Assembly (NCBI GenBank): GCA_964444505.1
Contig: CAYUHF010000007.1
Location: forward strand, 6,720-70,719
Source of the DNA: an uncultured Methanosarcinales archaeon
GTDB taxonomy: Archaea > Nanobdellota > Nanobdellia > Woesearchaeales > JAGVZT01
Length of the DNA: 64,000 bases
Direction: 5' to 3'
Shown: piece after piece, positions 1-64,000 of the stretch
How positions within the stretch are numbered: position 1 is the stretch's first letter
How the letters are laid out: the number at the start of each line of letters is the position of its first letter
Translations under genes and position numbers: made by a program
Notes under the pieces: model-generated
What the model saw: the letters and a program-made list of their open reading frames with translations, nothing else
Database searches by the model: none
Told to the model about the DNA's origin: nothing

Positions 1-690
1 CATGGAATGTATCTGGACTGGTCAAAGACCAATTTTGTACTTGGTTCTCTGGAGGATGAGATAAAGTGTCTTGCACGTTATGTTGATATTATCATGGCGC
101 GTGTTTACAAGAACAAGGATATTTTGGATATGGCAGAGGCCTCTTCTGTTCCTGTGATAAATGGTTTGTGTGACATGTATCATCCCTGCCAGATACTTGC
201 TGATCTGATGACCATGAAGGAGAAGCTTAAAGGATTTCCTGACATAAAGGTAGCTTATGTCGGTGATGGCAATAATGTTTGCAACAGTCTTATTATCGGA
301 TGCAGCAAACTTGGAATAAGTATTGCAGTTGCTACACCTGAGGGTTATGAACCTGATTTGGATAAATGGAAATATGTGTTGACTAATGATCCTGGAGCAG
401 CTGTAAAAGGTGCTGATGTAATCTATACTGACACCTGGATTTCAATGGGTCAGGAAGATGAAAAAAACAAGCGTATGAAGGTTTTCCCTCCTTACCAGGT
501 GAACATGGCACTGGTTGGGAAGGCAAAAAAGCATGTTATTGTGATGCACTGTCTTCCTGCACACAGGGGTTATGAGATTAGTGATGAGGTAATTGACTCT
601 GAAAAATCTGTTGTGTTTGATGAGGCAGAGAACCGTTTGCATGTGCAGAAAGCGCTATTGCTAGAATTAACTAGAAAAAACCTTACTTAG
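1..690 (+). CDS. argF: ornithine carbamoyltransferase, 5'-truncated by window edge
   Basis: Carbamoyltransferase fold with HPCQ..LADL and C-terminal HCLP motifs. The reading frame is open to position 1, so the N-terminal ~100 aa lie upstream of the window. Confidence 0.85.
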   Translation, partial: HGMYLDWSKTNFVLGSLEDEIKCLARYVDIIMARVYKNKDILDMAEASSVPVINGLCDMYHPCQILADLMTMKEKLKGFPDIKVAYVGDGNNVCNSLIIGCSKLGISIAVATPEGYEPDLDKWKYVLTNDPGAAVKGADVIYTDTWISMGQEDEKNKRMKVFPPYQVNMALVGKAKKHVIVMHCLPAHRGYEISDEVIDSEKSVVFDEAENRLHVQKALLLELTRKNLT

Positions 691-1657
691 AAATCTCCAT
701 TACCATACAATCTGTAGGGCTTGTTATGACCACTCCCTTTTTATTGAATTCCTCTTCATTCTTGACCCACAGGTGTCTATATACGAGCTGCATAAAAAAA
801 TTGTGCTGATGGCGAACTCTTGTACTTTGTGATGCTCTTTCTGACAACCACACAAGAAAGTCAAAATCAACCCTGTAGGTAATATCTGTAGTGTATAGTT
901 CAGGCACGGGTCCTCCAAAATCTACATAGTATTTTTCACCAAAATGTGCTGGGTGTTCTTCATCTCTTTGTTCAAAGATTGTAGGGGTCTGAAGATAACC
1001 ATAATCAATTACCATGATTCTTCCTTTTTTTAATACTCTGTACATCTCTGAAAGAACAATTGGAGCAAGTTGTGATACGGAAACCACTCCTTTCCTATCT
1101 GGTCTGCTTTGTCTTAGAAATGTTTCGTAAAGCTCAACAAAGCTATCTCTCTCTGTTGGTTTGAAAACATATTCGGGTGACTCCTCAAGCTCAATATATG
1201 CTTCTCCTGTAATCCTTGCTTCATCAATCCTAAATACCCTGCATGGCAGTGCATCAAAAAGTTCATTAGAAAAGATAACTCCATCAACACATTCATCTTT
1301 TAAAGGCAAATACTCTGCATTGGCCTGTAGTGTGTTTTCACCCTGTTTTGCCAGCAGATGTTTGGAGGCGTCTATTGAAACATAGTTACCTTCCGAAAAT
1401 CTCTGATAATTCTTTTTGAATTTCCCGTTACCCCCTCCAATTTCCAAAAAATCTTCATGAAGAAAATTATCCTGAATGTATAATGACAGCAATCTTGCAA
1501 AAAGAGGATGTCTGGAATGGGTTGTGAAGTCTCCTCCTTCTCTTATTCGCACATGCTCGTAGAAACCTTCTTCAGGGTTGAACAGGTTCTCCTGCATGTA
1601 TTCATCAAACCTAAGACTTCCACCTGCAGACTGCAATAATGTTACTAGTCTTTCCAT
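683..1657 (-). CDS. class I SAM-dependent methyltransferase, MidA/NDUFAF7-like (DUF185)
   Basis: Glycine-rich EIGGGNGKF motif with MidA-like length and architecture. The start is taken at MERLV, although the ORF extends to 1705. There is an 8-nt tail-to-tail overlap with argF. Confidence 0.55.
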   Translation of the reverse strand: MERLVTLLQSAGGSLRFDEYMQENLFNPEEGFYEHVRIREGGDFTTHSRHPLFARLLSLYIQDNFLHEDFLEIGGGNGKFKKNYQRFSEGNYVSIDASKHLLAKQGENTLQANAEYLPLKDECVDGVIFSNELFDALPCRVFRIDEARITGEAYIELEESPEYVFKPTERDSFVELYETFLRQSRPDRKGVVSVSQLAPIVLSEMYRVLKKGRIMVIDYGYLQTPTIFEQRDEEHPAHFGEKYYVDFGGPVPELYTTDITYRVDFDFLVWLSERASQSTRVRHQHNFFMQLVYRHLWVKNEEEFNKKGVVITSPTDCMVMEISK

Positions 1658-1750
1658 GATTGTCTTGAAAAGCGCTGAATATTTAACTCTTACTAAAAGT
1701 ACCACTTAACAATAGAAAAATATATATAGGTCTTTTTTTAGATTGCTTTT

Positions 1751-2488
1751 ATGGTTGAAGATATTGTTGAGCAATTATTAGTGCACAATGTTCGTGAAAT
1801 ACCATGCAGATTTGTGAATTCAAGGGTTTTTAGATATAAGCTTGGCCTTGTTGATAAAGTAAAATGCAGACCGTCAGAAAAGGTGGACACAAGGCCGGAA
1901 GATATTGCAGCAGTTGCAGGAGAATATGTTATTGATGTTCCTGTTTTGTCCCGCAAGCAGAAACCCAGGCACATTAATTACCCTTCTGCTAATCTTTGTG
2001 AAATGTCTATCCCTGAGGTTGTAGAGTATGATCTTGACTATGAAGAGGTGGCAAGGAGATTTTTAGAACAAGAATATCCCGTGCCCGCAACTCTTGTAGC
2101 AAAATTCACAAGGGGTTCTCCCAACTATTTAACTCCTCATGTGCTGAGTCCAAGATATGATCCGATAAGAGAATACATGCCTTTGTTTTTTTCTGATGAA
2201 ATAGACCTAGTTGATCGGGAACTTAAGCTTTGGGAAAGACTCAAACAGGTAGAGGTCAGAGTTGATTTTGGGTACAACCCATATGATCATGCCAGAACAA
2301 AAAGAGAAGCCATTGCAAATGTTTTCAATGGTTTTAGCGGTTTTTTCAGGGGATTTTTTTCCAAAAAGACTATTCAAACTCTTTATTCAGCTGCTCAGCA
2401 TGATCCTGAAGTAAGAGAGATTGTTCTGGATAAGATAGATGACTGGTGGGATTTCAGTGTTTTCAGAGGTTCCAATGAAAGTACCTGA
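1751..2488 (+). CDS. hypothetical protein
   Basis: 245-aa ORF with no recognisable motif. Its operon partner 2475..2891 overlaps it. Confidence 0.45.
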   Translation: MVEDIVEQLLVHNVREIPCRFVNSRVFRYKLGLVDKVKCRPSEKVDTRPEDIAAVAGEYVIDVPVLSRKQKPRHINYPSANLCEMSIPEVVEYDLDYEEVARRFLEQEYPVPATLVAKFTRGSPNYLTPHVLSPRYDPIREYMPLFFSDEIDLVDRELKLWERLKQVEVRVDFGYNPYDHARTKREAIANVFNGFSGFFRGFFSKKTIQTLYSAAQHDPEVREIVLDKIDDWWDFSVFRGSNEST

Positions 2489-2891
2489 TAAATTAGGAAA
2501 TGTTCTGGAGTATTTTGTAGATTACAAGCGTGCAAAGCAGGAAGGAGAATTAAGTGAATTCTATCTTCAAATATTTATTCAGAGGCGCGATGATTACATG
2601 GATGAACTCCCTGAGCAAGATGTAAGAAATTCTGTTTCCATTGATGAAAATGGACACTTTGTGGAACTTGCCTACAAATGCAGAGGTCATTATATAATTG
2701 GTTTGTGTTTCCAGCTTCAGTCTGCAGTCAGGGATGGAGTTATCAAAGATGGTAGTCTGATCAGCAGAATTCAGGAGCTCGGCCATCATGATTTCAGGTT
2801 TCATCACGGGGAGTTTACTACACCTGATGAGATTGATATGATGAATAGTGTTCTGGATGATGTAATTGAGTATCTTGATGTTTCCGAATAG
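2475..2891 (+). CDS. hypothetical acidic protein
   Basis: Start taken at MKVPDKL, overlapping the upstream stop by 14 nt. No motif recognised. Confidence 0.4.
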   Translation: MKVPDKLGNVLEYFVDYKRAKQEGELSEFYLQIFIQRRDDYMDELPEQDVRNSVSIDENGHFVELAYKCRGHYIIGLCFQLQSAVRDGVIKDGSLISRIQELGHHDFRFHHGEFTTPDEIDMMNSVLDDVIEYLDVSE

Positions 2892-2914
2892 GTTTTTGTA
2901 ACCGATACATTTAT

Positions 2915-2975
2915 ATAGAACTGGTTGTTTACTTTTGGTTAGAAATCTGAATAAAAAAATAACGGAGGGGTTAAT
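2915..2975 (+). promoter_or_regulatory. putative thermosome promoter (TATA-like tttatata) plus Shine-Dalgarno GGAGGGG 7 nt upstream of the ATG
   Basis: The sequence catttatatagaac lies ~50 bp upstream of the start, and ggagggg sits directly before the ATG at 2976. Confidence 0.4.
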
Positions 2976-4616
2976 ATGCCACAAAATGTACAACCTATAT
3001 TTATACTGCCGGAGGACTCTCAGAGAACTACTGGTAGAAATGCGCAAAGAACAAATATTATGGCTGCTGAAGCAGTAGCCGAGACCGTCAGAACAACTCT
3101 TGGTCCAAAAGGAATGGACAAGATGCTTGTTGATTCTCTTGGAGATGTTGTTGTGACAAATGATGGTGTAACAATTCTAAAGGAGATGAGTATTGAGCAC
3201 CCATCAGCAAAGATGATTGTTGAGGTTGCTAAAACTCAGGAAGATGAAGTTGGTGACGGAACAACCACAGCTGTTGTGCTGGCTGGTGAACTTCTAAAAA
3301 AAGCAGAAGACCTGCTGGAAAAAGATATTCACCCTACTGTACTTGTCAAAGGGTACAACATGGCAGCAGAAAAGGCACAGGTTGTCCTAAACAACATTGC
3401 AAAAGATGTGTCAACAGATGACACAGATCTTCTAAGAAAGATTGCAATGACTGCCATGACAGGTAAGGGAGCTGAAGCTAACAAGGGCAAGCTTGCTGAA
3501 CTGATTGTCAGAGCTGTAAAGCAGGTTGCAGATGAAGAGAATGGCAATATTGTGATTGACATTGACAATATCAAGATTGAAAAGAAAGTTGGTTCTGGGG
3601 TGGAGGACACTGAACTTGTTGAAGGTCTTATTCTTGACAAGGAAAGGGTTCATCCAGGAATGCCACGGATTGTGAAGGATGCAAAGATTGCTTTGCTGAA
3701 TGCACCTGTGGAGATAAAAAACCCTGAGACAGAGGCAAAGATCCAGATAACAGACCCGACCCAGATGCAGTCATTCCTGTCACAGGAAGAAGGCATGCTG
3801 AGAAAGATGGTCGAGAAGATTGCTGATTCTGGAGCAGATGTTGTCTTCTGCCAGAAGGGTATTGACGACATTGCACAGCACTTCCTTTCCAAAAAAGGAA
3901 TCTATGCACTAAGAAGAGTTAAAAAGAGCGACATGCAGCTTCTTGCAAGAGCAACAGGAGGAAATGTTGTCTCAAACATTGAAGACCTTGAAAAAGAAGA
4001 CCTTGGTTTTGCAGGTATTATTGAGGAAAAGAAGGTCGGAGATGAGCACATGACTTATGTCAGGGACTGCAAGAATCCAAAGTCGGTGACTATTCTTGTG
4101 AGAGGAGGAACAGAGCATGTTGTTGCTGAAGTAAAGAGGGCAATGGATGATGCTGTAGGCGGTGTTGCTTCTGCTCTTGTGGGCGGAAGAGTTGTGGCTG
4201 GTGCAGGTGCTCCTGAGATGGAGGTTGCAAGAAACCTAAGAAAGTTCTCAGAGAGTTTATCAGGAAGAGAACAGCTTGCTGTTGATGCATTTGCTGATGC
4301 AATGGAGATTATTCCAAGAACATTGGCTGAAAATGCTGGGCTTGACCCTATTGACATCTTGACTGACCTGAAGTCAGAGCATGACAAGGGCAACAAATGG
4401 CATGGTGTTGATGTGTTTGAGAAAAAGGTTGTTGATTCCTGGAAAGCAGGAGTTATTGAGCCTTTGAAAATCAAGACACAGGCAATAAAATCTGCCTCAG
4501 AAGTTGCAACTATGATCTTAAGAATTGATGATGTTATTGCATCTTCGGGATCAGGCAGAGACCAACCACAAATGCCTCCAGGAGGCATGGGTGGAATGGG
4601 CGGAATGCCCTATTAA
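2976..4616 (+). CDS. ths: thermosome subunit (group II chaperonin)
   Basis: 546 aa with a GDGTTT ATP-binding motif and the typical C-terminal GGMGGMGGM tail. Confidence 0.95.
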
Positions 4617-4640
4617 CTTTTTTCTTTTTTTCCATAATTC
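4617..4640 (+). terminator. oligo-T tract (archaeal-type terminator) after the thermosome gene
   Basis: ttttttctttttttcc lies immediately after the stop codon. Confidence 0.3.
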
Positions 4641-4669
4641 TTATATACTTTCTAATCATTACCAAAGTT

Positions 4670-5152
4670 ATGGGAATACTTGATCCAATTAAAAGATTCT
4701 TCGTGCCTTCAGGGATGAACCAACCATATGATGATCTGACAAGAAAAATAATGAGCGAGAAACCTGTACCCTCATCTGGTAATTTAGAAAAAATTGCGAA
4801 GACTGCTTATGACCTTGTCAACTTAATGTCTGATTTAATAAATATTGCAAACTCTTCTCATAATGACAAGAGAGAATCAGCTTTTATAAGGATTTCTGCT
4901 ATTGCATATGAGCGAGCAACAGAGCTTGATAAATTAATGAAGACCCTCAAAAGACAAGTTGGTGATAAAAAATGGAGAAAAATCTCAGAGTTCACAGCAT
5001 ACTCAAAACCAGTGAATCCTGTATTTAAGGGCTTTTCAAAGATAAATGATAGTGAAAAAGTTTTCAACACACTAATTAATTATATTGGATTATTTGAAAC
5101 AATAGAGGGAATGGCAAACTCTTTTCTTAAGTATATCCAGAACAATTCATAA
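4670..5152 (+). CDS. hypothetical protein
   Basis: 160-aa ORF preceded by ttatata. No recognisable domain. Confidence 0.45.
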   Translation: MGILDPIKRFFVPSGMNQPYDDLTRKIMSEKPVPSSGNLEKIAKTAYDLVNLMSDLINIANSSHNDKRESAFIRISAIAYERATELDKLMKTLKRQVGDKKWRKISEFTAYSKPVNPVFKGFSKINDSEKVFNTLINYIGLFETIEGMANSFLKYIQNNS

Positions 5153-5192
5153 TTCCCAAATATTTATATACCAAATTTGGATTATTTTTTAT

Positions 5193-6860
5193 ATGGATGA
5201 ACTAATCAGAAAATATGCACTGCATAATGCCATCAGATATAATGGAAAGGCTAATGTGGGAGCGGTTATTGGCAAGGTGTTTTCTGAAAAGAAAGTAGAC
5301 GATCCAAAAAAGCTTTCCCAAAAGGTTAGGGATGTTATTTCTGAGATCAACAAGATGGATGTCAAGGACCAGGTTGCTGAGCTAAAAGAGATTGCGCCTG
5401 AGCTTCTTGAAAAACCTGACACAAAGGAAAAAAAGGAATTACCTGAGCTTCCAAATGCTAGGGTAGGAGAGGTTGTCACGAGGATTCCTCCTGAACCAAG
5501 TAAATATAATCATATTGGTCATGCTTTGAGTTTTCTTATTAACTACATGTATTCAAAAAAATACAAAGGCGAGTGCATCATAAGGTTTGAAGATACTAAT
5601 CCTCTAAAGGCAAAGCAGGAGTATGTTGATGCCATGAAACAGGATGTTATGGAGTATCTTGATATCAAACCTGACAAGATTATTTTTGCTTCTGACAATC
5701 TTGAAAAATTGTACGGATATGCTGAACACCTGATCAAAAACCAGAAAGCATATGTGTGCAGCTGTCCCCAGGCCAAGATGAGAAGATTGAGGCATGAGGG
5801 TGTAGGGTGTGAGTGCAGGGAAAAGCCTCATGAGTTTAATATGAGGCAATGGGAAAACATGAAGGACAGAAAGTATCAGGAAGGTGAGGTTGTCTTGAGA
5901 CTTAAGGGTGATATGGAATCAGAGAATCATGTTATGAGGGATCCTGTAATTTTCCGACTTGTTTACAAAGAGCATTACAGACAGGGTAAAAAATACTGTG
6001 TATGGCCAATGTATGATTTTGAAAATGCTGTTGAGGATTCAACAAATGGAGTTACTCATATTCTAAGAAGTAATGAGTTTGGTACTATGAGAATTGAGCT
6101 CCAGAATTATATCAAGGATTTGCTTAAGATTCCAAAGCAGGAGATCATTCATTATGGCAGGTTCAATATTATTGGTGCCACAACAAAGGGAAGGGAAATT
6201 AGAGAAAAGATTGAGAACAAGGAAGTGATTGGCTGGGATGACCCAAGACTTGTCACACTAAGGGCTCTTAAGAGAAGGGGAATTGACAAGAGGACTTACT
6301 ATGATCTCGTTCACAAGTGGGGTCTGAACCTGAGTGAGACTAATGTTGACTGGGACCTTATTGCTGCAACCAACAGGCAGATTATTGACCCTGAGGTCAA
6401 CAGGTATTTTTTTGTTAATAATCCTGTAAAAATTAAGGTCAAAGGTGCACCTGACCAGATTGTAAAACTACCGCTGCATCCTGATTTTCCAGAACGAGGA
6501 GAGAGGAGTTTTTCAACCTCTGATGTTTTTTATATTGCCAGAAAAGACTATGACAGAATTGAGGATGGAAAACTCATAAGATTGATGGACTGCCTGAACT
6601 TCAGAAAGCAGGGAGAGGAGTTTGTTTTTGATTCTGTTGAGTACGAAAAGTACAGGAAAAAGGGCAAAATGATTATTCACTGGCTTCCTGTAAATCACAT
6701 CAAGGTGAATATTAGGATGCCTGATGCATCTATGATGTCTGGTATTGGTGAAGAGACCATGAAGCAGGTGGAGGAGGATGATGTTATTCAGGCTGCAAGG
6801 TTCGGATTTTTAAGATTGGACAATAAAAAAGATATGACTTTCTGGTATACTCATGATTAG
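5193..6860 (+). CDS. gltX: glutamyl-tRNA synthetase, archaeal type
   Basis: HIGH-type motif (NHIGHALSF) with archaeal/eukaryal GluRS architecture, 555 aa. Confidence 0.9.
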   Translation: MDELIRKYALHNAIRYNGKANVGAVIGKVFSEKKVDDPKKLSQKVRDVISEINKMDVKDQVAELKEIAPELLEKPDTKEKKELPELPNARVGEVVTRIPPEPSKYNHIGHALSFLINYMYSKKYKGECIIRFEDTNPLKAKQEYVDAMKQDVMEYLDIKPDKIIFASDNLEKLYGYAEHLIKNQKAYVCSCPQAKMRRLRHEGVGCECREKPHEFNMRQWENMKDRKYQEGEVVLRLKGDMESENHVMRDPVIFRLVYKEHYRQGKKYCVWPMYDFENAVEDSTNGVTHILRSNEFGTMRIELQNYIKDLLKIPKQEIIHYGRFNIIGATTKGREIREKIENKEVIGWDDPRLVTLRALKRRGIDKRTYYDLVHKWGLNLSETNVDWDLIAATNRQIIDPEVNRYFFVNNPVKIKVKGAPDQIVKLPLHPDFPERGERSFSTSDVFYIARKDYDRIEDGKLIRLMDCLNFRKQGEEFVFDSVEYEKYRKKGKMIIHWLPVNHIKVNIRMPDASMMSGIGEETMKQVEEDDVIQAARFGFLRLDNKKDMTFWYTHD

Positions 6861-8020
6861 TCCATAAGATGTTGTTCTTCTACTTTTGAGAAATATGCTG
6901 ATCCCAGTACTGCAATTCCTACCATCATAAAAGCTATACTAATGGATTTTTCCATGATCAGTCCGACTACCGGAAGAATCAAGGCCTGAAATAGTCTCTG
7001 AAAAACAGATATGGTTGATACTACTGTTGCCCTGTTTCCTGATTCAATGTATTTGTTCATGTAGCTCTGAAAAAGCACTTTTCTTGATAGCCCAAATCCA
7101 GAGATTAATACGAGCATTATGATCACAGGAACAAGATAACTGAATAATCCGATCAGAATGAATGCCAATCCTGGGATAATTGCACTCAGCAGAAGGTATT
7201 TCCTTTTTCCACCAATTGATTTTTCCAGCCAGCCAAAGCTGTTCATAAATATTATCTGGCTCCCGCTGATTGCTGCGTGTACAAAACCAAAGTATGCTAT
7301 TGGAACATTTATCTCCTTTAGAAGCGGCTGGTACATCCATATCATTGCAAAGCTTAGTGTGGATATTGCTATTGCATCAAACGAAAGTATCTGCAGTACC
7401 TTATGGTTTTTCAGATGGTGCCACCCTGACTTTACCATTTTGAGATATGATTCAGGCTTTTTTTCTACTTGTGGCTCTTTTAATGTAAGTGCAAGTATTC
7501 CTCCCAGTAAGAAGGGTACTGCCATAAACATCATTGTATATCTTAACCCAAAATAGTGTGCTATCAGGCTTCCTATGGGTGCTGCTGTCATAATCGCTAC
7601 CATTTCAAAAGTTCCAAGTCTTCCAAAGATTCTTTTTGATTTATCTTCCTGTCCAATCTGCTTTAATGTATCATAGACTAAGGCCTCAGTTGTTCCAGAA
7701 AAGAGTGCATTTGAGAATGCAAATAAGAACTCACCAATTATAAAAAGAAGCATTAGTGGATAGGAAGAGTAAATAACAGAAGCTACCGCTACAATAAGTG
7801 ATGCAAGGACTATTGTCTGCTTTCTTCCAAAATAGTCTGCCATTGCACCTGATGGAATTTCTAAAAACACAATAAATACTGAAAAAAGAGACTGCAAAAA
7901 TAATGCCTGGGAAACACTTATCTGTCCCCAGTCTGTAAAAAATATAACAAGCACACCTCCGATAAAATGAAAACTTCTAAGAAACCTAATCACATACATC
8001 TTCCAGATGTTTGATTTCAT
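6857..8020 (-). CDS. MFS transporter
   Basis: About 12 predicted TM segments with MFS-like loop motifs. Confidence 0.75.
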   Translation of the reverse strand: MKSNIWKMYVIRFLRSFHFIGGVLVIFFTDWGQISVSQALFLQSLFSVFIVFLEIPSGAMADYFGRKQTIVLASLIVAVASVIYSSYPLMLLFIIGEFLFAFSNALFSGTTEALVYDTLKQIGQEDKSKRIFGRLGTFEMVAIMTAAPIGSLIAHYFGLRYTMMFMAVPFLLGGILALTLKEPQVEKKPESYLKMVKSGWHHLKNHKVLQILSFDAIAISTLSFAMIWMYQPLLKEINVPIAYFGFVHAAISGSQIIFMNSFGWLEKSIGGKRKYLLLSAIIPGLAFILIGLFSYLVPVIIMLVLISGFGLSRKVLFQSYMNKYIESGNRATVVSTISVFQRLFQALILPVVGLIMEKSISIAFMMVGIAVLGSAYFSKVEEQHLMD

Positions 8021-9246
8021 AGAAACTCAACTGATGTGCTTTTGGTTCGGGTTTTTATGTACTTATTCTGTAAAACATCCTGGATTAGTTTTTCTGGTTC
8101 TGTATATTTTCTCTTGATTTCTGCAAAGATCCTGCCTTTTCTAACATAAGTTTCCTTGTGCTGCTCTTTGAATTTTTCAACGTGTCTTTTGTTTTTGAGC
8201 GGGGGTCCGGGGTGCTCCTTTATGATGTGGAGCTTTTTGTGGGGTACTATGTACCACAATATTCCCTTGTCTTTCCATTCCCATCCAGAATCAATTATTT
8301 TAAAATCATGGGATTTGAGCTGGTGCTTGATGTACTGGTAGGATTTCATGAGTTTTGCTCCCACAACATCTTTTTTGCCTTCTACTGGCTCTGCTTCTAT
8401 GTATATTAGTCTATTCTGTTTTGCTTTTTCCAACAGAGCTTGTTTTGTTAGTTCTTCTTTGTGAAAAAAATCTTTAGATGGGTCTTTAAGAAAATCTTTT
8501 GCTCGCGTTTTGAATTTTTTGAATTTTTTCATTGTCAGTGCTGCAGCTGCGTTTCTGTCTGGCTGTATTGGGTCTATTAAAATAAGCGGGCTTCTTTTGG
8601 ATTTGTTTATTTTTGTGCCATGGTTTTCAGGGTCAATTCTTGTGTATGGTTCCCAGTCCTGGGATGCTTTAAGCAGTTCCATAAAACCACCATAGTGGAT
8701 TGTAAGTATGTCCACAACATGTCCAGAGAATCCTCCAATATATGATTCTGCTCCATAGAGTCTGTTTGCTTTCATGAACTTTTTTGTGAGAATTATCTGG
8801 TCAATTAATTCAGGGTGGCTGGCGGTTTTTCTTTTTACCCAGTTTACGTGAAGTGGTGATGCGTCTGTTACATTTTCTGCCTGTTCAGGGCTTTTAATAT
8901 CAAGTACTGGTACAACCTCAAAATTAATTCCCTTATATTTAAATTTAAAGTAGTCTCTTGATCCTGGAACTCTTTTTGGTTCAAAGTTTTCCAAAACTTT
9001 TTCCAGTAAGATAGAAAGGTCTTCTTTTCTGTAGCTGTAATCAAACTGTGCAAAAAGGTCAACATCAAAGTCTCCCTTAAGCATTGTTCCTTTTGCTGCT
9101 GAGCCGCCAAGTGCAATTTTTGCATTAATGTTTTTTGTCTCAAAAGACATATCAATTTCCGAGATTACTTCTTCTACATTACCCAGTAGAATTTCTTTTT
9201 CCTTTTGGGATAGCTTGTTTTCTGTAATTATCTTTTGAAAATCCAT
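8017..9246 (-). CDS. cca: CCA-adding tRNA nucleotidyltransferase (archaeal class I)
   Basis: LGGSAAKGTMLKGDFDVDLF nucleotidyltransferase motif; 409 aa. Confidence 0.85.
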   Translation of the reverse strand: MDFQKIITENKLSQKEKEILLGNVEEVISEIDMSFETKNINAKIALGGSAAKGTMLKGDFDVDLFAQFDYSYRKEDLSILLEKVLENFEPKRVPGSRDYFKFKYKGINFEVVPVLDIKSPEQAENVTDASPLHVNWVKRKTASHPELIDQIILTKKFMKANRLYGAESYIGGFSGHVVDILTIHYGGFMELLKASQDWEPYTRIDPENHGTKINKSKRSPLILIDPIQPDRNAAAALTMKKFKKFKTRAKDFLKDPSKDFFHKEELTKQALLEKAKQNRLIYIEAEPVEGKKDVVGAKLMKSYQYIKHQLKSHDFKIIDSGWEWKDKGILWYIVPHKKLHIIKEHPGPPLKNKRHVEKFKEQHKETYVRKGRIFAEIKRKYTEPEKLIQDVLQNKYIKTRTKSTSVEFL

Positions 9247-9284
9247 AAAGTGTTCTGATAAGAATTAGTATAAAAAATTATCCC

Positions 9285-10670
9285 CTAGACTATGTACTTC
9301 CACCAGTTATTGTAGATTCCGTGTGTCTGACCTGGTTTTGTCGGGATGTGTCCAAGCCACCATTTCATGTAGCCATACTGGTTGCATCCCCATTCTGTAC
9401 AATCTATTGTTTTTTTGTCTCCAGTAAGGTCAGGATAATTATACCAGTCATCACAGTCTGACTCTACTTGTGCTGACCCTGTGTTGTATTCATAGTGGCA
9501 CTTTGCTGTGGGCGGGAAATGACAGTTACCGCAGTTTGCTTCTGGTTGAACTGGAGGCATATCATCACAGGCCCCGTAATTATATCTGTAGTAGTTTCCG
9601 TCAAAATCCTGCCAGAGTGCTGGCTGAAAATTCCTCATTGTCCCTTCTACTCTGTGACCCATATCATGAAGCATCTCTGTTACGCTTCTTTCATAATTAT
9701 ATCCCATGATGTGAAGTGGTTCTGTGCACGATGTGTCATCTATGACGGGCCCGTTTGTCCACCATGCATCTGGACCTGTCATGCAGGCTTCATAAAAACC
9801 AAAGTAAGGACCTCCAAACAGCCAAATTTCATCAACATTTCTTTCACATAAATCATAAGTCTCAATAACCCAGTTGTAATCCATGATATCTGCATCATGG
9901 CAGTTATCTCTCTCCTGCATACAATCCAGATATGTACTATCTGTGTACTGAAACCCGTCATTTTTTAAAGGAAAAAAGTCATATTCATCTTTTGATTGAA
10001 CAATATAGTTCACATAACCACCAGTTATCTCATTCATGTCGTCCATGTATTGGCTGATAAGTTCGTCAGGCTCATTCCAGCCATATAAAGATATCAGGTC
10101 ACCTGAATGCGACTCAATGTAAGGATTAAAGATTATTACTGCCACTTTCACATCTGCTATTTCTCCTTCATCATTGTTATCTTGATGATTAGGAAGGTCC
10201 GCAAGTGGGTAAGAAAGCAAGGCGCCTCGATTCACACCTCTGAGTGCATATTCAATCCTATTAATCCTGGATTCGAAACACAAAACATGCGGACTTGGTA
10301 TTCTCAGATCCTTAACTGTATGTGCTGACTCGAATTTACCATCTCTATAGAAGTAGATATTTTTTCCAGTACTGTAACTTTGTTCTGCATAAGGCATATC
10401 ATTAAAATCAGGATCTCCAGCCAAGTCTGCCATGCATACCTTGGTGGTCTTTGAAGGTATAGTTATTGAATACTTCTTAACTGAGCCAAAACTGGATTTT
10501 GAAATTTCAACACTTTCAGCAAGCTTTTTATTGAACTTTATTATCTGGGCCTGATGCGAACTTTCGAGCATGCCTTTTATTACCATATTGCCAAAGATAA
10601 CCACTATTGCAATAATTATGATGGACAGAATAAAAACTATTATTGTAGAGTTAATCTGGCCTCTTTTCAT
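9285..10670 (-). CDS. secreted Cys/Trp-rich protein with type IV pilin-like (class III) signal peptide
   Basis: The N-terminus is MKRGQ followed by a 22-aa hydrophobic stretch. The N-terminal 150 aa are paralogous to 11297..13120. The C-terminal domain is Cys-rich. Confidence 0.6.
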   Translation of the reverse strand: MKRGQINSTIIVFILSIIIIAIVVIFGNMVIKGMLESSHQAQIIKFNKKLAESVEISKSSFGSVKKYSITIPSKTTKVCMADLAGDPDFNDMPYAEQSYSTGKNIYFYRDGKFESAHTVKDLRIPSPHVLCFESRINRIEYALRGVNRGALLSYPLADLPNHQDNNDEGEIADVKVAVIIFNPYIESHSGDLISLYGWNEPDELISQYMDDMNEITGGYVNYIVQSKDEYDFFPLKNDGFQYTDSTYLDCMQERDNCHDADIMDYNWVIETYDLCERNVDEIWLFGGPYFGFYEACMTGPDAWWTNGPVIDDTSCTEPLHIMGYNYERSVTEMLHDMGHRVEGTMRNFQPALWQDFDGNYYRYNYGACDDMPPVQPEANCGNCHFPPTAKCHYEYNTGSAQVESDCDDWYNYPDLTGDKKTIDCTEWGCNQYGYMKWWLGHIPTKPGQTHGIYNNWWKYIV

Positions 10671-10694
10671 ACAGTTATAATAGTAGAATAGTAT

Positions 10695-11177
10695 TTAATA
10701 CTTATCCTGCTTGATGTTCATGATGTTTTCTTTTGCCTGCAGTTCCTTGAACCATGGCTCCAGCTGAATCTGGGGTTCTCTTTCAACAAATCTTTTAACA
10801 ATGGGAACTCCTTTTTCAAGAAGATTTGTGCAGTACCTGCTTGCCAGAAAAGTACTCATATTGGTCTTTGTGGCAATTTCCTCGTAGCTGAGGAAATCTT
10901 CTGATGTGTACAGGGCAAGAAAAACCTGTTTTTCTTTCTCACTTAGCTGAACTTCTCTGAGAGCATCTCTCACATACTCTAGCTCATCATCTGTGCAGAC
11001 CATCATAATTAACTCTTCGAGTTTTTCGTTTAATTTGTCAATTTTTCTCTCGAGTTTCTGGATGTATTCATAGTTGGCCTGGACTTCGTTTGTGTTCTGG
11101 TTTATTGAGTCAAGATGGTCATCCAGCTCTTCTTTTATTTTCTTGAATGTTCTTCTAAGTTTGGCTTCCCTCACCAT
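10695..11177 (-). CDS. putative transcriptional regulator (coiled-coil plus C-terminal winged HTH)
   Basis: The C-terminus (LSEKEKQVFLALY..SYEEIATKTNMSTFLASRYCTNLLEKGVPIV) resembles MarR/TrmB-like HTH. The gene lies between the two paralogous secreted-protein genes. Confidence 0.45.
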   Translation of the reverse strand: MVREAKLRRTFKKIKEELDDHLDSINQNTNEVQANYEYIQKLERKIDKLNEKLEELIMMVCTDDELEYVRDALREVQLSEKEKQVFLALYTSEDFLSYEEIATKTNMSTFLASRYCTNLLEKGVPIVKRFVEREPQIQLEPWFKELQAKENIMNIKQDKY

Positions 11178-11296
11178 AATATCTGGTTTTATCAGGGGGC
11201 TTAAATATTTTACTGAAGAGAGTATGACCTTAAACTAATTTAGTAGAATACTACTGCTTCCAGTTGGGAAAAATTGCATTTACTCAGCCTAAAGTT

Positions 11297-13120
11297 CTAA
11301 TAAAGATGAGGATATACCAGACTATTAATGTACTCCTCAATATTTGTATAACCATCACCGTCCCTATCCCCTGATGCGTCAAATGCATAATTAGGGTCCA
11401 AACCATGAGCAGTCTCCCATGTGTCAGGCATGCCGTCATTGTCTGTATCTACTGGGGGGGTGCCCGAACCAAGAGCAGGGTAACCGTAGGGGTTGTCTAT
11501 TATTCCGTCTCCATGGGTTGAGGTACCTGTTCTCACTTCCTGGACTATCCTCCTGTCAATTGCATCTCTACCTAAGCTTGCACCAGCCTTATCAAGGACT
11601 TCATCATATGCTGTGCTTGCATCAGTTGTTGTAACCTGTGCTACTGGCAGTGGCGAGCTTAATCGAGAAAGACCTCCATCCATTATCTGCCAGTCTGTTC
11701 TGGAGGATCCTTCCAATATATTTCCTGATGCATAGACTTCTGTTCTGCTGTTTCCCAAAAAAACATTATTCCTATTATTTGATGTTGCCGGACCGTTCTT
11801 AAAGTAGTTGTTCACAAAGTTAACATCAGGATATTCATCATCACCACTATACCCTGCCCTCATCCTCCAGTTGTATACAACATTGTTTCTGAAGTCAATA
11901 ATCGGACCTGGGTCATGATTGTCTTTTCCCGAAAACCTTGGATTCCTGCTCTTATGGTGAGCGTAAAGATTGTGATGGAAAGTAACTCCGTTTCCATCCA
12001 CCATGTCTCCAGCAAGAATAGAACCATATCCATGTTCGCCCTTATCATGACAATTATTATTAAGACTCTCAGTGATAAAAGTCCATTGAACTGTCACATC
12101 CTGTGTGTCATCTCCTGTAACAGAAAGAGTCTCATCTATGCTCCAGCTCGCGGAACAATGGTCAATTATGACATTTTGTGAGTTTTCCACTGACATGGAA
12201 TCATCTTCTTCATCAAATTGGCACTCCCAGTCACCAAGCCTGGTCCTGATGTATCTCACAACAATATCATGTGTGTCTTCAATCTCAAGAGATTGCTGTG
12301 CTAAAGTAATGCCCTCTCCGGGAGCTGTCTGGCCTGCTATTGTGAGATAAGGCTCATGTATTTTAAGTGAGTTAGTTAGATAAATTGTTCCGGCAACATC
12401 AAAGACACATATTCTAGGGCCACTGGCTTCAGTACATGCTCTAAGACTTCCTGGTCCTTCATTGTTCAGGTTTGTCACCTTAATTACTCTTCCGCCTCTG
12501 CCACCCTTGGAATATGCTCCAAACCCTTCTGCTCCGGGAAAGGCTGGAATCTGGTTTGCATCGGGTATATGGGGACTTGCCGGATCATGAACTGGATAAT
12601 CTGGCGGTTGATACTGCTGATTCGTCTGGATTATGTCAAGCACTTCAAAATATGGTATGAATAATGAACCATTCTGAACTCCCTCAAGCCCAAAATCAAT
12701 CATATCCTCTTCAAAGCATGCAAAGTATGGTTCTTGTAGCCGTAGATGCTCAATTTTATGGGCTTCAATAAATGTTTCATCATAGAAAAAAATGTTTTTT
12801 GTGTCCATTGCATTTTTCAAGTACGGGTAATTGTCAATTGCGGGATTGTTTCTGATCTCGGCTCTTTTTGAGTGGTCGAGTATGCAAATCTTGCTCACCT
12901 TGTCCGGAAGTTTCATCTGGAACCTTTTTCTTGCAGCATAATCTACCTTTAGAATGTCAACTCTTTCCTGAAACTCTTTCACAAATTTTATAATTTGTAC
13001 CTGGGAAGATGTATCTCCGGCACTGCTGAGAACTTTATAGCCAAAAACAACTACCATACCTATGATAATTATTGAGAGCATGAATACTATGACTGTTGAA
13101 TTGATTTGGCCAGATTTCAT
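11297..13120 (-). CDS. pectate lyase (PL1-like, right-handed beta-helix) with pilin-like signal peptide and C-terminal Ca-binding Asp-rich repeats
   Basis: PL1 signature GGRGGRVIKVTNLNNEGPGSLR..PRICVFDVAGTIYL..YLTIAGQTAPGEGI. The N-terminus is MKSGQ plus a hydrophobic stretch. The C-terminus has DTDNDGMPD/DGDGYTN repeats. Confidence 0.75.
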   Translation of the reverse strand: MKSGQINSTVIVFMLSIIIIGMVVVFGYKVLSSAGDTSSQVQIIKFVKEFQERVDILKVDYAARKRFQMKLPDKVSKICILDHSKRAEIRNNPAIDNYPYLKNAMDTKNIFFYDETFIEAHKIEHLRLQEPYFACFEEDMIDFGLEGVQNGSLFIPYFEVLDIIQTNQQYQPPDYPVHDPASPHIPDANQIPAFPGAEGFGAYSKGGRGGRVIKVTNLNNEGPGSLRACTEASGPRICVFDVAGTIYLTNSLKIHEPYLTIAGQTAPGEGITLAQQSLEIEDTHDIVVRYIRTRLGDWECQFDEEDDSMSVENSQNVIIDHCSASWSIDETLSVTGDDTQDVTVQWTFITESLNNNCHDKGEHGYGSILAGDMVDGNGVTFHHNLYAHHKSRNPRFSGKDNHDPGPIIDFRNNVVYNWRMRAGYSGDDEYPDVNFVNNYFKNGPATSNNRNNVFLGNSRTEVYASGNILEGSSRTDWQIMDGGLSRLSSPLPVAQVTTTDASTAYDEVLDKAGASLGRDAIDRRIVQEVRTGTSTHGDGIIDNPYGYPALGSGTPPVDTDNDGMPDTWETAHGLDPNYAFDASGDRDGDGYTNIEEYINSLVYPHLY

Positions 13121-14580
13121 CAGCTAATTTCAAAGCCATTTGCTTCTTTGATTATTGTTTTTGCAAACTCCATTTTTTCAGCGCTTTCTGCATAGACTGT
13201 ATAAATCAATTCTCCAGTTTCTACATTGTCCCCTTTGTGCTTTTCAAGGTAAATTCCTGCACCCTTATCAATGGGAGCTCCTGCTACTCTTGCAATTTTT
13301 GCTATTATCTTGTTATTGATATGAGATACTTTTCCCTTTTTTTCAGACTTTACTTCAAAGGTTTGTTCACCCAGGACAATTTTTGTTTCTGGATCACCAC
13401 TCTGTGCTTTAATTATTTCACACATTTTTTTATAGGCCTCTCCTGATGTTAGAATTTCTCTTGCCTTTTTTATGCTCCCGATAACACTTCCTGCAAGCAT
13501 TATTGACTTTTGTTCAAGGTCTTTTGGAGCTTTTTCATCCTGTTTTAGAACCCAGAGCACATCTCTTGCTTCAAGAGCTGGGCCAATCCCGTTACCTATC
13601 GGCTCAGATCCATCTGTTATAAGAACCTTCATTCTCATTCCAAGGGCTTTGCCGATTTTTTCAAACTTTTTTTTGTATTTTTTTGCGGTTCTCTTTTTCT
13701 CAATTTTTGCGTGTTTTCCACATGGAATATCAATTAATACATCTGTTGCATTGACTGCATGTTTTTTTGCAAGTACACTCGCAAGTACCATCCCCGGTGG
13801 GTCAAGACTAAGAGGATGTCTGAGTTTTATCAGTTTATCATCAGCTGATGCTAGTCCAAATGCACCACCCCATACAATACAGCCATTGGTTTCATTTACA
13901 ATCTGTTTCATCCTGTCAACTTCGATTGAAACATCTGCAAGTACTTCCATTGTATCGGCTGTTCCTGCAGGGCTTGTTATCGACCTTGATGATGTTTTTG
14001 GAATCTTCATTCCTGCTGCTGCAATTATGGGAACTATTACCATGGTCGTCCTGTTTCCGGGAACTCCCCCGACACAATGCTTATCCACTACTTTTTCTGC
14101 ATCTAGTTCCAGTTGTTTTCCGTTTTTTACCATGGCTTTGGTAAGATAAACTGTTTCATTATGAGTTAAGCCATTTAGATAGCAGCCTGAAACAAAGTAT
14201 GTCATCTCAACTCTACTCAATCTGTTTTCAACAACATCCTTTATTATCTCGTTGAATTCTTCTTCTGATAATTTTTGTCCTTTGAGTTTCTTTTTAATAT
14301 AATGTACTGAATCAGGTAAGCTCTCAAGAGAGATTTTGACTTCCTGGTCTCTTACTGCTCCCAGACACTCTAGTGCTTCTTCCATGAGTCCAATACTTCC
14401 TTCGGGCACTAGTCTCTGTGATTCAGCAATATCAATTATAGCAATAATATCACATGTTTCGGTTCTTATCTTTATTCTGTCTTCAAAATGCAAATCCATC
14501 TTCTGTGCATCTTTTTCATTTAGAATAGCAACTAGTGTGCTGCCTGTGGCAATATCAACATCTTTAACTTTCAGTTTCAT
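13120..14580 (-). CDS. deoA: AMP phosphorylase (thymidine phosphorylase family, archaeal long form)
   Basis: Pyrimidine-nucleoside phosphorylase motifs (GGVPGNRTT, SSRSITSPAGTADTMEV) plus the archaeal N-terminal extension; 486 aa. Confidence 0.8.
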   Translation of the reverse strand: MKLKVKDVDIATGSTLVAILNEKDAQKMDLHFEDRIKIRTETCDIIAIIDIAESQRLVPEGSIGLMEEALECLGAVRDQEVKISLESLPDSVHYIKKKLKGQKLSEEEFNEIIKDVVENRLSRVEMTYFVSGCYLNGLTHNETVYLTKAMVKNGKQLELDAEKVVDKHCVGGVPGNRTTMVIVPIIAAAGMKIPKTSSRSITSPAGTADTMEVLADVSIEVDRMKQIVNETNGCIVWGGAFGLASADDKLIKLRHPLSLDPPGMVLASVLAKKHAVNATDVLIDIPCGKHAKIEKKRTAKKYKKKFEKIGKALGMRMKVLITDGSEPIGNGIGPALEARDVLWVLKQDEKAPKDLEQKSIMLAGSVIGSIKKAREILTSGEAYKKMCEIIKAQSGDPETKIVLGEQTFEVKSEKKGKVSHINNKIIAKIARVAGAPIDKGAGIYLEKHKGDNVETGELIYTVYAESAEKMEFAKTIIKEANGFEIS

Positions 14581-15631
14581 TCTTTTCCTCCAAGTAAATC
14601 TCTATAAGTGTTAGTGTGAATGCTAATATTAGAGGACCCAGCACTAGACCTGGAATTCCAAGAAGCGCCACACCTCCAAACATTCCAAGAAGAATAATTG
14701 CTGGATTTACCTTTGATCTGTCACCAACTAATTTTGGTTTGATTATATTGTCAATAGTGCTTATTACAAAGAATCCGTATAGAAAAAGTCCAATTCCCAG
14801 ACCTGTTGTTTTGGGGCTGTTTGTACCTACACCTTCTAATGCTTTTAATATTGAAACAGGTGCCCATACAAAAGGAGAACCGACAAATGGTATAAGGGAC
14901 GCAACTGTTAAAGCAAGTCCAATTATTAGCGGACTCTGTATACCAAATATGTACATACCAATAATTCCAACAAGTCCCTGGACTAATCCAGTTATCACCT
15001 GACCATAGACTACTGCATATGTAACATCGTTGAGCTTCTTGAATAGTTCATTCTTATGTTTGACTTTCAAAGGTATTATATGTTTTAGTTTTCTTAAAAG
15101 AGACTTGCCATCTCTGAGTGAGTAGAAAAGAACAAGTACCATTATGAATAACTCAAGTAACAGTTTTGGTATTGCAGTTACTAGTGAAGGTATCCTATTC
15201 CAGAGAGTGTTTTCAAGCAAATCAAGCACATAATCCCTAAAGTATGTAAATGATGGATCAGACCATAATTCCTGATACATTGAGTTCAACTGACAAGCAA
15301 GCCCTGAATTGTTTTCACATAGGGATCCCACTATGTTACCTGTCATTATTCTTTGTTTTGTCACTACGTATGCGACTCTGGCCTGATAGCCTAGCTGCTG
15401 TATTAGAAACAAAACCGGAACAAATATTACGAGGATTGCAACTATTGTCACTATCACTGATACTGTTGATTTGTTTTTGATTTTTTTGTTGATAAAGTTG
15501 AAGAGTGGATGGAAAATTAGAGCAAGTACCAGGCCCGACAGCACTGCTGCAAAAAATGGTCTTATTACAAAAAATGACAGAATTAGGCACAATATCAGAA
15601 TATACACAAATTTTTCACTTGTATCCGCCAT
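14564..15631 (-). CDS. AI-2E family transporter (PerM/UPF0118)
   Basis: Eight-TM topology and AI-2E-like conserved C-terminal half. Confidence 0.75.
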   Translation of the reverse strand: MADTSEKFVYILILCLILSFFVIRPFFAAVLSGLVLALIFHPLFNFINKKIKNKSTVSVIVTIVAILVIFVPVLFLIQQLGYQARVAYVVTKQRIMTGNIVGSLCENNSGLACQLNSMYQELWSDPSFTYFRDYVLDLLENTLWNRIPSLVTAIPKLLLELFIMVLVLFYSLRDGKSLLRKLKHIIPLKVKHKNELFKKLNDVTYAVVYGQVITGLVQGLVGIIGMYIFGIQSPLIIGLALTVASLIPFVGSPFVWAPVSILKALEGVGTNSPKTTGLGIGLFLYGFFVISTIDNIIKPKLVGDRSKVNPAIILLGMFGGVALLGIPGLVLGPLILAFTLTLIEIYLEEKNETES

Positions 15632-15632
15632 C

Positions 15633-16517
15633 TTAGTTCAGATATAGTCTGTAGTTCATATGTGTGCTTGGCTTTTTGAAGATGTTCATAGCCATGGTGT
15701 CAAAAAATGTCGGGGGGTCACGGTACTCAACTTTGTTGACTGAATCTAAACCAGTCAAGTTCTTTATCATATCGACCGCTTGTTCTTCTCCTCCAATCAT
15801 GTCAACAAGTCCAAGCTCCTGTGATTCAAGACCAAAATAGAAAAGTCCTGATGATACTTCATCTTTCTGATCTGAAGTAAGTTCCCTGCTCTTGACAACA
15901 TCATCTAAGAATACTGCATGAGCCTTGTCCAGCTTTTCTTCTAGTATTTGTCTTTCTTCAGGTGTGAGTTCTTTTAGTGGAGTTCCAATATCTTTCTTGT
16001 CTCCTGCTACAAGTCTCTGATATGTGACGTTGTAGTCGTCCATAAGTCCTGAGAATTCAAGATAGGATGATATTACACCAATGCTTCCTGTGACACTTAG
16101 TTCATTTGCAACAATACCGTCACATGCAGATGCAGCCCAGTAGGCTCCGCTTGCTCCTGCTTCTCTTATCCATGCAACAGAAGGCTTCTCCATATTTTTT
16201 ATAGCTTGAACAATCTCGCTTGAAGCTACTGCTCCTCCACCTCCACTGTTGATTTCAAAAATTACTCCCTTAACAGAAGGATTGTTTTCTGCTTTTTCTA
16301 TTCTCTCAATTATTTTTGTTGATGATGCAACTCCAGAAGAAAAAAAATCAGTTGATGCATCTGTTGTAATCATTCCCTTTATTGGAATATATGCAATATT
16401 TCCTCCAACTACCTGCTCTCCGCTGACAAGCATATACATGCTAACCAAAATAAGCGATAGAAACAATACAATAGCTGCAGAAATACCTACAATTATCCAG
16501 GTAGACCTCTTTTTCAT
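15633..16517 (-). CDS. sppA: signal peptide peptidase SppA (S49)
   Basis: N-terminal TM anchor and S49-family core (GGGGAVASSE..SGAYWAA). Confidence 0.8.
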   Translation of the reverse strand: MKKRSTWIIVGISAAIVLFLSLILVSMYMLVSGEQVVGGNIAYIPIKGMITTDASTDFFSSGVASSTKIIERIEKAENNPSVKGVIFEINSGGGGAVASSEIVQAIKNMEKPSVAWIREAGASGAYWAASACDGIVANELSVTGSIGVISSYLEFSGLMDDYNVTYQRLVAGDKKDIGTPLKELTPEERQILEEKLDKAHAVFLDDVVKSRELTSDQKDEVSSGLFYFGLESQELGLVDMIGGEEQAVDMIKNLTGLDSVNKVEYRDPPTFFDTMAMNIFKKPSTHMNYRLYLN

Positions 16518-16570
16518 AACCTAAGAATAAAAAAGTACAATTTATAAATGTTTTTGTATCGGTGTGTTAT

Positions 16571-17218
16571 ATGCTGTATATTGTTGCAACTCCTATTGGA
16601 AATCTTGAAGACATTTCTCTTAGGGGGAAGAGAATTCTATCAGATGTTGATTTAATACTTGCTGAAGACACAAGAAGGGCAGGCAGGCTCCTTTCGCATT
16701 TTGAAATCAAAAACAAGTTGAAGAGTTACAATGATTACAACAAAGAGAAGATTACTCCTGAGTTGGTGAAGTATTTAAAACATAATGATGCTGCTCTTGT
16801 TAGTGATGCCGGCACCCCAGGTATTTCTGATCCAGGGTTTTACCTTGTGAGAGAATGCATAAAGGAGGATATACCTGTTGTTCCTGTTCCAGGCCCAAGT
16901 GCAATAATTACTGCTCTTTGTGCCTCTGGTCTTCCTACTGACAAATTTAGTTTTCATGGTTTTCTTCCAAAAAGTAAAAAGAAAGTAACTGATTTTTTGG
17001 AATTTGTAAAGAACAGGGATGAGACGATTGTAGTATATGAAAGTCCATACAGGGTTGAGAAAACCTTAAAGACAATGAGTGAAGTGATTCCACAGCATGA
17101 TGTGGTTGTTGCAAGAGAGCTTACCAAAAAGTTTGAGGAGTTCATCCGGGGAAAACCCTCTGAGATTCTTGAAAAGATTGTTCTCAAGGGTGAGTTTGTG
17201 ATTTTGTTTCACAAATAG
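16571..17218 (+). CDS. rsmI: RsmI-like tetrapyrrole-methylase-fold RNA 2'-O-methyltransferase (short form)
   Basis: Matches the RsmI signature LYIVATPIGNLEDISLR..DLILAEDTRRAGRLL..ALVSDAGTPGISDPG. The start is taken at MLYIV. Confidence 0.7.
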   Translation: MLYIVATPIGNLEDISLRGKRILSDVDLILAEDTRRAGRLLSHFEIKNKLKSYNDYNKEKITPELVKYLKHNDAALVSDAGTPGISDPGFYLVRECIKEDIPVVPVPGPSAIITALCASGLPTDKFSFHGFLPKSKKKVTDFLEFVKNRDETIVVYESPYRVEKTLKTMSEVIPQHDVVVARELTKKFEEFIRGKPSEILEKIVLKGEFVILFHK

Positions 17219-17352
17219 ATTTGGTTTAAGAACTAATGGAGTGCATGAGGTTGCAATTTACAAGCGTGTAAATCATTGCCCCTGGCCACAGCATAAATTC
17301 TGTGCCAAGTGTGAGAAAATATCAGATAAATTATTTTCAAGCAAGTTCAGAA

Positions 17353-17508
17353 CTATTCTTTCTTTTTGTACTCTGTGTACTGGCACTTGCCGCAGACGTA
17401 CCTGTTTTTGTGTTCTGCCATCAGAGTTCCCTGGCCGCACTTTGGACAGGACCTGTTTTTTCGCTTTATGTCGTCTTTGTCTTTGTCGTATCTTTCCCAG
17501 ATTTTCAT
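17353..17508 (-). CDS. rps27ae: 30S ribosomal protein S27ae
   Basis: Hand translation gives a 51-aa zinc-ribbon protein, MKIWERYDKDKDDIKRKNRSCPKCGQGTLMAEHKNRYVCGKCQYTEYKKKE. It is below the ORF-track length cutoff. Its start codon abuts the S24e stop codon. Confidence 0.8.
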   Translation of the reverse strand: MKIWERYDKDKDDIKRKNRSCPKCGQGTLMAEHKNRYVCGKCQYTEYKKKE

Positions 17509-17777
17509 TTTTCGTGTCTTTTTGTCAAATAATTTGGAACCTGTTTCATGCTTTCCTTGTTCTTATATGAATATGCTTCAATCATTGCCTTCCTGAAGCC
17601 AAAATCAGTTGATATTCTTTTGACTATTACAAGCTCTTCTTTTGTGTCAAGCTTTTCTGCCAACATCTTTCTTACTGTTGCTCTGCTTGGTGTCTCTGCT
17701 TCAAATGTTAATTCTCCCAGCACCACTTTTCTTGATAATAGCGGCTGGTCTTTTTCGTCTGTTACTTTTAATTCCAT
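17505..17777 (-). CDS. rps24e: 30S ribosomal protein S24e
   Basis: The S24e-like sequence begins MELKVTDEKDQPLLSRK..TPSRATVRKMLAEKL. Confidence 0.85.
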   Translation of the reverse strand: MELKVTDEKDQPLLSRKVVLGELTFEAETPSRATVRKMLAEKLDTKEELVIVKRISTDFGFRKAMIEAYSYKNKESMKQVPNYLTKRHEK

Positions 17778-17778
17778 T

Positions 17779-17970
17779 TTAAATCCTCAATGCATACTCT
17801 CCTTTTACATCAGTATCTATTTTTTCTGCGATTTTTGATTTTTTTGCGTCAACAATGTAAATTCTTCCTTTCCAGGAAGTCTCAAAATCTTCTCCTTTAC
17901 AAATAGGGCATTTATCCCCTTTTACAAAATATTTGCATTTTTTACAGACTTTTTTACTCATCTTCCTCAA
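17779..17970 (-). CDS. spt4: transcription elongation factor Spt4 (RpoE'')
   Basis: 63 aa with a CxxC..CxxC zinc ribbon and a KGEYAL motif. It sits in the canonical position after rpoE. Confidence 0.8.
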   Translation of the reverse strand: MRKMSKKVCKKCKYFVKGDKCPICKGEDFETSWKGRIYIVDAKKSKIAEKIDTDVKGEYALRI

Positions 17971-18487
17971 CCCAGTCTAATCTTCCGAGTCCCTGCTGTC
18001 TCATTGTAAGACCAATTTTTGGATTTGTAACATCCTTGTATGAGACTGCTATAACTCTTGCCCGGCACTTATCACCAACTTTTAGTGATTTGTTTGTCTC
18101 CTTTCCCTGGAGTGACTTGTCCTTTGAAAAAGAGACAAAATCATCCATTGTCTGCGAGATGTGTACCATTCCTTCTATAGGGCCGATGTTAAGAAATGCT
18201 CCAAAATCAGCAATATCTTTGATCTTGCCCAGAACAACTTCGTGAAGTTCTGGTTTGAATGTGATTATCTCAAAATCAGTCTTAAAGTATGCTGCCCCAT
18301 CACCTGGAACAATTACTCCTTCGCCAATTTCAATCACTTTTGAAACATCAATAACAATCCCAAGGTCTTTTGAGATGTGTCCTTCATAATCCTGTTTTAC
18401 TTGCTTGAGTACTGCCTTTTCAACGTTTTCCCCAAAAAGGTTTGGCGGTACTCTGACATGGTCATTTATTTGTGTCCTATAGAACAT
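17954..18487 (-). CDS. rpoE: DNA-directed RNA polymerase subunit E' (Rpo7)
   Basis: Rpb7-like N-terminus plus an S1 domain. Confidence 0.85.
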   Translation of the reverse strand: MFYRTQINDHVRVPPNLFGENVEKAVLKQVKQDYEGHISKDLGIVIDVSKVIEIGEGVIVPGDGAAYFKTDFEIITFKPELHEVVLGKIKDIADFGAFLNIGPIEGMVHISQTMDDFVSFSKDKSLQGKETNKSLKVGDKCRARVIAVSYKDVTNPKIGLTMRQQGLGRLDWVEEDE

Positions 18488-18530
18488 TTTGTAGTTGGTA
18501 GTTTTTAGTCATTTTTAAAGGTTTTGGATT

Positions 18531-18905
18531 TTAAGGTTTTGTCATTATCAAATACTGCTTTTTTCTCATTACAATGACAGGTATTCCTTTTTTCAGGAGC
18601 TTTTTTTTAAGTTCCCTGTCTTCTGTTGCAACTGCATAGTCTCCTTTGTACTTTAATATTGCCCTGTCTGCATAGTCATATTCTGATTTTTCTATCTTCA
18701 CCTTTTTGTTTTTTAATAGTGCCAGACCTACTTTTGCTGCCTGGCCGTCTTTTGAGTTTGACTGTGCAAGTTTTTCTAATTCTTTGTAGGATGGTTCAAG
18801 AATGATGATTTCATACTGGTCAAGCAATCTCCTGAATTCTGAGAATATGTCTATGTGGTGTTTTTCAGGTATTAACAGAAAATTTGTATCAAGTATTAGT
18901 TTCAT
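18531..18905 (-). CDS. PIN-domain protein (conserved neighbour of rpoE)
   Basis: MKLILDTNFL PIN motif with acidic residues. The start is taken at MKL; the ORF extends to 18980. Confidence 0.6.
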   Translation of the reverse strand: MKLILDTNFLLIPEKHHIDIFSEFRRLLDQYEIIILEPSYKELEKLAQSNSKDGQAAKVGLALLKNKKVKIEKSEYDYADRAILKYKGDYAVATEDRELKKKLLKKGIPVIVMRKKQYLIMTKP

Positions 18906-18940
18906 AGAATGAATAAGAAACAAGAATAATATAAATCTTG

Positions 18941-19507
18941 TTAATCCCAAAGACCTTCGTAGATTACCTTTTGTTCCCAAAGAATATCTCTATGGTTTCC
19001 ATCCAGCAGGTTTTCAAGATCTTTCTGCTCTGTTTCACTAAGATCAGATATTACAATCTCCTCTACCCTATCTCCCATTGTGTATGCTTCACTGAAATCT
19101 GGCAAATCATAATGCATAAGCACAAATTCAGCTTCATCTAAATTCTCCAGATACACTTTCTGAAGTTCTATGTCAGTTATTATTCTCCTTAAATCAGCTT
19201 GCGTCAACTCCTCGTTAATATCAACCCTGTTATCGTCAAAATACTCCTGGACTTCAGCTGTCCACAGAAAAATGGTTTCATCAAAGCATGCCATGTAACC
19301 GAATTCCCTTGCAGCACACTCTGCACTGCAACCATAACTTTCTGCTACTGCATGGACTGCCATGTTATAAGTCTCATTCAGATCTCTAACCTGATTGCCA
19401 AAAATCATTGCTGACCTTATTCTGTCTCTTTTCCTTGGCTGCATCCTATGTGAAGAAACTACTGGATTTTCAGGAAGGTCATATTGCTCTGTAATATCAT
19501 TCATCAT
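18941..19507 (-). CDS. hypothetical acidic protein
   Basis: 188-aa ORF with no motif recognised. Confidence 0.4.
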   Translation of the reverse strand: MMNDITEQYDLPENPVVSSHRMQPRKRDRIRSAMIFGNQVRDLNETYNMAVHAVAESYGCSAECAAREFGYMACFDETIFLWTAEVQEYFDDNRVDINEELTQADLRRIITDIELQKVYLENLDEAEFVLMHYDLPDFSEAYTMGDRVEEIVISDLSETEQKDLENLLDGNHRDILWEQKVIYEGLWD

Positions 19508-19575
19508 ATCTCACCATGATATACTTAAAAATAACCAGAATAAATATTTTTCGTAGTTTTGGCCAAATAAAGTAA

Positions 19576-19643
19576 ATCCGCTGTGGAGGCTGATCCCCAC
19601 AGTAAACTGTGGGGTATTTACGCCTCCAGTTTTGAAAGCGGAT
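19576..19643. ncRNA. candidate structured RNA: nested three-tier hairpin
   Basis: ATCCGCT/AGCGGAT, TGGAGGC/GCCTCCA and CCCCACAG/CTGTGGGG form nested stems with a TAAA loop, inside a 337-bp intergenic gap. Confidence 0.3.
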
Positions 19644-19843
19644 AATTGAAAATTGAACATTTTCAAGTGCCATAAATCTTCCATGTCTGAGCATTACGGA
19701 ACTTGTAAATGGCATTTGCTGTTGACACAATGAACATTTTGTTTAATTAAAACCTCGCCCCAAAGGGTCGGTTTTCATCAACCCAGCTGAAAATCTGAAG
19801 CAAGATGTTCAAATAATTATAGAAATTCTTGGTTTGAGAATAT

Positions 19844-22210
19844 TTATGGTTGAATTTCTGGTTCTCCAAATTCAACTGTTTCTGCTTTTATTGTTGCTTT
19901 AATGTCATCAAGCATTGGCTCAACATAATGGTATTTTTCGTCAATTACTACTTTTGAGAGTGGTTCAGCAAGACTCATCTGGTTGTCTGTTTTGTATTTT
20001 CTTACCTTGTCAATTATTTCAACTGCTGCTCTTCCTGCTTTTAATAATTCCTTATCGCATTCTCCTGTTTTTGGCCAGGATGTGTTGTGAATGCTTTTTT
20101 GCGGTTCATGGTTTACAAAGTATAAGTGGTATATTTCCTCTGTAATATGCGGCATTATTGGTGCCATGAGTTTTAATGTTGCAAAGACTGCTTTGTAAAG
20201 AGTGTACTGAGCTGATAGTCTTGCACCTTTTCCTCGCTTTTCTGGATTGTATACTCTGTCTTTAACAATCTCGAGATAATAGTCGCAGAATATGTTTTTG
20301 AAAAAGTTCTCGCTTTCTGCTCTTGATTTAGAGTATTCATATTTGTCAAAGCTTTGTGTGCATATATTTACTGTGTTCTGGAGTTCAGCAAGTATCCACT
20401 TGTCTGTCGGGTGCAGTTCTGGCTGCTGCTTTTCATATTCTTCAAGGTGCATTAGTGCAAATCTTGATGCATTCCAGAGTTTTTTTATCATTTTTTTTGC
20501 TGTGACAAGGTCTTTTTCCTTGAAAGCAAGGTCTTCTCCAAGTTTTGAGCCTGCTGCCCAGAATCTTAAGCAGTCTGCACTGTACTTTTGAGTCATCTTT
20601 CTTGGGTCAATTACATTTCCCTTGGATTTTGACATTTTCTGTCCTTTTGGGTCAAGCGCCCATCCTGAGATTACACAGTCTCTCCATGGGTTTATATTGT
20701 TGTGAAGTCGTGATTTGACAACTGTATTGAACAGCCAAAACGTGATTATATCGTGTGCCTGAGGTCTAAGTGTACTTGGGTAAAGGTCATTATATCTCTC
20801 TGGTACAAGTGATGCTGCTATTTGTGGTGATAGTGATGAGGTTGCCCATGTGTTTATTATGTCTGTTTCCGGGATGATTTTGTCTGAACCGCATTTCGGG
20901 CATTTATCAACAGGGGGGTCATCCACTATTGGATCTACCGGAAGGTCTTCTTCTGGTGCCAGGATTACTTCATCGCACTCTTCACAATACCATACTGGAA
21001 ATGGTATTCCAAAGAAGATCTGTCTGGAGATGCACCAGTCCCACTGTAGTCCTTTGACCCAGTTTTCATACCTGTTTCTCATATGGTCAGGATACCAGTT
21101 TAGTTCTTTTCCCCACTCAAGCATCTCTTCTTTTAAGTCCAAATATTTTACAAACCACTGTTTCGAATGAATAAACTCGATTTCTGTGCCGCACCTTTCG
21201 TGCACATTCACTGTGTGTTCTATAGGTCTTTCTTTTATTAGAAGATCTTTTTGTTTCATATCTTCGATCATTTGTGCTCGTGCCTTTTTCATATTGATAC
21301 CCTGGTATTTACCGGCAAGCTCTGTCATTTTTCCTTCTTTTGTTATTGCTTCTTTTATCGGAAGGTTGTATGCTTTCTGCCACTCTGTGTCTGTCAGGTC
21401 GCCAAACGTGCAGCACATAACTATGCCACTTCCTTTTTCAGGGTCAACTCTTTCGTCTTCCATAATAGGAACCTTGAAATCAAATAGTGGTGGCTTGGCC
21501 TGTTTTCCCTCAAGATGCTTGTACCTTGTATCTTCTGGATGATAGAATACTGCAACACATGCAGGGAGTAGTTCTGGCCGTGTTGTTGCTATTACAACAT
21601 CTTCTCCTTCTGTTTTGAATATGATATCAACAAATTTTGATGGTTTTACTGCATCTTCACACTCTACCTGTGATATTGCTGTCATACATTTTGGACAGTA
21701 CATTGCTGGTGCTTCTTTTCTGTATTCTCTTCCTTTTTTGTATAAATCAATGAATGATTTTTGTGAGATCTTTCTTGGTCTGTCTTTTATTGTCTTATAG
21801 ATTAATGAGAAATCACAGCTCATTCCGATGTTTTTCCAGTCCTGAATAAACTCGGGTCTTATTTCCTTATCAAGTGTTTCCATGCACAGCTTTCTGAATT
21901 TTTCTCTTCCCAAATCCACTGCACGTACTCCTTTCTTTTTTTCTATAAGAAGTTGTGTGGGAAGACCATTTCCATCTGTTCCAAATGGATAAAAAACATT
22001 AAAACCAGCCATTTTCTTGTACCGTGCAATAAAATCCTGCTGAGAATATGAAAATGCGTGTCCAAGGTGCATTCTTCCGGATATTGTTGGCGGCGGGGTG
22101 TCTATGCTGAATATTGGTTTTTTTGATTTCTTATCAAATTTGTTTATCCCTTCTTTTTCCCAGAAGTTCTGCCAGTGGGGCTCTTGTTCCTGTGCATTGT
22201 ATTTTGCCAT
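19844..22210 (-). CDS. valS: valyl-tRNA synthetase
   Basis: Class Ia aaRS with PPPTISGRMHLGHAFSYSQQDFIARYKKM (ValRS-type HIGH region) and KMSKSKGN; 788 aa. Confidence 0.8.
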   Translation of the reverse strand: MAKYNAQEQEPHWQNFWEKEGINKFDKKSKKPIFSIDTPPPTISGRMHLGHAFSYSQQDFIARYKKMAGFNVFYPFGTDGNGLPTQLLIEKKKGVRAVDLGREKFRKLCMETLDKEIRPEFIQDWKNIGMSCDFSLIYKTIKDRPRKISQKSFIDLYKKGREYRKEAPAMYCPKCMTAISQVECEDAVKPSKFVDIIFKTEGEDVVIATTRPELLPACVAVFYHPEDTRYKHLEGKQAKPPLFDFKVPIMEDERVDPEKGSGIVMCCTFGDLTDTEWQKAYNLPIKEAITKEGKMTELAGKYQGINMKKARAQMIEDMKQKDLLIKERPIEHTVNVHERCGTEIEFIHSKQWFVKYLDLKEEMLEWGKELNWYPDHMRNRYENWVKGLQWDWCISRQIFFGIPFPVWYCEECDEVILAPEEDLPVDPIVDDPPVDKCPKCGSDKIIPETDIINTWATSSLSPQIAASLVPERYNDLYPSTLRPQAHDIITFWLFNTVVKSRLHNNINPWRDCVISGWALDPKGQKMSKSKGNVIDPRKMTQKYSADCLRFWAAGSKLGEDLAFKEKDLVTAKKMIKKLWNASRFALMHLEEYEKQQPELHPTDKWILAELQNTVNICTQSFDKYEYSKSRAESENFFKNIFCDYYLEIVKDRVYNPEKRGKGARLSAQYTLYKAVFATLKLMAPIMPHITEEIYHLYFVNHEPQKSIHNTSWPKTGECDKELLKAGRAAVEIIDKVRKYKTDNQMSLAEPLSKVVIDEKYHYVEPMLDDIKATIKAETVEFGEPEIQP

Positions 22211-22324
22211 ACAGAAAAGTTATATTAACTGATATTTAAATCTTAAGAAAGATGATTTTGAAAAGCTGATTTACATTTGACAAATTCACAAGTTTTTTAA
22301 ATAAGGCCATTTTACCTATTAAGC

Positions 22325-22606
22325 ATGGCAAGACTAGGCGGCAAGCGGAGAAAAACACGGCACAAATTAAAGAAAAAAATACGTGATCGTGGAAAAGTCA
22401 CTATAAGTAGACATATGCAGGAGTTTAAAGAGGGTGACAGAGTAAACCTTGTTACTGAGCCTGCTGTTCAGAAAGGGCAGTTTGATCCTAAGTTTCACGG
22501 AAAATCAGGAGTTGTGAAAGCGAAAAAAGGATCATGCTATATTGTGACTATAAATGATAAGGGAAAGCAAAAAGAATTAATAGTACATCCTGTTCACATG
22601 AAATAA
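22325..22606 (+). CDS. rpl21e: 50S ribosomal protein L21e
   Basis: The N-terminus is MARLGGKRRKTRHKLKKK and the KGD..VQKG core is present. Confidence 0.9.
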   Translation: MARLGGKRRKTRHKLKKKIRDRGKVTISRHMQEFKEGDRVNLVTEPAVQKGQFDPKFHGKSGVVKAKKGSCYIVTINDKGKQKELIVHPVHMK

Positions 22607-22607
22607 A

Positions 22608-22952
22608 ATGGGAGATCCAAAACTTATCTCAGAAGAACCAATGAGTATGTTGGAACTTCGAGAGGAACTGAAATCCATCAAAAAAAGAGATGAAGAACTT
22701 AGTTTTAGAGCCTCTAAGATGGAAGATTACCTGAATTCTTTTGTTACAAATGAGAAGAAAGAGGCAGAAAAGATCCAAAAAGAGATTGAAGAGCTTGAAG
22801 TCCCAAGACTAAGAGACCTTCATATCAAAAAGATTCTTGATCTTATGCCTTCTACAATGGAACAGCTTAAGCTTGTTCTAGATGGCTATTCACTGACTGT
22901 TAAGCAGTCTAACATGAAAAAGATTCTAAAGGTTCTTAAGAGCCATCAGTAG
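22608..22952 (+). CDS. rpoF: RNA polymerase subunit F (Rpo4/Rpb4-like)
   Basis: Canonical position after L21e; 114-aa helical acidic protein. Confidence 0.65.
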   Translation: MGDPKLISEEPMSMLELREELKSIKKRDEELSFRASKMEDYLNSFVTNEKKEAEKIQKEIEELEVPRLRDLHIKKILDLMPSTMEQLKLVLDGYSLTVKQSNMKKILKVLKSHQ

Positions 22953-22990
22953 AAAGATTTATAAAATATCTTGACATTTGAGAGTATACA

Positions 22991-23542
22991 ATGGTTAAGG
23001 AAGATTACGGGGTGGTGCTAGACTATCTGTCTCATGGTTATCCATTTGATAAGAGGCCCATGCACAGAAAGACACCAATTGTACAGGTTTTAGGTAAAGA
23101 TCATTATGTTCTTTTAGAGCTTGTTCCCAAAAAAAATGTTGCTCCTCAGTTGCAGGATGAAGTTTATATTGGGGAGGGTAAAAGGGAAAAGATTCACCAC
23201 ATTGTTGGTAAGCTTCCTTATGAAAAACTTACGAGCACTGCAAAGGCTGAACTGAAGTATGCTGTGAAAAATCTTGTTGAAGAAAGAGAACAGGAATATG
23301 TGAAGTTTTTTAACAAGGCCAGGCCTTTGAGCACCAGGATGCATTCTCTTGAGCTTTTGCCAGGACTTGGCAAGAAGAGGATGTGGGATATAATAAAGGA
23401 AAGAAAGGTTGAGCCTTTCAAGAGTTTTGATGACATTAAAGATAGAGTTAAACTTATGCCGGATCCAAAAAAATTAATCATCAAGAGGATTATGGAAGAG
23501 ATTGCCGGACATGAGAAGCATCATCTGTTTGTTGAGAGATAG
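22991..23542 (+). CDS. DUF655 predicted RNA-binding protein
   Basis: Conserved third gene of the archaeal L21e-rpoF-DUF655 block. The N-terminus is MVKEDYGVVLDYLSHGYP. Confidence 0.65.
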   Translation: MVKEDYGVVLDYLSHGYPFDKRPMHRKTPIVQVLGKDHYVLLELVPKKNVAPQLQDEVYIGEGKREKIHHIVGKLPYEKLTSTAKAELKYAVKNLVEEREQEYVKFFNKARPLSTRMHSLELLPGLGKKRMWDIIKERKVEPFKSFDDIKDRVKLMPDPKKLIIKRIMEEIAGHEKHHLFVER

Positions 23543-23662
23543 AGTTTCTTCAGATGTAGAATCGCATTTTGAGTTTGTGCTTAACATTTGAATAACTAGT
23601 ATTTCACTAATTAGTAGTAAAATAACGAAATATTTATATACTTGTAAATCAATTTATTAATT

Positions 23663-24121
23663 ATGCAATCCAAAAAAAGTGGTACTCCTGTTGACTCCAT
23701 TTCACCTAGCCGTGTTGAACTTATTGCAAAGAGTATTGAAGACGGCTTAATTGGGAGTTCAGATGATCTAAAAACAAGATTAGAACATCTTGATTCTGAA
23801 GATCTTTACTTTTTAAGATCAATAGATATTTATGATGAATTCTTTTTCAATGGAGAAACATGGGATTATGCTTTTCATGAAGGTCAGAATTTTGAGACTG
23901 ATCTCGGGGCCATGGTTCAGATGTACTCAGAAGGTGTAAACAGAGGTTTGGTAATTTTGTTTGAGCCTGAAGAATTTGCAGAATATCTTACTGTAGGTGA
24001 CAACGGCTACTTCCAGTGCAGAAAGGATTTTGTTGGTGAGGTAAGTATGTACTTTGTGCAGGACGAACTGCAATATTACGATGACAATGAATTAAAAACC
24101 AGAAAGATGTTTTCTTTTTAA
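23663..24121 (+). CDS. hypothetical acidic protein
   Basis: 152-aa ORF. Confidence 0.4.
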   Translation: MQSKKSGTPVDSISPSRVELIAKSIEDGLIGSSDDLKTRLEHLDSEDLYFLRSIDIYDEFFFNGETWDYAFHEGQNFETDLGAMVQMYSEGVNRGLVILFEPEEFAEYLTVGDNGYFQCRKDFVGEVSMYFVQDELQYYDDNELKTRKMFSF

Positions 24122-24215
24122 CTGGTTATGTGATTCTTCTCCATATATTGAACACTCTAGATTTTAGCTTACTACACAGTAGTACGATTACAAAAAATTA
24201 ATATAACTGAATAAA

Positions 24216-24887
24216 TTGCTTGACAAAATGGATGCAAAACAGATTCAAAGACAGTATAATTCATTATCACCTTTCTATGATATGCTTCACCATCTGCAGA
24301 CTCTCTGGGCAGATGATATTCACAGAAAGGCAGTGGTTGAAGCAATCCATAGCAAGCCAGGTTACAGAATATTAGACATTGGTACTGGTACAGGTTTAAC
24401 TGCAGTTATGGCTGGGCAAGAGCATCCACAAGCTGTGATTGTTGGAATTGATTTTTCCAATGGTCAGATTAAACAGGCTTGCAAGAAGATTTCAGGTGAT
24501 CTTGAGAACAGAGTAGAATTTGTCTGCGCTGACGCTACAAAAATGCAATTCTCTAATGATTCTTTTGATTGTGTCATATCTGCTTATGGAATGGGTGGGA
24601 TTGTTGATATTGATTGTGCTTTAAATGAGATAAAAAGGGTTGCAAAACCTGATGCACAGCTAGTTTTTGCTGAGATGTCAGATACTCCACAAAAATACAG
24701 AGTGAGAAAAACAATCCATAACTACATCGTGGAGCCGATCATTAAAATGATATGGGGGTTTAGAGATCTTGACCTGCCGAATCTTTTTAAAAAACATGGA
24801 CTTGAAATAGAAACAGAGCAGTTTTTTAATGACAGATATTTGGGGAGCACAACTCTTGTCAGGGGATATAATTCCCAACAGAATTAA
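24216..24887 (+). CDS. class I SAM-dependent methyltransferase (UbiE/Methyltransf_11-like)
   Basis: Contains ILDIGTGTGLTAVMAG motif I and an acidic motif II. Confidence 0.75.
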   Translation: MLDKMDAKQIQRQYNSLSPFYDMLHHLQTLWADDIHRKAVVEAIHSKPGYRILDIGTGTGLTAVMAGQEHPQAVIVGIDFSNGQIKQACKKISGDLENRVEFVCADATKMQFSNDSFDCVISAYGMGGIVDIDCALNEIKRVAKPDAQLVFAEMSDTPQKYRVRKTIHNYIVEPIIKMIWGFRDLDLPNLFKKHGLEIETEQFFNDRYLGSTTLVRGYNSQQN

Positions 24888-24963
24888 TGCGGTCTGATTC
24901 CTTTAGATTGCCATTATTTAATAGTAATATTTATATCTACAGACTTATTGTAATATAATCACA

Positions 24964-25209
24964 GTGAAGGTTTCATATATTATTGGGGTTGCGGTATTTG
25001 CTTTATTAATTGTAATGGCGTTAGTTTTGATGAGCTTGACTGATTCGCAAAGTGATATGAACTATAATTCTAATGAGGAATCTGAGTGCATAGACAAGTG
25101 TATTACAGATTGCTCAAGCGAAGTTGATTGCGTAAAAAATTGTCTTCACACTAAATGTGGTATGAAAACAAATAAAGGAAGTATGGAAGCTATCACTACA
25201 ACTATTTGA
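24964..25209 (+). CDS. small secreted/membrane Cys-rich protein
   Basis: GTG start, N-terminal hydrophobic segment and 8 Cys in the C-terminal half. Confidence 0.3.
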   Translation: MKVSYIIGVAVFALLIVMALVLMSLTDSQSDMNYNSNEESECIDKCITDCSSEVDCVKNCLHTKCGMKTNKGSMEAITTTI

Positions 25210-25299
25210 TATCTTAATGGTTCAACAGACTCAAGTTGTTTTATAACAAATGGTTAATTTGATCAACAATCGCGGCGTTAGAATCCCCATTGAAAGACA

Positions 25300-25557
25300 T
25301 TAAAAACCTTCTTGTCCAATATTTCGCAATACATCCTTGATCTCATCAATCACTTTTTTCTGGTTCTTCTTGTCAGACATTCTCACAAATTTTATTACAA
25401 GGTCTTTTAGTTCTTCTTGTTTTAGAAACTTAATCTTGTATCCATCATTTGCGAAGTAGAATCGGAAATTTTTGTACATGATTTCCTTGATGAGAATCCT
25501 TCCAACAACTCCGATTTCTTTTCCATTTTTTGGATTTTTCTTTAATTTCCTCATCAA
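25300..25557 (-). CDS. hypothetical small basic protein
   Basis: 85-aa ORF adjacent to the TA pair. Confidence 0.3.
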   Translation of the reverse strand: MMRKLKKNPKNGKEIGVVGRILIKEIMYKNFRFYFANDGYKIKFLKQEELKDLVIKFVRMSDKKNQKKVIDEIKDVLRNIGQEGF

Positions 25558-25580
25558 TGAGAAAAATTAAACTCTACGTA

Positions 25581-25883
25581 TTACTGTTTATCCTTATGTG
25601 AAAATTCCACAATTCTTATGATTTTTTCTTTTGAATAATATTTGAAGTAAAGTCTAAATGAATTAAGATAAACTTCCCTTTCTCCTTTTCTTGTGTATCT
25701 CAGCCGCTTACCAATCTTCGGGTTCTTGACAATCTTTAGAATCTGTTTGAATAGTTGGACCTTTTTGCTGTTATCCCTGATCTTTTTTACTTGTTTATCA
25801 AATTCATGAGAAAAACGTATGGAAACTTGGGTTTCACTGGCAGTTTCAACAATTCTCTTTCGAAGATCATCAACTTGGCTCAT
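25581..25883 (-). CDS. RelE/ParE-family toxin
   Basis: C-terminal RYTRKGEREVYLNSFRLYFKYY..IIRIVEFSHKDK matches the RelE/ParE pattern. There is a 4-nt overlap with the upstream antitoxin. Confidence 0.55.
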   Translation of the reverse strand: MSQVDDLRKRIVETASETQVSIRFSHEFDKQVKKIRDNSKKVQLFKQILKIVKNPKIGKRLRYTRKGEREVYLNSFRLYFKYYSKEKIIRIVEFSHKDKQ

Positions 25884-26161
25884 TTTAGAACATCTTCTGC
25901 CTCGAGTTCTTTACCGTCCTCCATATCAGTTAGTATCTTATCATGTCTCATTGCTCTTATAAAATCTTCAGCGTATTTACTTTTGATTTTCTTAATCTTA
26001 AGAACATCCTTGACTGGTCTGATAACTATCTCATTATCTTCAGACATCACCACGAGTTGTTCATCTTTAACCAAGCCAAGTTTGGTCCGAATATTCTTGG
26101 GTATTACTATCTGTCCTTTTGTACTCATCTTAGAGATTCCGATTTCCATAAACTTCACCAA
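25880..26161 (-). CDS. AbrB/MazE-family antitoxin
   Basis: Swapped-hairpin motif MSTKGQIVIPKNIRTKLGL. Confidence 0.55.
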   Translation of the reverse strand: MVKFMEIGISKMSTKGQIVIPKNIRTKLGLVKDEQLVVMSEDNEIVIRPVKDVLKIKKIKSKYAEDFIRAMRHDKILTDMEDGKELEAEDVLK

Positions 26162-26246
26162 AAGTAAGAAAAGTAAGACAGTTTATATGGTTTTTGTTCT
26201 GGAAGTCAAAAATGTTCTATGTTTAAATGTCAATTTTGCAAATATT

Positions 26247-26933
26247 TCATGACTGACTTTTACCATCCTCAACTATCAGCGCATGATATTCCTGAAACAT
26301 CTTGTAGTCTTTCTCTAGATTATCTTCCAACAAAGTTTTTATCTCATCATACTTTGCTTTCTTTGAAATCAATCTTTTCTTTAGCAAAAACCTTTTTGTG
26401 TAAGCATCTACAACAAACTCCGGCTGTTTATAGGCATACAACAGAATTGAATCTGCTGTCTCTGGTCCTATTCCCCAGATATCAAGGAGTTGTTCTCGTG
26501 TTGGTATTTTTCCATCCAATCCAATGAAAAACTTTGAAAAAATCTTGAGTTTCTTTGTCTTCTGTCTGAAGTAGCCTGCTGGTCTAATGGTTTTTTGGAG
26601 TTTTTCTTTGGGTGTTTTGATTATTGATTCCGGGTCGAGAAGATCTTGTTTGTACAGATTAAGAAGTGCTTTTGAGGCCTGGTTCCATGATGTGTTTTGT
26701 GTTAAGATTGCTCCGCAACAGATTTCAAATTTCTGTTCTTGTGTTTTTGGATATGAATAATCTCCGGGGTGGTACCCTCCATAGTTTTTGTTTCCCTTTT
26801 TGTATTTGACTTGTCCAATTTCTATTAGGGGCCACCATCCCTGTAGTCCGTACTTTTTTAAGAGTTTTTCATAGATTTTTTTCATAATAGCTTGAGCAGA
26901 ATAATTCTTTATTAGTTTTTCTAAGATTGGCAA
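26247..26933 (-). CDS. HhH-GPD superfamily DNA glycosylase (EndoIII/MagIII-like)
   Basis: Helix-hairpin-helix LLDIWGIGPETADSILLYA followed by a catalytic Asp (VVDAYTKR). Confidence 0.6.
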   Translation of the reverse strand: MPILEKLIKNYSAQAIMKKIYEKLLKKYGLQGWWPLIEIGQVKYKKGNKNYGGYHPGDYSYPKTQEQKFEICCGAILTQNTSWNQASKALLNLYKQDLLDPESIIKTPKEKLQKTIRPAGYFRQKTKKLKIFSKFFIGLDGKIPTREQLLDIWGIGPETADSILLYAYKQPEFVVDAYTKRFLLKKRLISKKAKYDEIKTLLEDNLEKDYKMFQEYHALIVEDGKSQS

Positions 26934-26967
26934 AAAGTTTATATTTGACTATTGTAAAGTAAATAAC

Positions 26968-27738
26968 ATGATTGCCACTTATGATGAGATTGAAAAAGCA
27001 TCTGAGATTGTGTACAGAGTTTTTAATCATGCTGTTTTCACTGATCCTGATTTTTATTCTGATTCCTCCCGTGTTCCTGACTATTTGGTATTGACTGAGT
27101 TCAACCAAAACCCTCATGAAAGACTAGGTCAGTTTAAGAGCCCCACAATAGATAGATATCTTAAAGTCTTTCCAGCTGGCGGGGTTATGGGAGCAAAGAG
27201 TTCTATTGAACTTTGCGTTGATAATGCAGAGTCAGATGGAAATTGTACAATTGAAGATTATCTTGACATGTTTTACAGAGGACCATATGAAGAAGGTTGG
27301 GCTCTTGGGATCTCTCCAATCATTGTGTTTAAGGGTGAATGCATTGCACAGTGTGTACAAGTTGATTTTGAGGTCGGACCGGACCACTATTCTACTGTGA
27401 AAGAAATGCTTACATCAAGACACCAGGCAGACAAAGACCTATGTTTTCCAACCGAAGGACTTTTTGTGGTAAGTTCTACTGAAGGTATGCACTTTCACTC
27501 ATCATTGTATTTTCCACGACCTTCTGGTAACTCCTGTGTATCTCATGGGTATGGTACTTTTCTTCTTTTGAACCATGATGAGCTAAGGCTTGTGGATGAC
27601 AGACAGATTGGACACAATCTGAGATCTCTTCATGAAGAATGGCCTGAAAATAAATTACCAATCGGTCCTTCTGAACTGGGTTGTCTTAGAATTACGAGAA
27701 GCAAAATAAAACCAAGCATGCCAGAAATTATTGATTAG
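26968..27738 (+). CDS. hypothetical protein
   Basis: 256-aa ORF divergent from the TGase-like gene. Confidence 0.4.
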   Translation: MIATYDEIEKASEIVYRVFNHAVFTDPDFYSDSSRVPDYLVLTEFNQNPHERLGQFKSPTIDRYLKVFPAGGVMGAKSSIELCVDNAESDGNCTIEDYLDMFYRGPYEEGWALGISPIIVFKGECIAQCVQVDFEVGPDHYSTVKEMLTSRHQADKDLCFPTEGLFVVSSTEGMHFHSSLYFPRPSGNSCVSHGYGTFLLLNHDELRLVDDRQIGHNLRSLHEEWPENKLPIGPSELGCLRITRSKIKPSMPEIID

Positions 27739-28361
27739 GGTACTTCAATATAATGCTGGTTTTTTTCCCAGTTTTCCCACGGGATTTCTCCAAATTCACA
27801 TTCACTGCATGTCCAATCAAGATATATCCAGCCATCGTTTTTGTATCTTCTTGGGGCTTCATCAAGCTTTATTCGAACATATGCATGTCCATGAACAATT
27901 ACCAGCTGAGCATCAACACCTACAGCTTCCATCAAAGATGCAAGGAGTATTGAACCTGACTCACAGTCTCCGCCACCAGAGGACATAACTTTCACAGGAT
28001 GCTCAATATATTCTGTGCTTAATGGATCAGAGATGTACTGGATTCTGTCCCTTACAAAATAGTAGATTGCCTTTGCATAGCATATCTTGTTGTCCTCACA
28101 AGAGACTGATGCAATTTTATTTGCTGAATATTTAACTTCTGATGGGATTACTGCTGATCTTAAACCATCAACTTCTGAAAAGTTTTGGGAAGGGTCCAGA
28201 ACTTCACTTATCTCTGGAATGCTTGATGGAGATGGATTTTGTCCAATTCCATAATAGGGCACAATAGTTACTATAAGTATAAAAACAAGAATAAGTGCAA
28301 GCATAATCCTAATTGGATTTCTCCAGCTTTGGTCCTCTTGTTCAGACTCTTCCATATTCAT
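27735..28361 (-). CDS. membrane-anchored transglutaminase-like cysteine protease
   Basis: N-terminal TM segment plus a Cys-His-Asp core (GGDCESGSILLASLMEAVG..VIVHGHAYVRI..DWT). It lies 26 nt downstream of the giant gene on the same strand. Confidence 0.65.
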   Translation of the reverse strand: MNMEESEQEDQSWRNPIRIMLALILVFILIVTIVPYYGIGQNPSPSSIPEISEVLDPSQNFSEVDGLRSAVIPSEVKYSANKIASVSCEDNKICYAKAIYYFVRDRIQYISDPLSTEYIEHPVKVMSSGGGDCESGSILLASLMEAVGVDAQLVIVHGHAYVRIKLDEAPRRYKNDGWIYLDWTCSECEFGEIPWENWEKNQHYIEVP

Positions 28362-28387
28362 AGCATATCAAACAGAATTTAAAAGCC

Positions 28388-31300
28388 TTACTTAAAAACA
28401 TCGATAACGAGTTTAGTTGGCTTTCCTCTGAAAACAACTACTCTTACTTGTCTTACCAGATGTTCAACATCAGATGCTGCTGTGTCAACCACTCTTAGTT
28501 CTTGGGTTTCGTAGGGTTCTCCCTCACAGCAGATAATTTCATGTGTACTATTATATGCTCTTACCCATCCATCATTTTTGTTGTTGCAGATTCTTGTTGT
28601 ATTTGCATCAAAGAATTCACATCCAACCTTGCCGTTACATTCCCTATGACATATTCTGTCATTAATGTAAGTACAGTCTGATTCACATGGTTCAAATTCC
28701 CAGACTATTGTGAAGTTAATTTCTTTCACATCGAAGATTTCTACTTCTTGTTTTGTTACTGTATCTGACCTAAAGCCAATTTTTGATGCCATTAGGTCGT
28801 ATGTAGCATTAGCAATCACGTAGCTTTCATAATAACCTGAACCATTGGTTGTAACATTGTATCTATAAGTTACTTTCCTTACATCATCATAGCCTACAAA
28901 TTCCACAGTGGCATTTGGTACTCCCTGTCCTGTAGAGTTCTTGACCCAGCCAAAGAATACTGCATTTGTGTCGCCAAAGTGCCATTCACCAGGATCACAC
29001 AACTCCTGCCAGCCATCCCCGTCAATATCTGTGTAGATTTGATCGTGCAGATCATGCTGGTTGTATATTCTTATCCTGCACTCACCGTCAACCCACTGAC
29101 ATCTGTCGTCTTCATTACACTCTTTCATATCAATCCTAGGATTATCATTATCTTCATACTGTGAACATTCACTTGCTAACTGCTGTTCATCTAATTCGAG
29201 CTGTGCATAAACAATATCATAGTCTTTGTAGCACTTTCCTTCAAACACACAATCAGTTTCATTATCACAGCAGGCATTATCTGAATAATTTATCCTGTCC
29301 ATAAAAAATCCTTCAATAAGTGATTCTTTGCTTGTGCTTACTACTTCACGGAACCTAAATGTTTCTCCAAGATCATCACCACAGCATTCTGTTGATGTGC
29401 TCAGATCATATTCACCAAATGAGAAAGTCTCTCCATTTTGTGTCCAGTTCAAATCACAGAGTTGACATTGGGCACTACCACTATCACAATCATACCACCT
29501 GTCAAATCCTGGTTCGCACAATGCTATATTGTCATTTCCTGTCGGATTAAAGTTGTTTGCATTTTCGTTATCTTCATAACAGGCACCACTTACATTAACA
29601 CAATCATTCGTGTTATTGCAGCATCCATTTGTATTTGGGTCATCGGGCCACACCATTGAAATATCATTGTTGACATCTGCATTTCTTTTCAAATACTTGT
29701 ATGTCTCGTTAAGATCATCTCCACAACACTCATAGTCATCAAGAACATTTGTGTATTCGCCTACAAACTCACCTGCTCTTGTCCAATGTGCTTCAAGTCC
29801 TACTGTACCCAGTAGTGCATTGCATCCAGTACACTTGGCCATTTCATAATCACAATCAATCCACTGGTCACTTTCTAATGCCTCTCCACAATAAGCTACT
29901 CTGTCATAATCATCTGTATCATTAAGGAATCCTGCATTATTCTCCTGCACACATAGATTGTCTTTGTCCACACAGTTATTGTCTTCCCTGCAGCAAGCTT
30001 CTGTGTTGAGCTCCTTGTTGACAAATGCATTTGCCCCCCCAACATATTTTGTAAAGTTTTTGTAGTACTCAAATGAGTCATCTCCACAGCATCTGGGTGT
30101 GGTCAGGTCATAGTACTCTCCAACATTTGATTCTCCGGCAGTGACGGCATTGTGATCCGTATCAGGAGCATAAGTTCTATCACCATAAAGTTTTGGAGGA
30201 TTCTGTGGACCGCAAATATCTGCGCACCAGAAGTCCATAAAGTCAGCATCGTCACAGTCAAGCCAGGTTCCATTACCGTTTGAATCTAAGCCACTATAGC
30301 AATGTGAGTAAGTGTCATTACCTCCAATGTTCAGATTACCAGTTGTTGCTTCGATTATATCTGATTGACCTTCATTTTGAGTGTTTGACGAGTAGCAATT
30401 GCTTCCGTTCACACAGTCTGTCTGTGAATCACAGCAGGCATCTTCATTGTCATCAAATTCAATTTCGCTTAGTCCACTCACATGTTCTTCAAGTGATTCT
30501 TCATATCTGATAAACTCTGGAACGTCATCTCCGCAACATTCATCTCCTCCCACTTCTCCGCCTATCTGCCAGCCATAATCATTTTCTAAACAGTAATTCT
30601 CATCATCAATATCATACCATCCACCTTCATAGCACATCACTTCATGCTGTCCACCGTCTACCCAAATTGTAGTACTATTTTCAAAGCATTCTCCGTTGAA
30701 GACACAATCTGTTTCTTTATCACAGCATGCATCATCGTTAGTGTCAGTAACAATACTGGAATCTCCCTGATCTTGAACATCTCTGAATACATAATATTCT
30801 GAAAGATCATCACCACAGCATTCTGTTGATGTGCTGAGATCATATTCGCCAAATGAAGATGTCTCCCCATTTTCTGCATAGTCAAATCCACACTGGTTTT
30901 CACAGAAACTCTGTGAGCCGTCACAATCTCTCCATTCTCCTGAAACACACCTTTCTCCTGCTACTGTATCCAAGTTAACATCTAACATTGTGCCTGAGGC
31001 ATAGCAATCACCGTCAAATACACAATCTCCTGAATTATCACAACATGCCTCATCCCCACTATTTGATCCTCCAGTACAGTTCTCATTTGTTCGGTCATTG
31101 CACGTACTAGCTGCATAATCTCTACGGTAGTTGTATTCTTCATTTGCATCATCACCGCAACAACACATCTGACTGGCGTGGTCTCCTGAAGCAATGTTGC
31201 AGAAGTTGGGTCTGGTGTGACCAAAAGCATCATAGTAATATCCATCTTCTGATACTGCTTCTCCACCCACATTCCAGAAGTATGTGGGTTCGCATACACC

Positions 31301-34300
31301 TATTGCGTAATCGAGATTAAGCCAGCTCCCATCGTCTCCCTGACTTTCTGGCAGACAGAAATAATCTTCTCTTCCATCGTTATCATAATCAATATATTCT
31401 CCTGGATCATAGCAAATTCCATTGAAAACACATTTATCAGCGCCTGTACAGCAGGCATTATCTGTGGTATCATTCTGTGCTTTTCCATGGTCTTCTTCCT
31501 GCGGCATATTTGGCCTGAATAATCTGAAATAATTATAGTACTCGTCTTCATCATCACCACAGCAATTAAGTTGTCCTCCCCCAGCTGTCCAGTCTATACC
31601 CATATCACCTGCTGTTGTGTCACAGGTTGAATCACAGTATGACTGGAGTTCATCTGGATCCTGCCATCGTGCATTGCTGCAATAAGACTTGTGGCCTGTA
31701 CCAAAACCATGGCATTGCCCCTGTACAACACAATCACCAGTTGTATTAACACAGTCTGTTGCAGAGCTACAGCAAGCTTCGTCTGCCCCAGAACACCAAG
31801 CATTATTGGAATTGTCTGAATCATAGCATTCCACATAATTTTCAAAGAAATCATCACCACAACAGTTTGCGACGCCTGACTCAAATATCCAGGAAGTACT
31901 ATAACAACTGCTTCCCGGAGGACAAGCATCCATAAACTCATCTATATTATTATCAACCTGATCAGAAGGAACAAGTCCAGTCTCATTATCACAACATGCA
32001 GAGTCAGGAATTCCCCCATCCGTAAAGGTATCTGGATTGCACACTTGGTCTTCACACTGGCAAGTATCATAATCACATTCTTGGTAACCAGAACATGCTG
32101 TGCTTCCATCACATGTTGCAGTGCAATTCTCAAAAGTACATACTGCAGGCCCACAATCTGCTGCCATATCCCCAGTATCTTCTACACATGTACCGTAGTT
32201 TGGATAGTATTTATTTCCATCACATTCTGTATCACACCATCTGCAACCTGCTGTTGCACAATCAGTTGGATTATCAATTTCAGAACAAGTACCAGGGATA
32301 CATGTTATTGACTGGTTTTTATCTGTTCCATTCTGGTGCGAACGATCAATAGTCTCAGCATCATTACCACTATATACACCGCAAACAATATGTACTGTAT
32401 CCTGACCGTCACAATCTATTTGCTCATTATTGAAATATACATCATCATATGTTGCACTCCACGTATCATCTCCATCTTCCCAGCCCAGATCTTCGTCACC
32501 TGAACTATAAACACCATTCTGGTCTCTGTCAATGTAAGCAAAGATACTATCATATCCCTGACCTGATGGTGCTGTGGGGTCAACTGTACAGGTAATATCA
32601 ATATCACTACCTGATACAACTTCTGGTGCCGAGAGTGAGATATCAATTATTCCGACATCACATCCATCATCCCCGTGAATCCCGTCACGGTTATCATAGT
32701 CTGTTTCGCCATCTCCATCATTATCAATACCATCATTGCAGTTACCTGCGATGTGAGATTCCTCTGTCTGGCAGTGCGGATCCTCAAGATCAGTCAATCC
32801 GTCGCAGTCATTATCTATTCCATCATCACATGTTAATTCCCTATCCCATTCAGTCTGGCAGTGACCAGTAAGGTCAACACAATTACTTAAATCTGAACAG
32901 CATCTTTCAGGACCCAAACCAGCTGTCACATAAATCTCATCAACGTCATCTCCACAGCATTCAGTTTCACCTGGCTGATACTCTCCGTGGCCAAAATCTT
33001 CTCCTGATTCAACATAGCAGTCTATACCTGAACAGTCAGGGAGGTTTGTCCCGGAATCACAGTAAGCGCATGTAGTTGACGAGTTATCACAATCATACCA
33101 CTTGCCATCACCAGCTTCAGCTATACAGACTGCATCAGATTCTGAGTCACCAATACCAAGATGATATCCTATATTTAGTGCAGCATAACAATCACCATTA
33201 TAAACACAGTCATCAGTGTTGTCACAGCATGAATTATCTGTAGTAACATCTGCTGGACAAAACATTCCTGCTCCAGATGTGTGGCAATGCCTGTACTCAA
33301 AAAACTCATCTTGGTCATCACCACAGCAAAGTCCCTGTGTTCCTACACCAAACCCAATATCATAGCATGAACTTCCAGGTGGACAGTTTTCTGCAAAGTT
33401 TTCTATTGGCTGCGAAACATCCACGTTTGGATAGTATCCTGTTTCATTATCACAACATTGTTGGCCTGCGTCAGGGTCGCATTCCTCGTCTGTGCACAAG
33501 CAGGTATCAGTATCGCAGGTTGCAGGAAGTGTGCATCCTCCGCTCATACCACACCCGTCCACAATACACTTTCCTTGTGTACAAACTGGGTCTGCACATC
33601 CAGTGCTTGCATCCACACATGTAAGATAGTCTGGATAATATTTTGGTCCATCACACTCCTGATCACACCAAGTACATTGTGGATCTGCATTACAATCTCC
33701 CTCTTCAAGGTCTCCACACCCTTCCAAACAGGTAACTGTCTGCCACACGTCAGGACCGTTCTGGTAGGATCTATTATATTTTTCTCTGGAATCATTATAG
33801 ACACCACATGCAATATCCACACTCGGTGCACTTAGGCAGTTTATTGTTTCATTTCTGAAAACAACTTCATCATCATTCGGCCAGTAATCATCTGAATCCC
33901 ATGTAAAATCTGTATCTCCGGCGTCATATATTCCGTTTCCATTTCTGTCAATATACGCAAAGATACTATCATAACCTGTGCCTGCTGGAGCAGTTGGATT
34001 GACATTACATGTTATGTTAAGTTTTCTCCCAGAGATTACTTCTGTATCTGAAAGTGTGATTGAATCAATTCCGACAGGACAACCATCGTCTCCATGAGGA
34101 GATGGCCCACTAGCTCCCCTGTTTTGAGTGTCATAATCCCATTCTCCATCACAATCTGTATCATTACCGTCATTACACTGGCTCTCTTGCACACCAAACT
34201 CATCTCTGCAGAGGTTTAGGCTGTCAACACAGTTCTTACCATCCTGACAACATCTTGGGTCTCCAACTCCGTCCGAGACATAATTTTCATTATCATCATC

Positions 34301-37300
34301 TCCACAGCACTCCGAGGCAGTTCCAGAGTTGTATTCTCCAAATTGTGATGATTCTCCTCCCTGGACATAATCAAGACCACATAATGCCCCAGTACATGTT
34401 GTAGAATCAGCATCACAGTCCCTCCACTCGCCAGCAATACATATCGCACCAGGAATACTATCTGCATCCGGGTCACCTTTTGTATCTTCAATATAGCAGT
34501 CTCCACCATATACGCAATCATTCTCCCCACTGCAACAAAACTTATCTGAAGGATCTGAACCTCCTACACAGTTATTATCATAAATATCAGAGCATGCACT
34601 TCCTCCCTGATCAACCAAGTAGGTGAAATATTCTGAATCATCATCTCCGCAGCAAATTCCGTTTGATTTAATATTATAACAGGAAGTCCCTGGGGGACAG
34701 TTCTCTGCAAAGTTTTCTATTGGCTGCGAAACATCCACGTTTGGATAGTATCCTGTTTCATTATCACAGCACTGCGGGCTTGAATCAGGGTCGCATTCCT
34801 GATCCTCACACTGGCATGTATCATAGTCACATTCCTGATTGCCTGAACATGCTGTGCTTCCATCACATGTTGCAGTGCAATTCTCAAAAGTACATACTGC
34901 AGGCCCACAATCTGCTGCCATATCTCCGGTATCTTCAACACACATACCGTAGTTTGGATAGTATTTATTTCCATCACATTCTGTATCACACCATCGGCAA
35001 CCTGCTGTTGCACAGTCGACTGAGTTTTCAATTTCAGAACAAGTGCTTGGGATACATGTTATTGAGTGGGATTTATCTGTTCCATTCTGGTATGATCTGT
35101 CCCATGGTTCAGTTGGAGAGGAATATACTCCACAAACAACATGTACTGTATCCTGACCGTCGCAATCTATTTGCTCATTATTGAAATAAACTTCACCATA
35201 GGTCGGATCCCAAGTATCATCTCCATCTTCCCAGCTCAGATCCTCGTCACCTGAACTCCACACACCATTCTGATCCCTGTCAACATACGCAAAAATACTA
35301 TTATATCCTCTATCTTTTGGTGCTGTCGGATCAACTGTACAAGTAATGTCAATATCATTACCTGATACTACTTCTGCTGCCGAGAGTGAGATATCAATTA
35401 TTCCTACATCGCATCCATCATCTCCATGCTCAGGATCATTCATATTATCATAATCAGTCAAATCATCCCCGTCATTATCGATACCATCATTACAGTTACC
35501 TGCGATGTGAGATTCCTCTGTCAAGCAGTTTGGATCTTCATCGTCCGTCAGACCGTCACAGTCATTGTCAATATCATCATCACAATTCACACCCAGCGTT
35601 TCAGTACCAGATCTGCAATTGTTTGTTCCATCAACGCATGTATTCCCGTCTGCACAGCATCTGGGTTCACCAACTCCTGCTGTAATGTAATTCTCACCTG
35701 CATCGTCTTCACAACATTCCTCTTCGGCACCTGTGTCGTATTCACCAAATTGAACAGATTCACCACCATAAACATAGTTATAGTCACAGATTGTCTCGCA
35801 AGCATAATTATTTGAGTCACAATCCGACCACCTTCCAGGATTATCACCTGACAAATCCCAATCGTTACACCATTCACCCAGTACACCATCTCCGTCAATA
35901 TCTGCCATATCAAGATCATTATAACAAGTGCTCTCAAAGACACATTGTTGACTTTGAGGGCAACAAGTACCGTCTGTAACATCATCACTTTTTCCGACAC
36001 ACACAGGATTAGTTATGTCGTTGCATCCATTTGTGGCATATTGGTCATAGTAAACATAATATTCTTGGTTATCATCTCCACAGCAAGCTGCATTTCCTTC
36101 AAGAAATGTCCAATCTTCGCTATAACAACTACCAGACGAAGACGCAGGACATTGGTTGTCAAAAACACTTGGTTCATTATCAGTATTCATATTAGGTAAA
36201 TAACTTCCTTCACTATCACAGCAAGCTTGGCTTAAATCAGGATCACATGGTGTTGCTTCATAGCAGTTGCCACTGGCATCAACTATTTTATCTGACTCAT
36301 TACAACATCTGGCAGGGTTTACACCATCATTGATATAGTATTCGTTAGGGTCGTCACCACAGCATTCTTCTTCAGAATCAAAATTACATCCCAGGTTTTC
36401 ACACTCTGTCTTATCACTTAAAACTGAACAATCACCCATATTTGTACACTCATCTAAAAAACTGTCCCATGCACATCCCGCTTCACTTAAGCCATTACAG
36501 CAGGATAATGATCCTCCACAAGCAGCATAGCAATCAAATGTTCCAGAGCAACGCAATTCATATTCTCCATGGTCTGTTAATTCACCTGAATAAGCTACTC
36601 CTGTATTAACTCCTTCTGAGGCTCCCCACTCTTCACAATAATCATAGTCAGGATCTATCCAATATCTATCCTTACAATAGAAACTTTGAGATATTGAATT
36701 CCCATTGCAATTCATATCCTCTCCATATCTAAAAGTTGTATCACTAGGATAACAGCAACGTGGACCAACAATAGGATATGCACCCCCTATACAATCTGTC
36801 TCTGACTGACAGCAAGCAACACTATTGGTGTTGTGTACCTCAGAAGTATCATCCTCATCAGTGTAAGCCATATTATGTATAGCATAATCAAATAAACCAT
36901 CACAACAAACTGGTGAGCTAGCATTCACTATAATTTCAGTTTTTCCCCATTGGGCCCAGTCGTATCCTGTATCTCCCTCCCAGGAATTTCTTTCAGGATG
37001 TGTAGTAAACCAAAATCGTTGGATTGATCCAGCATAATTACTAAGATCTACAGCAAAAGGTACCCACCCTGTATCATTTACTAAAAGTCCACTCCATACA
37101 ACGCTATCAGATACGCTATTGAGATCCATTTTTGAAGTGGTGCTTATTCTAATAGTGAACCAAACACCCCCGCTATTTCTGGAACCATCGGCTATACCCG
37201 CATAGCCCACAAGATATGCATCATCCGGAACAAATTTATCGTATATATGTACTGTTGTTCCAGTTCCTACTGCCGTATTCCATGAAGGATGTGCCTGTCT

Positions 37301-38692
37301 TGCGACCATTGCCTCACCCCCCACAGTCGGATATCCAATATTCTGCTGCTGACATACATCCCAGAACATTCCCTCATTAGTTTTTGTCCCATTTCTTCCG
37401 GGTTTTGGATCTGAATAGAAATCACTGTATACATCTCCTGATGACTTAAAGAATTCATTAGCATCATCTCCACAACACCCTGTTTCCAAAAGAATGGAGT
37501 CTCCCGCTCTTATTGCAATGTCATCAAAATAAATTGGCATTCCATCCGCATTGTCGCCATCTGTAACTGCTCTTATTCTGACAGTACCACTAGAATCAGA
37601 TGTAAAATTACATTGCACATATTCCCACTGGTTGTATACGCCAGCAGTGGTTCCTGCATGACACTCATATACTGCATCATGAAGATCAAGATAAGCATTT
37701 CCTGGATAGAAAAGATCAGTCTTTTCTCTGTATATATAGCCTGTGAGATTGAACATTGTATTTTTTGGTACATCAACTTCCTGCCAGGTGCTTACCCCTG
37801 GACCTGTTCCTGTCCAACTGCTCTTCAAAGAGTAACTTCCTGAATGGGCCCTCTCATCAGACCTAGTATGATCAGCATGCTCATTCCAATCTTCAGCATC
37901 GTTACTTGATCCTCTTTCAAATCCTGAGTTTTTAACCACTCCTCTGTATTCTCCATGTGGTGTCCTTTCCCCACTCTGGACTCCCGCGGGACTACCACAA
38001 TATGCATTTGGATAGTCCCAATCCGAATTTGTACAGGCACCACTATCCCAGGAATCACAACTTGGATTACACCAGTTCTTGAACCAATTGTTTGAGTCAC
38101 AGTCAAGCCAGGTCGCTGGCTGGGAATCTGGGGCGGATGGACTTTGATCATAGAGACAATATGCTAGATTATCATTACGACCTGGATGAAGCCCCACATG
38201 AATAAAATCACCGAATTGTGAAAAACTGCTGCCTGATGGATGAGGATCTCCTTCCTTATCAAGGCACTCCGCACTTAAACTAACTCTGGTATCAGCGTGG
38301 TTACAAAAACCTATTGTCTGATATCCCCACTTGTCAATGTGAGCACATCTGTTAACAAAAAAGCCAGAGAATATAGTGTCATTGTCACAGTCCTCCGGAT
38401 AATCTGGATTCGAGGGATTACAACCATCCTCACAGCTTCTCGCATCATAAAAGCCAGGCTCTCCAATTACCTGTGTACATGTTTGCCCGTCTGCCTCATC
38501 AAAAGTACCACATGCATTACATGTGCATGAATCTTCTCCTCGACTGCATTCAAAATAATTTTCTCCCCATGAAGGGGGTTGGTAACAGCAAACAACAGTT
38601 TCCCCAGCAACTTGTAAGACTAAAAATAGACATAATACACTAATTATCCAAAAATGCTTCCTCATATCCAGCCTCTTTTTTATTTTTTTCAA
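28388..38692 (-). CDS. giant secreted cysteine-rich surface protein (3434 aa)
   Basis: The start shows a Sec signal peptide. A CBM4/9-like jelly-roll domain (GFERGS..W..AHSGSYSLK) follows. There are more than 10 CCGDD...CC...CY modules and three ~460-aa tandem repeats. A C-terminal carboxypeptidase-regulatory-like domain is present. The protein has no TM anchor other than the signal peptide. Confidence 0.85.
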   Translation of the reverse strand: MKKIKKRLDMRKHFWIISVLCLFLVLQVAGETVVCCYQPPSWGENYFECSRGEDSCTCNACGTFDEADGQTCTQVIGEPGFYDARSCEDGCNPSNPDYPEDCDNDTIFSGFFVNRCAHIDKWGYQTIGFCNHADTRVSLSAECLDKEGDPHPSGSSFSQFGDFIHVGLHPGRNDNLAYCLYDQSPSAPDSQPATWLDCDSNNWFKNWCNPSCDSWDSGACTNSDWDYPNAYCGSPAGVQSGERTPHGEYRGVVKNSGFERGSSNDAEDWNEHADHTRSDERAHSGSYSLKSSWTGTGPGVSTWQEVDVPKNTMFNLTGYIYREKTDLFYPGNAYLDLHDAVYECHAGTTAGVYNQWEYVQCNFTSDSSGTVRIRAVTDGDNADGMPIYFDDIAIRAGDSILLETGCCGDDANEFFKSSGDVYSDFYSDPKPGRNGTKTNEGMFWDVCQQQNIGYPTVGGEAMVARQAHPSWNTAVGTGTTVHIYDKFVPDDAYLVGYAGIADGSRNSGGVWFTIRISTTSKMDLNSVSDSVVWSGLLVNDTGWVPFAVDLSNYAGSIQRFWFTTHPERNSWEGDTGYDWAQWGKTEIIVNASSPVCCDGLFDYAIHNMAYTDEDDTSEVHNTNSVACCQSETDCIGGAYPIVGPRCCYPSDTTFRYGEDMNCNGNSISQSFYCKDRYWIDPDYDYCEEWGASEGVNTGVAYSGELTDHGEYELRCSGTFDCYAACGGSLSCCNGLSEAGCAWDSFLDECTNMGDCSVLSDKTECENLGCNFDSEEECCGDDPNEYYINDGVNPARCCNESDKIVDASGNCYEATPCDPDLSQACCDSEGSYLPNMNTDNEPSVFDNQCPASSSGSCYSEDWTFLEGNAACCGDDNQEYYVYYDQYATNGCNDITNPVCVGKSDDVTDGTCCPQSQQCVFESTCYNDLDMADIDGDGVLGEWCNDWDLSGDNPGRWSDCDSNNYACETICDYNYVYGGESVQFGEYDTGAEEECCEDDAGENYITAGVGEPRCCADGNTCVDGTNNCRSGTETLGVNCDDDIDNDCDGLTDDEDPNCLTEESHIAGNCNDGIDNDGDDLTDYDNMNDPEHGDDGCDVGIIDISLSAAEVVSGNDIDITCTVDPTAPKDRGYNSIFAYVDRDQNGVWSSGDEDLSWEDGDDTWDPTYGEVYFNNEQIDCDGQDTVHVVCGVYSSPTEPWDRSYQNGTDKSHSITCIPSTCSEIENSVDCATAGCRWCDTECDGNKYYPNYGMCVEDTGDMAADCGPAVCTFENCTATCDGSTACSGNQECDYDTCQCEDQECDPDSSPQCCDNETGYYPNVDVSQPIENFAENCPPGTSCYNIKSNGICCGDDDSEYFTYLVDQGGSACSDIYDNNCVGGSDPSDKFCCSGENDCVYGGDCYIEDTKGDPDADSIPGAICIAGEWRDCDADSTTCTGALCGLDYVQGGESSQFGEYNSGTASECCGDDDNENYVSDGVGDPRCCQDGKNCVDSLNLCRDEFGVQESQCNDGNDTDCDGEWDYDTQNRGASGPSPHGDDGCPVGIDSITLSDTEVISGRKLNITCNVNPTAPAGTGYDSIFAYIDRNGNGIYDAGDTDFTWDSDDYWPNDDEVVFRNETINCLSAPSVDIACGVYNDSREKYNRSYQNGPDVWQTVTCLEGCGDLEEGDCNADPQCTWCDQECDGPKYYPDYLTCVDASTGCADPVCTQGKCIVDGCGMSGGCTLPATCDTDTCLCTDEECDPDAGQQCCDNETGYYPNVDVSQPIENFAENCPPGSSCYDIGFGVGTQGLCCGDDQDEFFEYRHCHTSGAGMFCPADVTTDNSCCDNTDDCVYNGDCYAALNIGYHLGIGDSESDAVCIAEAGDGKWYDCDNSSTTCAYCDSGTNLPDCSGIDCYVESGEDFGHGEYQPGETECCGDDVDEIYVTAGLGPERCCSDLSNCVDLTGHCQTEWDRELTCDDGIDNDCDGLTDLEDPHCQTEESHIAGNCNDGIDNDGDGETDYDNRDGIHGDDGCDVGIIDISLSAPEVVSGSDIDITCTVDPTAPSGQGYDSIFAYIDRDQNGVYSSGDEDLGWEDGDDTWSATYDDVYFNNEQIDCDGQDTVHIVCGVYSGNDAETIDRSHQNGTDKNQSITCIPGTCSEIDNPTDCATAGCRWCDTECDGNKYYPNYGTCVEDTGDMAADCGPAVCTFENCTATCDGSTACSGYQECDYDTCQCEDQVCNPDTFTDGGIPDSACCDNETGLVPSDQVDNNIDEFMDACPPGSSCYSTSWIFESGVANCCGDDFFENYVECYDSDNSNNAWCSGADEACCSSATDCVNTTGDCVVQGQCHGFGTGHKSYCSNARWQDPDELQSYCDSTCDTTAGDMGIDWTAGGGQLNCCGDDEDEYYNYFRLFRPNMPQEEDHGKAQNDTTDNACCTGADKCVFNGICYDPGEYIDYDNDGREDYFCLPESQGDDGSWLNLDYAIGVCEPTYFWNVGGEAVSEDGYYYDAFGHTRPNFCNIASGDHASQMCCCGDDANEEYNYRRDYAASTCNDRTNENCTGGSNSGDEACCDNSGDCVFDGDCYASGTMLDVNLDTVAGERCVSGEWRDCDGSQSFCENQCGFDYAENGETSSFGEYDLSTSTECCGDDLSEYYVFRDVQDQGDSSIVTDTNDDACCDKETDCVFNGECFENSTTIWVDGGQHEVMCYEGGWYDIDDENYCLENDYGWQIGGEVGGDECCGDDVPEFIRYEESLEEHVSGLSEIEFDDNEDACCDSQTDCVNGSNCYSSNTQNEGQSDIIEATTGNLNIGGNDTYSHCYSGLDSNGNGTWLDCDDADFMDFWCADICGPQNPPKLYGDRTYAPDTDHNAVTAGESNVGEYYDLTTPRCCGDDSFEYYKNFTKYVGGANAFVNKELNTEACCREDNNCVDKDNLCVQENNAGFLNDTDDYDRVAYCGEALESDQWIDCDYEMAKCTGCNALLGTVGLEAHWTRAGEFVGEYTNVLDDYECCGDDLNETYKYLKRNADVNNDISMVWPDDPNTNGCCNNTNDCVNVSGACYEDNENANNFNPTGNDNIALCEPGFDRWYDCDSGSAQCQLCDLNWTQNGETFSFGEYDLSTSTECCGDDLGETFRFREVVSTSKESLIEGFFMDRINYSDNACCDNETDCVFEGKCYKDYDIVYAQLELDEQQLASECSQYEDNDNPRIDMKECNEDDRCQWVDGECRIRIYNQHDLHDQIYTDIDGDGWQELCDPGEWHFGDTNAVFFGWVKNSTGQGVPNATVEFVGYDDVRKVTYRYNVTTNGSGYYESYVIANATYDLMASKIGFRSDTVTKQEVEIFDVKEINFTIVWEFEPCESDCTYINDRICHRECNGKVGCEFFDANTTRICNNKNDGWVRAYNSTHEIICCEGEPYETQELRVVDTAASDVEHLVRQVRVVVFRGKPTKLVIDVFK
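31300..35700 (-). repeat. three ~1.38-kb tandem intragenic repeats; copies 1 and 3 are near-identical
   Basis: The DNA string acagttacctgcgatgtgagattcctctgt (encoding TEESHIAGNC) recurs at ~32740 and ~35490. Antisense ORFs 31942..32154 and 34717..35031 are near-identical. Confidence 0.7.
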
Positions 38693-38785
38693 ACAATTGC
38701 CTTTAAATATTTTCCGATTTAGAATAGTTATTTAGCAGGATACAAATAATTATATATGAATTTCCCAGATTATATTTTCTAGTTT

Positions 38786-39466
38786 TTGGGTGGTAGATTG
38801 ACTATTGACAGAGTATTCGAGATTTGTTTTGAGGGACCTATTGCATCAGGTAAAACAACCTGCGCCAGACATCTTAAAAAAAACTTGGGTGCCGGCGGAT
38901 TTAGATTAGTGCATGAAGACCCATATGAGAATGAGTTCTTTGGGGATTATTACAGGGCTATGGTGGCTGTGCGTGCAGGAAAACCCGTTCCCTCAGATAT
39001 TGAAGAAGGAATATTTTACATGGCCCAGGACAGGTTTCTTGACTTGACTGTAGAGAGAGAAAGTGCAGGCAATAGTGTGAATAGGGTATCAGACCGGCAT
39101 GTATGGGCTGACATTAATATCTTTGCTGAGGGACTTATAGAAAGAGGTTTGTTTTCACCAGAACACGCCTGCATGTACAGAAAAAAAGCATCAACTATAA
39201 ATATTAATTATCCTGACTTTTTGGTATATCTTGCCACAAGTGATCTGGTTTGTTACCATAGGGCACAAAACCGAAGCAGAGATGAAGAGATGAATGTTTC
39301 ATTTTCGCATTTCGAGTTTATTGGTCAGCGGTACAGGGAGCTGATGCCCACATATCCGGGAAGAGTTTTAACACTTCCAACTGATGAACTTAATCTTGAA
39401 TCTGAGCCTGATGATATCAACTATATGCTTGAACAAGTAGCAGGAGCTCTGGCAAAATTAAATTGA
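38786..39466 (+). CDS. deoxynucleoside kinase (dNK family)
   Basis: P-loop FEGPIASGKTT plus VSDRHVWAD (ERS/DRS-type motif); 226 aa. Confidence 0.7.
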   Translation: MGGRLTIDRVFEICFEGPIASGKTTCARHLKKNLGAGGFRLVHEDPYENEFFGDYYRAMVAVRAGKPVPSDIEEGIFYMAQDRFLDLTVERESAGNSVNRVSDRHVWADINIFAEGLIERGLFSPEHACMYRKKASTININYPDFLVYLATSDLVCYHRAQNRSRDEEMNVSFSHFEFIGQRYRELMPTYPGRVLTLPTDELNLESEPDDINYMLEQVAGALAKLN

Positions 39467-40809
39467 TCAAGATTGGAAAAGATCCGTATCTAAAAAAAGA
39501 AATACACAAAGTTCTCTTTGATGACCGTCCCAAGGTTCAGTACTTTAACCAGTCTGATGTTTATCTTGGCCATCCGAGTTCAAATATTGCTGTTGCATTT
39601 ATTTACACCTGGAAAGATGACCACCCTCCAGAACATGTCAAAAAGTTCATGGAAAAACTCTCAAACTACGCATATATTTCTGGTTTCTGGCGAACCACAA
39701 ATGGTGCCAGGTATGTGTTTTCTAATATTCTTGCAAATCCTAATGTGAACAAGCTTTTTGTTTTTGTGTTTGACTACAAGGACAATGGTCATGCTCTTGT
39801 GAATGCCTTGAAAAACTTCTGGAAAAACGGGATAAGAAATGACGGCACAATAAAGGGCTCAATTGCACAAAACCCCAAGTTTGAGCAGATACCTCATGAT
39901 GCACTCCAGAGGATAAGAAAACAGTGTGATCTGGTTGTGGTTGATAAGATAGACAAAAAAGAGTTTGGCAAGATTGAATATATGGTGAAAAACTCAATTA
40001 ATGAGCCAAAAAATCCTGTCAATCTGGAAGAGTGTGAGCTTTCGCCTGTGTTTATTTCAAATGTTGTTGATAAAAAAATTCTTTATGATGATGGAGCCAG
40101 GTTTAAGGAACCATACCACATTGATCTGTCACAGAATGCCTCAACTGTGGAATACAGGGAGAGAAATCTTTCAAATGTTCTTGGCCAGTCTATCCAGGCA
40201 GAAACCCTTGATGAAGCACTGAAATCTGCTGTTGCCTTTATTTTCAAGAATGGTTCTGTTCATGTTGATGACAGGGGGATTATTACAATTGAGTGCAGAA
40301 GCTTTACAGTTACTATTACTGATGCTCTATCAAAAGTGCCTGATGGTTTTTCAAATGGCTATATTAAAAATTATGTTGAAGAGTTTATGGAAGGGCCCAA
40401 AAACCCTATGGAGTACAATTATCACGAGAGAATCTTCAAGCGATGGGGAAATCAGGTAGAAAGAGTTGTTGAGATGCTTGAGGATCATTCTTCAACACGG
40501 AGGATGGTTATTTCTCTTTGGGACCAGAAAAGTGATCTTGAGAATCCGTGTCCCCCTTGCCTTGATATTATCTGGGTGTGCATTCGAAATGACAAGCTGG
40601 AGATGCATGTTTTGTTCAGGAGTCATCATATAGCTACTGTTACAGAGGATGGAAAACTGATGAAAGGCGAGGGTGCTTTTGTTCCAAATATTATTGCACT
40701 TGTTAATCTCCAGAATTACATTGCCAAGAAACTGGAAGTGGAGAGAGGTGCTTTTGTTTTGTCTGAGTTTTCGGGTCATTTATACACAAGCAAGGTGAAA
40801 AATGGGTAA
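39463..40809 (+). CDS. thymidylate synthase-fold enzyme (ThyA/dUMP hydroxymethylase family) with ~210-aa N-terminal domain of unknown function
   Basis: The C-terminal half aligns to the ThyA core: RRMVISLWDQ..NPCPPCLDIIWVC..LFRSHHIA..GAFVPNIIALVNL..GHLY. This corresponds to SRR..W, PPCH, YQRSxD, PFNIASYALL and GDAHIY. Start and stop overlap the neighbouring genes. Confidence 0.6.
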   Translation: MIKIGKDPYLKKEIHKVLFDDRPKVQYFNQSDVYLGHPSSNIAVAFIYTWKDDHPPEHVKKFMEKLSNYAYISGFWRTTNGARYVFSNILANPNVNKLFVFVFDYKDNGHALVNALKNFWKNGIRNDGTIKGSIAQNPKFEQIPHDALQRIRKQCDLVVVDKIDKKEFGKIEYMVKNSINEPKNPVNLEECELSPVFISNVVDKKILYDDGARFKEPYHIDLSQNASTVEYRERNLSNVLGQSIQAETLDEALKSAVAFIFKNGSVHVDDRGIITIECRSFTVTITDALSKVPDGFSNGYIKNYVEEFMEGPKNPMEYNYHERIFKRWGNQVERVVEMLEDHSSTRRMVISLWDQKSDLENPCPPCLDIIWVCIRNDKLEMHVLFRSHHIATVTEDGKLMKGEGAFVPNIIALVNLQNYIAKKLEVERGAFVLSEFSGHLYTSKVKNG

Positions 40810-41461
40810 ACTAATTGTTCTAGAGGGATTGGATGGTTCTGGTAAGCTGACGCAGCTGAAGATGCTGAAAGAGAGACTTATTAAAGATGGTTATCCTGTT
40901 GACACTTTTGACTTTCCCCAGTATGATTCTTTTTTTGGTGCTCTTGTGGGTAAATACCTGCGGGGTGAATTTGGTTCTATGGTTGAACTTCCAGTTGAGA
41001 TTCCGACTCTGTTGTATGCTCTTGACAGGTACTATGTGAGGGATGATATTGAAGAGTCTCTTGAGGAAAATATTGTTCTTCTTAATAGATACACTCCTTC
41101 AAATACCTGTTTTCAGGGTGCAAAGCTTAAGGGTAAGGACCGAGACAAGTTTATCAAGTGGGTTGGTGCTGTCGAGGCAAGGCTTCCACGACCTGACCTT
41201 GTGCTGTTTCTTGATGTTCCAAGATATATTGCAAGAAATCTAATTGGAAACAAGGATCTTAGAAAGTACCTGAATGGAAAAAAGCAGGATATTCATGAGA
41301 AAAATGATCCTTACCAGGAAGAGGTTGAGAGTCTTTACAGAAGACTTGTGAGGGAGAGGAAAAACTGGATCGGTATCAAATGTGTTGAGTATGACCTACT
41401 GCTAAAGGTGGAGGAAATTCATGATAAAATATGGAAGGTAGTAAAACGGGAGTTAGGGTAG
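40802..41461 (+). CDS. tmk: thymidylate kinase
   Basis: IVLEGLDGSGKLTQ P-loop, ALDRYY (DRY motif) and an LNRYTPS lid. Confidence 0.8.
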   Translation: MGKLIVLEGLDGSGKLTQLKMLKERLIKDGYPVDTFDFPQYDSFFGALVGKYLRGEFGSMVELPVEIPTLLYALDRYYVRDDIEESLEENIVLLNRYTPSNTCFQGAKLKGKDRDKFIKWVGAVEARLPRPDLVLFLDVPRYIARNLIGNKDLRKYLNGKKQDIHEKNDPYQEEVESLYRRLVRERKNWIGIKCVEYDLLLKVEEIHDKIWKVVKRELG

Positions 41462-42111
41462 AATTTGTTGGGCCAAAGTGCAGCGGAAAGAGTGTTCTTC
41501 TGAAGGCACTAAAATGCTGGTCATTGCAGCAAGGGCTAGGAATAGTTGACATGGAGAGCTATTGGAAGAGATATCAAAGGTATCCTGAGTTTGATGATTC
41601 ATTTGCTAGTTTATATGATGTTGTTTTGACTGTGGAACCAACATGGGTTGGTGCTGGCAGATCTATAAGGGAGAGATTTGGCGGTGAGTACCAGGAGGTT
41701 TTGCTTCCTGGCAAGAGTGCTCAGGACAGAGGAGATCATTATGGTAGTCTTATAGAACCTGCTCTTGAAAATGGTTTTTATGTTTTCCAGGAAGGCGGAC
41801 TTGCAGAGGATATAGTAAGGTGGGGTGTAGATGTTCTTGATTTTCAGGGAAACCAGATATCAATGCAAAGACATCCTGATTATGTTTTCTTGACAAGGTG
41901 CAGTCCGATTACTGCTGCGCTAAGGATAGACAAGGAGACATGTTCAAACAGAGGCACTTACAGTATTGATGAGATTGTTAAAGAGCATCAGGCATACAGG
42001 ATGGTTGAAGAAGCTGGTATTTATGACAATCTTATTGTTTTTGACACTGAAGATTCAGTTCTCAATACCAAAATGAAGATTATTGAAATGTGGGAAAGCT
42101 TGGTTGAGTGA
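41431..42111 (+). CDS. Tmk-like P-loop nucleotide kinase (divergent paralog A)
   Basis: GPKCSGKS P-loop plus VEPTWVGAGRSIRE, which matches KEPTQNYVGRAISE in 42695..43372. Confidence 0.5.
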   Translation: MEGSKTGVRVEFVGPKCSGKSVLLKALKCWSLQQGLGIVDMESYWKRYQRYPEFDDSFASLYDVVLTVEPTWVGAGRSIRERFGGEYQEVLLPGKSAQDRGDHYGSLIEPALENGFYVFQEGGLAEDIVRWGVDVLDFQGNQISMQRHPDYVFLTRCSPITAALRIDKETCSNRGTYSIDEIVKEHQAYRMVEEAGIYDNLIVFDTEDSVLNTKMKIIEMWESLVE

Positions 42112-42232
42112 TTCTTGTACAAAGAATAGTCTCCATATAGCAACTCTGTTTGTGGAATCCTCCAAATAGTTCTTTGATTGCCAGCCATTCGATTGGAACC
42201 ATTATGCACAAAGCTTTATTATCTTTAGCCAG

Positions 42233-42600
42233 CCTACCTCGGCACAGACGGCCACTTGCGTGTGTCCTATTCCATTAACCTTGTGTATTCGGTTAATTCC
42301 ATCTGGCCAAGGCTGGCCATAGAGGGATTCCTAAATATTATTGGAGCTGTCTTTTATGAATAATTCTTAGGGATAGAAATTAAATACCATGGCTTAATAT
42401 GGTGATGTCAACTATTTCTTTCGATCTAATTTTATCCTTTTTTTGGTCGCTTGCAGTATTTGAGCAAGCTATGCACGTTTGCTTGTGCACTGCACAACCT
42501 CGGCAAGGCATTATGAGTTTTCTGCAGAAATAAGAAGTTCCTGGCCAGATGGAGTTAAACGGAATAGGCCATACGCAAATGGCCGTCTGTGCCAGGTAGG
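42233..42600. repeat. MITE-like element bounded by ~20-bp inverted repeats
   Basis: cctacctcggcacagacgg (42233..42251) matches the reverse complement of ccgtctgtgccaggtagg (42583..42600). The interior contains a TGGCCA-AGGC-TGGCCA hairpin and a ggtcgcttgca motif. Confidence 0.35.
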
Positions 42601-42694
42601 AATTTCCAATAAACATTTTGCTAACAACAATACAACCTCACATAACTTGACACAACCTAAAACTATATAAACTCGAAATACCAATTAGTTCTCT

Positions 42695-43372
42695 ATGGGG
42701 AAATTTGTGATTGTAGATGGTATTGACGGCTCTGGAAAAGGGGCTGTTATGGATGCTTTCAGGGAGTGGACAGAAGAAAAGGAACTCTCATCTATTGATG
42801 TTAGTGAGTACTGCAGAAAACATGAGACTTTCCCGGATATTTCTGAGTATGATGTTGTTTTTTCAAAGGAGCCTACCCAGAATTATGTTGGAAGGGCAAT
42901 TTCTGAAGAGTTTATAAAAGATAGAAGCTATAGTGTTACTTCTACTGCATGGGCTTTTGCTCTTGACAGGGAGATTTTGTACAAAAAAGTTATTATTCCT
43001 GCTCTCAAGGCTGACAAGTTTATTTTCCAGGAAAGAGGTATAACAACGTCTCTTGTTTACCAGCCAGTGCAGGGGAGAATAACCTTAAAGGAACTGATTG
43101 GTATTCCTGGAAACAGGCTTGCCATAAAAAACCAGCCTGATCTTGTTATTGTGACAAAGGTTGAACCCAAGGTTGTTATCCAGAGGATGAGGGTTTCGGG
43201 CAAGCTTGGTTCTGACAGGTTCAGTGAACTGAATTTCCAGAGAAAGATTGACCAGAGATATTCAAGTCCGTGGTTAAGAAAGGTTTTTTCTGACAAGATA
43301 AGGTATATTGATACAAATCCTCCGAATACTGTTAGTGACACCAAGAAAAAGGCAATTGAATATGCTTTCTGA
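42695..43372 (+). CDS. Tmk-like P-loop nucleotide kinase (divergent paralog B)
   Basis: IVDGIDGSGKG P-loop, ALDRE motif and QERGITTSLVYQ. Confidence 0.55.
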   Translation: MGKFVIVDGIDGSGKGAVMDAFREWTEEKELSSIDVSEYCRKHETFPDISEYDVVFSKEPTQNYVGRAISEEFIKDRSYSVTSTAWAFALDREILYKKVIIPALKADKFIFQERGITTSLVYQPVQGRITLKELIGIPGNRLAIKNQPDLVIVTKVEPKVVIQRMRVSGKLGSDRFSELNFQRKIDQRYSSPWLRKVFSDKIRYIDTNPPNTVSDTKKKAIEYAF

Positions 43373-44021
43373 GATCTTTGGTTCAAGTGGTGTAGTTCTG
43401 TCTCACAGAATACCGATCATTGATGGGTCTAAGACAAAAATAGAAGTTTCTTCTGGAAGTAGTTACTGGGGTCTATCTGATATTCTTGATGCAATTGACA
43501 AGGTGCATTCAGAAAATCATGATAAGCATGTACCTTCCAGTTTTGTTGATGGTAATGTTATGGCTCCAGAATGGGACATTCCAATAGGACTGCCCAGCCT
43601 TGATCATGTGCTGCAGGAGAATAATAATTACCCCACTCTTGACAGGGTTATTGATGAGTATCCTGAGATACTGCAGTATGCTGCTGCCAATATTTATAGG
43701 GTTGAGAGATTTGAGCAGTACAACGAGAACACTATTTACTCTTATTTTTCACAGGAAAACGAGAGCTACTATCTTTTCACTCCTGACTGGGTGACTGTTG
43801 TGAGGGCATCGCAGGCTGAACTTGGACATGGTGTTCTGGGATTGGCTATGCCTGGAACTAATGTCATCAAGATTCTTGATACATTGTATGGAAATGACTA
43901 TGTTGAGGTAAAGCAGCATGAACTACTGCACATTTTTTTCCCGCACAAGTCAGAGCCTGAGATAAGAAAAATGACTCCCTGGCACCTGAATTTTCTCCCA
44001 AAATTCCACAAGGCGCAGTAA
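43362..44021 (+). CDS. hypothetical protein with HELLH (HExxH) motif
   Basis: VKQHELLHIFFPHKSEPE. The start is taken at MLSEIF, overlapping the upstream kinase gene. Confidence 0.4.
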   Translation: MLSEIFGSSGVVLSHRIPIIDGSKTKIEVSSGSSYWGLSDILDAIDKVHSENHDKHVPSSFVDGNVMAPEWDIPIGLPSLDHVLQENNNYPTLDRVIDEYPEILQYAAANIYRVERFEQYNENTIYSYFSQENESYYLFTPDWVTVVRASQAELGHGVLGLAMPGTNVIKILDTLYGNDYVEVKQHELLHIFFPHKSEPEIRKMTPWHLNFLPKFHKAQ

Positions 44022-44024
44022 ACT

Positions 44025-44321
44025 CTATTTCAAAGAGCTCTTCACAAGGTGCAGTATAAGTGCAATGTTTAACAAGACTACACCTACACCAACCAGCACT
44101 GCATCTGTTGGGAAAAATCTCATCAGGAAAAGCACAAACCCAAGTCCAATTACAAAAACACCCAGCAAAAGAAAAAACATCCCTGCTATTGACAGGGCAA
44201 TCATTTTCTGGATTGTTTTTATCCTGTGCATGAGCCGCATTTCTGCTCTTTGTACTGATCTGTCAAGTATGTTTCCAAGCTCTGCAATAATATCTGTTAA
44301 AGCCTGGAGAACTCCAATCAT
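44025..44321 (-). CDS. small membrane protein (2 TM)
   Basis: Two hydrophobic helices; 98 aa. Confidence 0.35.
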   Translation of the reverse strand: MIGVLQALTDIIAELGNILDRSVQRAEMRLMHRIKTIQKMIALSIAGMFFLLLGVFVIGLGFVLFLMRFFPTDAVLVGVGVVLLNIALILHLVKSSLK

Positions 44322-44509
44322 CTTTTTCTCCGAAGTAAAGACAGTGCCAGTGCTCCTGCAAGCACTCCTGCGCCAAAAGATATTGCAAGTGCTTCTTTTG
44401 GTTTTTCTGATACTTTTCCTTCCAGGTCCTTTTCTAGTTTTGTAATCTTTTGTTTTAAAGCATCTATCCGCTCTTCTATTACATCTTTATTTACAACTGA
44501 TTTTGCCAT
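44318..44509 (-). CDS. small coiled-coil protein with C-terminal TM
   Basis: 63 aa; translationally coupled to 44025..44321. Confidence 0.3.
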   Translation of the reverse strand: MAKSVVNKDVIEERIDALKQKITKLEKDLEGKVSEKPKEALAISFGAGVLAGALALSLLRRKR

Positions 44510-44639
44510 AAATTATCCCCCCATGTTGTATCTATATTATAATGGTACTACTTATAAACTTTTTGTTTAATTTGTTGTCACTGGAGTAGTCGAATTACTG
44601 GGCTAAATATCATAAGCAAATTATTTATAGAGAGAAACT

Positions 44640-45065
44640 TTGATGTGTTTTATGCAAGGTATTGATACTGCTGTGAAAGCAATAATCATGAGGGATAATA
44701 GGGTTCTTATTCTAAAAGCAGAGGATAATGGTATTTTATGGACAGATCTTCCTGGAGGAAGGATGGAATACGGTGAATCACCGACTGAAGCACTTAAGAG
44801 AGAAGTAAGAGAAGAAACAACACTTGATATTGAAGTTGGAGATATTTTAGGTGCATGGTGGTTTTTCCGATCTCTTGATGGTTCACAGGTTATCTGCATT
44901 ACATATCTTTGTGATTCAGTTGGTGAGGTTGATATCACATGCAATCCTGCTGATGAAGATGTATGCAGCTACGAGTGGGTCGATATTGATGATCTAGATA
45001 GTCTGAAGAACCTTCCTCATGAAAGTATAAAAGAGATTTTCAGAAAGATCAAAGATATGCATTGA
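44640..45065 (+). CDS. NUDIX hydrolase
   Basis: Nudix box GGRMEYGESPTEALKREVREETTL. Confidence 0.8.
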   Translation: MMCFMQGIDTAVKAIIMRDNRVLILKAEDNGILWTDLPGGRMEYGESPTEALKREVREETTLDIEVGDILGAWWFFRSLDGSQVICITYLCDSVGEVDITCNPADEDVCSYEWVDIDDLDSLKNLPHESIKEIFRKIKDMH

Positions 45066-45351
45066 TTTTTTTCTTAAGTATTGTTCTTAGTTCGGGGTCG
45101 TTGTAAGAGTAAGTGTCTGGGATACTCAGGTTTATTATTCTGTTCATGTTGTAGAGTTTGGGAAACTCTCTTTCTATCGTCCTCCTGTGCCATGATTCCA
45201 TCACAAAAACAACATCTGCCCACTCCAGCTGCTTTTTTGTGATATAGTTGTTTAGAATTCCAGCTGAGTCAACATTGTGCTTATCTTTAAAGAGGTCTTC
45301 TGCTGTCTTGCTCCTGTGCTGGTTCATGGAACAGACGAATAATAGGTTCAT
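45049..45351 (-). CDS. LMW protein-tyrosine phosphatase / ArsC-like (short)
   Basis: LLFVCSMNQHRS (CX5R(S) P-loop) with a downstream DP motif. The start is taken at MNLLFVC. Confidence 0.5.
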   Translation of the reverse strand: MNLLFVCSMNQHRSKTAEDLFKDKHNVDSAGILNNYITKKQLEWADVVFVMESWHRRTIEREFPKLYNMNRIINLSIPDTYSYNDPELRTILKKKINAYL

Positions 45352-45388
45352 ATTAATATTATTGTGTGTCTTGTTTAAATAGTTTTTG

Positions 45389-45955
45389 TTAATGATAACC
45401 GCAGGAAGCAAGAGACCTTTTTTCTTTAGAGATTTTTGCCAGTCTTTCCACATGTCTAATTTTTTCATCAAGTCGCATATCTCCTGATCCAAAAAAATAA
45501 CATTCTGAGTCTTTACAATGCTCAACAAGATGGATATGCTTTGCTTCATGATTTCCGACAATTCTTGCTAGATAAAAACCATTAGAAGTATCTAATCCAT
45601 AAGAAGAACAAATAACCTCACCACTCCACTGCTTTCCCCTGGTATACTTGTCTCGGACATTTATACCAAGAACTGCTTCATGACCTTTATGATCAAAAAA
45701 GGGCATGTCTGTGATGGTAAGTCTCCAATAGTCTGTTAATCCTCTTGTTGCAGCAAGACATCTTAAGTAATTTTCCAACCGGTCTCCTTTCAATTGCTGC
45801 ACTCTCGTCTCAAGATCAACAATATCAATTGTGTCTGGCTCTATTCTAAATTTGTATCCAATTTCTCCTGCTTTTTCTGTGAATCCCACAATGTAGCCGT
45901 TTACAGTATCAGTATTCACGTTTGGACTAATGTTTAGTTTTAATCTCATATCCAT
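45389..45955 (-). CDS. hypothetical protein with GNHE (metallophosphoesterase-like) motif
   Basis: IVGNHEAKH. The C-terminal end overlaps the out-of-frame 45049..45561 ORF, so a frameshift or fusion is possible. Confidence 0.35.
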   Translation of the reverse strand: MDMRLKLNISPNVNTDTVNGYIVGFTEKAGEIGYKFRIEPDTIDIVDLETRVQQLKGDRLENYLRCLAATRGLTDYWRLTITDMPFFDHKGHEAVLGINVRDKYTRGKQWSGEVICSSYGLDTSNGFYLARIVGNHEAKHIHLVEHCKDSECYFFGSGDMRLDEKIRHVERLAKISKEKRSLASCGYH

Positions 45956-46047
45956 AGTATTTGAAAACTATTATTTAAAATTTATTATTTAATAGTAATT
46001 ACACCTTTTGAAAACTCTTATAAATAAGGTTATCAGTTTTTGAAATC

Positions 46048-46593
46048 ATGTATTTTGTCACTGGAAATCCCGGAAAGTTTAGAGAAGCCAAAGAGATTAT
46101 TCCAGAGCTCAAGCAGATTGAGCTTGATTTGACAGAGATTCAGGAGTTTGATATGCAGAAGATTGTCAAGGCAAAACTAATTGAAGCTTCCAAAAAAGTT
46201 GAGGGTGAAGTTGTGGTTGAGGATACTGGACTTTTTCTTGATTGTCTGAATGGTCTTCCAGGTCCTATGATCAAGTGGTTTTTGAAAAGAGTCGGCAACA
46301 AGGGTTTGTTTGAGATTTGTGATAGTCTGGGTCAATATGGTGCTAAGGCTAAGACAGTTGTAGGATTGTATGATGATGATTTTCATTTTTATGAAGGTTG
46401 TGTCAGGGGAAAGATTGTTTCTCCTAGAGGAGAGGGTTTTGGGTGGGATCCTGTTTTCCAGCCTGAAGGTTATTCTAAAACTTTTGGTGAGATTGGTTTT
46501 AAGAATGATATTAGTATGAGAAGGAAGGCTTTTGAAAAGTTATGGACAGACCGGGACTTTCAAGACGACAAGTCTCAAAAAGGCCATGCATAG
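46048..46593 (+). CDS. non-canonical purine NTP pyrophosphatase (Ham1/ITPase)
   Basis: Ham1 family; the N-terminus is MYFVTGNPGKFRE. Confidence 0.85.
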   Translation: MYFVTGNPGKFREAKEIIPELKQIELDLTEIQEFDMQKIVKAKLIEASKKVEGEVVVEDTGLFLDCLNGLPGPMIKWFLKRVGNKGLFEICDSLGQYGAKAKTVVGLYDDDFHFYEGCVRGKIVSPRGEGFGWDPVFQPEGYSKTFGEIGFKNDISMRRKAFEKLWTDRDFQDDKSQKGHA

Positions 46594-46782
46594 CCTGAAA
46601 CTCAGCCGTCTTTTGAACCCGGGGCCTCCCGCCAGCCAAGCGGGCATTCTGCCAGGCTGAACTATCTGCCCATGAAGTAAATGTATTTTGTTTCTCTTTT
46701 AAATTTTTGCTTCCGAGTCCAAATGGAATCACAACATGGCCAGACAGAGCTCTTGAAGAGTGGAGTAGGGCATCTTGGATGA

Positions 46783-46807
46783 CCGTCTGTGCCAAGGGGT
46801 GGGATTC
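46783..46807. repeat. copy of conserved intergenic element CCGTCTGTGCCAAGG(N)GGTGGGATTC
   Basis: The same ~25-28-nt element occurs at 42583..42605, 63128..63154 and, inverted, at 42233..42253. Confidence 0.4.
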
Positions 46808-46957
46808 AAAAATTTCTTTTTCTATACCAGTCTTAATACTTTAGAGGTCGCTTGCACTGTACAAAAAGTGAACTGCGACAGCTCAAGTTTCCCCAAGCAA
46901 ATTTTCCAAATCGAAATCTTTATAAATATTGAATCAGTAAATTATCTAAAAAAGAGT

Positions 46958-47506
46958 ATGAAACAGATTTTTGAACTGACAATTATTGGACGTGGAGGCC
47001 AGGGCGCAAAAACAGCTTCTGAGGTATTGGCTATGGGGGCCCTTAGAAAAGGGAAGTATATCCAATCTTTTTCTGAATATGGTGCTGAGAGAGGTGGGGC
47101 ACCAATATTCAGCTATGTCCGTATCAGTAATGATCCTATTACTATCCACACTAGTGTTCTTAATCCTGATGTGGTTGTTGTGATTGATGACTCTCTTCTT
47201 CATCTTGCTCCTGAATTTGACGGGAAATTAATTGTCAATACTGCACAATCAGATGATTTTGTCAAAAATGAAACTGGCCATACAGGTAAAGTTTTTACTA
47301 TTGACGCTACTTCGATTTCAGTTGATATTCTGGGGAGAAATATTCCAAACACCCCGACACTAGGTGCTATTGCACGTGTATCAGATATTTTGCCAAAGAA
47401 TATTATTGTTGAAGAGCTTAGAAACAAGCTTGAAAAAAAGATAGGCAAAGAGTTAATGGATAGAAATATTGAATGTCTTAACAGGGCTTATGAGGAAGTA
47501 AAATGA
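46958..47506 (+). CDS. porG: pyruvate/2-oxoacid:ferredoxin oxidoreductase gamma subunit
   Basis: IIGRGGQGAKTA motif. ATG start at 46958, preceded by ctttataaata. Confidence 0.85.
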   Translation: MKQIFELTIIGRGGQGAKTASEVLAMGALRKGKYIQSFSEYGAERGGAPIFSYVRISNDPITIHTSVLNPDVVVVIDDSLLHLAPEFDGKLIVNTAQSDDFVKNETGHTGKVFTIDATSISVDILGRNIPNTPTLGAIARVSDILPKNIIVEELRNKLEKKIGKELMDRNIECLNRAYEEVK

Positions 47507-47880
47507 GTAAAAAAGCAAGTGGTTTTTTATCTGCGTCAGGAAAGGCCAAGGGATGGAAAGATATCCCAAAGGCAGGTCTTGTTGTAGATGCAGGAAATTC
47601 TGAAGAGTATTTTACAGGAGGGTGGAGAACTTTCAGGCCTCTTGTTGACAAGAAGAGATGCATAAACTGCATGAGGTGCTGGATTATGTGTCCGGACAGT
47701 GCAATCTATGCCAAGGAAGGAAACATGGAAGGTTTTGATTATGATCACTGCAAGGGCTGCGGCATCTGCAAAGAGGTCTGCCCTGTCAAATGTATTAAGA
47801 TGGTTAAGGAAGATGGTTTTGAAAGTGATGATTTTGATGAAAAGGGAAGAACTGAGACGGTGGAGATAAATGAAGATTAA
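47503..47880 (+). CDS. porD: pyruvate:ferredoxin oxidoreductase delta subunit (2x[4Fe-4S] ferredoxin)
   Basis: Ferredoxin-type cysteine motifs CINCMRCWIMCP and CKGCGICKEVCP. Confidence 0.85.
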   Translation: MSKKASGFLSASGKAKGWKDIPKAGLVVDAGNSEEYFTGGWRTFRPLVDKKRCINCMRCWIMCPDSAIYAKEGNMEGFDYDHCKGCGICKEVCPVKCIKMVKEDGFESDDFDEKGRTETVEINED

Positions 47881-49045
47881 AGCTATGACTGGTGCAGATT
47901 CTGCAGGTTTTGCTATGAAGCAGATTGAGCCGGATGTTGTTGCTGCTTATCCTATTACTCCTCAGACTCCGGTGATGCACAAGTTTGCCAGTTATATTGC
48001 TGATGGAAAGATCAGAACAGAACTGATAAGAGTGGAGTCAGAGCATTCTGCAATGTCTGCTTCTGTTGGTGCTGCTTCTGCTGGCGCTAGAGTGATGACG
48101 GCTACTGCTGCAAATGGTCTAGCTCTTATGATTGAGATTGTTTATATTGCTTCTTCATTAAGACTTCCGATTGTCATGAATGTTGTGAACAGGGCATTGA
48201 GTGCTCCGATTAATATTCACTGTGATCATTCTGATTCTATGATGTGCAGGGATACAAGCTGGATACAGCTTTATTCTGAGAATCCGCAGGAAGTTTATGA
48301 TAACACGATTATTGCTATGAAGCTTGCTGAAGATGAAAAAGTTCATCTTCCAACTATGGTTTGCCAGGATGGTTTTATTACAAGCCATTCTGTTGAGCGT
48401 GTTGAAGTTGTTGAAGACCAGAAAGTAAAAGATTTTGTTGGGGAGCACAAACCATGGTATCCTCTGCTTGATGTTGACAAGCCGGTAACATATGGTCCTC
48501 TGGACTTGTTTGATTACTATTTTGAACACAAGAGACAGCAGAGTGAGGCCATGACTCATGTTTTTGATACTTTTAACAGGGTAAGTTCTGAGTATGAAAA
48601 ATTAACAGGAAGAAAACTGAATATTATTGAGCCGTACAGGTTAGAGGATGCTGAATATGCTGTTGTTGCTCTTAGCTCAAGTGCTGGTACAGCAAAGTAT
48701 GTTGTTGACCAGATGAGAGAAAAGGGTGTCAAGGCAGGATTACTTAAGATAAGAATGTTTAGGCCTTTTCCCAAGGTGAGAATTGTTAATGCCCTGAAGC
48801 ATGTCAAGGCTTTTGCTGTTCTTGACAGGTCTGAGACTTTTAGCCTGCAGGGTGGGCCTTTGTTTATTGAGACAAGGTCAGCTTTTTATCAGGAAAAGAA
48901 CAGGCCAAAAGTTATCAATTATATTTACGGACTTGGAGGCAGGGAACTAAAGCTTTCTCATATCGAAAGAGTTTTTGACGAACTGCAGGAAGTTGATGAG
49001 AATAATTACATTAGATACCTGGGGGTCAGAAATGGTGAATCTTAA
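47870..49045 (+). CDS. porA: pyruvate:ferredoxin oxidoreductase alpha subunit
   Basis: PFOR domain I; 391 aa. The gene order gamma-delta-alpha-beta is the archaeal arrangement. Confidence 0.85.
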   Translation: MKIKAMTGADSAGFAMKQIEPDVVAAYPITPQTPVMHKFASYIADGKIRTELIRVESEHSAMSASVGAASAGARVMTATAANGLALMIEIVYIASSLRLPIVMNVVNRALSAPINIHCDHSDSMMCRDTSWIQLYSENPQEVYDNTIIAMKLAEDEKVHLPTMVCQDGFITSHSVERVEVVEDQKVKDFVGEHKPWYPLLDVDKPVTYGPLDLFDYYFEHKRQQSEAMTHVFDTFNRVSSEYEKLTGRKLNIIEPYRLEDAEYAVVALSSSAGTAKYVVDQMREKGVKAGLLKIRMFRPFPKVRIVNALKHVKAFAVLDRSETFSLQGGPLFIETRSAFYQEKNRPKVINYIYGLGGRELKLSHIERVFDELQEVDENNYIRYLGVRNGES

Positions 49046-49955
49046 AGAATTATCGAAAAGGCCTGACAGGTTAAGGCCAGGTCACAGGATGTGTATTGGG
49101 TGCGGTGTACCTATTGGTATCAGGCAGATTCTTAAAGGGACTGACAAGCCTGTTGTTGTTGGAAATGCAACTGGTTGTCTTGAGGTCTGTACTACGATTT
49201 ATCCTTATACTGCATGGAATACTCCTTTTATTCACAATGCTTTTGAGAATGTTGGTGCCACCATGGCTGGTGTTGAAACTGCCTACAGAAAACTAAAAGA
49301 GAGAGGCAAAATTGACAAGGATATCAAATTTTTAGCTATTGGTGGTGACGGCGGCACTTATGATATCGGGCTGCAGAGTATGTCTGGTATGCTTGAGCGT
49401 GGTCACAATGTTTTTTATGTCTGCTATGACAATGAGGCCTATATGAACACTGGTATTCAGAGAAGTTCTGCTACTCCTTATGGGGCCAGTACAAAAACAG
49501 ATCCTGCTGGCAAGGCCAGTCCTGGAAAGCAGGAGTTCAAGAAGGACTTGACAAAGGTTGTTGCTGCCCATAATATTCCTTATGTGTGCCAGGCTTCTAT
49601 TCATAATTACACTGATACTATAAGAAAGGCAAAGAAAGCTTTTGAAACTGATGGTCCTGCGTTTATGAATATCTTAACTCCGTGCACTGCAGGGTGGGTT
49701 TTTCCACAGAATAAGACTGTTGAGATTTCTGAACTTGCAACAAAGACTTGTTTCTGGCCTTTGTATGAGATTGAGAATGGCAAATATAAACTGAACTATG
49801 ATCCTGGTGATAATAAGCTGCCTGTTACAGAATGGTTCAAGACCCAGAGAAGATTTAGTCATCTTTTCAAGCCTGAGAATAAGCATCTTCTTGAGAAGAT
49901 TCAGGCGCATGTTGATGAAGAGTGGGAGAGTCTCAAAAATTTATGTAATGCTTAG
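49032..49955 (+). CDS. porB: pyruvate:ferredoxin oxidoreductase beta subunit (TPP-binding)
   Basis: CIGCG motif and TPP fold (GGDG). The start is taken at MVNLKEL, overlapping porA. Confidence 0.85.
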   Translation: MVNLKELSKRPDRLRPGHRMCIGCGVPIGIRQILKGTDKPVVVGNATGCLEVCTTIYPYTAWNTPFIHNAFENVGATMAGVETAYRKLKERGKIDKDIKFLAIGGDGGTYDIGLQSMSGMLERGHNVFYVCYDNEAYMNTGIQRSSATPYGASTKTDPAGKASPGKQEFKKDLTKVVAAHNIPYVCQASIHNYTDTIRKAKKAFETDGPAFMNILTPCTAGWVFPQNKTVEISELATKTCFWPLYEIENGKYKLNYDPGDNKLPVTEWFKTQRRFSHLFKPENKHLLEKIQAHVDEEWESLKNLCNA

Positions 49956-50585
49956 GAACTCTTTTGCTTTTACTCCAATGATTGGTGAGAATCTGGGATT
50001 GTTCTTTATAGACTCAAGGTATTTCAAATACTCTTCAAGGTCATCAATAGGAACAGACATCCTGCCAAAATAAGCAGGAGAGATGTACTCGTCTACTTTT
50101 TTTCGTGCAGCTTCCCATTCATCTGCAAATTCACTGAAGACTCTCTTAAGCTCCTCTTCAGATAGTTTGTGTTGTTTTGCCAGGTTCCTCAGGCCTGCTT
50201 CAAGCTTTCTGCGCAAAATCGGGTTTTGAAGTGCTGAGCTCCCTCTATACTGGTATCTATGAGTAATAAAACCTCCAAGAGTCATCTCCCCGCGTACATC
50301 ATATAGTTCTTCATAGATTTCTTTTATTCGTGCCTGCAGATGCCTGTATCTTTTTACCTTTTTCTCAATCTTTTTCTTGAGCTTTTCCATGTGATTAACA
50401 TCCCTCATAACTCTCAATTCATCTTTTTCAAGTAATTTCAAGACATTTTCCAGAAGTTGCCTGTCAACTGGAGTTTCTGAATCAACATCGTATTGGTGTA
50501 TGAGTCCAAGGAGCTCTCTGTGGTGGTGTTTCTCCTTTTCAAGAATATCTCTCACTGTTCTTATGAGTTCCTGCTTTTCGCGCAT
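49941..50585 (-). CDS. hypothetical coiled-coil protein
   Basis: 214 aa, rich in charged heptads. Confidence 0.4.
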   Translation of the reverse strand: MREKQELIRTVRDILEKEKHHHRELLGLIHQYDVDSETPVDRQLLENVLKLLEKDELRVMRDVNHMEKLKKKIEKKVKRYRHLQARIKEIYEELYDVRGEMTLGGFITHRYQYRGSSALQNPILRRKLEAGLRNLAKQHKLSEEELKRVFSEFADEWEAARKKVDEYISPAYFGRMSVPIDDLEEYLKYLESIKNNPRFSPIIGVKAKEFLSIT

Positions 50586-50679
50586 GTGAATTAAACAGAG
50601 TAATGTGTATAAAGGTTTTTCTAAAACAATACAAAAGCTTCAGGTAAATTATTTATATTAATAAAATTCAAGAGTTGAC

Positions 50680-51312
50680 ATGAGGTACAAAGTGGATGGA
50701 GTAGTATTTGATTGCTGGAATACTCTTTTTCATACTTATTATGACAGACACCATTATGACATTGTCAGGAAAAGATTGGATATATCCTATTCTAAGTATA
50801 TGAAGAAATTTGAAGAAAAAATGATGTTAAGAAGGATTGATGATTACGAGCAGTCTATTAGGGATTTCTTCACTGATCTCGGTATTGATTTTTCAGAGAA
50901 TGATGTTATTGAGTTTGCAGGAATAAACATGAAAAGACTTAGCACAGCAAGACCTTATCCTGAAACAAACAAGATTATTTGTAAGTTAAATGCATTCAAG
51001 CTTGGCATTATCACCAATACACAGAAAATTGCATTTGAAAAAATCAGAAAATTCAAAATCATCAAGGAATTTGATGTAATAATAACCTCTTTTGAAAATG
51101 GACTACTTAAACCAGACAGGCGGATATTTGAACTCATGATAGACAAGATGGAAACTGACAACCTGTTGATGGTGGGTGACAATCTTCATGATGATGTCCT
51201 GGCTGCTGAATCATGTGGTTTTAAAGCCATTCTAATTGACAGGAAAAACAGATACCCTGGGTATTCAAAAAGAATCAAAAACCTGAGTCAGTTGGTAAGC
51301 ATACTTGAATAA
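50680..51312 (+). CDS. HAD-superfamily hydrolase
   Basis: N-terminal FDCWNTLF (motif I-like) and C-terminal VGDNLHDD (motif IV). Confidence 0.6.
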   Translation: MRYKVDGVVFDCWNTLFHTYYDRHHYDIVRKRLDISYSKYMKKFEEKMMLRRIDDYEQSIRDFFTDLGIDFSENDVIEFAGINMKRLSTARPYPETNKIICKLNAFKLGIITNTQKIAFEKIRKFKIIKEFDVIITSFENGLLKPDRRIFELMIDKMETDNLLMVGDNLHDDVLAAESCGFKAILIDRKNRYPGYSKRIKNLSQLVSILE

Positions 51313-52919
51313 AGGCATTCTAATGGTTTTATCCAGTAAGGGTTCAGAACAGACTGATTATTCTGTATGATGAACGGAGAGCAGTCACAAGTGTCAGGCA
51401 CACCAAGTATTCTAAAAAGCTGCCTTCCCTTTTCAATGGGCTGTCCATTTTCCAGACTCCCACCTCCGATACTTACGCGGAAACTTCCATTTGCAGGTGA
51501 TACAGTTTTTGGAAAACTTTCACTGTAGCCTGACCATTCCCAGCTCCAGCCATCCTGCACTGGAATAACATCATATATTCCCTGAGGTAAATCCCGTCTT
51601 GCAAGTAAACTTTCCTTAGAGGCAACTTTGATATAGAAAGAACCTTTCCTGTTAGTGCTGTATGCCTGTCCTATCTCATAATTTGCTTGTCTCAACTCAC
51701 TTACAAGCTGCTGCATATAGGGCTCAGAAAAGTCAGCAAAAGTGTTTAGAAATGCCAGTTTTGTCAATGATGGTAAGCCTACTTTTTCAGCATCTTCACT
51801 CATTCGCTCTGAAGGACCCTGCGGTCTGCTGTTGATCTCATTGACATATACTTGCCCTGAGTCATCAAATATTAAATCACATCCAGCAACATTTGTCCAT
51901 CCAAGAGTTGCAAGAAAATGTGAAAGTTTATTTCCAATATCACTTATCTTTTCACGCTGTTCTTTTGGGTAAACATAAGCCAATGAATTGCCAACACCAC
52001 TGCTTTCCTTTGGCGTGAGCATGGGTTCTCCTACAACTTTGAGTGTTGCCCGTCCCGAAATTCCATAAACAGTGCTTCTGCCGATTCCTTCCTGCAATGA
52101 CATGGCGAGAAGCTTTTCAACCTGCCCATGGTCGCCCACATCAAAATCAGGAGGAATCTCAACTCTTTTGCAGCCATATCTGGCGGGCATCATGTTTCCG
52201 CATACAAAAGAAAGGTTTCCTTCAGAGCCTGATATGTAGCTGGACATCTTCACATTACCTTCTCTCTGTGCCACTATCTTTAATGTCTTTTCCAGTGTTG
52301 TGGTTATCACAGTTCCCCTGCCACCAGCAGACCTCCACCCTTCTTCCAGTCCACACTGGATCACTACTCTTCCTTCTTCGTCCCTTAATGTGTTGTAATA
52401 ATCTGTAACTTTTTCAGGGCTTTGTCTTGATTCAAAAACTTTATTTGGTATCACATGTTTTTTTAGACCAGCATAAGTAAGGATTGTCTCAAGGTTCAGC
52501 TTGTTTTCAATAAATGACCTCAGTGTTCCCCCAGGAGAAGCGAGAATGTTTATTTCAGGGTGTTCTGACTGAAAAACAGAACTCCAGCTCGGGCTCAGTG
52601 GTGAATACGTGTAAATAAAAACATCTGAATAGTCTCCGTTATAAGGATACTGCTGGACAATTTTTCTGGTAGTCTCAGAAGACTTTGACATGCCTCGAGT
52701 GTCAACACCAGGGACACCGACCTGTGGAATATCAGGAAAAACACGGTCACCTTCAGGTCCACCAATTATTATTGAATCCAGTCCATAGTGGTGTGCAAGA
52801 TCCAGTTGGTGCATACGCTCAGGGAGATATGTCAATCCTACAAGCAGAGCATCCTGTTGAATCATGTTTTGGACAGTTCTCTGGAAGGCATTTACCACCT
52901 TTTGCTTTAAATCAGCCAT
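51288..52919 (-). CDS. multidomain ATP-grasp-containing protein
   Basis: Central VYVNEINSRPQG (ATP-grasp E-x-N-x-RP motif). The C-terminal domain is Trp-rich (DGWSWEWSGY). Confidence 0.45.
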   Translation of the reverse strand: MADLKQKVVNAFQRTVQNMIQQDALLVGLTYLPERMHQLDLAHHYGLDSIIIGGPEGDRVFPDIPQVGVPGVDTRGMSKSSETTRKIVQQYPYNGDYSDVFIYTYSPLSPSWSSVFQSEHPEINILASPGGTLRSFIENKLNLETILTYAGLKKHVIPNKVFESRQSPEKVTDYYNTLRDEEGRVVIQCGLEEGWRSAGGRGTVITTTLEKTLKIVAQREGNVKMSSYISGSEGNLSFVCGNMMPARYGCKRVEIPPDFDVGDHGQVEKLLAMSLQEGIGRSTVYGISGRATLKVVGEPMLTPKESSGVGNSLAYVYPKEQREKISDIGNKLSHFLATLGWTNVAGCDLIFDDSGQVYVNEINSRPQGPSERMSEDAEKVGLPSLTKLAFLNTFADFSEPYMQQLVSELRQANYEIGQAYSTNRKGSFYIKVASKESLLARRDLPQGIYDVIPVQDGWSWEWSGYSESFPKTVSPANGSFRVSIGGGSLENGQPIEKGRQLFRILGVPDTCDCSPFIIQNNQSVLNPYWIKPLECLYSSMLTN

Positions 52920-53157
52920 TTTGTGTTTTATACTCCTAATTAGTATCTAAAACACCTCAATTTTTTGTAATATTTCAAAAATCAGCCTATCTGATAAACT
53001 TGTATAAGTAAATTATATATGATTATGTAAATTATATCATTTTATATAACATAATAGTTAAATTAGTAACTAATATATAAATTTTTCCTAATTGTAATAA
53101 CTATTGAGTAATAAATATTATGATAATCATGCCATAATTTCAGTAAAAAGTAAAGAA

Positions 53158-54885
53158 CTAATTAAATAACTCCTCAATCATCTCAATATACATTGCATTG
53201 CTCCAGCCTTGTGAAAAGCAGCCGTTGCTTTCCTGTCTTGCTGCTGAAGAGACTTCTGCGTGTCTTCCTGATGCTCCCATCCAGAGTATCTCATCTGTTG
53301 ATGCATGGAGTATTGGGAATATGTATTTTCTGAAATTCAATGTTCCTAGTCTGTGCATGTTTAGTGCTGCCATGTTGTTGATCCAGTACCAGGAGTCACC
53401 GCGGTGATAGCTCTTGTTGTCCTGGCCTGTGTAGTACAGCTGGAACAGTTCATGGTCTTTATCTATTGTTGACAATCCCCCCCATGAAAGCCAGAGTTTT
53501 GGTATTGATCTTTCATAGCATTTTATCCAGTCCTTTTTTGATAAAAGTTCAGGGTATACATAGTGTGCGATTATAAAGTTTGGTCTTATGGTGAAGTCAT
53601 TGAGGCCGTCTGCAAGTATCTCCCCGTTCCAGAACTTTTCCTGGACTCTGTAGAGCATCTCTGTTTCCATTTCTTCAAATCTTTCTTGTTTTGTCAGTTT
53701 GTATAACAGTCTGTAGAAAACAAGCTGGAGTGCCTGGATTTCTATTCTTGCTCCTTCTCTGGTGTCGCCTTTGTATTCTGTGTCCATCCAGGTTTCTTTG
53801 GGTTTGTTGTAGACAAGTCCGTTTTTTACATAGTTTTTGTGGAACCTTTCAAACATGTACTGGAGTTTTGCCTTCAAAAAAATGATCTCAGATTGATCAA
53901 GCTGGTCAGCTTCATAAAGCTGCAGGAATCTCTTTAGACACCAGCCAAGTGAGTCTGCTGAGCCAAGGTCACTATGGGGTGTTCTGTTTGGTATTCTGCC
54001 GTCTGCATCAACATATCCTATTTCTTTGAAGAGTATTTCTTTTGCTATATGGTGTCTGTTTTGGGCAATGTATGCTCCCATTGATATTGCCTCATCTCTT
54101 GTCCAGAACTGGAAAAACCACGGAAGTCCTGCAAACATTCTGCCGACAACGAGGTCATCCAGTGCCTGGACTGCTAATGTGTATGCAAAGTCAACTTCTG
54201 GATGTGATATTTTTTGATATTTTGTGTTCATCTTCTGCGGGTGTTTGAAAACAGAGTTAGCGTCATCTATTGCCTGGTTCTTATCCTTTGATGCGGTAAT
54301 TACTATTTTAGGAGCTTTTATTCTCAGCGGCTGGAAAACATGCCTGCTGTATGGTTGTGAGCCTCTGTTTTTGTCCCATTCATAATGTTTTTCAACCCAT
54401 TTTTCATCTATTGAATGCAGTCCGTTGTGTCTTACTGCAACATGCATGTCAAACTCTTTTTCACCATGTGTGGGGTCTTCTCTTGAGTCTGTTGTTTTTG
54501 TGTAGTTTATCAGTGTGCAGTCTTTTTCTTGTATGGTGTAGTTTCTGCCCCACACTCTTGCATCATAGCTTTGTCTTATGTCAAAGTTTAGTTTTACAGG
54601 GTAATTTGTATGGATTGTAAGTGCGTTTTTTGTCGGGTGAAGATAGAATCTTGCTGTGTCTGCCTCAACATATTCTATGTTGTTTTTAAGGATTTTAAAG
54701 TCAATATCAAGAGAATCAAGTATCTTGTACATTGTCTCATCAAAAACAAAGAAGCCGTCATATCTGGACTTATCTCCAGATGGCTGCATAAAGTAGCTGC
54801 CTCTCCTGTTTGAGAGAAGAAGCCTTATATCATTTACCTCTTTTTTGATGGCATTACTGCCATAACTGTACTCCACCCCAACCAT
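53158..54885 (-). CDS. archaeal-type glycogen debranching enzyme (amylo-alpha-1,6-glucosidase, GDE_C family)
   Basis: MFAGLPWFFQFWTRDEAIS (GDE_C signature). N-terminal domain plus (alpha/alpha)6 catalytic domain; 575 aa. Confidence 0.65.
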   Translation of the reverse strand: MVGVEYSYGSNAIKKEVNDIRLLLSNRRGSYFMQPSGDKSRYDGFFVFDETMYKILDSLDIDFKILKNNIEYVEADTARFYLHPTKNALTIHTNYPVKLNFDIRQSYDARVWGRNYTIQEKDCTLINYTKTTDSREDPTHGEKEFDMHVAVRHNGLHSIDEKWVEKHYEWDKNRGSQPYSRHVFQPLRIKAPKIVITASKDKNQAIDDANSVFKHPQKMNTKYQKISHPEVDFAYTLAVQALDDLVVGRMFAGLPWFFQFWTRDEAISMGAYIAQNRHHIAKEILFKEIGYVDADGRIPNRTPHSDLGSADSLGWCLKRFLQLYEADQLDQSEIIFLKAKLQYMFERFHKNYVKNGLVYNKPKETWMDTEYKGDTREGARIEIQALQLVFYRLLYKLTKQERFEEMETEMLYRVQEKFWNGEILADGLNDFTIRPNFIIAHYVYPELLSKKDWIKCYERSIPKLWLSWGGLSTIDKDHELFQLYYTGQDNKSYHRGDSWYWINNMAALNMHRLGTLNFRKYIFPILHASTDEILWMGASGRHAEVSSAARQESNGCFSQGWSNAMYIEMIEELFN

Positions 54886-55086
54886 TAGAGTATTTTAGAG
54901 GGAAGTGGTATTTAAATTTAATGCTTTTATTCTCTTTGATCTGAACATGCCTTTTTAACTAACTGGTGGTTATTGTAAGAAAATTAGGATTTTATCTATC
55001 AATACTAAAGAGATAAGTTGCTTAAAGCAGTATTTACATAAAAAGAATTTAAAAAAGCTCATCAAAAATAAAAAAAAATATTGGAA

Positions 55087-55494
55087 CTACAATGCAAGTC
55101 CTTGGAGAGCTCTTCTTTTATGCAACTTAGGAATCTTGTCCACAAAATTCCAGCTGTAATTGTGCCCTATCCTTTTTTCAAGGTCTTCAAACTCATCTGT
55201 TAAAGCATCCAAAACTGATTGCTCAGTATCTAATTCAACAAATACTGAATACTGTCTGTCCCATTCTAAGGTCACCAATGCAACTGGATCTGTCTCTTGC
55301 TTAGAGAGAAGTCCACAGAGGCATTTTTTAGTACCAAGCTGCTCTTCAAGCAAATATGAAACATCTTCGTTAATGCTTTCGTGTGTGTACCCTTCTCTTA
55401 CATTATACAGTCCAGACAAGTTCTCTGCAACTGACTCTAATGCTTCATAAGTTAGCTCTTTCACAGCGGATTGAGTGTATTCTATTTTTTCCAT
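55087..55494 (-). CDS. hypothetical acidic protein
   Basis: 135-aa ORF. Confidence 0.35.
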   Translation of the reverse strand: MEKIEYTQSAVKELTYEALESVAENLSGLYNVREGYTHESINEDVSYLLEEQLGTKKCLCGLLSKQETDPVALVTLEWDRQYSVFVELDTEQSVLDALTDEFEDLEKRIGHNYSWNFVDKIPKLHKRRALQGLAL

Positions 55495-56285
55495 TGTACT
55501 AAGTAGAATGTATTTACTATTTATAAATTTTTTGATATTTTGTTACTAAAAGGTGGCAAACATTGTGTTATCTGGATTGGTGTTCATTTTTACAGTCCAT
55601 AATTAAATCTATTATATACTGCAAATTTCTCCTACTTGTTCAGAAATTGATGTATATCCACCTGAGATTTACGTAGTTCAGGGGTCGAAATCATTGAGAA
55701 TCTTTTACTTGATATTCTGAGCTTTGATCTGTTCTTGCATCTGGACTTGAAAATAACTAAGAATCACAGCAGGGCCATATGGGTTACAAAGTATATATCC
55801 TTTTACCTACCATCAGCAGAAGAAATCATCTTTAAAAAAAGTTCAATAATTTTTTGATGATTTCTGTGATTTTTCTACCAACTTCTTGAAGATACCCAGA
55901 AATCTTTGATCTCTTTCAGATAATCTTTCAGGATGCAATTGTGTCTCTAGAATGAATCTATGATTTTTGGATTCAATTGCTTAAATAGAATCATTAAGAC
56001 ACCTTGCTGATACTAAGAAAGAATCGGATATTCCTATCAAGGTCTGCCTAGGGGTGCTATTCACCTTTATTTTTCCCCTATTAGCGAATAAAGACTACTA
56101 TTTTCATCTAAAATGATTTGGTGATTCTGCCCGTATGGATGATTTTTTCTTGTGTCTATGTCAAGTTCAAACCCTGCATATTTTCCAATCATCTGATGCC
56201 CCCCTCATGTGCCCACCAATAAAGGTACATTCTTTTCCGGAAACAGCCGTTTTTCCTATGCATAACGTACGAAATACTGACTTGA

Positions 56286-57317
56286 TTAAGCCAATATTCT
56301 TTTCATCTCCCTATAACCCGACTGAGACAATTGGGAAGGACGACCTAGGTGGTTATTGTATCTTACTAATGCAGACTGTACAATCTCGTCCAATAATTCT
56401 GAACCAGAAATGCCTGTTGCAACAGCCATTCTACCCACATAGCTGATAGGATTCTCAACTGGGATGCAAGCAAGTCCTGCAAAAGTATTTGCTTCCAAAA
56501 TAAATGGCCCTTCATCTGTCAAAATAGTGTCTATACGACCATAATCTCTCATACCAACTGCATGGTAAGCACTGAGTCCAATATTTTGCATCAAACCTGT
56601 CAGTCTTTCACTCAGATCTGCAGGACATATGAACTCAGCAAGTTCCTTTTCCTTATTTTCGAATCCTAGTACAAAATCGTCAGGATACTCAATCTCAAGC
56701 AGAGGAAGTGCTCTAGCAGGATCATTACCAAGTACACCGATAGTTATTTCACGACCTTGCAAATACCTTTCAACTAACGCAGGCTGTCCCATTTTATCTA
56801 TTATTTTGCTTGTTTTTCTGACTAACTCTTCGTAACTCTCCACCACAGAAAAATCATCAATACCTGCACTGCCCCTTCCATAGACTGGTTTCACGAAAAA
56901 TGGAAAAGCAAATGGTGGATCATCGCTAAATACTTCACAATCTTCTTTGCTACCAACTACTCTAAAGGGAGAGGTTGGCAGACCATTGAGTTGCCAAATC
57001 CTCTTTGCTAAAGATTTATCGGTTGCTACTGCAATAGAAAACTGATCTGATCCCACATATGGAATAGACAGCTCTTCTGCTAAGGCTGCTTCTATCATTG
57101 TTGACACATTGAAAAGCAAGTCAACATCAGCATTCCTAATTTTGTATAATATGTCATCTCCCCAATTAATCACTTCAACATGATATCCTGCTTTTCTCAG
57201 TGCTTCTTCATGATGTTTTACTTCTTCTTCTGTATGATCAACTACTTCTCCACCGAGTTTTTCCTGTAAAACTACATTTTCTCTCTTTTTACTCATCAAG
57301 CCGATTTTTATTTCCAT
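56286..57317 (-). CDS. ATP-grasp ligase, D-alanine--D-alanine ligase family
   Basis: Ddl-like N-terminal domain and ATP-grasp core; 343 aa. Confidence 0.65.
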   Translation of the reverse strand: MEIKIGLMSKKRENVVLQEKLGGEVVDHTEEEVKHHEEALRKAGYHVEVINWGDDILYKIRNADVDLLFNVSTMIEAALAEELSIPYVGSDQFSIAVATDKSLAKRIWQLNGLPTSPFRVVGSKEDCEVFSDDPPFAFPFFVKPVYGRGSAGIDDFSVVESYEELVRKTSKIIDKMGQPALVERYLQGREITIGVLGNDPARALPLLEIEYPDDFVLGFENKEKELAEFICPADLSERLTGLMQNIGLSAYHAVGMRDYGRIDTILTDEGPFILEANTFAGLACIPVENPISYVGRMAVATGISGSELLDEIVQSALVRYNNHLGRPSQLSQSGYREMKRILA

Positions 57318-57430
57318 TTAATTACCTCCTGATTTCAAGATCAAAGACAGAGGATACACAATTCTTCTCTGATGAAGTATGTTGGTAGTCAACCACAGTT
57401 CTTCCACTGTAATAACATACCAAAACCTAC

Positions 57431-59329
57431 TTACCACTCCATGTCAACTAATAGTGGACTATCTTGCTCCACTCTTAACTCCAAATTAGGCTCCCATAGC
57501 CCAAGTCTTTCCATTTCCGTGATCTTCTCCCCATTTCTGATTGGGTATCTGCATCCATCAATCACTTTTGTATCAATATCAGATGCATTAGGATATGGAT
57601 CATAGTCTATTCCAGGAGCTGCCAGTATTCCATCTTCAAGTGCCCTATCAATTATATGAGGCTTAACAAGATTCTCTACCAGTCCATCTGAAACAATATC
57701 ATTGCCTCTGTAACCATTTAGCCTCCCTATGGCATTAAGTATAACCTTAGCCTCACTAATTAATTCCTGCCTTCTTGACCTTACTCTAGTATCATTTTCA
57801 AAATCAGGCATCTCCTGCCAATTGTTTCTGAAATAATCGATTGCAGTGAGGGCAAGCTTTGCACTATGCACAACATTATCAACATCTGCTGCGCCTCGTG
57901 CTTCATCTGTATTAACAACATGCATCAGTGTTGGTCCAGATGTTCTACCCAAAACATTATCAACCCTTGGATTTATCATCATCTGTAGAAGAGTAGATGT
58001 TGCTAACTGCCTATCAGCGATATCCCCTGGCTTCAAGTACATCAGGCCGGTTCTTGTTTCAACATGCATAGGACCCTTCCTAATCATTTTAGCAATTTCA
58101 AGAGATGCTGACATTCTGGCGTAGTCTCCCCATGATGATATTGGAGGCGTGTTAAACATCAGCTGAATTATGTAATCATTTACACTGCATACATTTGCAG
58201 CGGCTGCTGCCAACCCGTGTGCTGCTACTGTGATAGTATCATGTCCGTACCTTAATGCATAGTGATGTGCATAGTTTGATTCTATTGGAACATTCTTACT
58301 AGCCAGAAATTTTGCAAGGTTAATATGCTCTCTAACTGCCGCTTCTGGGGTCAATGGGCCCCTTCGGTCTAACAAGCTAAACCATTCTCCTGGTAGTGGA
58401 ACTGCCTGCATTGCTTCATCAATTTTCAGAAATCTTAGTGCTGCCTCATTAAAATTCCTCATATTATCAGTACCACAGTAGGGTTTTATACTCGGGAAAT
58501 TTCCCCTCCTTGTTGCTTCATAAAGCTTCATCATGTCTAGTGAGTCTCTTATTACAACTCCACCATCATCAGGACCTAATTCCGAATCAGGGTCCCAATA
58601 TTTCCTATGTCCGAAAAACCTACCCAGTTGGGTACGCTGTGAAGAACCAAGAGACATTAATCCAATTATGTATTCTTCTGCAATTCTCTCAATTCCATTA
58701 ATTGTTGGGACAGGCGAGTGTGGATCTGTGGGTCCAAAGTGAGTCCTAAGAGTCACGGTACCTTTAAGCTCATCCTCGCGCATTCTGACAATAAGACTTT
58801 TTTTTGCTTTGTCGCTTGGTTCCTCTACACCAGAATGTGCAAAATAGTCCTTTTCAAGAATTCTTTCTGCATGTTCAATTAATCGAGGATCATCCCCAAT
58901 CTGTGACATTCTGTGGCATGTGTATTTTTGTGCATTATCCTTTGGTACACCAAGCGCGGTAAGCACCTCCATAATATCTTTTTCAGGGTAATCACTTTGG
59001 GCAAAAACTTCAATCTCCGGAAACCTTGATTTCACCTGTTCTGTAGCTGGACCCAGTCCCCCAAAAAAAATCCTGCGTCCGTCATAGAGCCCATTTTGCT
59101 TAAGTCCCGCTACCAACTCTTCTGCAAAAACTACAGCTCTATCTGGGCTTAACCTATAACTAATAGCAACAATTCCAGGGTCTTCTGAGTAGACCTGATC
59201 AAGAAGACCAGAAATGTCTTCTGCAATAGGCAGTAGTGAGTACCCATGATCTTTTGCAATAGATGTAAAATTCTGTATTCCTGCTTTGTGCGCACAATCC
59301 CCCATAACATAAGGTGAAATCTTTCTCAT
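57431..59329 (-). CDS. fused cobalamin-binding domain protein (glutamate-mutase S-like domain plus ~500-aa E-like domain)
   Basis: The N-terminal ~130 aa align positionally with glutamate mutase MutS (GDCAHKAG = DxHxxG; ...GGLG...). No radical-SAM CxxxCxxC motif is present. Confidence 0.45.
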   Translation of the reverse strand: MRKISPYVMGDCAHKAGIQNFTSIAKDHGYSLLPIAEDISGLLDQVYSEDPGIVAISYRLSPDRAVVFAEELVAGLKQNGLYDGRRIFFGGLGPATEQVKSRFPEIEVFAQSDYPEKDIMEVLTALGVPKDNAQKYTCHRMSQIGDDPRLIEHAERILEKDYFAHSGVEEPSDKAKKSLIVRMREDELKGTVTLRTHFGPTDPHSPVPTINGIERIAEEYIIGLMSLGSSQRTQLGRFFGHRKYWDPDSELGPDDGGVVIRDSLDMMKLYEATRRGNFPSIKPYCGTDNMRNFNEAALRFLKIDEAMQAVPLPGEWFSLLDRRGPLTPEAAVREHINLAKFLASKNVPIESNYAHHYALRYGHDTITVAAHGLAAAAANVCSVNDYIIQLMFNTPPISSWGDYARMSASLEIAKMIRKGPMHVETRTGLMYLKPGDIADRQLATSTLLQMMINPRVDNVLGRTSGPTLMHVVNTDEARGAADVDNVVHSAKLALTAIDYFRNNWQEMPDFENDTRVRSRRQELISEAKVILNAIGRLNGYRGNDIVSDGLVENLVKPHIIDRALEDGILAAPGIDYDPYPNASDIDTKVIDGCRYPIRNGEKITEMERLGLWEPNLELRVEQDSPLLVDMEW

Positions 59330-59330
59330 T

Positions 59331-60626
59331 TTAGCCTCCGTAATTCACAAGATTTACAATATCATCAACTTTCATTCCATTAATACCCATCCTATCCAGA
59401 GTCCTACCATCTGATCTGAGATCTTTTTGAAGCAGGTCTGAAGCAATATCTACTGTATACGACAGCCTAGGAGTTTCCAAATCAGCAATTGATGCTAGCT
59501 CCGAGATAGGTAATGCCGATGTTCGAGCATCTTCAAACAGGTATCTATGATTCAGTGTATCTGGGACTGACAAACCCGCGTATGCAGGATTGTTCCTCAT
59601 TGATTCTGCTAACGTGGTTCCCGCCACACCATATGTTCTCTGTAACCATTTTCTAGCTGAATCTACATAAACTCCAAAGGATTCTGCAACCTTAACTCTC
59701 TCTCTATCAGCTGCTTCAAGGACACGCCCCATATTGTCAGTAACATCGCTATAGTGCTGAACATGCGCAAAAATCTGGTCCTTATGCTGCATTTCAATAA
59801 CTCCTGACCATAATGTCATCAATACTGCATGGAAAATCGTTCCAACATTATCAAAACTCGTGTATAGAACATTTCCAGTAGGAGAATGCATAGTCTGCGG
59901 ATAGAACTCTTTAAGGTATCTTACAAGATCTGTTGTGTTCCCGTTTGGACTTTCTCTATCTTTTGTTGCAGGCATTGCCGCAACAGTCAACGAATCTTTT
60001 GCCTTCAGTACATAACCTCTTCTGGGCGCATACTTACGAGCAGCAAATATAAAAGTTCCTGCTTCACCCAATACTATTTTCTCAAGTCTGTCTTCTTCAA
60101 CAGCAGTGTCTCTTAAGGTGTTATAGAATTCAACTGCACCAAAGGTTCTACCAGGTTCAAGGAGAACATATTGTTTTTTATCCTGACCTAAAAAGGGAGC
60201 CAGCTTTCTAGCTACATCCCTATGACCAGTGGAAACAGTTATAATTCTAACAAGATCTGCTTCCCTTACAACTTCTTCCAATTCTTCATCTTCAAATGAT
60301 ACTGCTTTTTGTATCGGACACTCCAATGAAACAAGATTATCTACTCCTATCTTTTCATATAATTCTCCATTGACAGGATGACCTTCAAAAACAGATTTGT
60401 CTAATCCAAGTGTTCCTGCCCGAAAAAGATTCTCCACTTGATCTGATTTGTAAATAAGTTCTATGCTCCCTGCACTCTGAATCTCAGTCAAAGGACCAGG
60501 ATTTCTATTTATAATTGAAACATCATGACCATATGCAGCCATATGGGCGGCAGAACATACTCCTCCGTTTCCGGCGCCTACAATAAGCACTTTTTGCTTT
60601 TCCATTTCGTTTCCCCCATATCCCAT
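59331..60626 (-). CDS. opine dehydrogenase-family NAD(P)H oxidoreductase
   Basis: KVLIVGAGNGGVCSAAHMA Rossmann motif and LLEPGRTFGAVEF match octopine/CENDH-type dehydrogenases. The 1-nt spacing to 57431..59329 suggests an operon. Confidence 0.6.
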   Translation of the reverse strand: MGYGGNEMEKQKVLIVGAGNGGVCSAAHMAAYGHDVSIINRNPGPLTEIQSAGSIELIYKSDQVENLFRAGTLGLDKSVFEGHPVNGELYEKIGVDNLVSLECPIQKAVSFEDEELEEVVREADLVRIITVSTGHRDVARKLAPFLGQDKKQYVLLEPGRTFGAVEFYNTLRDTAVEEDRLEKIVLGEAGTFIFAARKYAPRRGYVLKAKDSLTVAAMPATKDRESPNGNTTDLVRYLKEFYPQTMHSPTGNVLYTSFDNVGTIFHAVLMTLWSGVIEMQHKDQIFAHVQHYSDVTDNMGRVLEAADRERVKVAESFGVYVDSARKWLQRTYGVAGTTLAESMRNNPAYAGLSVPDTLNHRYLFEDARTSALPISELASIADLETPRLSYTVDIASDLLQKDLRSDGRTLDRMGINGMKVDDIVNLVNYGG

Positions 60627-60686
60627 TTACCTAAATAATCAAACAATTGTAATCAAAAAACCCCTCTAATTACTCTTCTTCCATTA

Positions 60687-61928
60687 TCACATCATCCCGT
60701 CCTGATGTGCAGGAGGTATTTTTCCTTCATATGCTGCTTGCATGTATGACTTTGCAAGTGGAGAAGATGCAAAGTTATCTGCTGCTCTAACTACTCCTCC
60801 TCTCAGATTATTCCATACTCTTGAAACTGGTGAATTAGGCCTCCATGGATGGCCATCTGTAAAAGAATTAACTCCTCTCTCACTTGCTGCTGAGCCAGGG
60901 CATCCTAAAAGTGAGGCATAACCTGTTGAAATTTCTCTGAGTTTAGCATTTTTAGGTACATTTATCCAGGCAGGCTCAGCTCCGTTTACATATACTCTTT
61001 CCCCATGTATTTCTCCTGTTTCCGGGTGAACCAACACAGCACCATCAATGTCAACAAGATTATCAAGGTATGCCTGAACCTCTGTCTCTCCATCCAATAA
61101 ATTTGGACCATGGACATATCCTCCTCCCGGAAGGAAAGTTCCAAGCGAATAACCATTATCATCAGGTGTCATTATTCGATCATCAGCAACAATCAATGAA
61201 AGTCCATCTTCAGGGTGTTTTCTGTGGAAGCTCTCAGCTGCTTTGTGTACCTTCTGCAGCAATCCATCCTGGATTTCAGACTCGTAAGCCTGAACAAAAG
61301 GCTCATAGATTTTTTTAGGTTCTTTTCCCAAAGCGCACTCAAGTCTGTCACAGAACTCTTTTGAATCAAGATAATTGTCTGCCTCGAGCTGTCTTGTTCT
61401 CCCATCCCTGTGATAAAGTGTAAGTGGAACTGTTGTTGTCACATATTCTCCGTTTACAAGCGCTACAAGTCCACCCATTTCTTCACTGACTGCAATTACT
61501 ACATCCTTGGGTTTTCTTGCAGATCTGTCTACTGCTGCAGTTCCTCTACCATTATTAAAGTACCATAAATTATGATCTCTTCTTGCATTTGGGAATGCTC
61601 TCATGTAAAGATTTTGATATGTGCCATCATGGCTAACAACAATTGCGCCAGGCTCTTCAAGCAGACCGGCTAATGTTGGTGTATGAATAATGCTATCACA
61701 GCCTCTTGCTGATCTTAAAACAGGTTTTTCACCAATTTTATATGATGGATCATTTAGATAATCTTCTGTCATGACAAGAAGTATTCCGCCGTCCAATTCC
61801 CCCCCGTTCTTTCTTAGCTCTGGTAACAGGTCATACAGGGCTTTGTACATTTCGTGAACTTTTGCCGGAACAAAACTAGCTTCTCCATTATTCCCTCTTT
61901 GTGCCGCAATTCTGTCTATTAAATCCAT
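60687..61928 (-). CDS. hypothetical protein (413 aa)
   Basis: First gene of the minus-strand cluster, downstream of the AT-rich region. No motif recognised. Confidence 0.4.
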   Translation of the reverse strand: MDLIDRIAAQRGNNGEASFVPAKVHEMYKALYDLLPELRKNGGELDGGILLVMTEDYLNDPSYKIGEKPVLRSARGCDSIIHTPTLAGLLEEPGAIVVSHDGTYQNLYMRAFPNARRDHNLWYFNNGRGTAAVDRSARKPKDVVIAVSEEMGGLVALVNGEYVTTTVPLTLYHRDGRTRQLEADNYLDSKEFCDRLECALGKEPKKIYEPFVQAYESEIQDGLLQKVHKAAESFHRKHPEDGLSLIVADDRIMTPDDNGYSLGTFLPGGGYVHGPNLLDGETEVQAYLDNLVDIDGAVLVHPETGEIHGERVYVNGAEPAWINVPKNAKLREISTGYASLLGCPGSAASERGVNSFTDGHPWRPNSPVSRVWNNLRGGVVRAADNFASSPLAKSYMQAAYEGKIPPAHQDGMM

Positions 61929-62302
61929 TTTCCCCCAAATAAAATATATTTTTTGTTTTTCATTATGTCAAAATAATATTTTTTGATATGTTTTATTTGT
62001 TTATTAAATATTATTGATAATTATTAATACATATCATATATATAAATGTTTTGCAATTATGGTTATTCTCTTTAATTCATTCTTAATTTGTTAATCGAAG
62101 CATATAATGGTCTTATTTAGCTTAATTTAACTATTAAATTATCTCTTATTTTGCTTAATATCAACTTAATTAAGGTTATTTTTATTTTAATAGGTCAATT
62201 TGAGCTTTTCTATTTATGTTAGAATTTTTAATCTGAATCTGTTGTTACACCTGGATTTATAACAAATTTTATATAGATGTATTTGTCGACAAAATATCGG
62301 GA

Positions 62303-62788
62303 ATGAGGGTAAGAGAAGCAATCAAAAGAGTTGAATCGTCCAAAGCCTACCAAGAGTGGGCTGGCAGGGATAAATGCTTTCTTGTTCATGCGTTTAATTC
62401 AAAAAATGATGAAATGAATTTCTGGCAGATTGGCTATTATAATCCTGATACAGAAGTTGTTACTGTTTTTCAGGCTGGCGACGATATTGAGATCATTGCT
62501 GAGGATGAGATTCTCAAGAGGGGGAATGGTCCAAAAGAGCTTGACAGAGAAAAGATTGATGTTTCTTTTGAGAATGCTCTTGAGGTTGCTGAAGAAGAGT
62601 CGCTTGAAAAATATCCAAATATTGAGCTGAACAAATCCATAGGGATTCTCCAGATGATAAAAAACCATCCTGTTTGGAATCTGACTTTTGTTACTAATTC
62701 TCTTGACGTTTTGAACTGCCAGGTTAGTGCTGAAGATAAATCTGTGCGTGACATCACACTTAAACCACTATTCCGTTTTGACAGGTGA
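62303..62788 (+). CDS. hypothetical protein
   Basis: 161-aa ORF. Confidence 0.4.
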   Translation: MRVREAIKRVESSKAYQEWAGRDKCFLVHAFNSKNDEMNFWQIGYYNPDTEVVTVFQAGDDIEIIAEDEILKRGNGPKELDREKIDVSFENALEVAEEESLEKYPNIELNKSIGILQMIKNHPVWNLTFVTNSLDVLNCQVSAEDKSVRDITLKPLFRFDR

Positions 62789-63127
62789 GTTCTTAAATAT
62801 TTTGGAAAGTGTTTTACCATGTCAATAATAACTCTTTGTATTATATATTTTGGAATTTGATATTACTTATAAAGTCGAGTCATTTATAGAAAATTACCAG
62901 GAAAAAGGGTGACAAAAAGAGGATGGAAAACGGAATCAGCTACAAAACAATACTTGGAAACAAGAGATTATCAGATTTCGTAAAAGAGGAGGAAGAAGAA
63001 TAAAACCTCTTTCTCCTCAAACTAATCTCTGTCAAATTTTTGGTTTCTTGGACTTACACACCTGACAATATTTTCTTGCATGTTTCGTGGCCTATTTGAT
63101 TTTGAGCAAATATAGGGTTTTTGACTG

Positions 63128-63154
63128 GCGGTCTGTGCCAAGGTGGTGGAATTC
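63128..63154. repeat. copy of conserved intergenic element GCGGTCTGTGCCAAGGTGGTGGAATTC
   Basis: Shared with 46783..46807 and 42583..42605. Confidence 0.4.
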
Positions 63155-63241
63155 GATAACATTATAAACAAATGGCCAGGCTGACGCATAACTTGTTAAA
63201 AAACATAACCTTTAAAAGGAATACTTAAACACATATTCTAC

Positions 63242-63934
63242 ATGAGTTTTAAAAGGACACTGAAACAGGTATGGCATTTTATCTGGGAAGAAGACAGTAT
63301 ATGGAGCTGGATTGCCAATATTGTGCTTGCTTTTGTTTTGATAAAATTTGTAATATATCCCGGGCTTGGTTTTCTGATGGGGACAAGTTATCCTATTGTT
63401 GCTGTTGTTTCAAGTTCTATGGAGCACAGGACTGTTAAAAACTGTAACTCAGATTATCTCTTGAGTTTCTGCCCTGATGCACAGCCAACTATATGCGGGA
63501 ACATGATTGCGACCCAGAGATTTAATCTTGACGAGTACTGGGCGCTTTGCGGTGACTGGTATCTTAGAAATACAAATATAACAAGAGAAGAATTCCAGGA
63601 TTTTCCTTTCAAGAATGGCTTTAACAAAGGGGATATTATGATACTTTTGGGAAGGAATCCTGAAAAAATTGATGTGGGTGATGTTATTGTTTTTAGAGGC
63701 CAGAGACCTGATCCCATAATTCACAGGGTTGTTAATAAGTGGCAGGAAGATGGAGAGTATTATTTTTCAACCAAGGGAGACAACAATGCCGGCATGCATA
63801 ATAACTTGTACCTTAATGAACAGAAAATCAGTGAAGAGAGGATTCTTGGGAAAGCTTTTATAAGGGTTCCTTTGTTAGGGTATATCAAGATAGTTGCGTT
63901 TGGTTTATTGCAATATGTTGTGAGCGTGATATAG
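63242..63934 (+). CDS. signal peptidase I (archaeal/eukaryal Sec11 type)
   Basis: TM anchor followed by the SSSMEH (SxSMxP-like) catalytic Ser box. S26 fold with a GDNN box near the C-terminus. Confidence 0.7.
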   Translation: MSFKRTLKQVWHFIWEEDSIWSWIANIVLAFVLIKFVIYPGLGFLMGTSYPIVAVVSSSMEHRTVKNCNSDYLLSFCPDAQPTICGNMIATQRFNLDEYWALCGDWYLRNTNITREEFQDFPFKNGFNKGDIMILLGRNPEKIDVGDVIVFRGQRPDPIIHRVVNKWQEDGEYYFSTKGDNNAGMHNNLYLNEQKISEERILGKAFIRVPLLGYIKIVAFGLLQYVVSVI

Positions 63935-64000
63935 ATGTTTTGTCCTGAATGTGGTTCAATTCTTTTACCAAAAAAACAGAATGATAAGACTACTCTTTGC
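63935..64000 (+). CDS. transcription factor S / RpoM-like zinc ribbon protein, 3'-truncated by window edge
   Basis: MFCPECGSILLP is the N-terminal zinc ribbon typical of TFS/Rpb9. Only 22 codons lie in the window. Confidence 0.5.
   Translation, partial: MFCPECGSILLPKKQNDKTTLC

What the first reader, a model, noticed from the sequence alone, without database searches (positions are those of the whole stretch)
42233..42605. Conserved ~25-28-nt intergenic element in four copies; two copies form the inverted termini of a 370-bp MITE-like element between the Tmk-like paralogs
- The element CCGTCTGTGCCA(A)GG..GG(T/A)GG(G/A)ATT occurs at:
  - 42583..42605
  - 46783..46807
  - 63128..63154
  - 42233..42253, as a reverse complement
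- The 42233 and 42583 copies are inverted relative to each other (cctacctcggcacagacgg vs rc cctacctggcacagacgg). They bracket 370 bp of non-coding DNA that contains a TGGCCA-AGGC-TGGCCA hairpin.
- A second short motif, GCCAGGCTG, accompanies the element at all three loci, at 46651, 63173 and 42306.
- A ggtcgcttgca 11-mer recurs at 42446 and 46847.
- All forward copies lie 80-150 bp upstream of + strand genes (Tmk-like, porG, signal peptidase), ahead of their TATA-like boxes.
- Possible identities are a dispersed MITE family, a small structured RNA family, or a shared upstream regulatory site.
- The insertion between two paralogous kinase genes also suggests a role in, or a trace of, their duplication.
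Basis: seen in the sequence. Interest (0 to 1): 0.6.

Follow-up and report, generated by a model that had tools for sequence, protein, structure and literature searches.

The report
Small dispersed intergenic repeat family
A short DNA block with an invariant core occurs four times between genes of an uncultured Woesearchaeota-like archaeon, twice as an inverted pair; it is most likely a small lineage-specific repeat recognised by a protein, not an RNA gene or tRNA fragment, so it is ordinary in kind and its function is unresolved.

Summary
The core CSGTCTGTGCCA occurs four times against 0.18 expected, at the stated coordinates, and two copies are inverted around about 230 bp of AT-rich DNA.

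- **Shape of the repeat.** The block shared by all four copies is about 30 nt: TG(G/A)C(C/G)GTCTGTGCC(A)AGG, a G-rich run, then GGAATTC. Three copies (c1, c1', c2) also share a longer 65-80-nt unit that starts with TGGCC and can fold as an imperfect palindrome.
- **Not an artefact.** All three loci are identical in a second assembly.
- **Restricted to this lineage.** No copy appears in about 75 kb from the nearest relatives or in the collection scans.
- **Tmk spacer.** In relatives the orthologous spacer is 70-109 nt; here it is 583 nt and follows an extra orphan gene.
- **Negative tests.** Rfam gives no meaningful match at any of the three loci. Intron-removal scans find no tRNA in the units. 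Covariation is weak, and no unit has a consistent promoter.
- **Secondary motifs.** They are at or near chance frequency. GCCAGGCTG at 46651 is the D-loop of an unannotated tRNA-Ala(GGC) gene with a 55-nt T-loop intron.

Best reading (0.4): a REP/MITE-like dispersed repeat with a protein-recognised core, the 370-bp structure being a head-to-head doublet. No target-site duplication or transposase was found. A regulatory site or a small RNA family is not excluded.

The parts
42542..42620 (+). Unit c1. It runs TGGCCAGATGG...GGAATAGG-GGCCAT/ATGGCC hairpin-core CCGTCTGTGCCA (42583-42594)-AGGTAGGAATTTCC tail. It is the right arm of the inverted pair, which ends at 42605.
42233..42309 (-). Unit c1', an inverted copy of c1 and the left arm of the pair. 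It is 77% identical to c1 over the unit alignment and 85% in the best 41 nt. It has an extra 17-nt stretch that forms the TTAACC/GGTTAA hairpin. The core is CCGTCTGTGCCG at 42240-42251. It lacks the GGAATTC tail.
42310..42541 (.). AT-rich spacer between the two inverted units. It has no similarity to the c2 or c3 loci apart from one 11-mer. It contains a T7 run at 42438-42444 and a 45-aa Cys-rich ORF with no homologs.
46737..46810 (+). Unit c2. It runs TGGCCAGACAG...CTCT/AGAG hairpin...GGAGTAGG-GGGCATC/GATGACC hairpin-core CCGTCTGTGCCA (46783-46794)-AGGGGTGGGATTC. It lies 65 nt upstream of the 5' end of the minus-strand tRNA-Ala gene, and its core lies 175 nt upstream of the porG ATG.
   Evidence: identical in Logan contig L001
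63088..63158 (+). Unit c3, the most diverged copy. It runs TGGCCTATTTG...TATAGG...core CGGTCTGTGCCA (63129-63140)-AGGTGGTGGAATTC. The stem partner of the core is lost, and the unit does not fold better than shuffles.
   Evidence: identical in Logan contig L200
46543..46671 (-). Not part of the repeat. This is a tRNA-Ala(GGC) gene with a 55-nt intron in the T-loop (intron 46557-46611).

Best explanation
This is a lineage-specific family of small dispersed repeats that act at the DNA level.

**Anatomy.** Each copy carries an invariant, sequence-specific recognition block: TG(G/A)C(C/G)GTCTGTGCC(A)AGG plus a G-rich/GGAATTC tail, about 30 bp. In the better-preserved copies this block closes a 65-80-bp imperfect palindrome (TGGCCAGA... 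/ ...TCTG(T)GCCA with one bulged T) around a variable interior.

**Proposed origin (inferred, not shown).** The copies were spread, or are kept, because a protein recognises the core. That protein could be a transposase or recombinase encoded elsewhere in the genome, as for REP/REPIN or MITE-like non-autonomous elements.

**The 42233-42605 locus.** The 370-bp structure is a head-to-head doublet of two such units, not a single element with termini. It sits in DNA that this lineage gained between two thymidylate-kinase-like genes.

**What is shown.** The repeat exists. The core is constrained beyond the rest of the unit. The unit is palindromic. The repeat is restricted to this lineage. The locus carries extra DNA compared with relatives.

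**What is inferred.** Mobility, and the identity of the recognising protein.
For: - **Non-chance copies.** Four copies against 0.18 and 0.00 expected.
- **Constraint on the core.** The 9-mer GTCTGTGCC is invariant, while the rest of c3 is only 36-41% identical to the other units. The core is kept even where its stem partner is lost. This points to recognition of the sequence, not of the hairpin.
- **Palindromic units.** Closing stem, bulged T and internal hairpins are present in c1, c1' and c2.
- **Doublet.** The head-to-head pair gives a 65-78-bp inverted repeat with folding z about -8.
- **Intergenic only.** All copies lie between genes.
- **Probably untranscribed.** The three plus-strand units c1, c2 and c3 each lie after a T5-T7 run (42438-42444, 46704-46708, 63037-63041) and before the next TATA box.
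- **Absent from relatives.** No copy in about 75 kb of the nearest relatives, including the orthologous porG and tmk upstream regions.
- **Absent from collections.** No genuine copy among the rows returned by the collection scans. Every hit was in DNA of 46% GC or more, or lacked the other features of the unit.
- **Extra DNA at the tmk locus.** The orthologous spacer is 70-109 nt in relatives and 583 nt here.
- **Precedent in the clade.** A related MAG has its own unrelated intergenic repeat families with the same closing-stem-plus-interior layout, so such families do arise in this group.
- **Real sequence.** The loci are identical in a second assembly.
Against: - No target-site duplication flanks the doublet or any single unit.
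- No transposase, integrase or Y1/HUH enzyme is among the window's ORFs.
- Only four copies are visible and they are diverged: 55-77% identity over the unit alignment, 85% in the best 41 nt of the c1/c1' arms. Active MITE families are usually more uniform.
- The rest of the genome could not be searched, so copy number is unknown.
- The nearest relatives are distant (72-78% PorA identity), and the tmk locus also differs by a whole gene, so the 'empty site' is not a clean one.
- c1 and c3 have the same core-to-ATG spacing (112 and 113 nt) and share CATAACTTG 58 nt after the core. A regulatory site would explain this at least as well.
Confidence: 0.4

Rival explanations
1. The units are a cis-regulatory DNA site. 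The roughly 30-bp block (dyad TGGC-N7-GCCA plus a G-rich tail) would be the operator or upstream activating site of a lineage-specific transcription factor. That factor would act on the promoters of the Tmk-like gene, the por operon, the signal peptidase gene, and possibly tRNA-Ala.
For: - The three plus-strand copies c1, c2 and c3 lie upstream of the TATA box of a + strand gene.
- c1 and c3 have the same core-to-ATG spacing, 112 and 113 nt. Both also carry an identical CATAACTTG 58 nt after the core.
- The core is conserved as sequence even where the hairpin is lost.
- The units appear to lie in untranscribed DNA, behind T-runs.
- The size and partial dyad of the block fit a dimeric DNA-binding protein.
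Against: - c1' points away from any gene.
- c2 has a different spacing (175 nt).
- The three downstream genes have no evident functional link.
- Similarity of the promoter-proximal regions is not above the background of other upstream pairs.
- The site is missing upstream of porG and the Tmk-like gene in relatives.
- The 40-50 nt of shared sequence upstream of the core in c1, c1' and c2 is not needed for a simple operator.
Confidence: 0.2
2. The units are genes or modules of a family of small structured RNAs of about 60-85 nt. These would form a three-way junction: a closing stem with a bulged U, a variable hairpin, a conserved GGAAUAGG junction, a second hairpin and a G-rich tail. The conserved GUCUGUG would pair in trans or be bound by a protein.
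For: - c1, c1' and c2 fold into the same architecture.
- The first internal hairpin has three unrelated sequences: TTAACC/GGTTAA, CTCT/AGAG and TATTTG/CAAATA.
- The second hairpin has one compensatory change, U-A to C-G.
- c1 and c1' fold better than shuffles, z = -2.4.
- The related MAG's RepA shows clear compensatory changes in a similar layout.
Against: - Rfam gives nothing at gathering score, and only chance-level hits at E up to 10.
- The covariation score is reached by 49 of 500 shuffles, and 4 of 8 closing-stem pairs never vary.
- c2 and c3 do not fold better than shuffles (z = -0.4 and +0.9), and c3 has lost both the closing stem and the second hairpin.
- TATA-like boxes upstream of the units sit at inconsistent distances.
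- T5-T7 runs precede the three plus-strand units c1, c2 and c3.
- There is no conservation in relatives.
Confidence: 0.17
3. The 42233-42605 region is a classical MITE, with its two termini at the stated coordinates. c2 and c3 would be solo termini left by other, decayed copies.
For: - Long inverted termini and a size of 373 bp.
- The location is intergenic.
- The locus has extra DNA compared with relatives.
- The conserved core lies 8-20 bp from the outer tip, where transposase-binding sites lie in many IS termini. This last point rests on general knowledge, not on a test here.
Against: - No target-site duplication.
- There is no second full-length copy.
- c1, c2 and c3 share the GGAATTC tail outside the inverted repeat, while c1' lacks it. 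The repeat unit is therefore not bounded by the inverted-repeat tip.
- No related IS or transposase is present in the window.
Confidence: 0.1
4. The units are tRNA-related: split or permuted tRNA halves, multi-intron tRNA genes, or tRNA-derived pseudo-elements or att sites.
For: - The closing stem GGCCAGA/TCTG(T)GCCA resembles the acceptor stem of the neighbouring tRNA-Ala, GGGCAGA/TCTGTCCA.
- c3 shares CGGTCTGT with that tRNA's 3' exon and TGGCCT.TTTGA with its intron.
- This lineage does have non-canonical tRNA introns.
- No standard tRNA is detected in 140 kb of window plus relatives.
Against: - Removing every possible single intron of 10-130 nt at every position recovers tRNA-Ala but no tRNA at the c1 or c3 loci or in the c2 unit.
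- Unit-to-tRNA alignment scores are not above shuffles, apart from one 12-mer with p about 0.03.
- The conserved block is not a universal tRNA feature, and there are no T-loop or D-loop motifs.
- Multi-intron or trans-spliced arrangements were not tested exhaustively.
Confidence: 0.04

Closest known systems
REP / REPIN (BIME) elements mobilised by RAYT transposases in bacteria
   Same: - Short intergenic imperfect palindromes with a bulged base.
- Copies occur singly and as head-to-head inverted doublets that can form long hairpins.
- Families are lineage-specific.
- The conserved sequence is recognised by a protein (PMC3116915, PMC3733652).
   Different: - REPs are 20-40 bp with 5-13-bp stems and a GTAG or CGTC head (PMC3733652). 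These units are 65-80 bp with a branched, variable interior.
- CGTC lies inside the core here and is GGTC in c3.
- The doublet spacer is about 230 bp, not tens of bp.
- No RAYT gene is seen.
- My literature searches found no description of REP/RAYT systems in archaea.
Prokaryotic MITEs (for example Neisseria Correia elements, archaeal Sulfolobus/haloarchaeal MITEs)
   Same: - Non-coding and intergenic.
- Inverted termini, total size 373 bp, hairpin-forming.
- Present in one lineage and absent at the orthologous site of relatives.
   Different: - No target-site duplication.
- Only one composite copy.
- The arms also occur alone.
- The arms diverge from the other copies to 55-69% identity.
- No parent IS is known.
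Integron attC sites (also reported in archaea)
   Same: Imperfect palindromes of variable length with conserved ends, a variable centre and extrahelical bases.
   Different: - No RYYYAAC / GTTRRRY core sites.
- The units are not arranged as an array of cassettes: several genes on both strands and a tRNA gene lie between copies.
- No IntI-type integrase is present in the window.
Archaeal origin recognition boxes (ORB) flanking an AT-rich unwinding element
   Same: A dyad plus G-string block in inverted orientation on either side of AT-rich DNA.
   Different: - No orc1/cdc6 gene in the 64 kb.
- The sequence is unlike the TCCA-N-TGGA ORB dyad (comparison from memory, not tested).
- Further copies lie 4 and 21 kb away.
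- The gene-orientation switch is at 38.7 kb, not at 42.3 kb.

Membership tests
MITE | Terminal inverted repeats | tested here: met
   Arms 42233-42309 and 42542-42605 pair over 65-78 nt. The best ungapped 41 nt are 85% complementary.
MITE | Target-site duplication directly flanking the termini | tested here: not met
   The flanks are ...TTTAGCCAG | and | AATTTCCAAT, with no direct repeat. The alignment of the arms ends at GGTAGG.
MITE | Several full-length, similar copies in the genome | tested here: inconclusive
   Only one composite is present in 64 kb plus 2.7 kb of flanks. c2 and c3 are single units. The rest of the MAG could not be reached.
MITE | Termini related to those of an autonomous IS, or a transposase in the genome | not testable with these tools
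   No transposase is present among the window ORFs. The source MAG is not in the searchable collections.
MITE | Presence/absence polymorphism at orthologous sites | tested here: inconclusive
   Relatives have a 70-109-nt spacer against 583 nt here. They are distant, however, and also lack the adjacent orphan gene.
REP/REPIN-RAYT | 20-40-bp palindrome with a GTAG or CGTC head (PMC3733652) | tested here: not met
   The units are 65-80 nt with a branched interior. CGTC is internal and is not kept in c3.
REP/REPIN-RAYT | Head-to-head doublets able to form a long hairpin | tested here: met
   c1'/c1 form such a doublet, but the spacer is about 230 bp.
REP/REPIN-RAYT | Single-copy RAYT (Y1 transposase) gene flanked by the repeat | not testable with these tools
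   None is present in the window. The rest of the genome is unavailable.
Structured small RNA family | Match to a curated RNA family | tested here: not met
   Rfam gives 0 hits at gathering score and only chance-level hits at E up to 10 at the three loci.
Structured small RNA family | Base-pair covariation above controls | tested here: inconclusive
   Only four sequences are available. Two pairs have changes on both sides. 49 of 500 shuffles reach the observed score. c3 breaks both helices.
Structured small RNA family | Own promoter and terminator at consistent positions | tested here: not met
   By reading the sequence, TATA-like boxes end 8-32 nt before TGGCC at inconsistent distances. The one at c2 is the tRNA-Ala promoter on the other strand.
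Structured small RNA family | Conservation in related genomes | tested here: not met
   An nhmmer profile finds no copy in L066-L070 or L195-L198.
Split / intron-containing tRNA | A cloverleaf is recovered after removal of an intervening sequence | tested here: not met
   The deletion scan with ARAGORN recovers only tRNA-Ala(GGC) at 46543-46671. Multi-intron and trans-spliced cases were not tested.
Integron attC | R''/R' core sites, cassette array, adjacent intI | tested here: not met
   The core sites are not in the sequence. The copies are separated by several genes on both strands. No integrase is present.
oriC / ORB | Adjacent orc1/cdc6 and ORB consensus | tested here: not met
   No Cdc6/AAA match among the ORFs of the window. 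The ORB consensus was compared from memory only.

The most novel reading that the evidence does not exclude
The invariant core (a 4-bp dyad around the 7-nt CGTCTGT) within a variable palindrome could be the recognition module of an undescribed archaeal single-strand or hairpin-specific mobilisation system, a DPANN counterpart of REP/RAYT. Alternatively it could mark a new family of small three-way-junction RNAs. Other Woesearchaeota may carry sister families, such as RepA and RepB in GCA_964354685.1.
Probability: 0.15. Interest if true: 0.55.

Novelty: new member of a known kind. Interest (0 to 1): 0.3.

Why it matters
Small dispersed repeats are hardly described in DPANN archaea, whose reduced genomes are usually thought to carry little repetitive or mobile DNA.

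- If the family turns out to be abundant genome-wide, it would show that such genomes still host non-autonomous repeats. It would also offer a handle for finding the enzyme that moves them, or the factor that binds them.
- As it stands, four diverged copies in one MAG make a modest, lineage-restricted observation.
- The practical by-product is that standard tRNA and RNA finders miss genes here. The tRNA-Ala gene with a T-loop intron is an example. 'Empty' intergenic DNA in these genomes should therefore be read with care.

Tried and rejected
- **tRNA or split tRNA.** ARAGORN and Rfam gave nothing. Exhaustive single-intron removal recovers only tRNA-Ala. Unit-to-tRNA similarity is not significant.
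- **Known RNA families and ribozymes.** I checked hammerhead, C/D box and H/ACA by eye and found no conserved boxes. Rfam gives no meaningful hit.
- **Small protein in the centre.** The 45-aa CxxC...CxxC ORF has no homolog among 1.8 billion representatives and no Pfam match. No peptide is conserved across the units.
- **Collection scans.**
  - Genome contigs gave 64 chance hits in GC-rich bacteria.
  - Metagenome contigs gave 0 hits, then 120 chance hits in contigs of 46% GC or more.
  - Viral contigs gave 4 and 5 chance hits.
  - The phage and plasmid collections gave nothing.
- **Reaching the source MAG.** Its contig is not indexed. Only short Logan contigs of the same run were found.
- **Extending the repeat into the promoters.** c1-c3 similarity downstream of the unit is not above background.
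- **Secondary motifs.** GCCAGGCTG, GGTCGCTTGCA and CATAACTTG are at or near chance frequency.
- **Replication origin, attC and DGR.** No Orc1/Cdc6, integrase or reverse transcriptase is present in the window.
- **Role in the kinase duplication.** The paralogs are only 28% identical. The upstream one is an orphan.

Full report
**Context.** The window is AT-rich (34-43% GC) and encodes archaeal housekeeping genes: thermosome, class I aminoacyl-tRNA synthetases, CCA-adding enzyme, Rpo7-like, POR, ThyA/Tmk and Ham1. The best named relatives of its PorA and Tmk-like proteins are Candidatus Woesearchaeota / Nanoarchaeota MAGs. The source is an NCBI contig of 74.8 kb. The nearest other genomes are only 72-78% (PorA) or 63% or less (Tmk-like) identical.

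- The 12-mer CSGTCTGTGCCA (at most 1 mismatch) occurs four times, at 42240 (-), 42583, 46783 and 63129 (+). Shuffles expect 0.18.
- A longer pattern spanning 55-72 nt hits the same four places against 0.00 expected.
- A 15-mer search allowing 3 substitutions and an nhmmer profile of the four copies find no further copy in the window.
- The 42233 and 42605 copies are inverted and pair over 65-78 nt. The best 41 nt are 85% complementary, and folding z-scores are -8.1 and -8.7.
- All three loci are identical in Logan contigs of run SRR15425350, and the arms differ from each other. The inverted repeat is therefore not an assembly artefact.

**What exactly is repeated?**
- Alignment shows an invariant block, TG(G/A)C(C/G)GTCTGTGCC(A/G)(A)GG. 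A G-rich run follows, then GGAATT(T)C in c1, c2 and c3.
- Upstream of this block, c1, c1' and c2 share a further 40-55 nt. This stretch starts sharply at TGGCC(A)GA and contains GGA(A/G)TAGG.
- In those three copies TGGCCAGA pairs with TCTG(T)GCCA, leaving one bulged T. The stem encloses one or two hairpins whose sequences differ between copies.
- c3 keeps TGGCC, TAGG, the core and the tail, but is otherwise only 36-41% identical to the others. It has lost the stem partner of the core and does not fold better than shuffles (z = +0.9).
- The core is thus conserved as a sequence, not as half of a helix.
- On the four sequences the covariation score is reached by 49 of 500 shuffles.

**Secondary motifs.**
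- GCCAGGCTG is at chance frequency. At 42306 it carries an inserted base.
- At 46651 it is the D-loop of a tRNA gene. The minus strand 46671..46543 reads as tRNA-Ala(GGC) interrupted by a 55-nt intron after position 59 of the T-loop, with a bulge-helix-bulge-like pairing. After removal of the intron ARAGORN calls a perfect tRNA-Ala with G3:U70.
- ARAGORN and Rfam both miss the unspliced gene. It is the only tRNA recoverable in the window's intergenic DNA by single-intron removal.
- The 11-mer GGTCGCTTGCA is of borderline significance and is not collinear with the units.
- CATAACTTG lies 58 nt after the core in both c1 and c3. Overall, however, the promoter-proximal regions are no more alike than random pairs of upstream regions.

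**Surroundings and comparison with relatives.**
- In two relatives the order is ThyA, Tmk, then a 70- or 109-nt spacer, then the Tmk-like gene (L197 and L195).
- The window has, between the same two genes, an extra 226-aa Tmk-like paralog followed by the 583-nt spacer that holds the inverted pair. The paralog is 28% identical to its neighbour and has no other homolog.
- The extra DNA is therefore specific to this lineage. The paralogs are far too diverged for the roughly 77-85%-identical arms to be a trace of their duplication.
- Upstream of porG, relatives have different neighbours and no unit.
- Among the rows the scans of the genome, metagenome and viral collections returned, there were only chance matches in GC-rich or unrelated DNA.
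- The window holds no transposase, integrase, reverse transcriptase or Orc1/Cdc6.
- A related MAG (GCA_964354685.1) carries its own, unrelated, dispersed intergenic repeats. One has a covarying closing stem. Lineage-specific repeat families therefore seem to recur in this group.

**RNA or DNA?**
- Rfam gives nothing meaningful at any of the three loci.
- Reading the sequence, TATA-like boxes upstream of the units are at inconsistent distances. The strong one near c2 belongs to tRNA-Ala on the other strand.
- Each of the three plus-strand units lies behind a T5-T7 run (42438-42444, 46704-46708, 63037-63041) and ahead of the TATA box of the next gene. This is most likely untranscribed DNA, which is an inference.
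- The 45-aa Cys-rich ORF in the centre of the inverted pair has no homolog.
- Together with the sequence-level conservation of the core in c3, this favours a DNA-level element recognised by a protein.

**Most likely explanation (about 0.4).** This is a lineage-specific dispersed repeat of the REP/MITE kind. Each copy is an imperfect palindrome carrying a protein-recognition core, and copies occur singly and once as a head-to-head doublet. Mobility is inferred, not shown. There is no target-site duplication and no partner enzyme, and the four copies are diverged.

**Rivals.**
- A transcription-factor site upstream of three promoters (about 0.2). The equal spacing in c1 and c3 favours it. c1' and the absence of the site in relatives argue against it.
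- A small three-way-junction RNA family (about 0.17).
- A classical MITE with solo termini (about 0.1).
- tRNA-derived pieces (about 0.04; tested and not supported for single introns).
- Chance is excluded.

**Comparison with known families.**
- The element works most like REP/REPIN or MITE-type repeats. It fails the defining size and head-motif criteria of REPs (PMC3733652). It also fails the target-site-duplication criterion of MITEs.
- It lacks the core sites and the array context of attC.
- It lacks the Orc1 context of ORB elements.
- I therefore file it only under the broad kind 'small dispersed intergenic repeat'.

**Verdict.** Interest is modest (0.3). The decisive step is a search of the complete genome for copy number, contexts and a flanked enzyme gene, plus small-RNA data.

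Noticed in passing
window 46543-46671 (-): An unannotated tRNA-Ala(GGC) gene with a 55-nt intron in the T-loop, after position 59 (intron 46557-46611). ARAGORN and Rfam both miss it. It overlaps the 3' end of the Ham1 ORF (46048-46593). It is the only tRNA recoverable by single-intron removal from the window's intergenic DNA.
   Followed up: yes
window 41431-42111 (+): An orphan Tmk-like paralog. It is 28% identical to the neighbouring 42695-43372 gene and has no other homolog in the 5.8-billion-protein search. It is absent from the orthologous locus of relatives L195 and L197.
   Followed up: partly
L195:10746-10863 and L069:4111-4228; L069:3562-3614 and L195:12954-13006 (both loci from MAG GCA_964354685.1): The related MAG has two dispersed intergenic repeat families of its own. 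RepA is 118 nt and 84% identical between copies, with compensatory changes in a long closing stem. RepB is 53 nt and 98% identical, with an 8-bp hairpin. Neither has an Rfam or tRNA match.
   Followed up: partly
window 28388-38665 (-): A single 3425-aa ORF full of internal repeats. It contains 13 copies of a 35-nt ...TCATCACCACAGCA... motif and several 140-300-nt duplications, suggesting a giant Cys-rich repeat surface protein.
   Followed up: no
window 42383-42517 (-): A 45-aa ORF with CxxC-x7-CxxC in the centre of the inverted pair, preceded by a TATA-like box. It has no homolog among 1.8 billion representatives and no Pfam match.
   Followed up: yes
window, L066, L069, L195, L197 (whole): ARAGORN finds no tRNA and Rfam finds no family at gathering score in 64 kb of window plus 75 kb from three related MAGs. 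This suggests that RNA genes in this clade are often disrupted or too divergent for standard tools.
   Followed up: partly
window 62815-62869 (-) and L197:10856-10910: A 55-nt AT-rich, promoter-like block (...AAGTAATAT.AAATT..AAAATATATAAT...GTTATTATT.A.ATGGTA) is 84% identical between the window and a distant relative, in unrelated intergenic contexts.
   Followed up: no
window 62975-63010: A strong 13-bp hairpin (GAGGAGGAAGAAG...CTCTTTCTCCTC) followed on the minus strand by TTTT. It lies in the 454-nt spacer upstream of unit c3 and could be a terminator or the 3' end of a small RNA.
   Followed up: no
window 39649-40809 (+): An ORF combining an MtrA-like N-terminal domain with a thymidylate-synthase C-terminal part. 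The same fusion is present in relative L197 (7923-9263).
   Followed up: no

What the first reader, a model, noticed from the sequence alone, without database searches (positions are those of the whole stretch)
56286..61928. Minus-strand cluster: Ddl-like ATP-grasp ligase + fused B12-domain/mutase-like protein + opine dehydrogenase + unknown 413-aa protein
- Four co-directional genes are tightly spaced, with 1-nt and ~60-nt gaps.
- They combine an amino-acid-ligating ATP-grasp enzyme, a cobalamin-binding-domain protein with a large catalytic-size C-terminal domain, and an opine-dehydrogenase-family reductase. The latter family condenses an amino acid with a 2-oxo acid.
- This looks like a small-molecule biosynthetic operon. 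Possible products are an opine or metallophore-like compound, or a rearranged or beta-amino-acid-containing product, rather than core metabolism.
- It is unexpected in a reduced archaeal genome.
- A further ATP-grasp multidomain protein lies at 51288..52919.
Basis: partly seen in the sequence, partly recalled or inferred. Interest (0 to 1): 0.7.

Follow-up and report, generated by a model that had tools for sequence, protein, structure and literature searches.

The report
Conserved opine-dehydrogenase / B12-mutase / ligase module
A small (DPANN-type) archaeon carries an opine-type dehydrogenase, a single-chain vitamin-B12 mutase-like enzyme and an amino-acid ligase side by side; the dehydrogenase-mutase pair is widespread in bacteria but I found no description of it, and it probably makes a rearranged, N-substituted amino-acid building block.

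Summary

- **56286-57317:** a Ddl-like ATP-grasp ligase, but not a true Ddl.
- **59331-60626:** a CENDH-like opine dehydrogenase (ODH) with the catalytic His/Arg/Asp kept.
- **60687-61928:** the 413-aa ORF is a real gene but a complete ORFan, and it is not part of the conserved unit.

The main result is comparative. At least 599 relatives of the fused mutase were confirmed in a collection holding one genome per species. In 75 of 84 loci examined an ODH gene lies on the same strand, directly adjacent in 68. One locus has the two fused in frame. About a third of loci add an amide-forming ligase (Ddl-like, other ATP-grasp, or AsnB-type). Some add a glutamate-mutase MutL-like chaperone.

No methylaspartate ammonia-lyase is present, so this is not the known glutamate-mutase pathway. 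No literature on the pairing was found. The chemistry remains inferred. Interest is moderately high.

The parts
59331..60626 (-). Opine dehydrogenase family gene (431 aa; the true start may be Met8 at 60605, giving 424 aa)
   Evidence: - PF02317 Octopine_DH, E 2.6e-31, above the cut-off.
- PDB 1bg6 (CENDH), E 1.9e-43.
- The alignment keeps CENDH H202/R292/D297 as window H266/R361/D366, plus a GAGNGG dinucleotide-binding motif.
- A homologue lies next to the fused mutase in 75 of 84 loci.
58997..59329 (-). N-terminal corrinoid (B12)-binding-like Rossmann domain of the 632-aa protein (about residues 1-111). Motif D-C-A-H14-K-A-G17, then S57-Y58-R59-L60, then F-G-G.
   Evidence: - The window protein alone has no Pfam hit, but 33 of 43 family members match PF02310.
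- The family profile hits corrinoid proteins and MetH/mutase B12 domains in PDB (4jgi, 7e-07).
- His14 and Gly17 are invariant in 122 sequences.
- The Asp of DxHxxG is Cys here and in the short-form subfamily.
57431..58996 (-). Helical linker (about residues 112-190) plus a (beta/alpha)8 barrel and C-terminal region of the 632-aa protein; glutamate-mutase-E-like catalytic domain
   Evidence: - AlphaFold2 model: pLDDT 89.8, pTM 0.91.
- Foldseek gives the same order, GlmE at E 2e-11.
- Of the 28 residues that are 100% invariant in 122 sequences, 25 lie in this part, at or just after the ends of the model's eight barrel strands. All are kept in the window protein.
56286..57317 (-). Ddl-like ATP-grasp amide ligase (343 aa), not a true D-Ala-D-Ala ligase
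   Evidence: - PF07478, E 8e-26.
- Best NCBIfam Ddl model scores 137 bits against a cut-off of 243.
- Best solved Ddl scores 89 bits. Ligases encoded next to ODH-mutase pairs in L066, L020, L016 and L018 score 116-136 bits on the same scale.
- It lacks the N-terminal GGxSxE.VS motif seen in the genuine Ddl of L029/L030.
- It keeps the GRID and E-A-N-T motifs.
60687..61928 (-). 413-aa ORFan, co-directional and 60 nt upstream of the ODH gene. A real gene, but not part of the conserved module.
   Evidence: - It finds only itself among 5.8 billion sequences and 1.84 billion representatives.
- No Pfam, NCBIfam or PDB hit.
- Absent from 87 related loci.
- In-frame codon adaptation is 0.74, against 0.51-0.56 out of frame; the chance of such an open frame is about 4e-12.
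- The single-sequence AlphaFold model is unusable (pLDDT 33).
59335..59339 (-). GGAGG ribosome-binding motif for the mutase gene, inside the last codons of the ODH gene. The ODH stop (TAA, 59333-59331) is 1 nt from the mutase ATG (59329).
   Evidence: Read directly from the sequence. The arrangement suggests translational coupling. Relatives show 4-13-nt overlaps: L089 8004/8001 and L004 10013/10001.
57324..57329 (-). GGAGGT ribosome-binding motif 6 nt upstream of the ligase ATG, within the 113-nt mutase-ligase spacer
   Evidence: Read directly from the sequence.
61929..62302 (.). 374-nt AT-rich intergenic region between the ORFan and the divergent gene at 62303; the likely promoter region for the minus-strand genes
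   Evidence: The sequence contains several TATA-like runs. Promoter function was not tested.

Best explanation
Genes 59331-60626 (ODH), 57431-59329 (single-chain, adenosylcobalamin-type mutase) and 56286-57317 (Ddl-like ATP-grasp ligase) form one functional biosynthetic module.

**Proposed route (inferred)**
1. The ODH uses NAD(P)H to condense the amino group of an amino acid with a 2-oxo acid. The product is an N-(carboxyalkyl) amino acid, for example an N-substituted glutamate made from 2-oxoglutarate, or from glutamate plus pyruvate.
2. The B12 enzyme performs a radical 1,2-rearrangement of the glutamate-mutase type on that polycarboxylate, or on the amino acid before condensation.
3. The ligase uses ATP to join a carboxylate of the product to an amine acceptor.

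In bacterial relatives the acceptor is probably an amino sugar of a surface glycan (long-form loci). Elsewhere the ligase is replaced by an AsnB-type amidotransferase or is absent. In the archaeon the acceptor is unknown.

**Shown:** the folds and families, the conserved catalytic residues, the conserved pairing and the fusion, and the recurrence of ligases.

**Inferred:** cobalamin use, the order of the steps, and the identity of substrate and product.
For: **Functional link between ODH and mutase**
- The ODH is on the same strand in 75 of 84 loci, directly adjacent in 68, across Chloroflexota, Bacillota, Actinomycetota, Bacteroidota, Ignavibacteria, Planctomycetota and others.
- L072 carries a 920-aa in-frame mutase-ODH fusion.
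- The two genes overlap by 4-13 nt in L089 and L004. In the window they are 1 nt apart, with the ribosome-binding site inside the ODH gene.
- Long mutases pair with long ODHs and short mutases with short ODHs.

**Mutase identity**
- The model is confident (pLDDT 89.8).
- The N-terminal domain is supported as a B12 domain by profile and fold, and its His is invariant.
- GlmL/MutL homologues lie beside the module in L013, L016, L020 and L022.
- In L002, the closest relative, the mutase is followed by AtuA + DUF4387. The same pair sits in the E. coli O157 glutamate-mutase cluster.

**ODH competence.** The catalytic His, Arg and Asp and the GxGxxG motif are conserved.

**Ligase link**
- Among 140 same-strand operon neighbours, 12-13 match Asn_synthase, 12 match Dala_Dala_lig_C and 4 match ATPgrasp_ST.
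- L018, L020 and L066 carry self-contained Ddl-like/ODH/mutase operons.
- The window ligase is closer to these module ligases than to any solved Ddl.

**Glycan context of long-form relatives**
- L003 (C. tetani): NeuB, CMP-sugar synthetase, Maf-like and DegT genes.
- L006 and L014: DegT, glycosyltransferases and several ATP-grasp genes; L006 also has flippase genes.
- L008: Wzx, ATP-grasp, ODH, mutase, DegT in that order.
Against: - No biochemical data exist for any member, and no literature was found.
- The window protein lacks the Asp of DxHxxG (Cys instead) and does not reach the Pfam B12 threshold on its own.
- No B12 salvage, transport or adenosyltransferase gene was seen in the window genes scanned, which are a subset of its ORFs.
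- The glutamate-binding residues of GlmE could not be aligned reliably, so the substrate class is a guess.
- In 51 of 82 loci classified, no ligase is nearby, so ligation is not universal.
- The window has no glycan genes next to the module.
- AtuA/DUF4387 and MutL also occur in the catabolic E. coli O157 cluster, which fits a degradative role equally well.
Confidence: 0.5

Rival explanations
1. **Catabolic module.** The ODH oxidatively cleaves an imported opine-like secondary amine (or dehydrogenates a rearranged amine). The mutase feeds the released C5 amino or dicarboxylic acid into fermentation. This would parallel glutamate fermentation via methylaspartate, or the aminomutase + dehydrogenase pairs of lysine and ornithine fermentation.
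For: - The carriers named in the record titles are mostly lineages I know as anaerobes, such as Anaerolineae, Clostridia, Thermoanaerobacter and Tepidanaerobacter (their physiology is from my own knowledge).
- Most short-form pairs stand alone, without a ligase.
- MutL and AtuA/DUF4387 neighbours are shared with the catabolic E. coli O157 glutamate-mutase cluster.
- The aminomutases are the second-best structural matches.
Against: - No methylaspartate ammonia-lyase or GlmE homologue was found in any of the 87 loci then held or in the window; other downstream catabolic enzymes were not searched for.
- Transporters are not among the recurrent neighbours, whereas ATP-consuming amide ligases are.
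- Long-form members sit inside glycan biosynthesis loci.
- No Lys is invariant, so the PLP chemistry of the known aminomutases is unlikely.
Confidence: 0.17
2. **Glutamate mutase proper.** The fused protein is a single-chain glutamate mutase making (2S,3S)-3-methylaspartate. The ODH and the ligase then elaborate it. This would resemble the use of glutamate mutase in some natural-product pathways, such as vicenistatin and friulimicin (recalled from the literature).
For: - GlmE is the best structural match.
- Three of 43 relatives give weak PF06368 hits.
- MutL neighbours occur in four loci.
- hhalign gives a weak local match of the C-terminal segment, with motifs such as A-x-x-x-G-x-(L/M)-x-x-P shared.
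Against: - Sequence identity to GlmE is only 13-14%.
- A family HMM does not detect E. coli GlmE even with all filters off.
- A by-eye motif comparison suggests that only the first Arg of the GlmE 'arginine claw' is kept. In E. coli numbering the tentative pairs are R67~R195, R99~Q234, R148~Y284 and E170~A309. This is a low-confidence inference.
- Three other Arg residues of the barrel are invariant (R323, R360, R426). That hints at a larger polyanionic substrate.
Confidence: 0.15
3. **Corrinoid methyltransferase.** The 632-aa protein is a corrinoid-dependent methyltransferase or 'methionine synthase-like' protein, as some database names say. The ODH adjacency would then reflect N-methyl or N-alkyl amino-acid metabolism.
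For: - Some relatives are named 'methionine synthase' by their sources.
- By sequence, the family profile's N-terminal domain matches methyltransferase corrinoid proteins and MetH best.
Against: - Foldseek's 21 best hits are all AdoCbl isomerases.
- MutL-type neighbours occur.
- No methyl-donor-binding or activation partners were seen among the neighbours.
Confidence: 0.05
4. **No shared function in this archaeon.** The genes would be a decaying or co-opted remnant of a horizontally acquired bacterial cluster, or the mutase-like protein would be a cofactor-less pseudo-enzyme.
For: - The Asp of DxHxxG is lost, and six near-invariant positions differ in the window protein.
- DPANN archaea usually lack cofactor synthesis (general knowledge).
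- No B12-handling genes were seen in the window genes scanned.
Against: - All 28 strictly invariant residues of the family are retained.
- The ODH catalytic triad and the ligase metal and ATP motifs are retained.
- The reading frames are intact, with host-like codon usage and ribosome-binding sites.
- Cys at the Asp position is the conserved state in about 80 short-form members, so it is a variant and not decay.
Confidence: 0.08

Closest known systems
Glutamate mutase GlmS/GlmE (MutS/MutE), EC 5.4.99.1, adenosylcobalamin-dependent
   Same: - The N-terminal domain has the GlmS-type corrinoid Rossmann fold with the His ligand.
- MutL/GlmL-like genes accompany the module in four loci, and AtuA + DUF4387 in L002 as in the E. 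coli O157 cluster.
   Different: - It is a single chain with the B12 domain at the N-terminus.
- Identity is 13-14%, with no PF06368 match and no HMM-level similarity.
- Conservation of the glutamate-binding Arg claw could not be demonstrated.
- It is never next to methylaspartate ammonia-lyase.
- Its near-constant partner is an opine dehydrogenase, which canonical glutamate mutase clusters lack.
D-ornithine 4,5-aminomutase (OraS/E) and lysine 5,6-aminomutase (KamDE), AdoCbl + PLP
   Same: - In their fermentation pathways they also work next to a dehydrogenase (established pathway knowledge).
   Different: - No Lys is invariant in the family. The known aminomutases hold PLP through a Lys of the Rossmann module (recalled from the literature).
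- The domain order is different.
- The partner dehydrogenase belongs to the opine family, not to a diamino-acid dehydrogenase family.
N-(1-D-carboxyethyl)-L-norvaline dehydrogenase (CENDH, PDB 1bg6) and other opine dehydrogenases (PF02317)
   Same: The window ODH aligns to CENDH over residues 119-422 at E 1.9e-43. The catalytic His, Arg and Asp and the YxFED motif are conserved.
   Different: - It is 431 aa against 359 aa, with extra sequence between the two aligned stretches (about residues 56-118).
- Its substrates are unknown.
- It is genetically locked to a B12 mutase, which I found described for no opine dehydrogenase.
Staphylopine/pseudopaline metallophore synthesis (CntK/L/M)
   Same: It uses an opine-dehydrogenase-family enzyme for the last reductive condensation.
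   Different: - No solved opine dehydrogenase other than CENDH is matched at E <= 1.
- No nicotianamine-synthase-like (CntL) gene and no metallophore transporter was seen in the window or among the recurrent neighbours.
- No B12 enzyme takes part in Cnt pathways.
D-alanine-D-alanine ligase (Ddl) and VanA-type ligases
   Same: The ATP-grasp C-terminal domain and the metal and ATP motifs are shared.
   Different: - The score is far below the Ddl family cut-offs (137 against 243 bits).
- The N-terminal D-Ala1-site motif is absent.
- It is closer to ligases that accompany ODH-mutase pairs.
- The host is an archaeon that should have no murein.
Pyrrolysine biosynthesis PylB/PylC/PylD (functional analogy only)
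   Same: The same three kinds of chemistry sit in one small operon: a radical carbon-skeleton mutase acting on an amino acid, a Ddl-like ATP-grasp ligase, and an NAD-dependent amine/imine dehydrogenase (pathway recalled from the literature).
   Different: - PylD is not an opine-DH family member.
- No sequence-level relationship was shown.
- The core of the present module is the dehydrogenase-mutase pair, often without any ligase.

Membership tests
Opine dehydrogenase family (PF02317) | C-terminal helical Octopine_DH domain above the Pfam gathering score | tested here: met
   109.1 bits against a cut-off of 30, E 2.6e-31.
Opine dehydrogenase family (PF02317) | Catalytic His / Arg / Asp (CENDH H202, R292, D297; the residue roles are recalled from the literature) and the N-terminal GxGxxG motif | tested here: met
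   The alignment to 1bg6 places window H266, R361 and D366 at these positions, and GAGNGG at residues 17-22.
Opine dehydrogenase family (PF02317) | NAD(P)H-dependent reductive condensation of an amino acid with a 2-oxo acid | not testable with these tools
   This needs an enzyme assay.
Cobalamin-binding domain (PF02310) | Sequence match above threshold | tested here: inconclusive
   The window protein has no hit at E <= 0.1. Of 43 relatives, 33 match (best 3.4e-11). The family profile hits PDB corrinoid domains (7e-07).
Cobalamin-binding domain (PF02310) | Rossmann-like corrinoid-binding fold | tested here: met
   [not shown]
Cobalamin-binding domain (PF02310) | DxHxxG ... SxL ... GG signature (His as lower axial ligand) | tested here: inconclusive
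   His14 and Gly17 are invariant, and S57-x-x-L60 and F-G-G are present. The Asp is replaced by Cys in the window (DCAHKAG) and in all short-form members (CVHVAG). Long forms have the canonical DPHTxG.
Glutamate mutase E subunit (PF06368; EC 5.4.99.1) | GlmE-type TIM-barrel fold | tested here: met
   [not shown]
Glutamate mutase E subunit (PF06368; EC 5.4.99.1) | Sequence membership (Pfam Met_asp_mut_E) | tested here: not met
   The window protein has no hit. Only 3 of 43 relatives give a weak match (best 6e-4). The family HMM does not find E. coli GlmE.
Glutamate mutase E subunit (PF06368; EC 5.4.99.1) | Glutamate-binding residues (three-Arg claw and Glu171; roles recalled from the literature) | tested here: inconclusive
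   No reliable alignment could be made. A by-eye motif comparison with E. coli GlmE suggests that only the first Arg is kept.
Glutamate mutase / methylaspartate pathway (gene-cluster level) | Methylaspartate ammonia-lyase and separate GlmS/GlmE genes in the neighbourhood | tested here: not met
   tblastn with the E. coli O157 MAL, GlmE and GlmS proteins found no MAL or GlmE in the 87 loci then held or in the window. One weak GlmS-like hit appeared, in L020.
PLP-dependent B12 aminomutases (OAM, 5,6-LAM) | Conserved PLP-binding lysine | tested here: not met
   No Lys reaches 93% conservation in 122 family sequences. The only well-conserved Lys column (at least 90% in the 43-sequence alignment) is Arg in the window protein.
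D-alanine-D-alanine ligase (EC 6.3.2.4) | Score above the curated NCBIfam Ddl cut-offs | tested here: not met
   The best score is 137.3 bits against a cut-off of 243 (NF002378). All equivalog models are far below their cut-offs.
D-alanine-D-alanine ligase (EC 6.3.2.4) | N-terminal GGxSxE.VS motif of the first D-Ala site | tested here: not met
   The motif is absent from the window N-terminus (MEIKIGLMSKKRENVV...). It is present in the genuine Ddl of L029/L030 (GGQSGEHEVSLMS).
ATP-grasp superfamily | ATP-grasp C-terminal domain with metal and ATP ligands | tested here: met
   PF07478, E 8e-26. The YGRID and LEANT motifs align with Ddl.
Staphylopine-type metallophore cluster (CntKLM) | CntM-type ODH together with a nicotianamine-synthase-like CntL | tested here: not met
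   Only CENDH is matched among solved opine dehydrogenases at E <= 1. No such family was seen in the window neighbours or among the 25 commonest families of the operon neighbours.
Pyrrolysine PylBCD | Radical-SAM PylB, PylC and PylD orthologues | not tested
   [not shown]

The most novel reading that the evidence does not exclude
The fused protein would found a new class of adenosylcobalamin isomerase, an 'opine mutase'. It would rearrange the carbon skeleton of an N-(carboxyalkyl)glutamate-type secondary amine made by its obligate opine-dehydrogenase partner. With a Ddl-like or AsnB-type ligase, it would form a three-enzyme route to a branched, N-substituted amino-acid unit. That route would be a B12-based counterpart of the PylB/C/D logic. 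Bacteria would use it to decorate surface glycans, and a DPANN archaeon that must scavenge B12 would have co-opted it.
Probability: 0.25. Interest if true: 0.85.

Novelty: new variant of a known kind. Interest (0 to 1): 0.68.

Why it matters
To my knowledge, only a few adenosylcobalamin isomerases act on free (non-CoA) substrates, and few new ones have been described in recent decades.

This work points to a large family. At least 599 relatives were confirmed in a collection holding one genome per species. The ~420-residue catalytic domain of the window protein has no match in Pfam or NCBIfam. Its near-constant genetic partner, an opine dehydrogenase, gives a concrete and testable handle on its substrate.

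If the chemistry is as proposed, three things follow:
- a new B12 reaction type would be defined;
- a source would be found for unusual N-acyl or opine-like substituents in bacterial surface glycans, including a C. tetani locus that looks like a flagellin-glycosylation island;
- a genome-reduced DPANN archaeon would be shown to invest in a B12-dependent specialised pathway, which implies cofactor scavenging from its host or community.

Tried and rejected
- **413-aa ORF.** The homology search, the exhaustive phmmer search, the PDB search and the single-sequence AlphaFold run (pLDDT 33) all gave nothing. I tested whether the unnamed 435-aa gene after the mutase in L006 is its homologue; it is not.
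- **Residue-level mapping onto glutamate mutase.** hhalign of the family against E. coli GlmE gave only a weak C-terminal match (E 0.055). A 122-sequence HMM found nothing with filters off. Global hhalign failed. Only a low-confidence by-eye motif comparison remains.
- **AlphaFold database search.** The afdb50 library was not available.
- **Literature.** Ten full-text searches combined opine/octopine dehydrogenase, cobalamin/B12, glutamate or methylaspartate mutase, ATP-grasp, DUF4387, flagellin glycosylation and carboxyethyl O-antigens. None found a paper on this pairing. One paper on the C. botulinum Maf enzyme was read and held nothing relevant.
- **Source organism.** Lineage was inferred from thermosome relatives instead.
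- **543-aa 'ATP-grasp' (51288-52919).** It has only sub-threshold matches and no homologue in related loci, so I rejected it as part of the module.
- **Recent horizontal transfer.** GC, GC3 and codon adaptation of the four genes lie within the range of the window's housekeeping genes. The closest relative is only 40% identical.
- **RNA genes.** No tRNA or Rfam family is present in the window.

Full report
**1. Observation**

One search lists four co-directional minus-strand ORFs at exactly the stated coordinates:
- 60687-61928 (413 aa)
- 59331-60626 (431 aa)
- 57431-59329 (632 aa)
- 56286-57317 (343 aa)

The gaps between them are 60, 1 and 113 nt.

GGAGG(T) ribosome-binding motifs precede the ligase gene and the mutase gene. 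The mutase motif lies inside the last codons of the ODH gene, whose stop codon is 1 nt from the mutase ATG. GGGGG precedes the 413-aa ORF and the second Met of the ODH.

A 374-nt AT-rich region lies upstream of the first gene. About 790 nt without a sizeable ORF lie downstream of the last.

GC, GC3 and codon adaptation of all four genes fall within the range of the window's housekeeping genes.

**2. Host**

The window encodes a thermosome, an archaeal CCA-adding enzyme and class I aminoacyl-tRNA synthetases. The thermosome is 81% identical to a protein named as coming from a Candidatus Woesearchaeota MAG. It is 72-75% identical to many Woesearchaeota and Nanoarchaeota proteins. The host is therefore a DPANN-type archaeon. 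Its genome size was not measured.

**3. The individual genes**

*Ligase (56286-57317).*
- It matches Dala_Dala_lig_C (E 8e-26).
- It reaches only 137 bits against a cut-off of 243 for the best Ddl model.
- It lacks the N-terminal GGxSxE.VS motif.
- It keeps the metal and ATP motifs.
- On one HMMER scale it scores 116-136 bits against ligases encoded beside ODH-mutase pairs in L066, L020, L016 and L018. The best solved Ddl scores 89 bits.
- It is a Ddl-like ATP-grasp amide ligase, not a Ddl.

*ODH (59331-60626).*
- It is a clear opine dehydrogenase family member (PF02317, E 2.6e-31; CENDH 1bg6, E 1.9e-43).
- CENDH H202, R292 and D297 are conserved as H266, R361 and D366.
- No other solved opine dehydrogenase, including the metallophore type, is matched at E <= 1.

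*413-aa ORF (60687-61928).*
- It has no relative in 5.8 billion sequences or 1.84 billion representatives, and no family or PDB match.
- Its codon usage is host-like in frame only, and an open frame of that length is not a chance event.
- It is a real, lineage-specific gene of unknown function.

**4. The 632-aa protein (57431-59329)**

It has no Pfam, NCBIfam or PDB sequence match, but it has 111 relatives in the protein collection. The closest, P0002, is 40% identical.

An alignment of 43 members (A1) gave an AlphaFold2 model with pLDDT 89.8 and pTM 0.91.

Foldseek gives the same order, with GlmE at E 2e-11.

At family level, 33 of 43 members match PF02310 and 3 of 43 weakly match Met_asp_mut_E. 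The profile hits only B12 domains among PDB sequences.

The B12 signature is canonical (DPHTxG) in the ~610-aa 'long' subfamily and CVHVAG in the ~545-aa 'short' subfamily. The window has DCAHKAG. The His and Gly are invariant.

Twenty-eight residues are 100% invariant in 122 sequences, and 25 of them lie in the catalytic part, at or just after the ends of the model's eight barrel strands: R195, H197, G199, S226, Q234, G256, G257, Y284, A309, W316, D321, R323, P348, E350, R360, D364, P395, D402, R426, G428, L442, P466, H470, V472 and E476. The other three (H14, G17, R59) are in the B12 domain. All 28 are kept in the window protein, and no Lys is invariant.

The protein is a single-chain, AdoCbl-isomerase-like enzyme, only remotely related to GlmE.

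**5. Comparative genomics: the key result**

The 80 best loci were kept. They come from Chloroflexota (many Anaerolineae), Bacillota, Actinomycetota, Bacteroidota, Ignavibacteria, Planctomycetota, Poribacteria, Sumerlaeota and others.

*ODH adjacency.*
- With the loci found through protein look-ups, 84 non-redundant loci were examined.
- In 75 an ODH homologue lies on the same strand as the mutase. It is directly adjacent in 68, upstream in 38 of those and downstream in 30.
- Seven of the nine exceptions are cut close to a contig end.
- In L072 the two are fused in one 920-aa reading frame without stops.
- In L004 and in the Asgard MAG locus L089 the two genes overlap by 13 and 4 nt.
- Long mutases go with long ODHs (417-451 aa) and short mutases with short ODHs (mostly 364-406 aa).

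*Other neighbours.*
- Among 140 same-strand operon neighbours, the commonest families are Asn_synthase/GATase_7 (12-13), Dala_Dala_lig_C (12), further ATP-grasp families, and ATPgrasp_ST (4).
- A lineage-specific his operon appears in Actinomycetota, and MutL appears in two neighbours.
- tblastn with the E. coli O157 proteins finds GlmL/MutL homologues beside the module in four loci. It finds no methylaspartate ammonia-lyase and no GlmE anywhere.
- L018, L020 and L066 are self-contained Ddl-like/ODH/mutase operons. They have the same three genes as the window, in a different order.

*Glycan context of long-form members.*
- C. tetani: NeuB, CMP-sugar synthetase, DegT and a Maf-like protein.
- Cloacimonadota and Bacteroidales: DegT, glycosyltransferases and several ATP-grasp ligases; the Cloacimonadota locus also has flippase genes.
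- L008: Wzx, ATP-grasp, ODH, mutase, DegT in that order.

*Placement of the window protein.*
- The window protein and its closest relative (L002/P0002) form a small clade of their own, attached to the long-form group.
- L002 reads ODH, mutase, AtuA, DUF4387, Ddl-like.
- The E. coli O157:H7 glutamate-mutase cluster (glmS, glmL, glmE, MAL) is followed by the same AtuA + DUF4387 pair, at 35% and 48% identity.

*What is absent.* The 413-aa ORF and the 543-aa ATP-grasp-like protein at 51288-52919 have no counterpart in any locus.

**6. Interpretation**

The conserved functional unit is ODH + fused mutase. An amide-forming ligase is a frequent third member, and the window carries the three-gene version.

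*Shown:*
- the families and folds;
- the retention of catalytic residues;
- the genetic coupling, including a natural fusion;
- the absence of the known methylaspartate pathway.

*Inferred:*
- The mutase uses adenosylcobalamin for a glutamate-mutase-like 1,2-rearrangement.
- Its substrate is related to the ODH product, an N-(carboxyalkyl) amino acid. The three further invariant arginines in the barrel (R323, R360, R426), and the tentative loss of the GlmE residue that holds the free amino group, fit an N-substituted polycarboxylate. The residue mapping is by eye only, because alignment attempts failed.
- The ligase couples the product to an amine. In long-form bacterial loci that amine is probably an amino sugar.

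Opine-type substituents on bacterial polysaccharides and amino-acyl substituents on flagellar nonulosonic acids are known from the literature as I recall it. I could not link any of them to these genes.

*Rivals.* A catabolic role, a true single-chain glutamate mutase, a corrinoid methyltransferase and a non-functional remnant are each weighed in the rival list. None is excluded outright.

**7. Novelty and verdict**

The component families are known. I found no description of the following in Pfam, NCBIfam or ten full-text literature searches:
- the fused mutase family, whose catalytic domain in the window protein matches no Pfam or NCBIfam model;
- its near-obligate pairing with an opine dehydrogenase;
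- the resulting three-enzyme module.

I rate it a new variant of a known kind. It is unusual for an archaeon and directly testable in cultured bacterial carriers.

Noticed in passing
window 39463-40809 (+), with 38786-39466, 40802-41461 and 42695-43372: A 448-aa protein combines an MtrA-like domain (PF04208, E 5e-13; MtrA is a corrinoid-binding subunit) with a thymidylate-synthase-like domain (PF00303, E 4e-7). It sits among a deoxynucleoside kinase and two thymidylate-kinase paralogues. It may be a second corrinoid-related protein in this DPANN window.
   Followed up: partly
window 28388-38692 (-): A single 3434-aa ORF with a TTG start, a giant protein of the kind often seen in DPANN and CPR genomes. 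It was not analysed.
   Followed up: no
window 55495-56285: About 790 nt downstream of the ligase gene hold no ORF longer than 41 aa that lies wholly inside the stretch, and no Rfam or tRNA hit. This is an unusually long non-coding stretch for a compact genome.
   Followed up: partly
L088 (E. coli O157:H7 Sakai NC_002695.2) 31934-33618, genes ECs_0759 and ECs_0760: The two genes downstream of methylaspartate ammonia-lyase are annotated 'acyl-CoA synthetase' and '3-methylaspartate ammonia-lyase'. They are in fact DUF4387 (E 2.6e-39) and AtuA (E 9e-19). The same uncharacterised pair follows the fused mutase in L002. This suggests that AtuA/DUF4387 is functionally tied to glutamate-mutase-type enzymes.
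   Followed up: partly
L072 5392-8154: A natural in-frame fusion of the B12 mutase (N-terminal) and the opine dehydrogenase (C-terminal), 920 aa without stops, in an uncultured Anaerolineaceae genome.
   Followed up: yes
window 60603-60626: The ODH ORF has two candidate starts. The second Met (codon 8, ATG at 60605) has a GGGGG motif upstream. An independent gene call for a protein at least 90% identical is 424 aa long, the length expected from that start.
   Followed up: partly
L019, L021, L035, L051, L075, L082 (Actinomycetota MAGs): The ODH-mutase pair lies directly upstream of hisZ-hisG-hisB-hisH/A/F-type genes on the same strand. In five of the six loci a ~1160-aa protein that I did not annotate lies upstream. 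This could be lineage synteny or a hint at a histidine-related substrate.
   Followed up: no
L004 and seven other loci: A CLC chloride channel with CBS domains recurs near the pair in 8 loci, and a mechanosensitive channel in 4. This may be an osmoadaptation context or simply shared synteny among related genomes.
   Followed up: no
window 48975-49955 (+) against 47870-49045 (+): The listed ORF for the PFOR beta-like subunit starts at a TTG 71 nt inside the alpha-subunit gene. The real start is probably further downstream.
   Followed up: no
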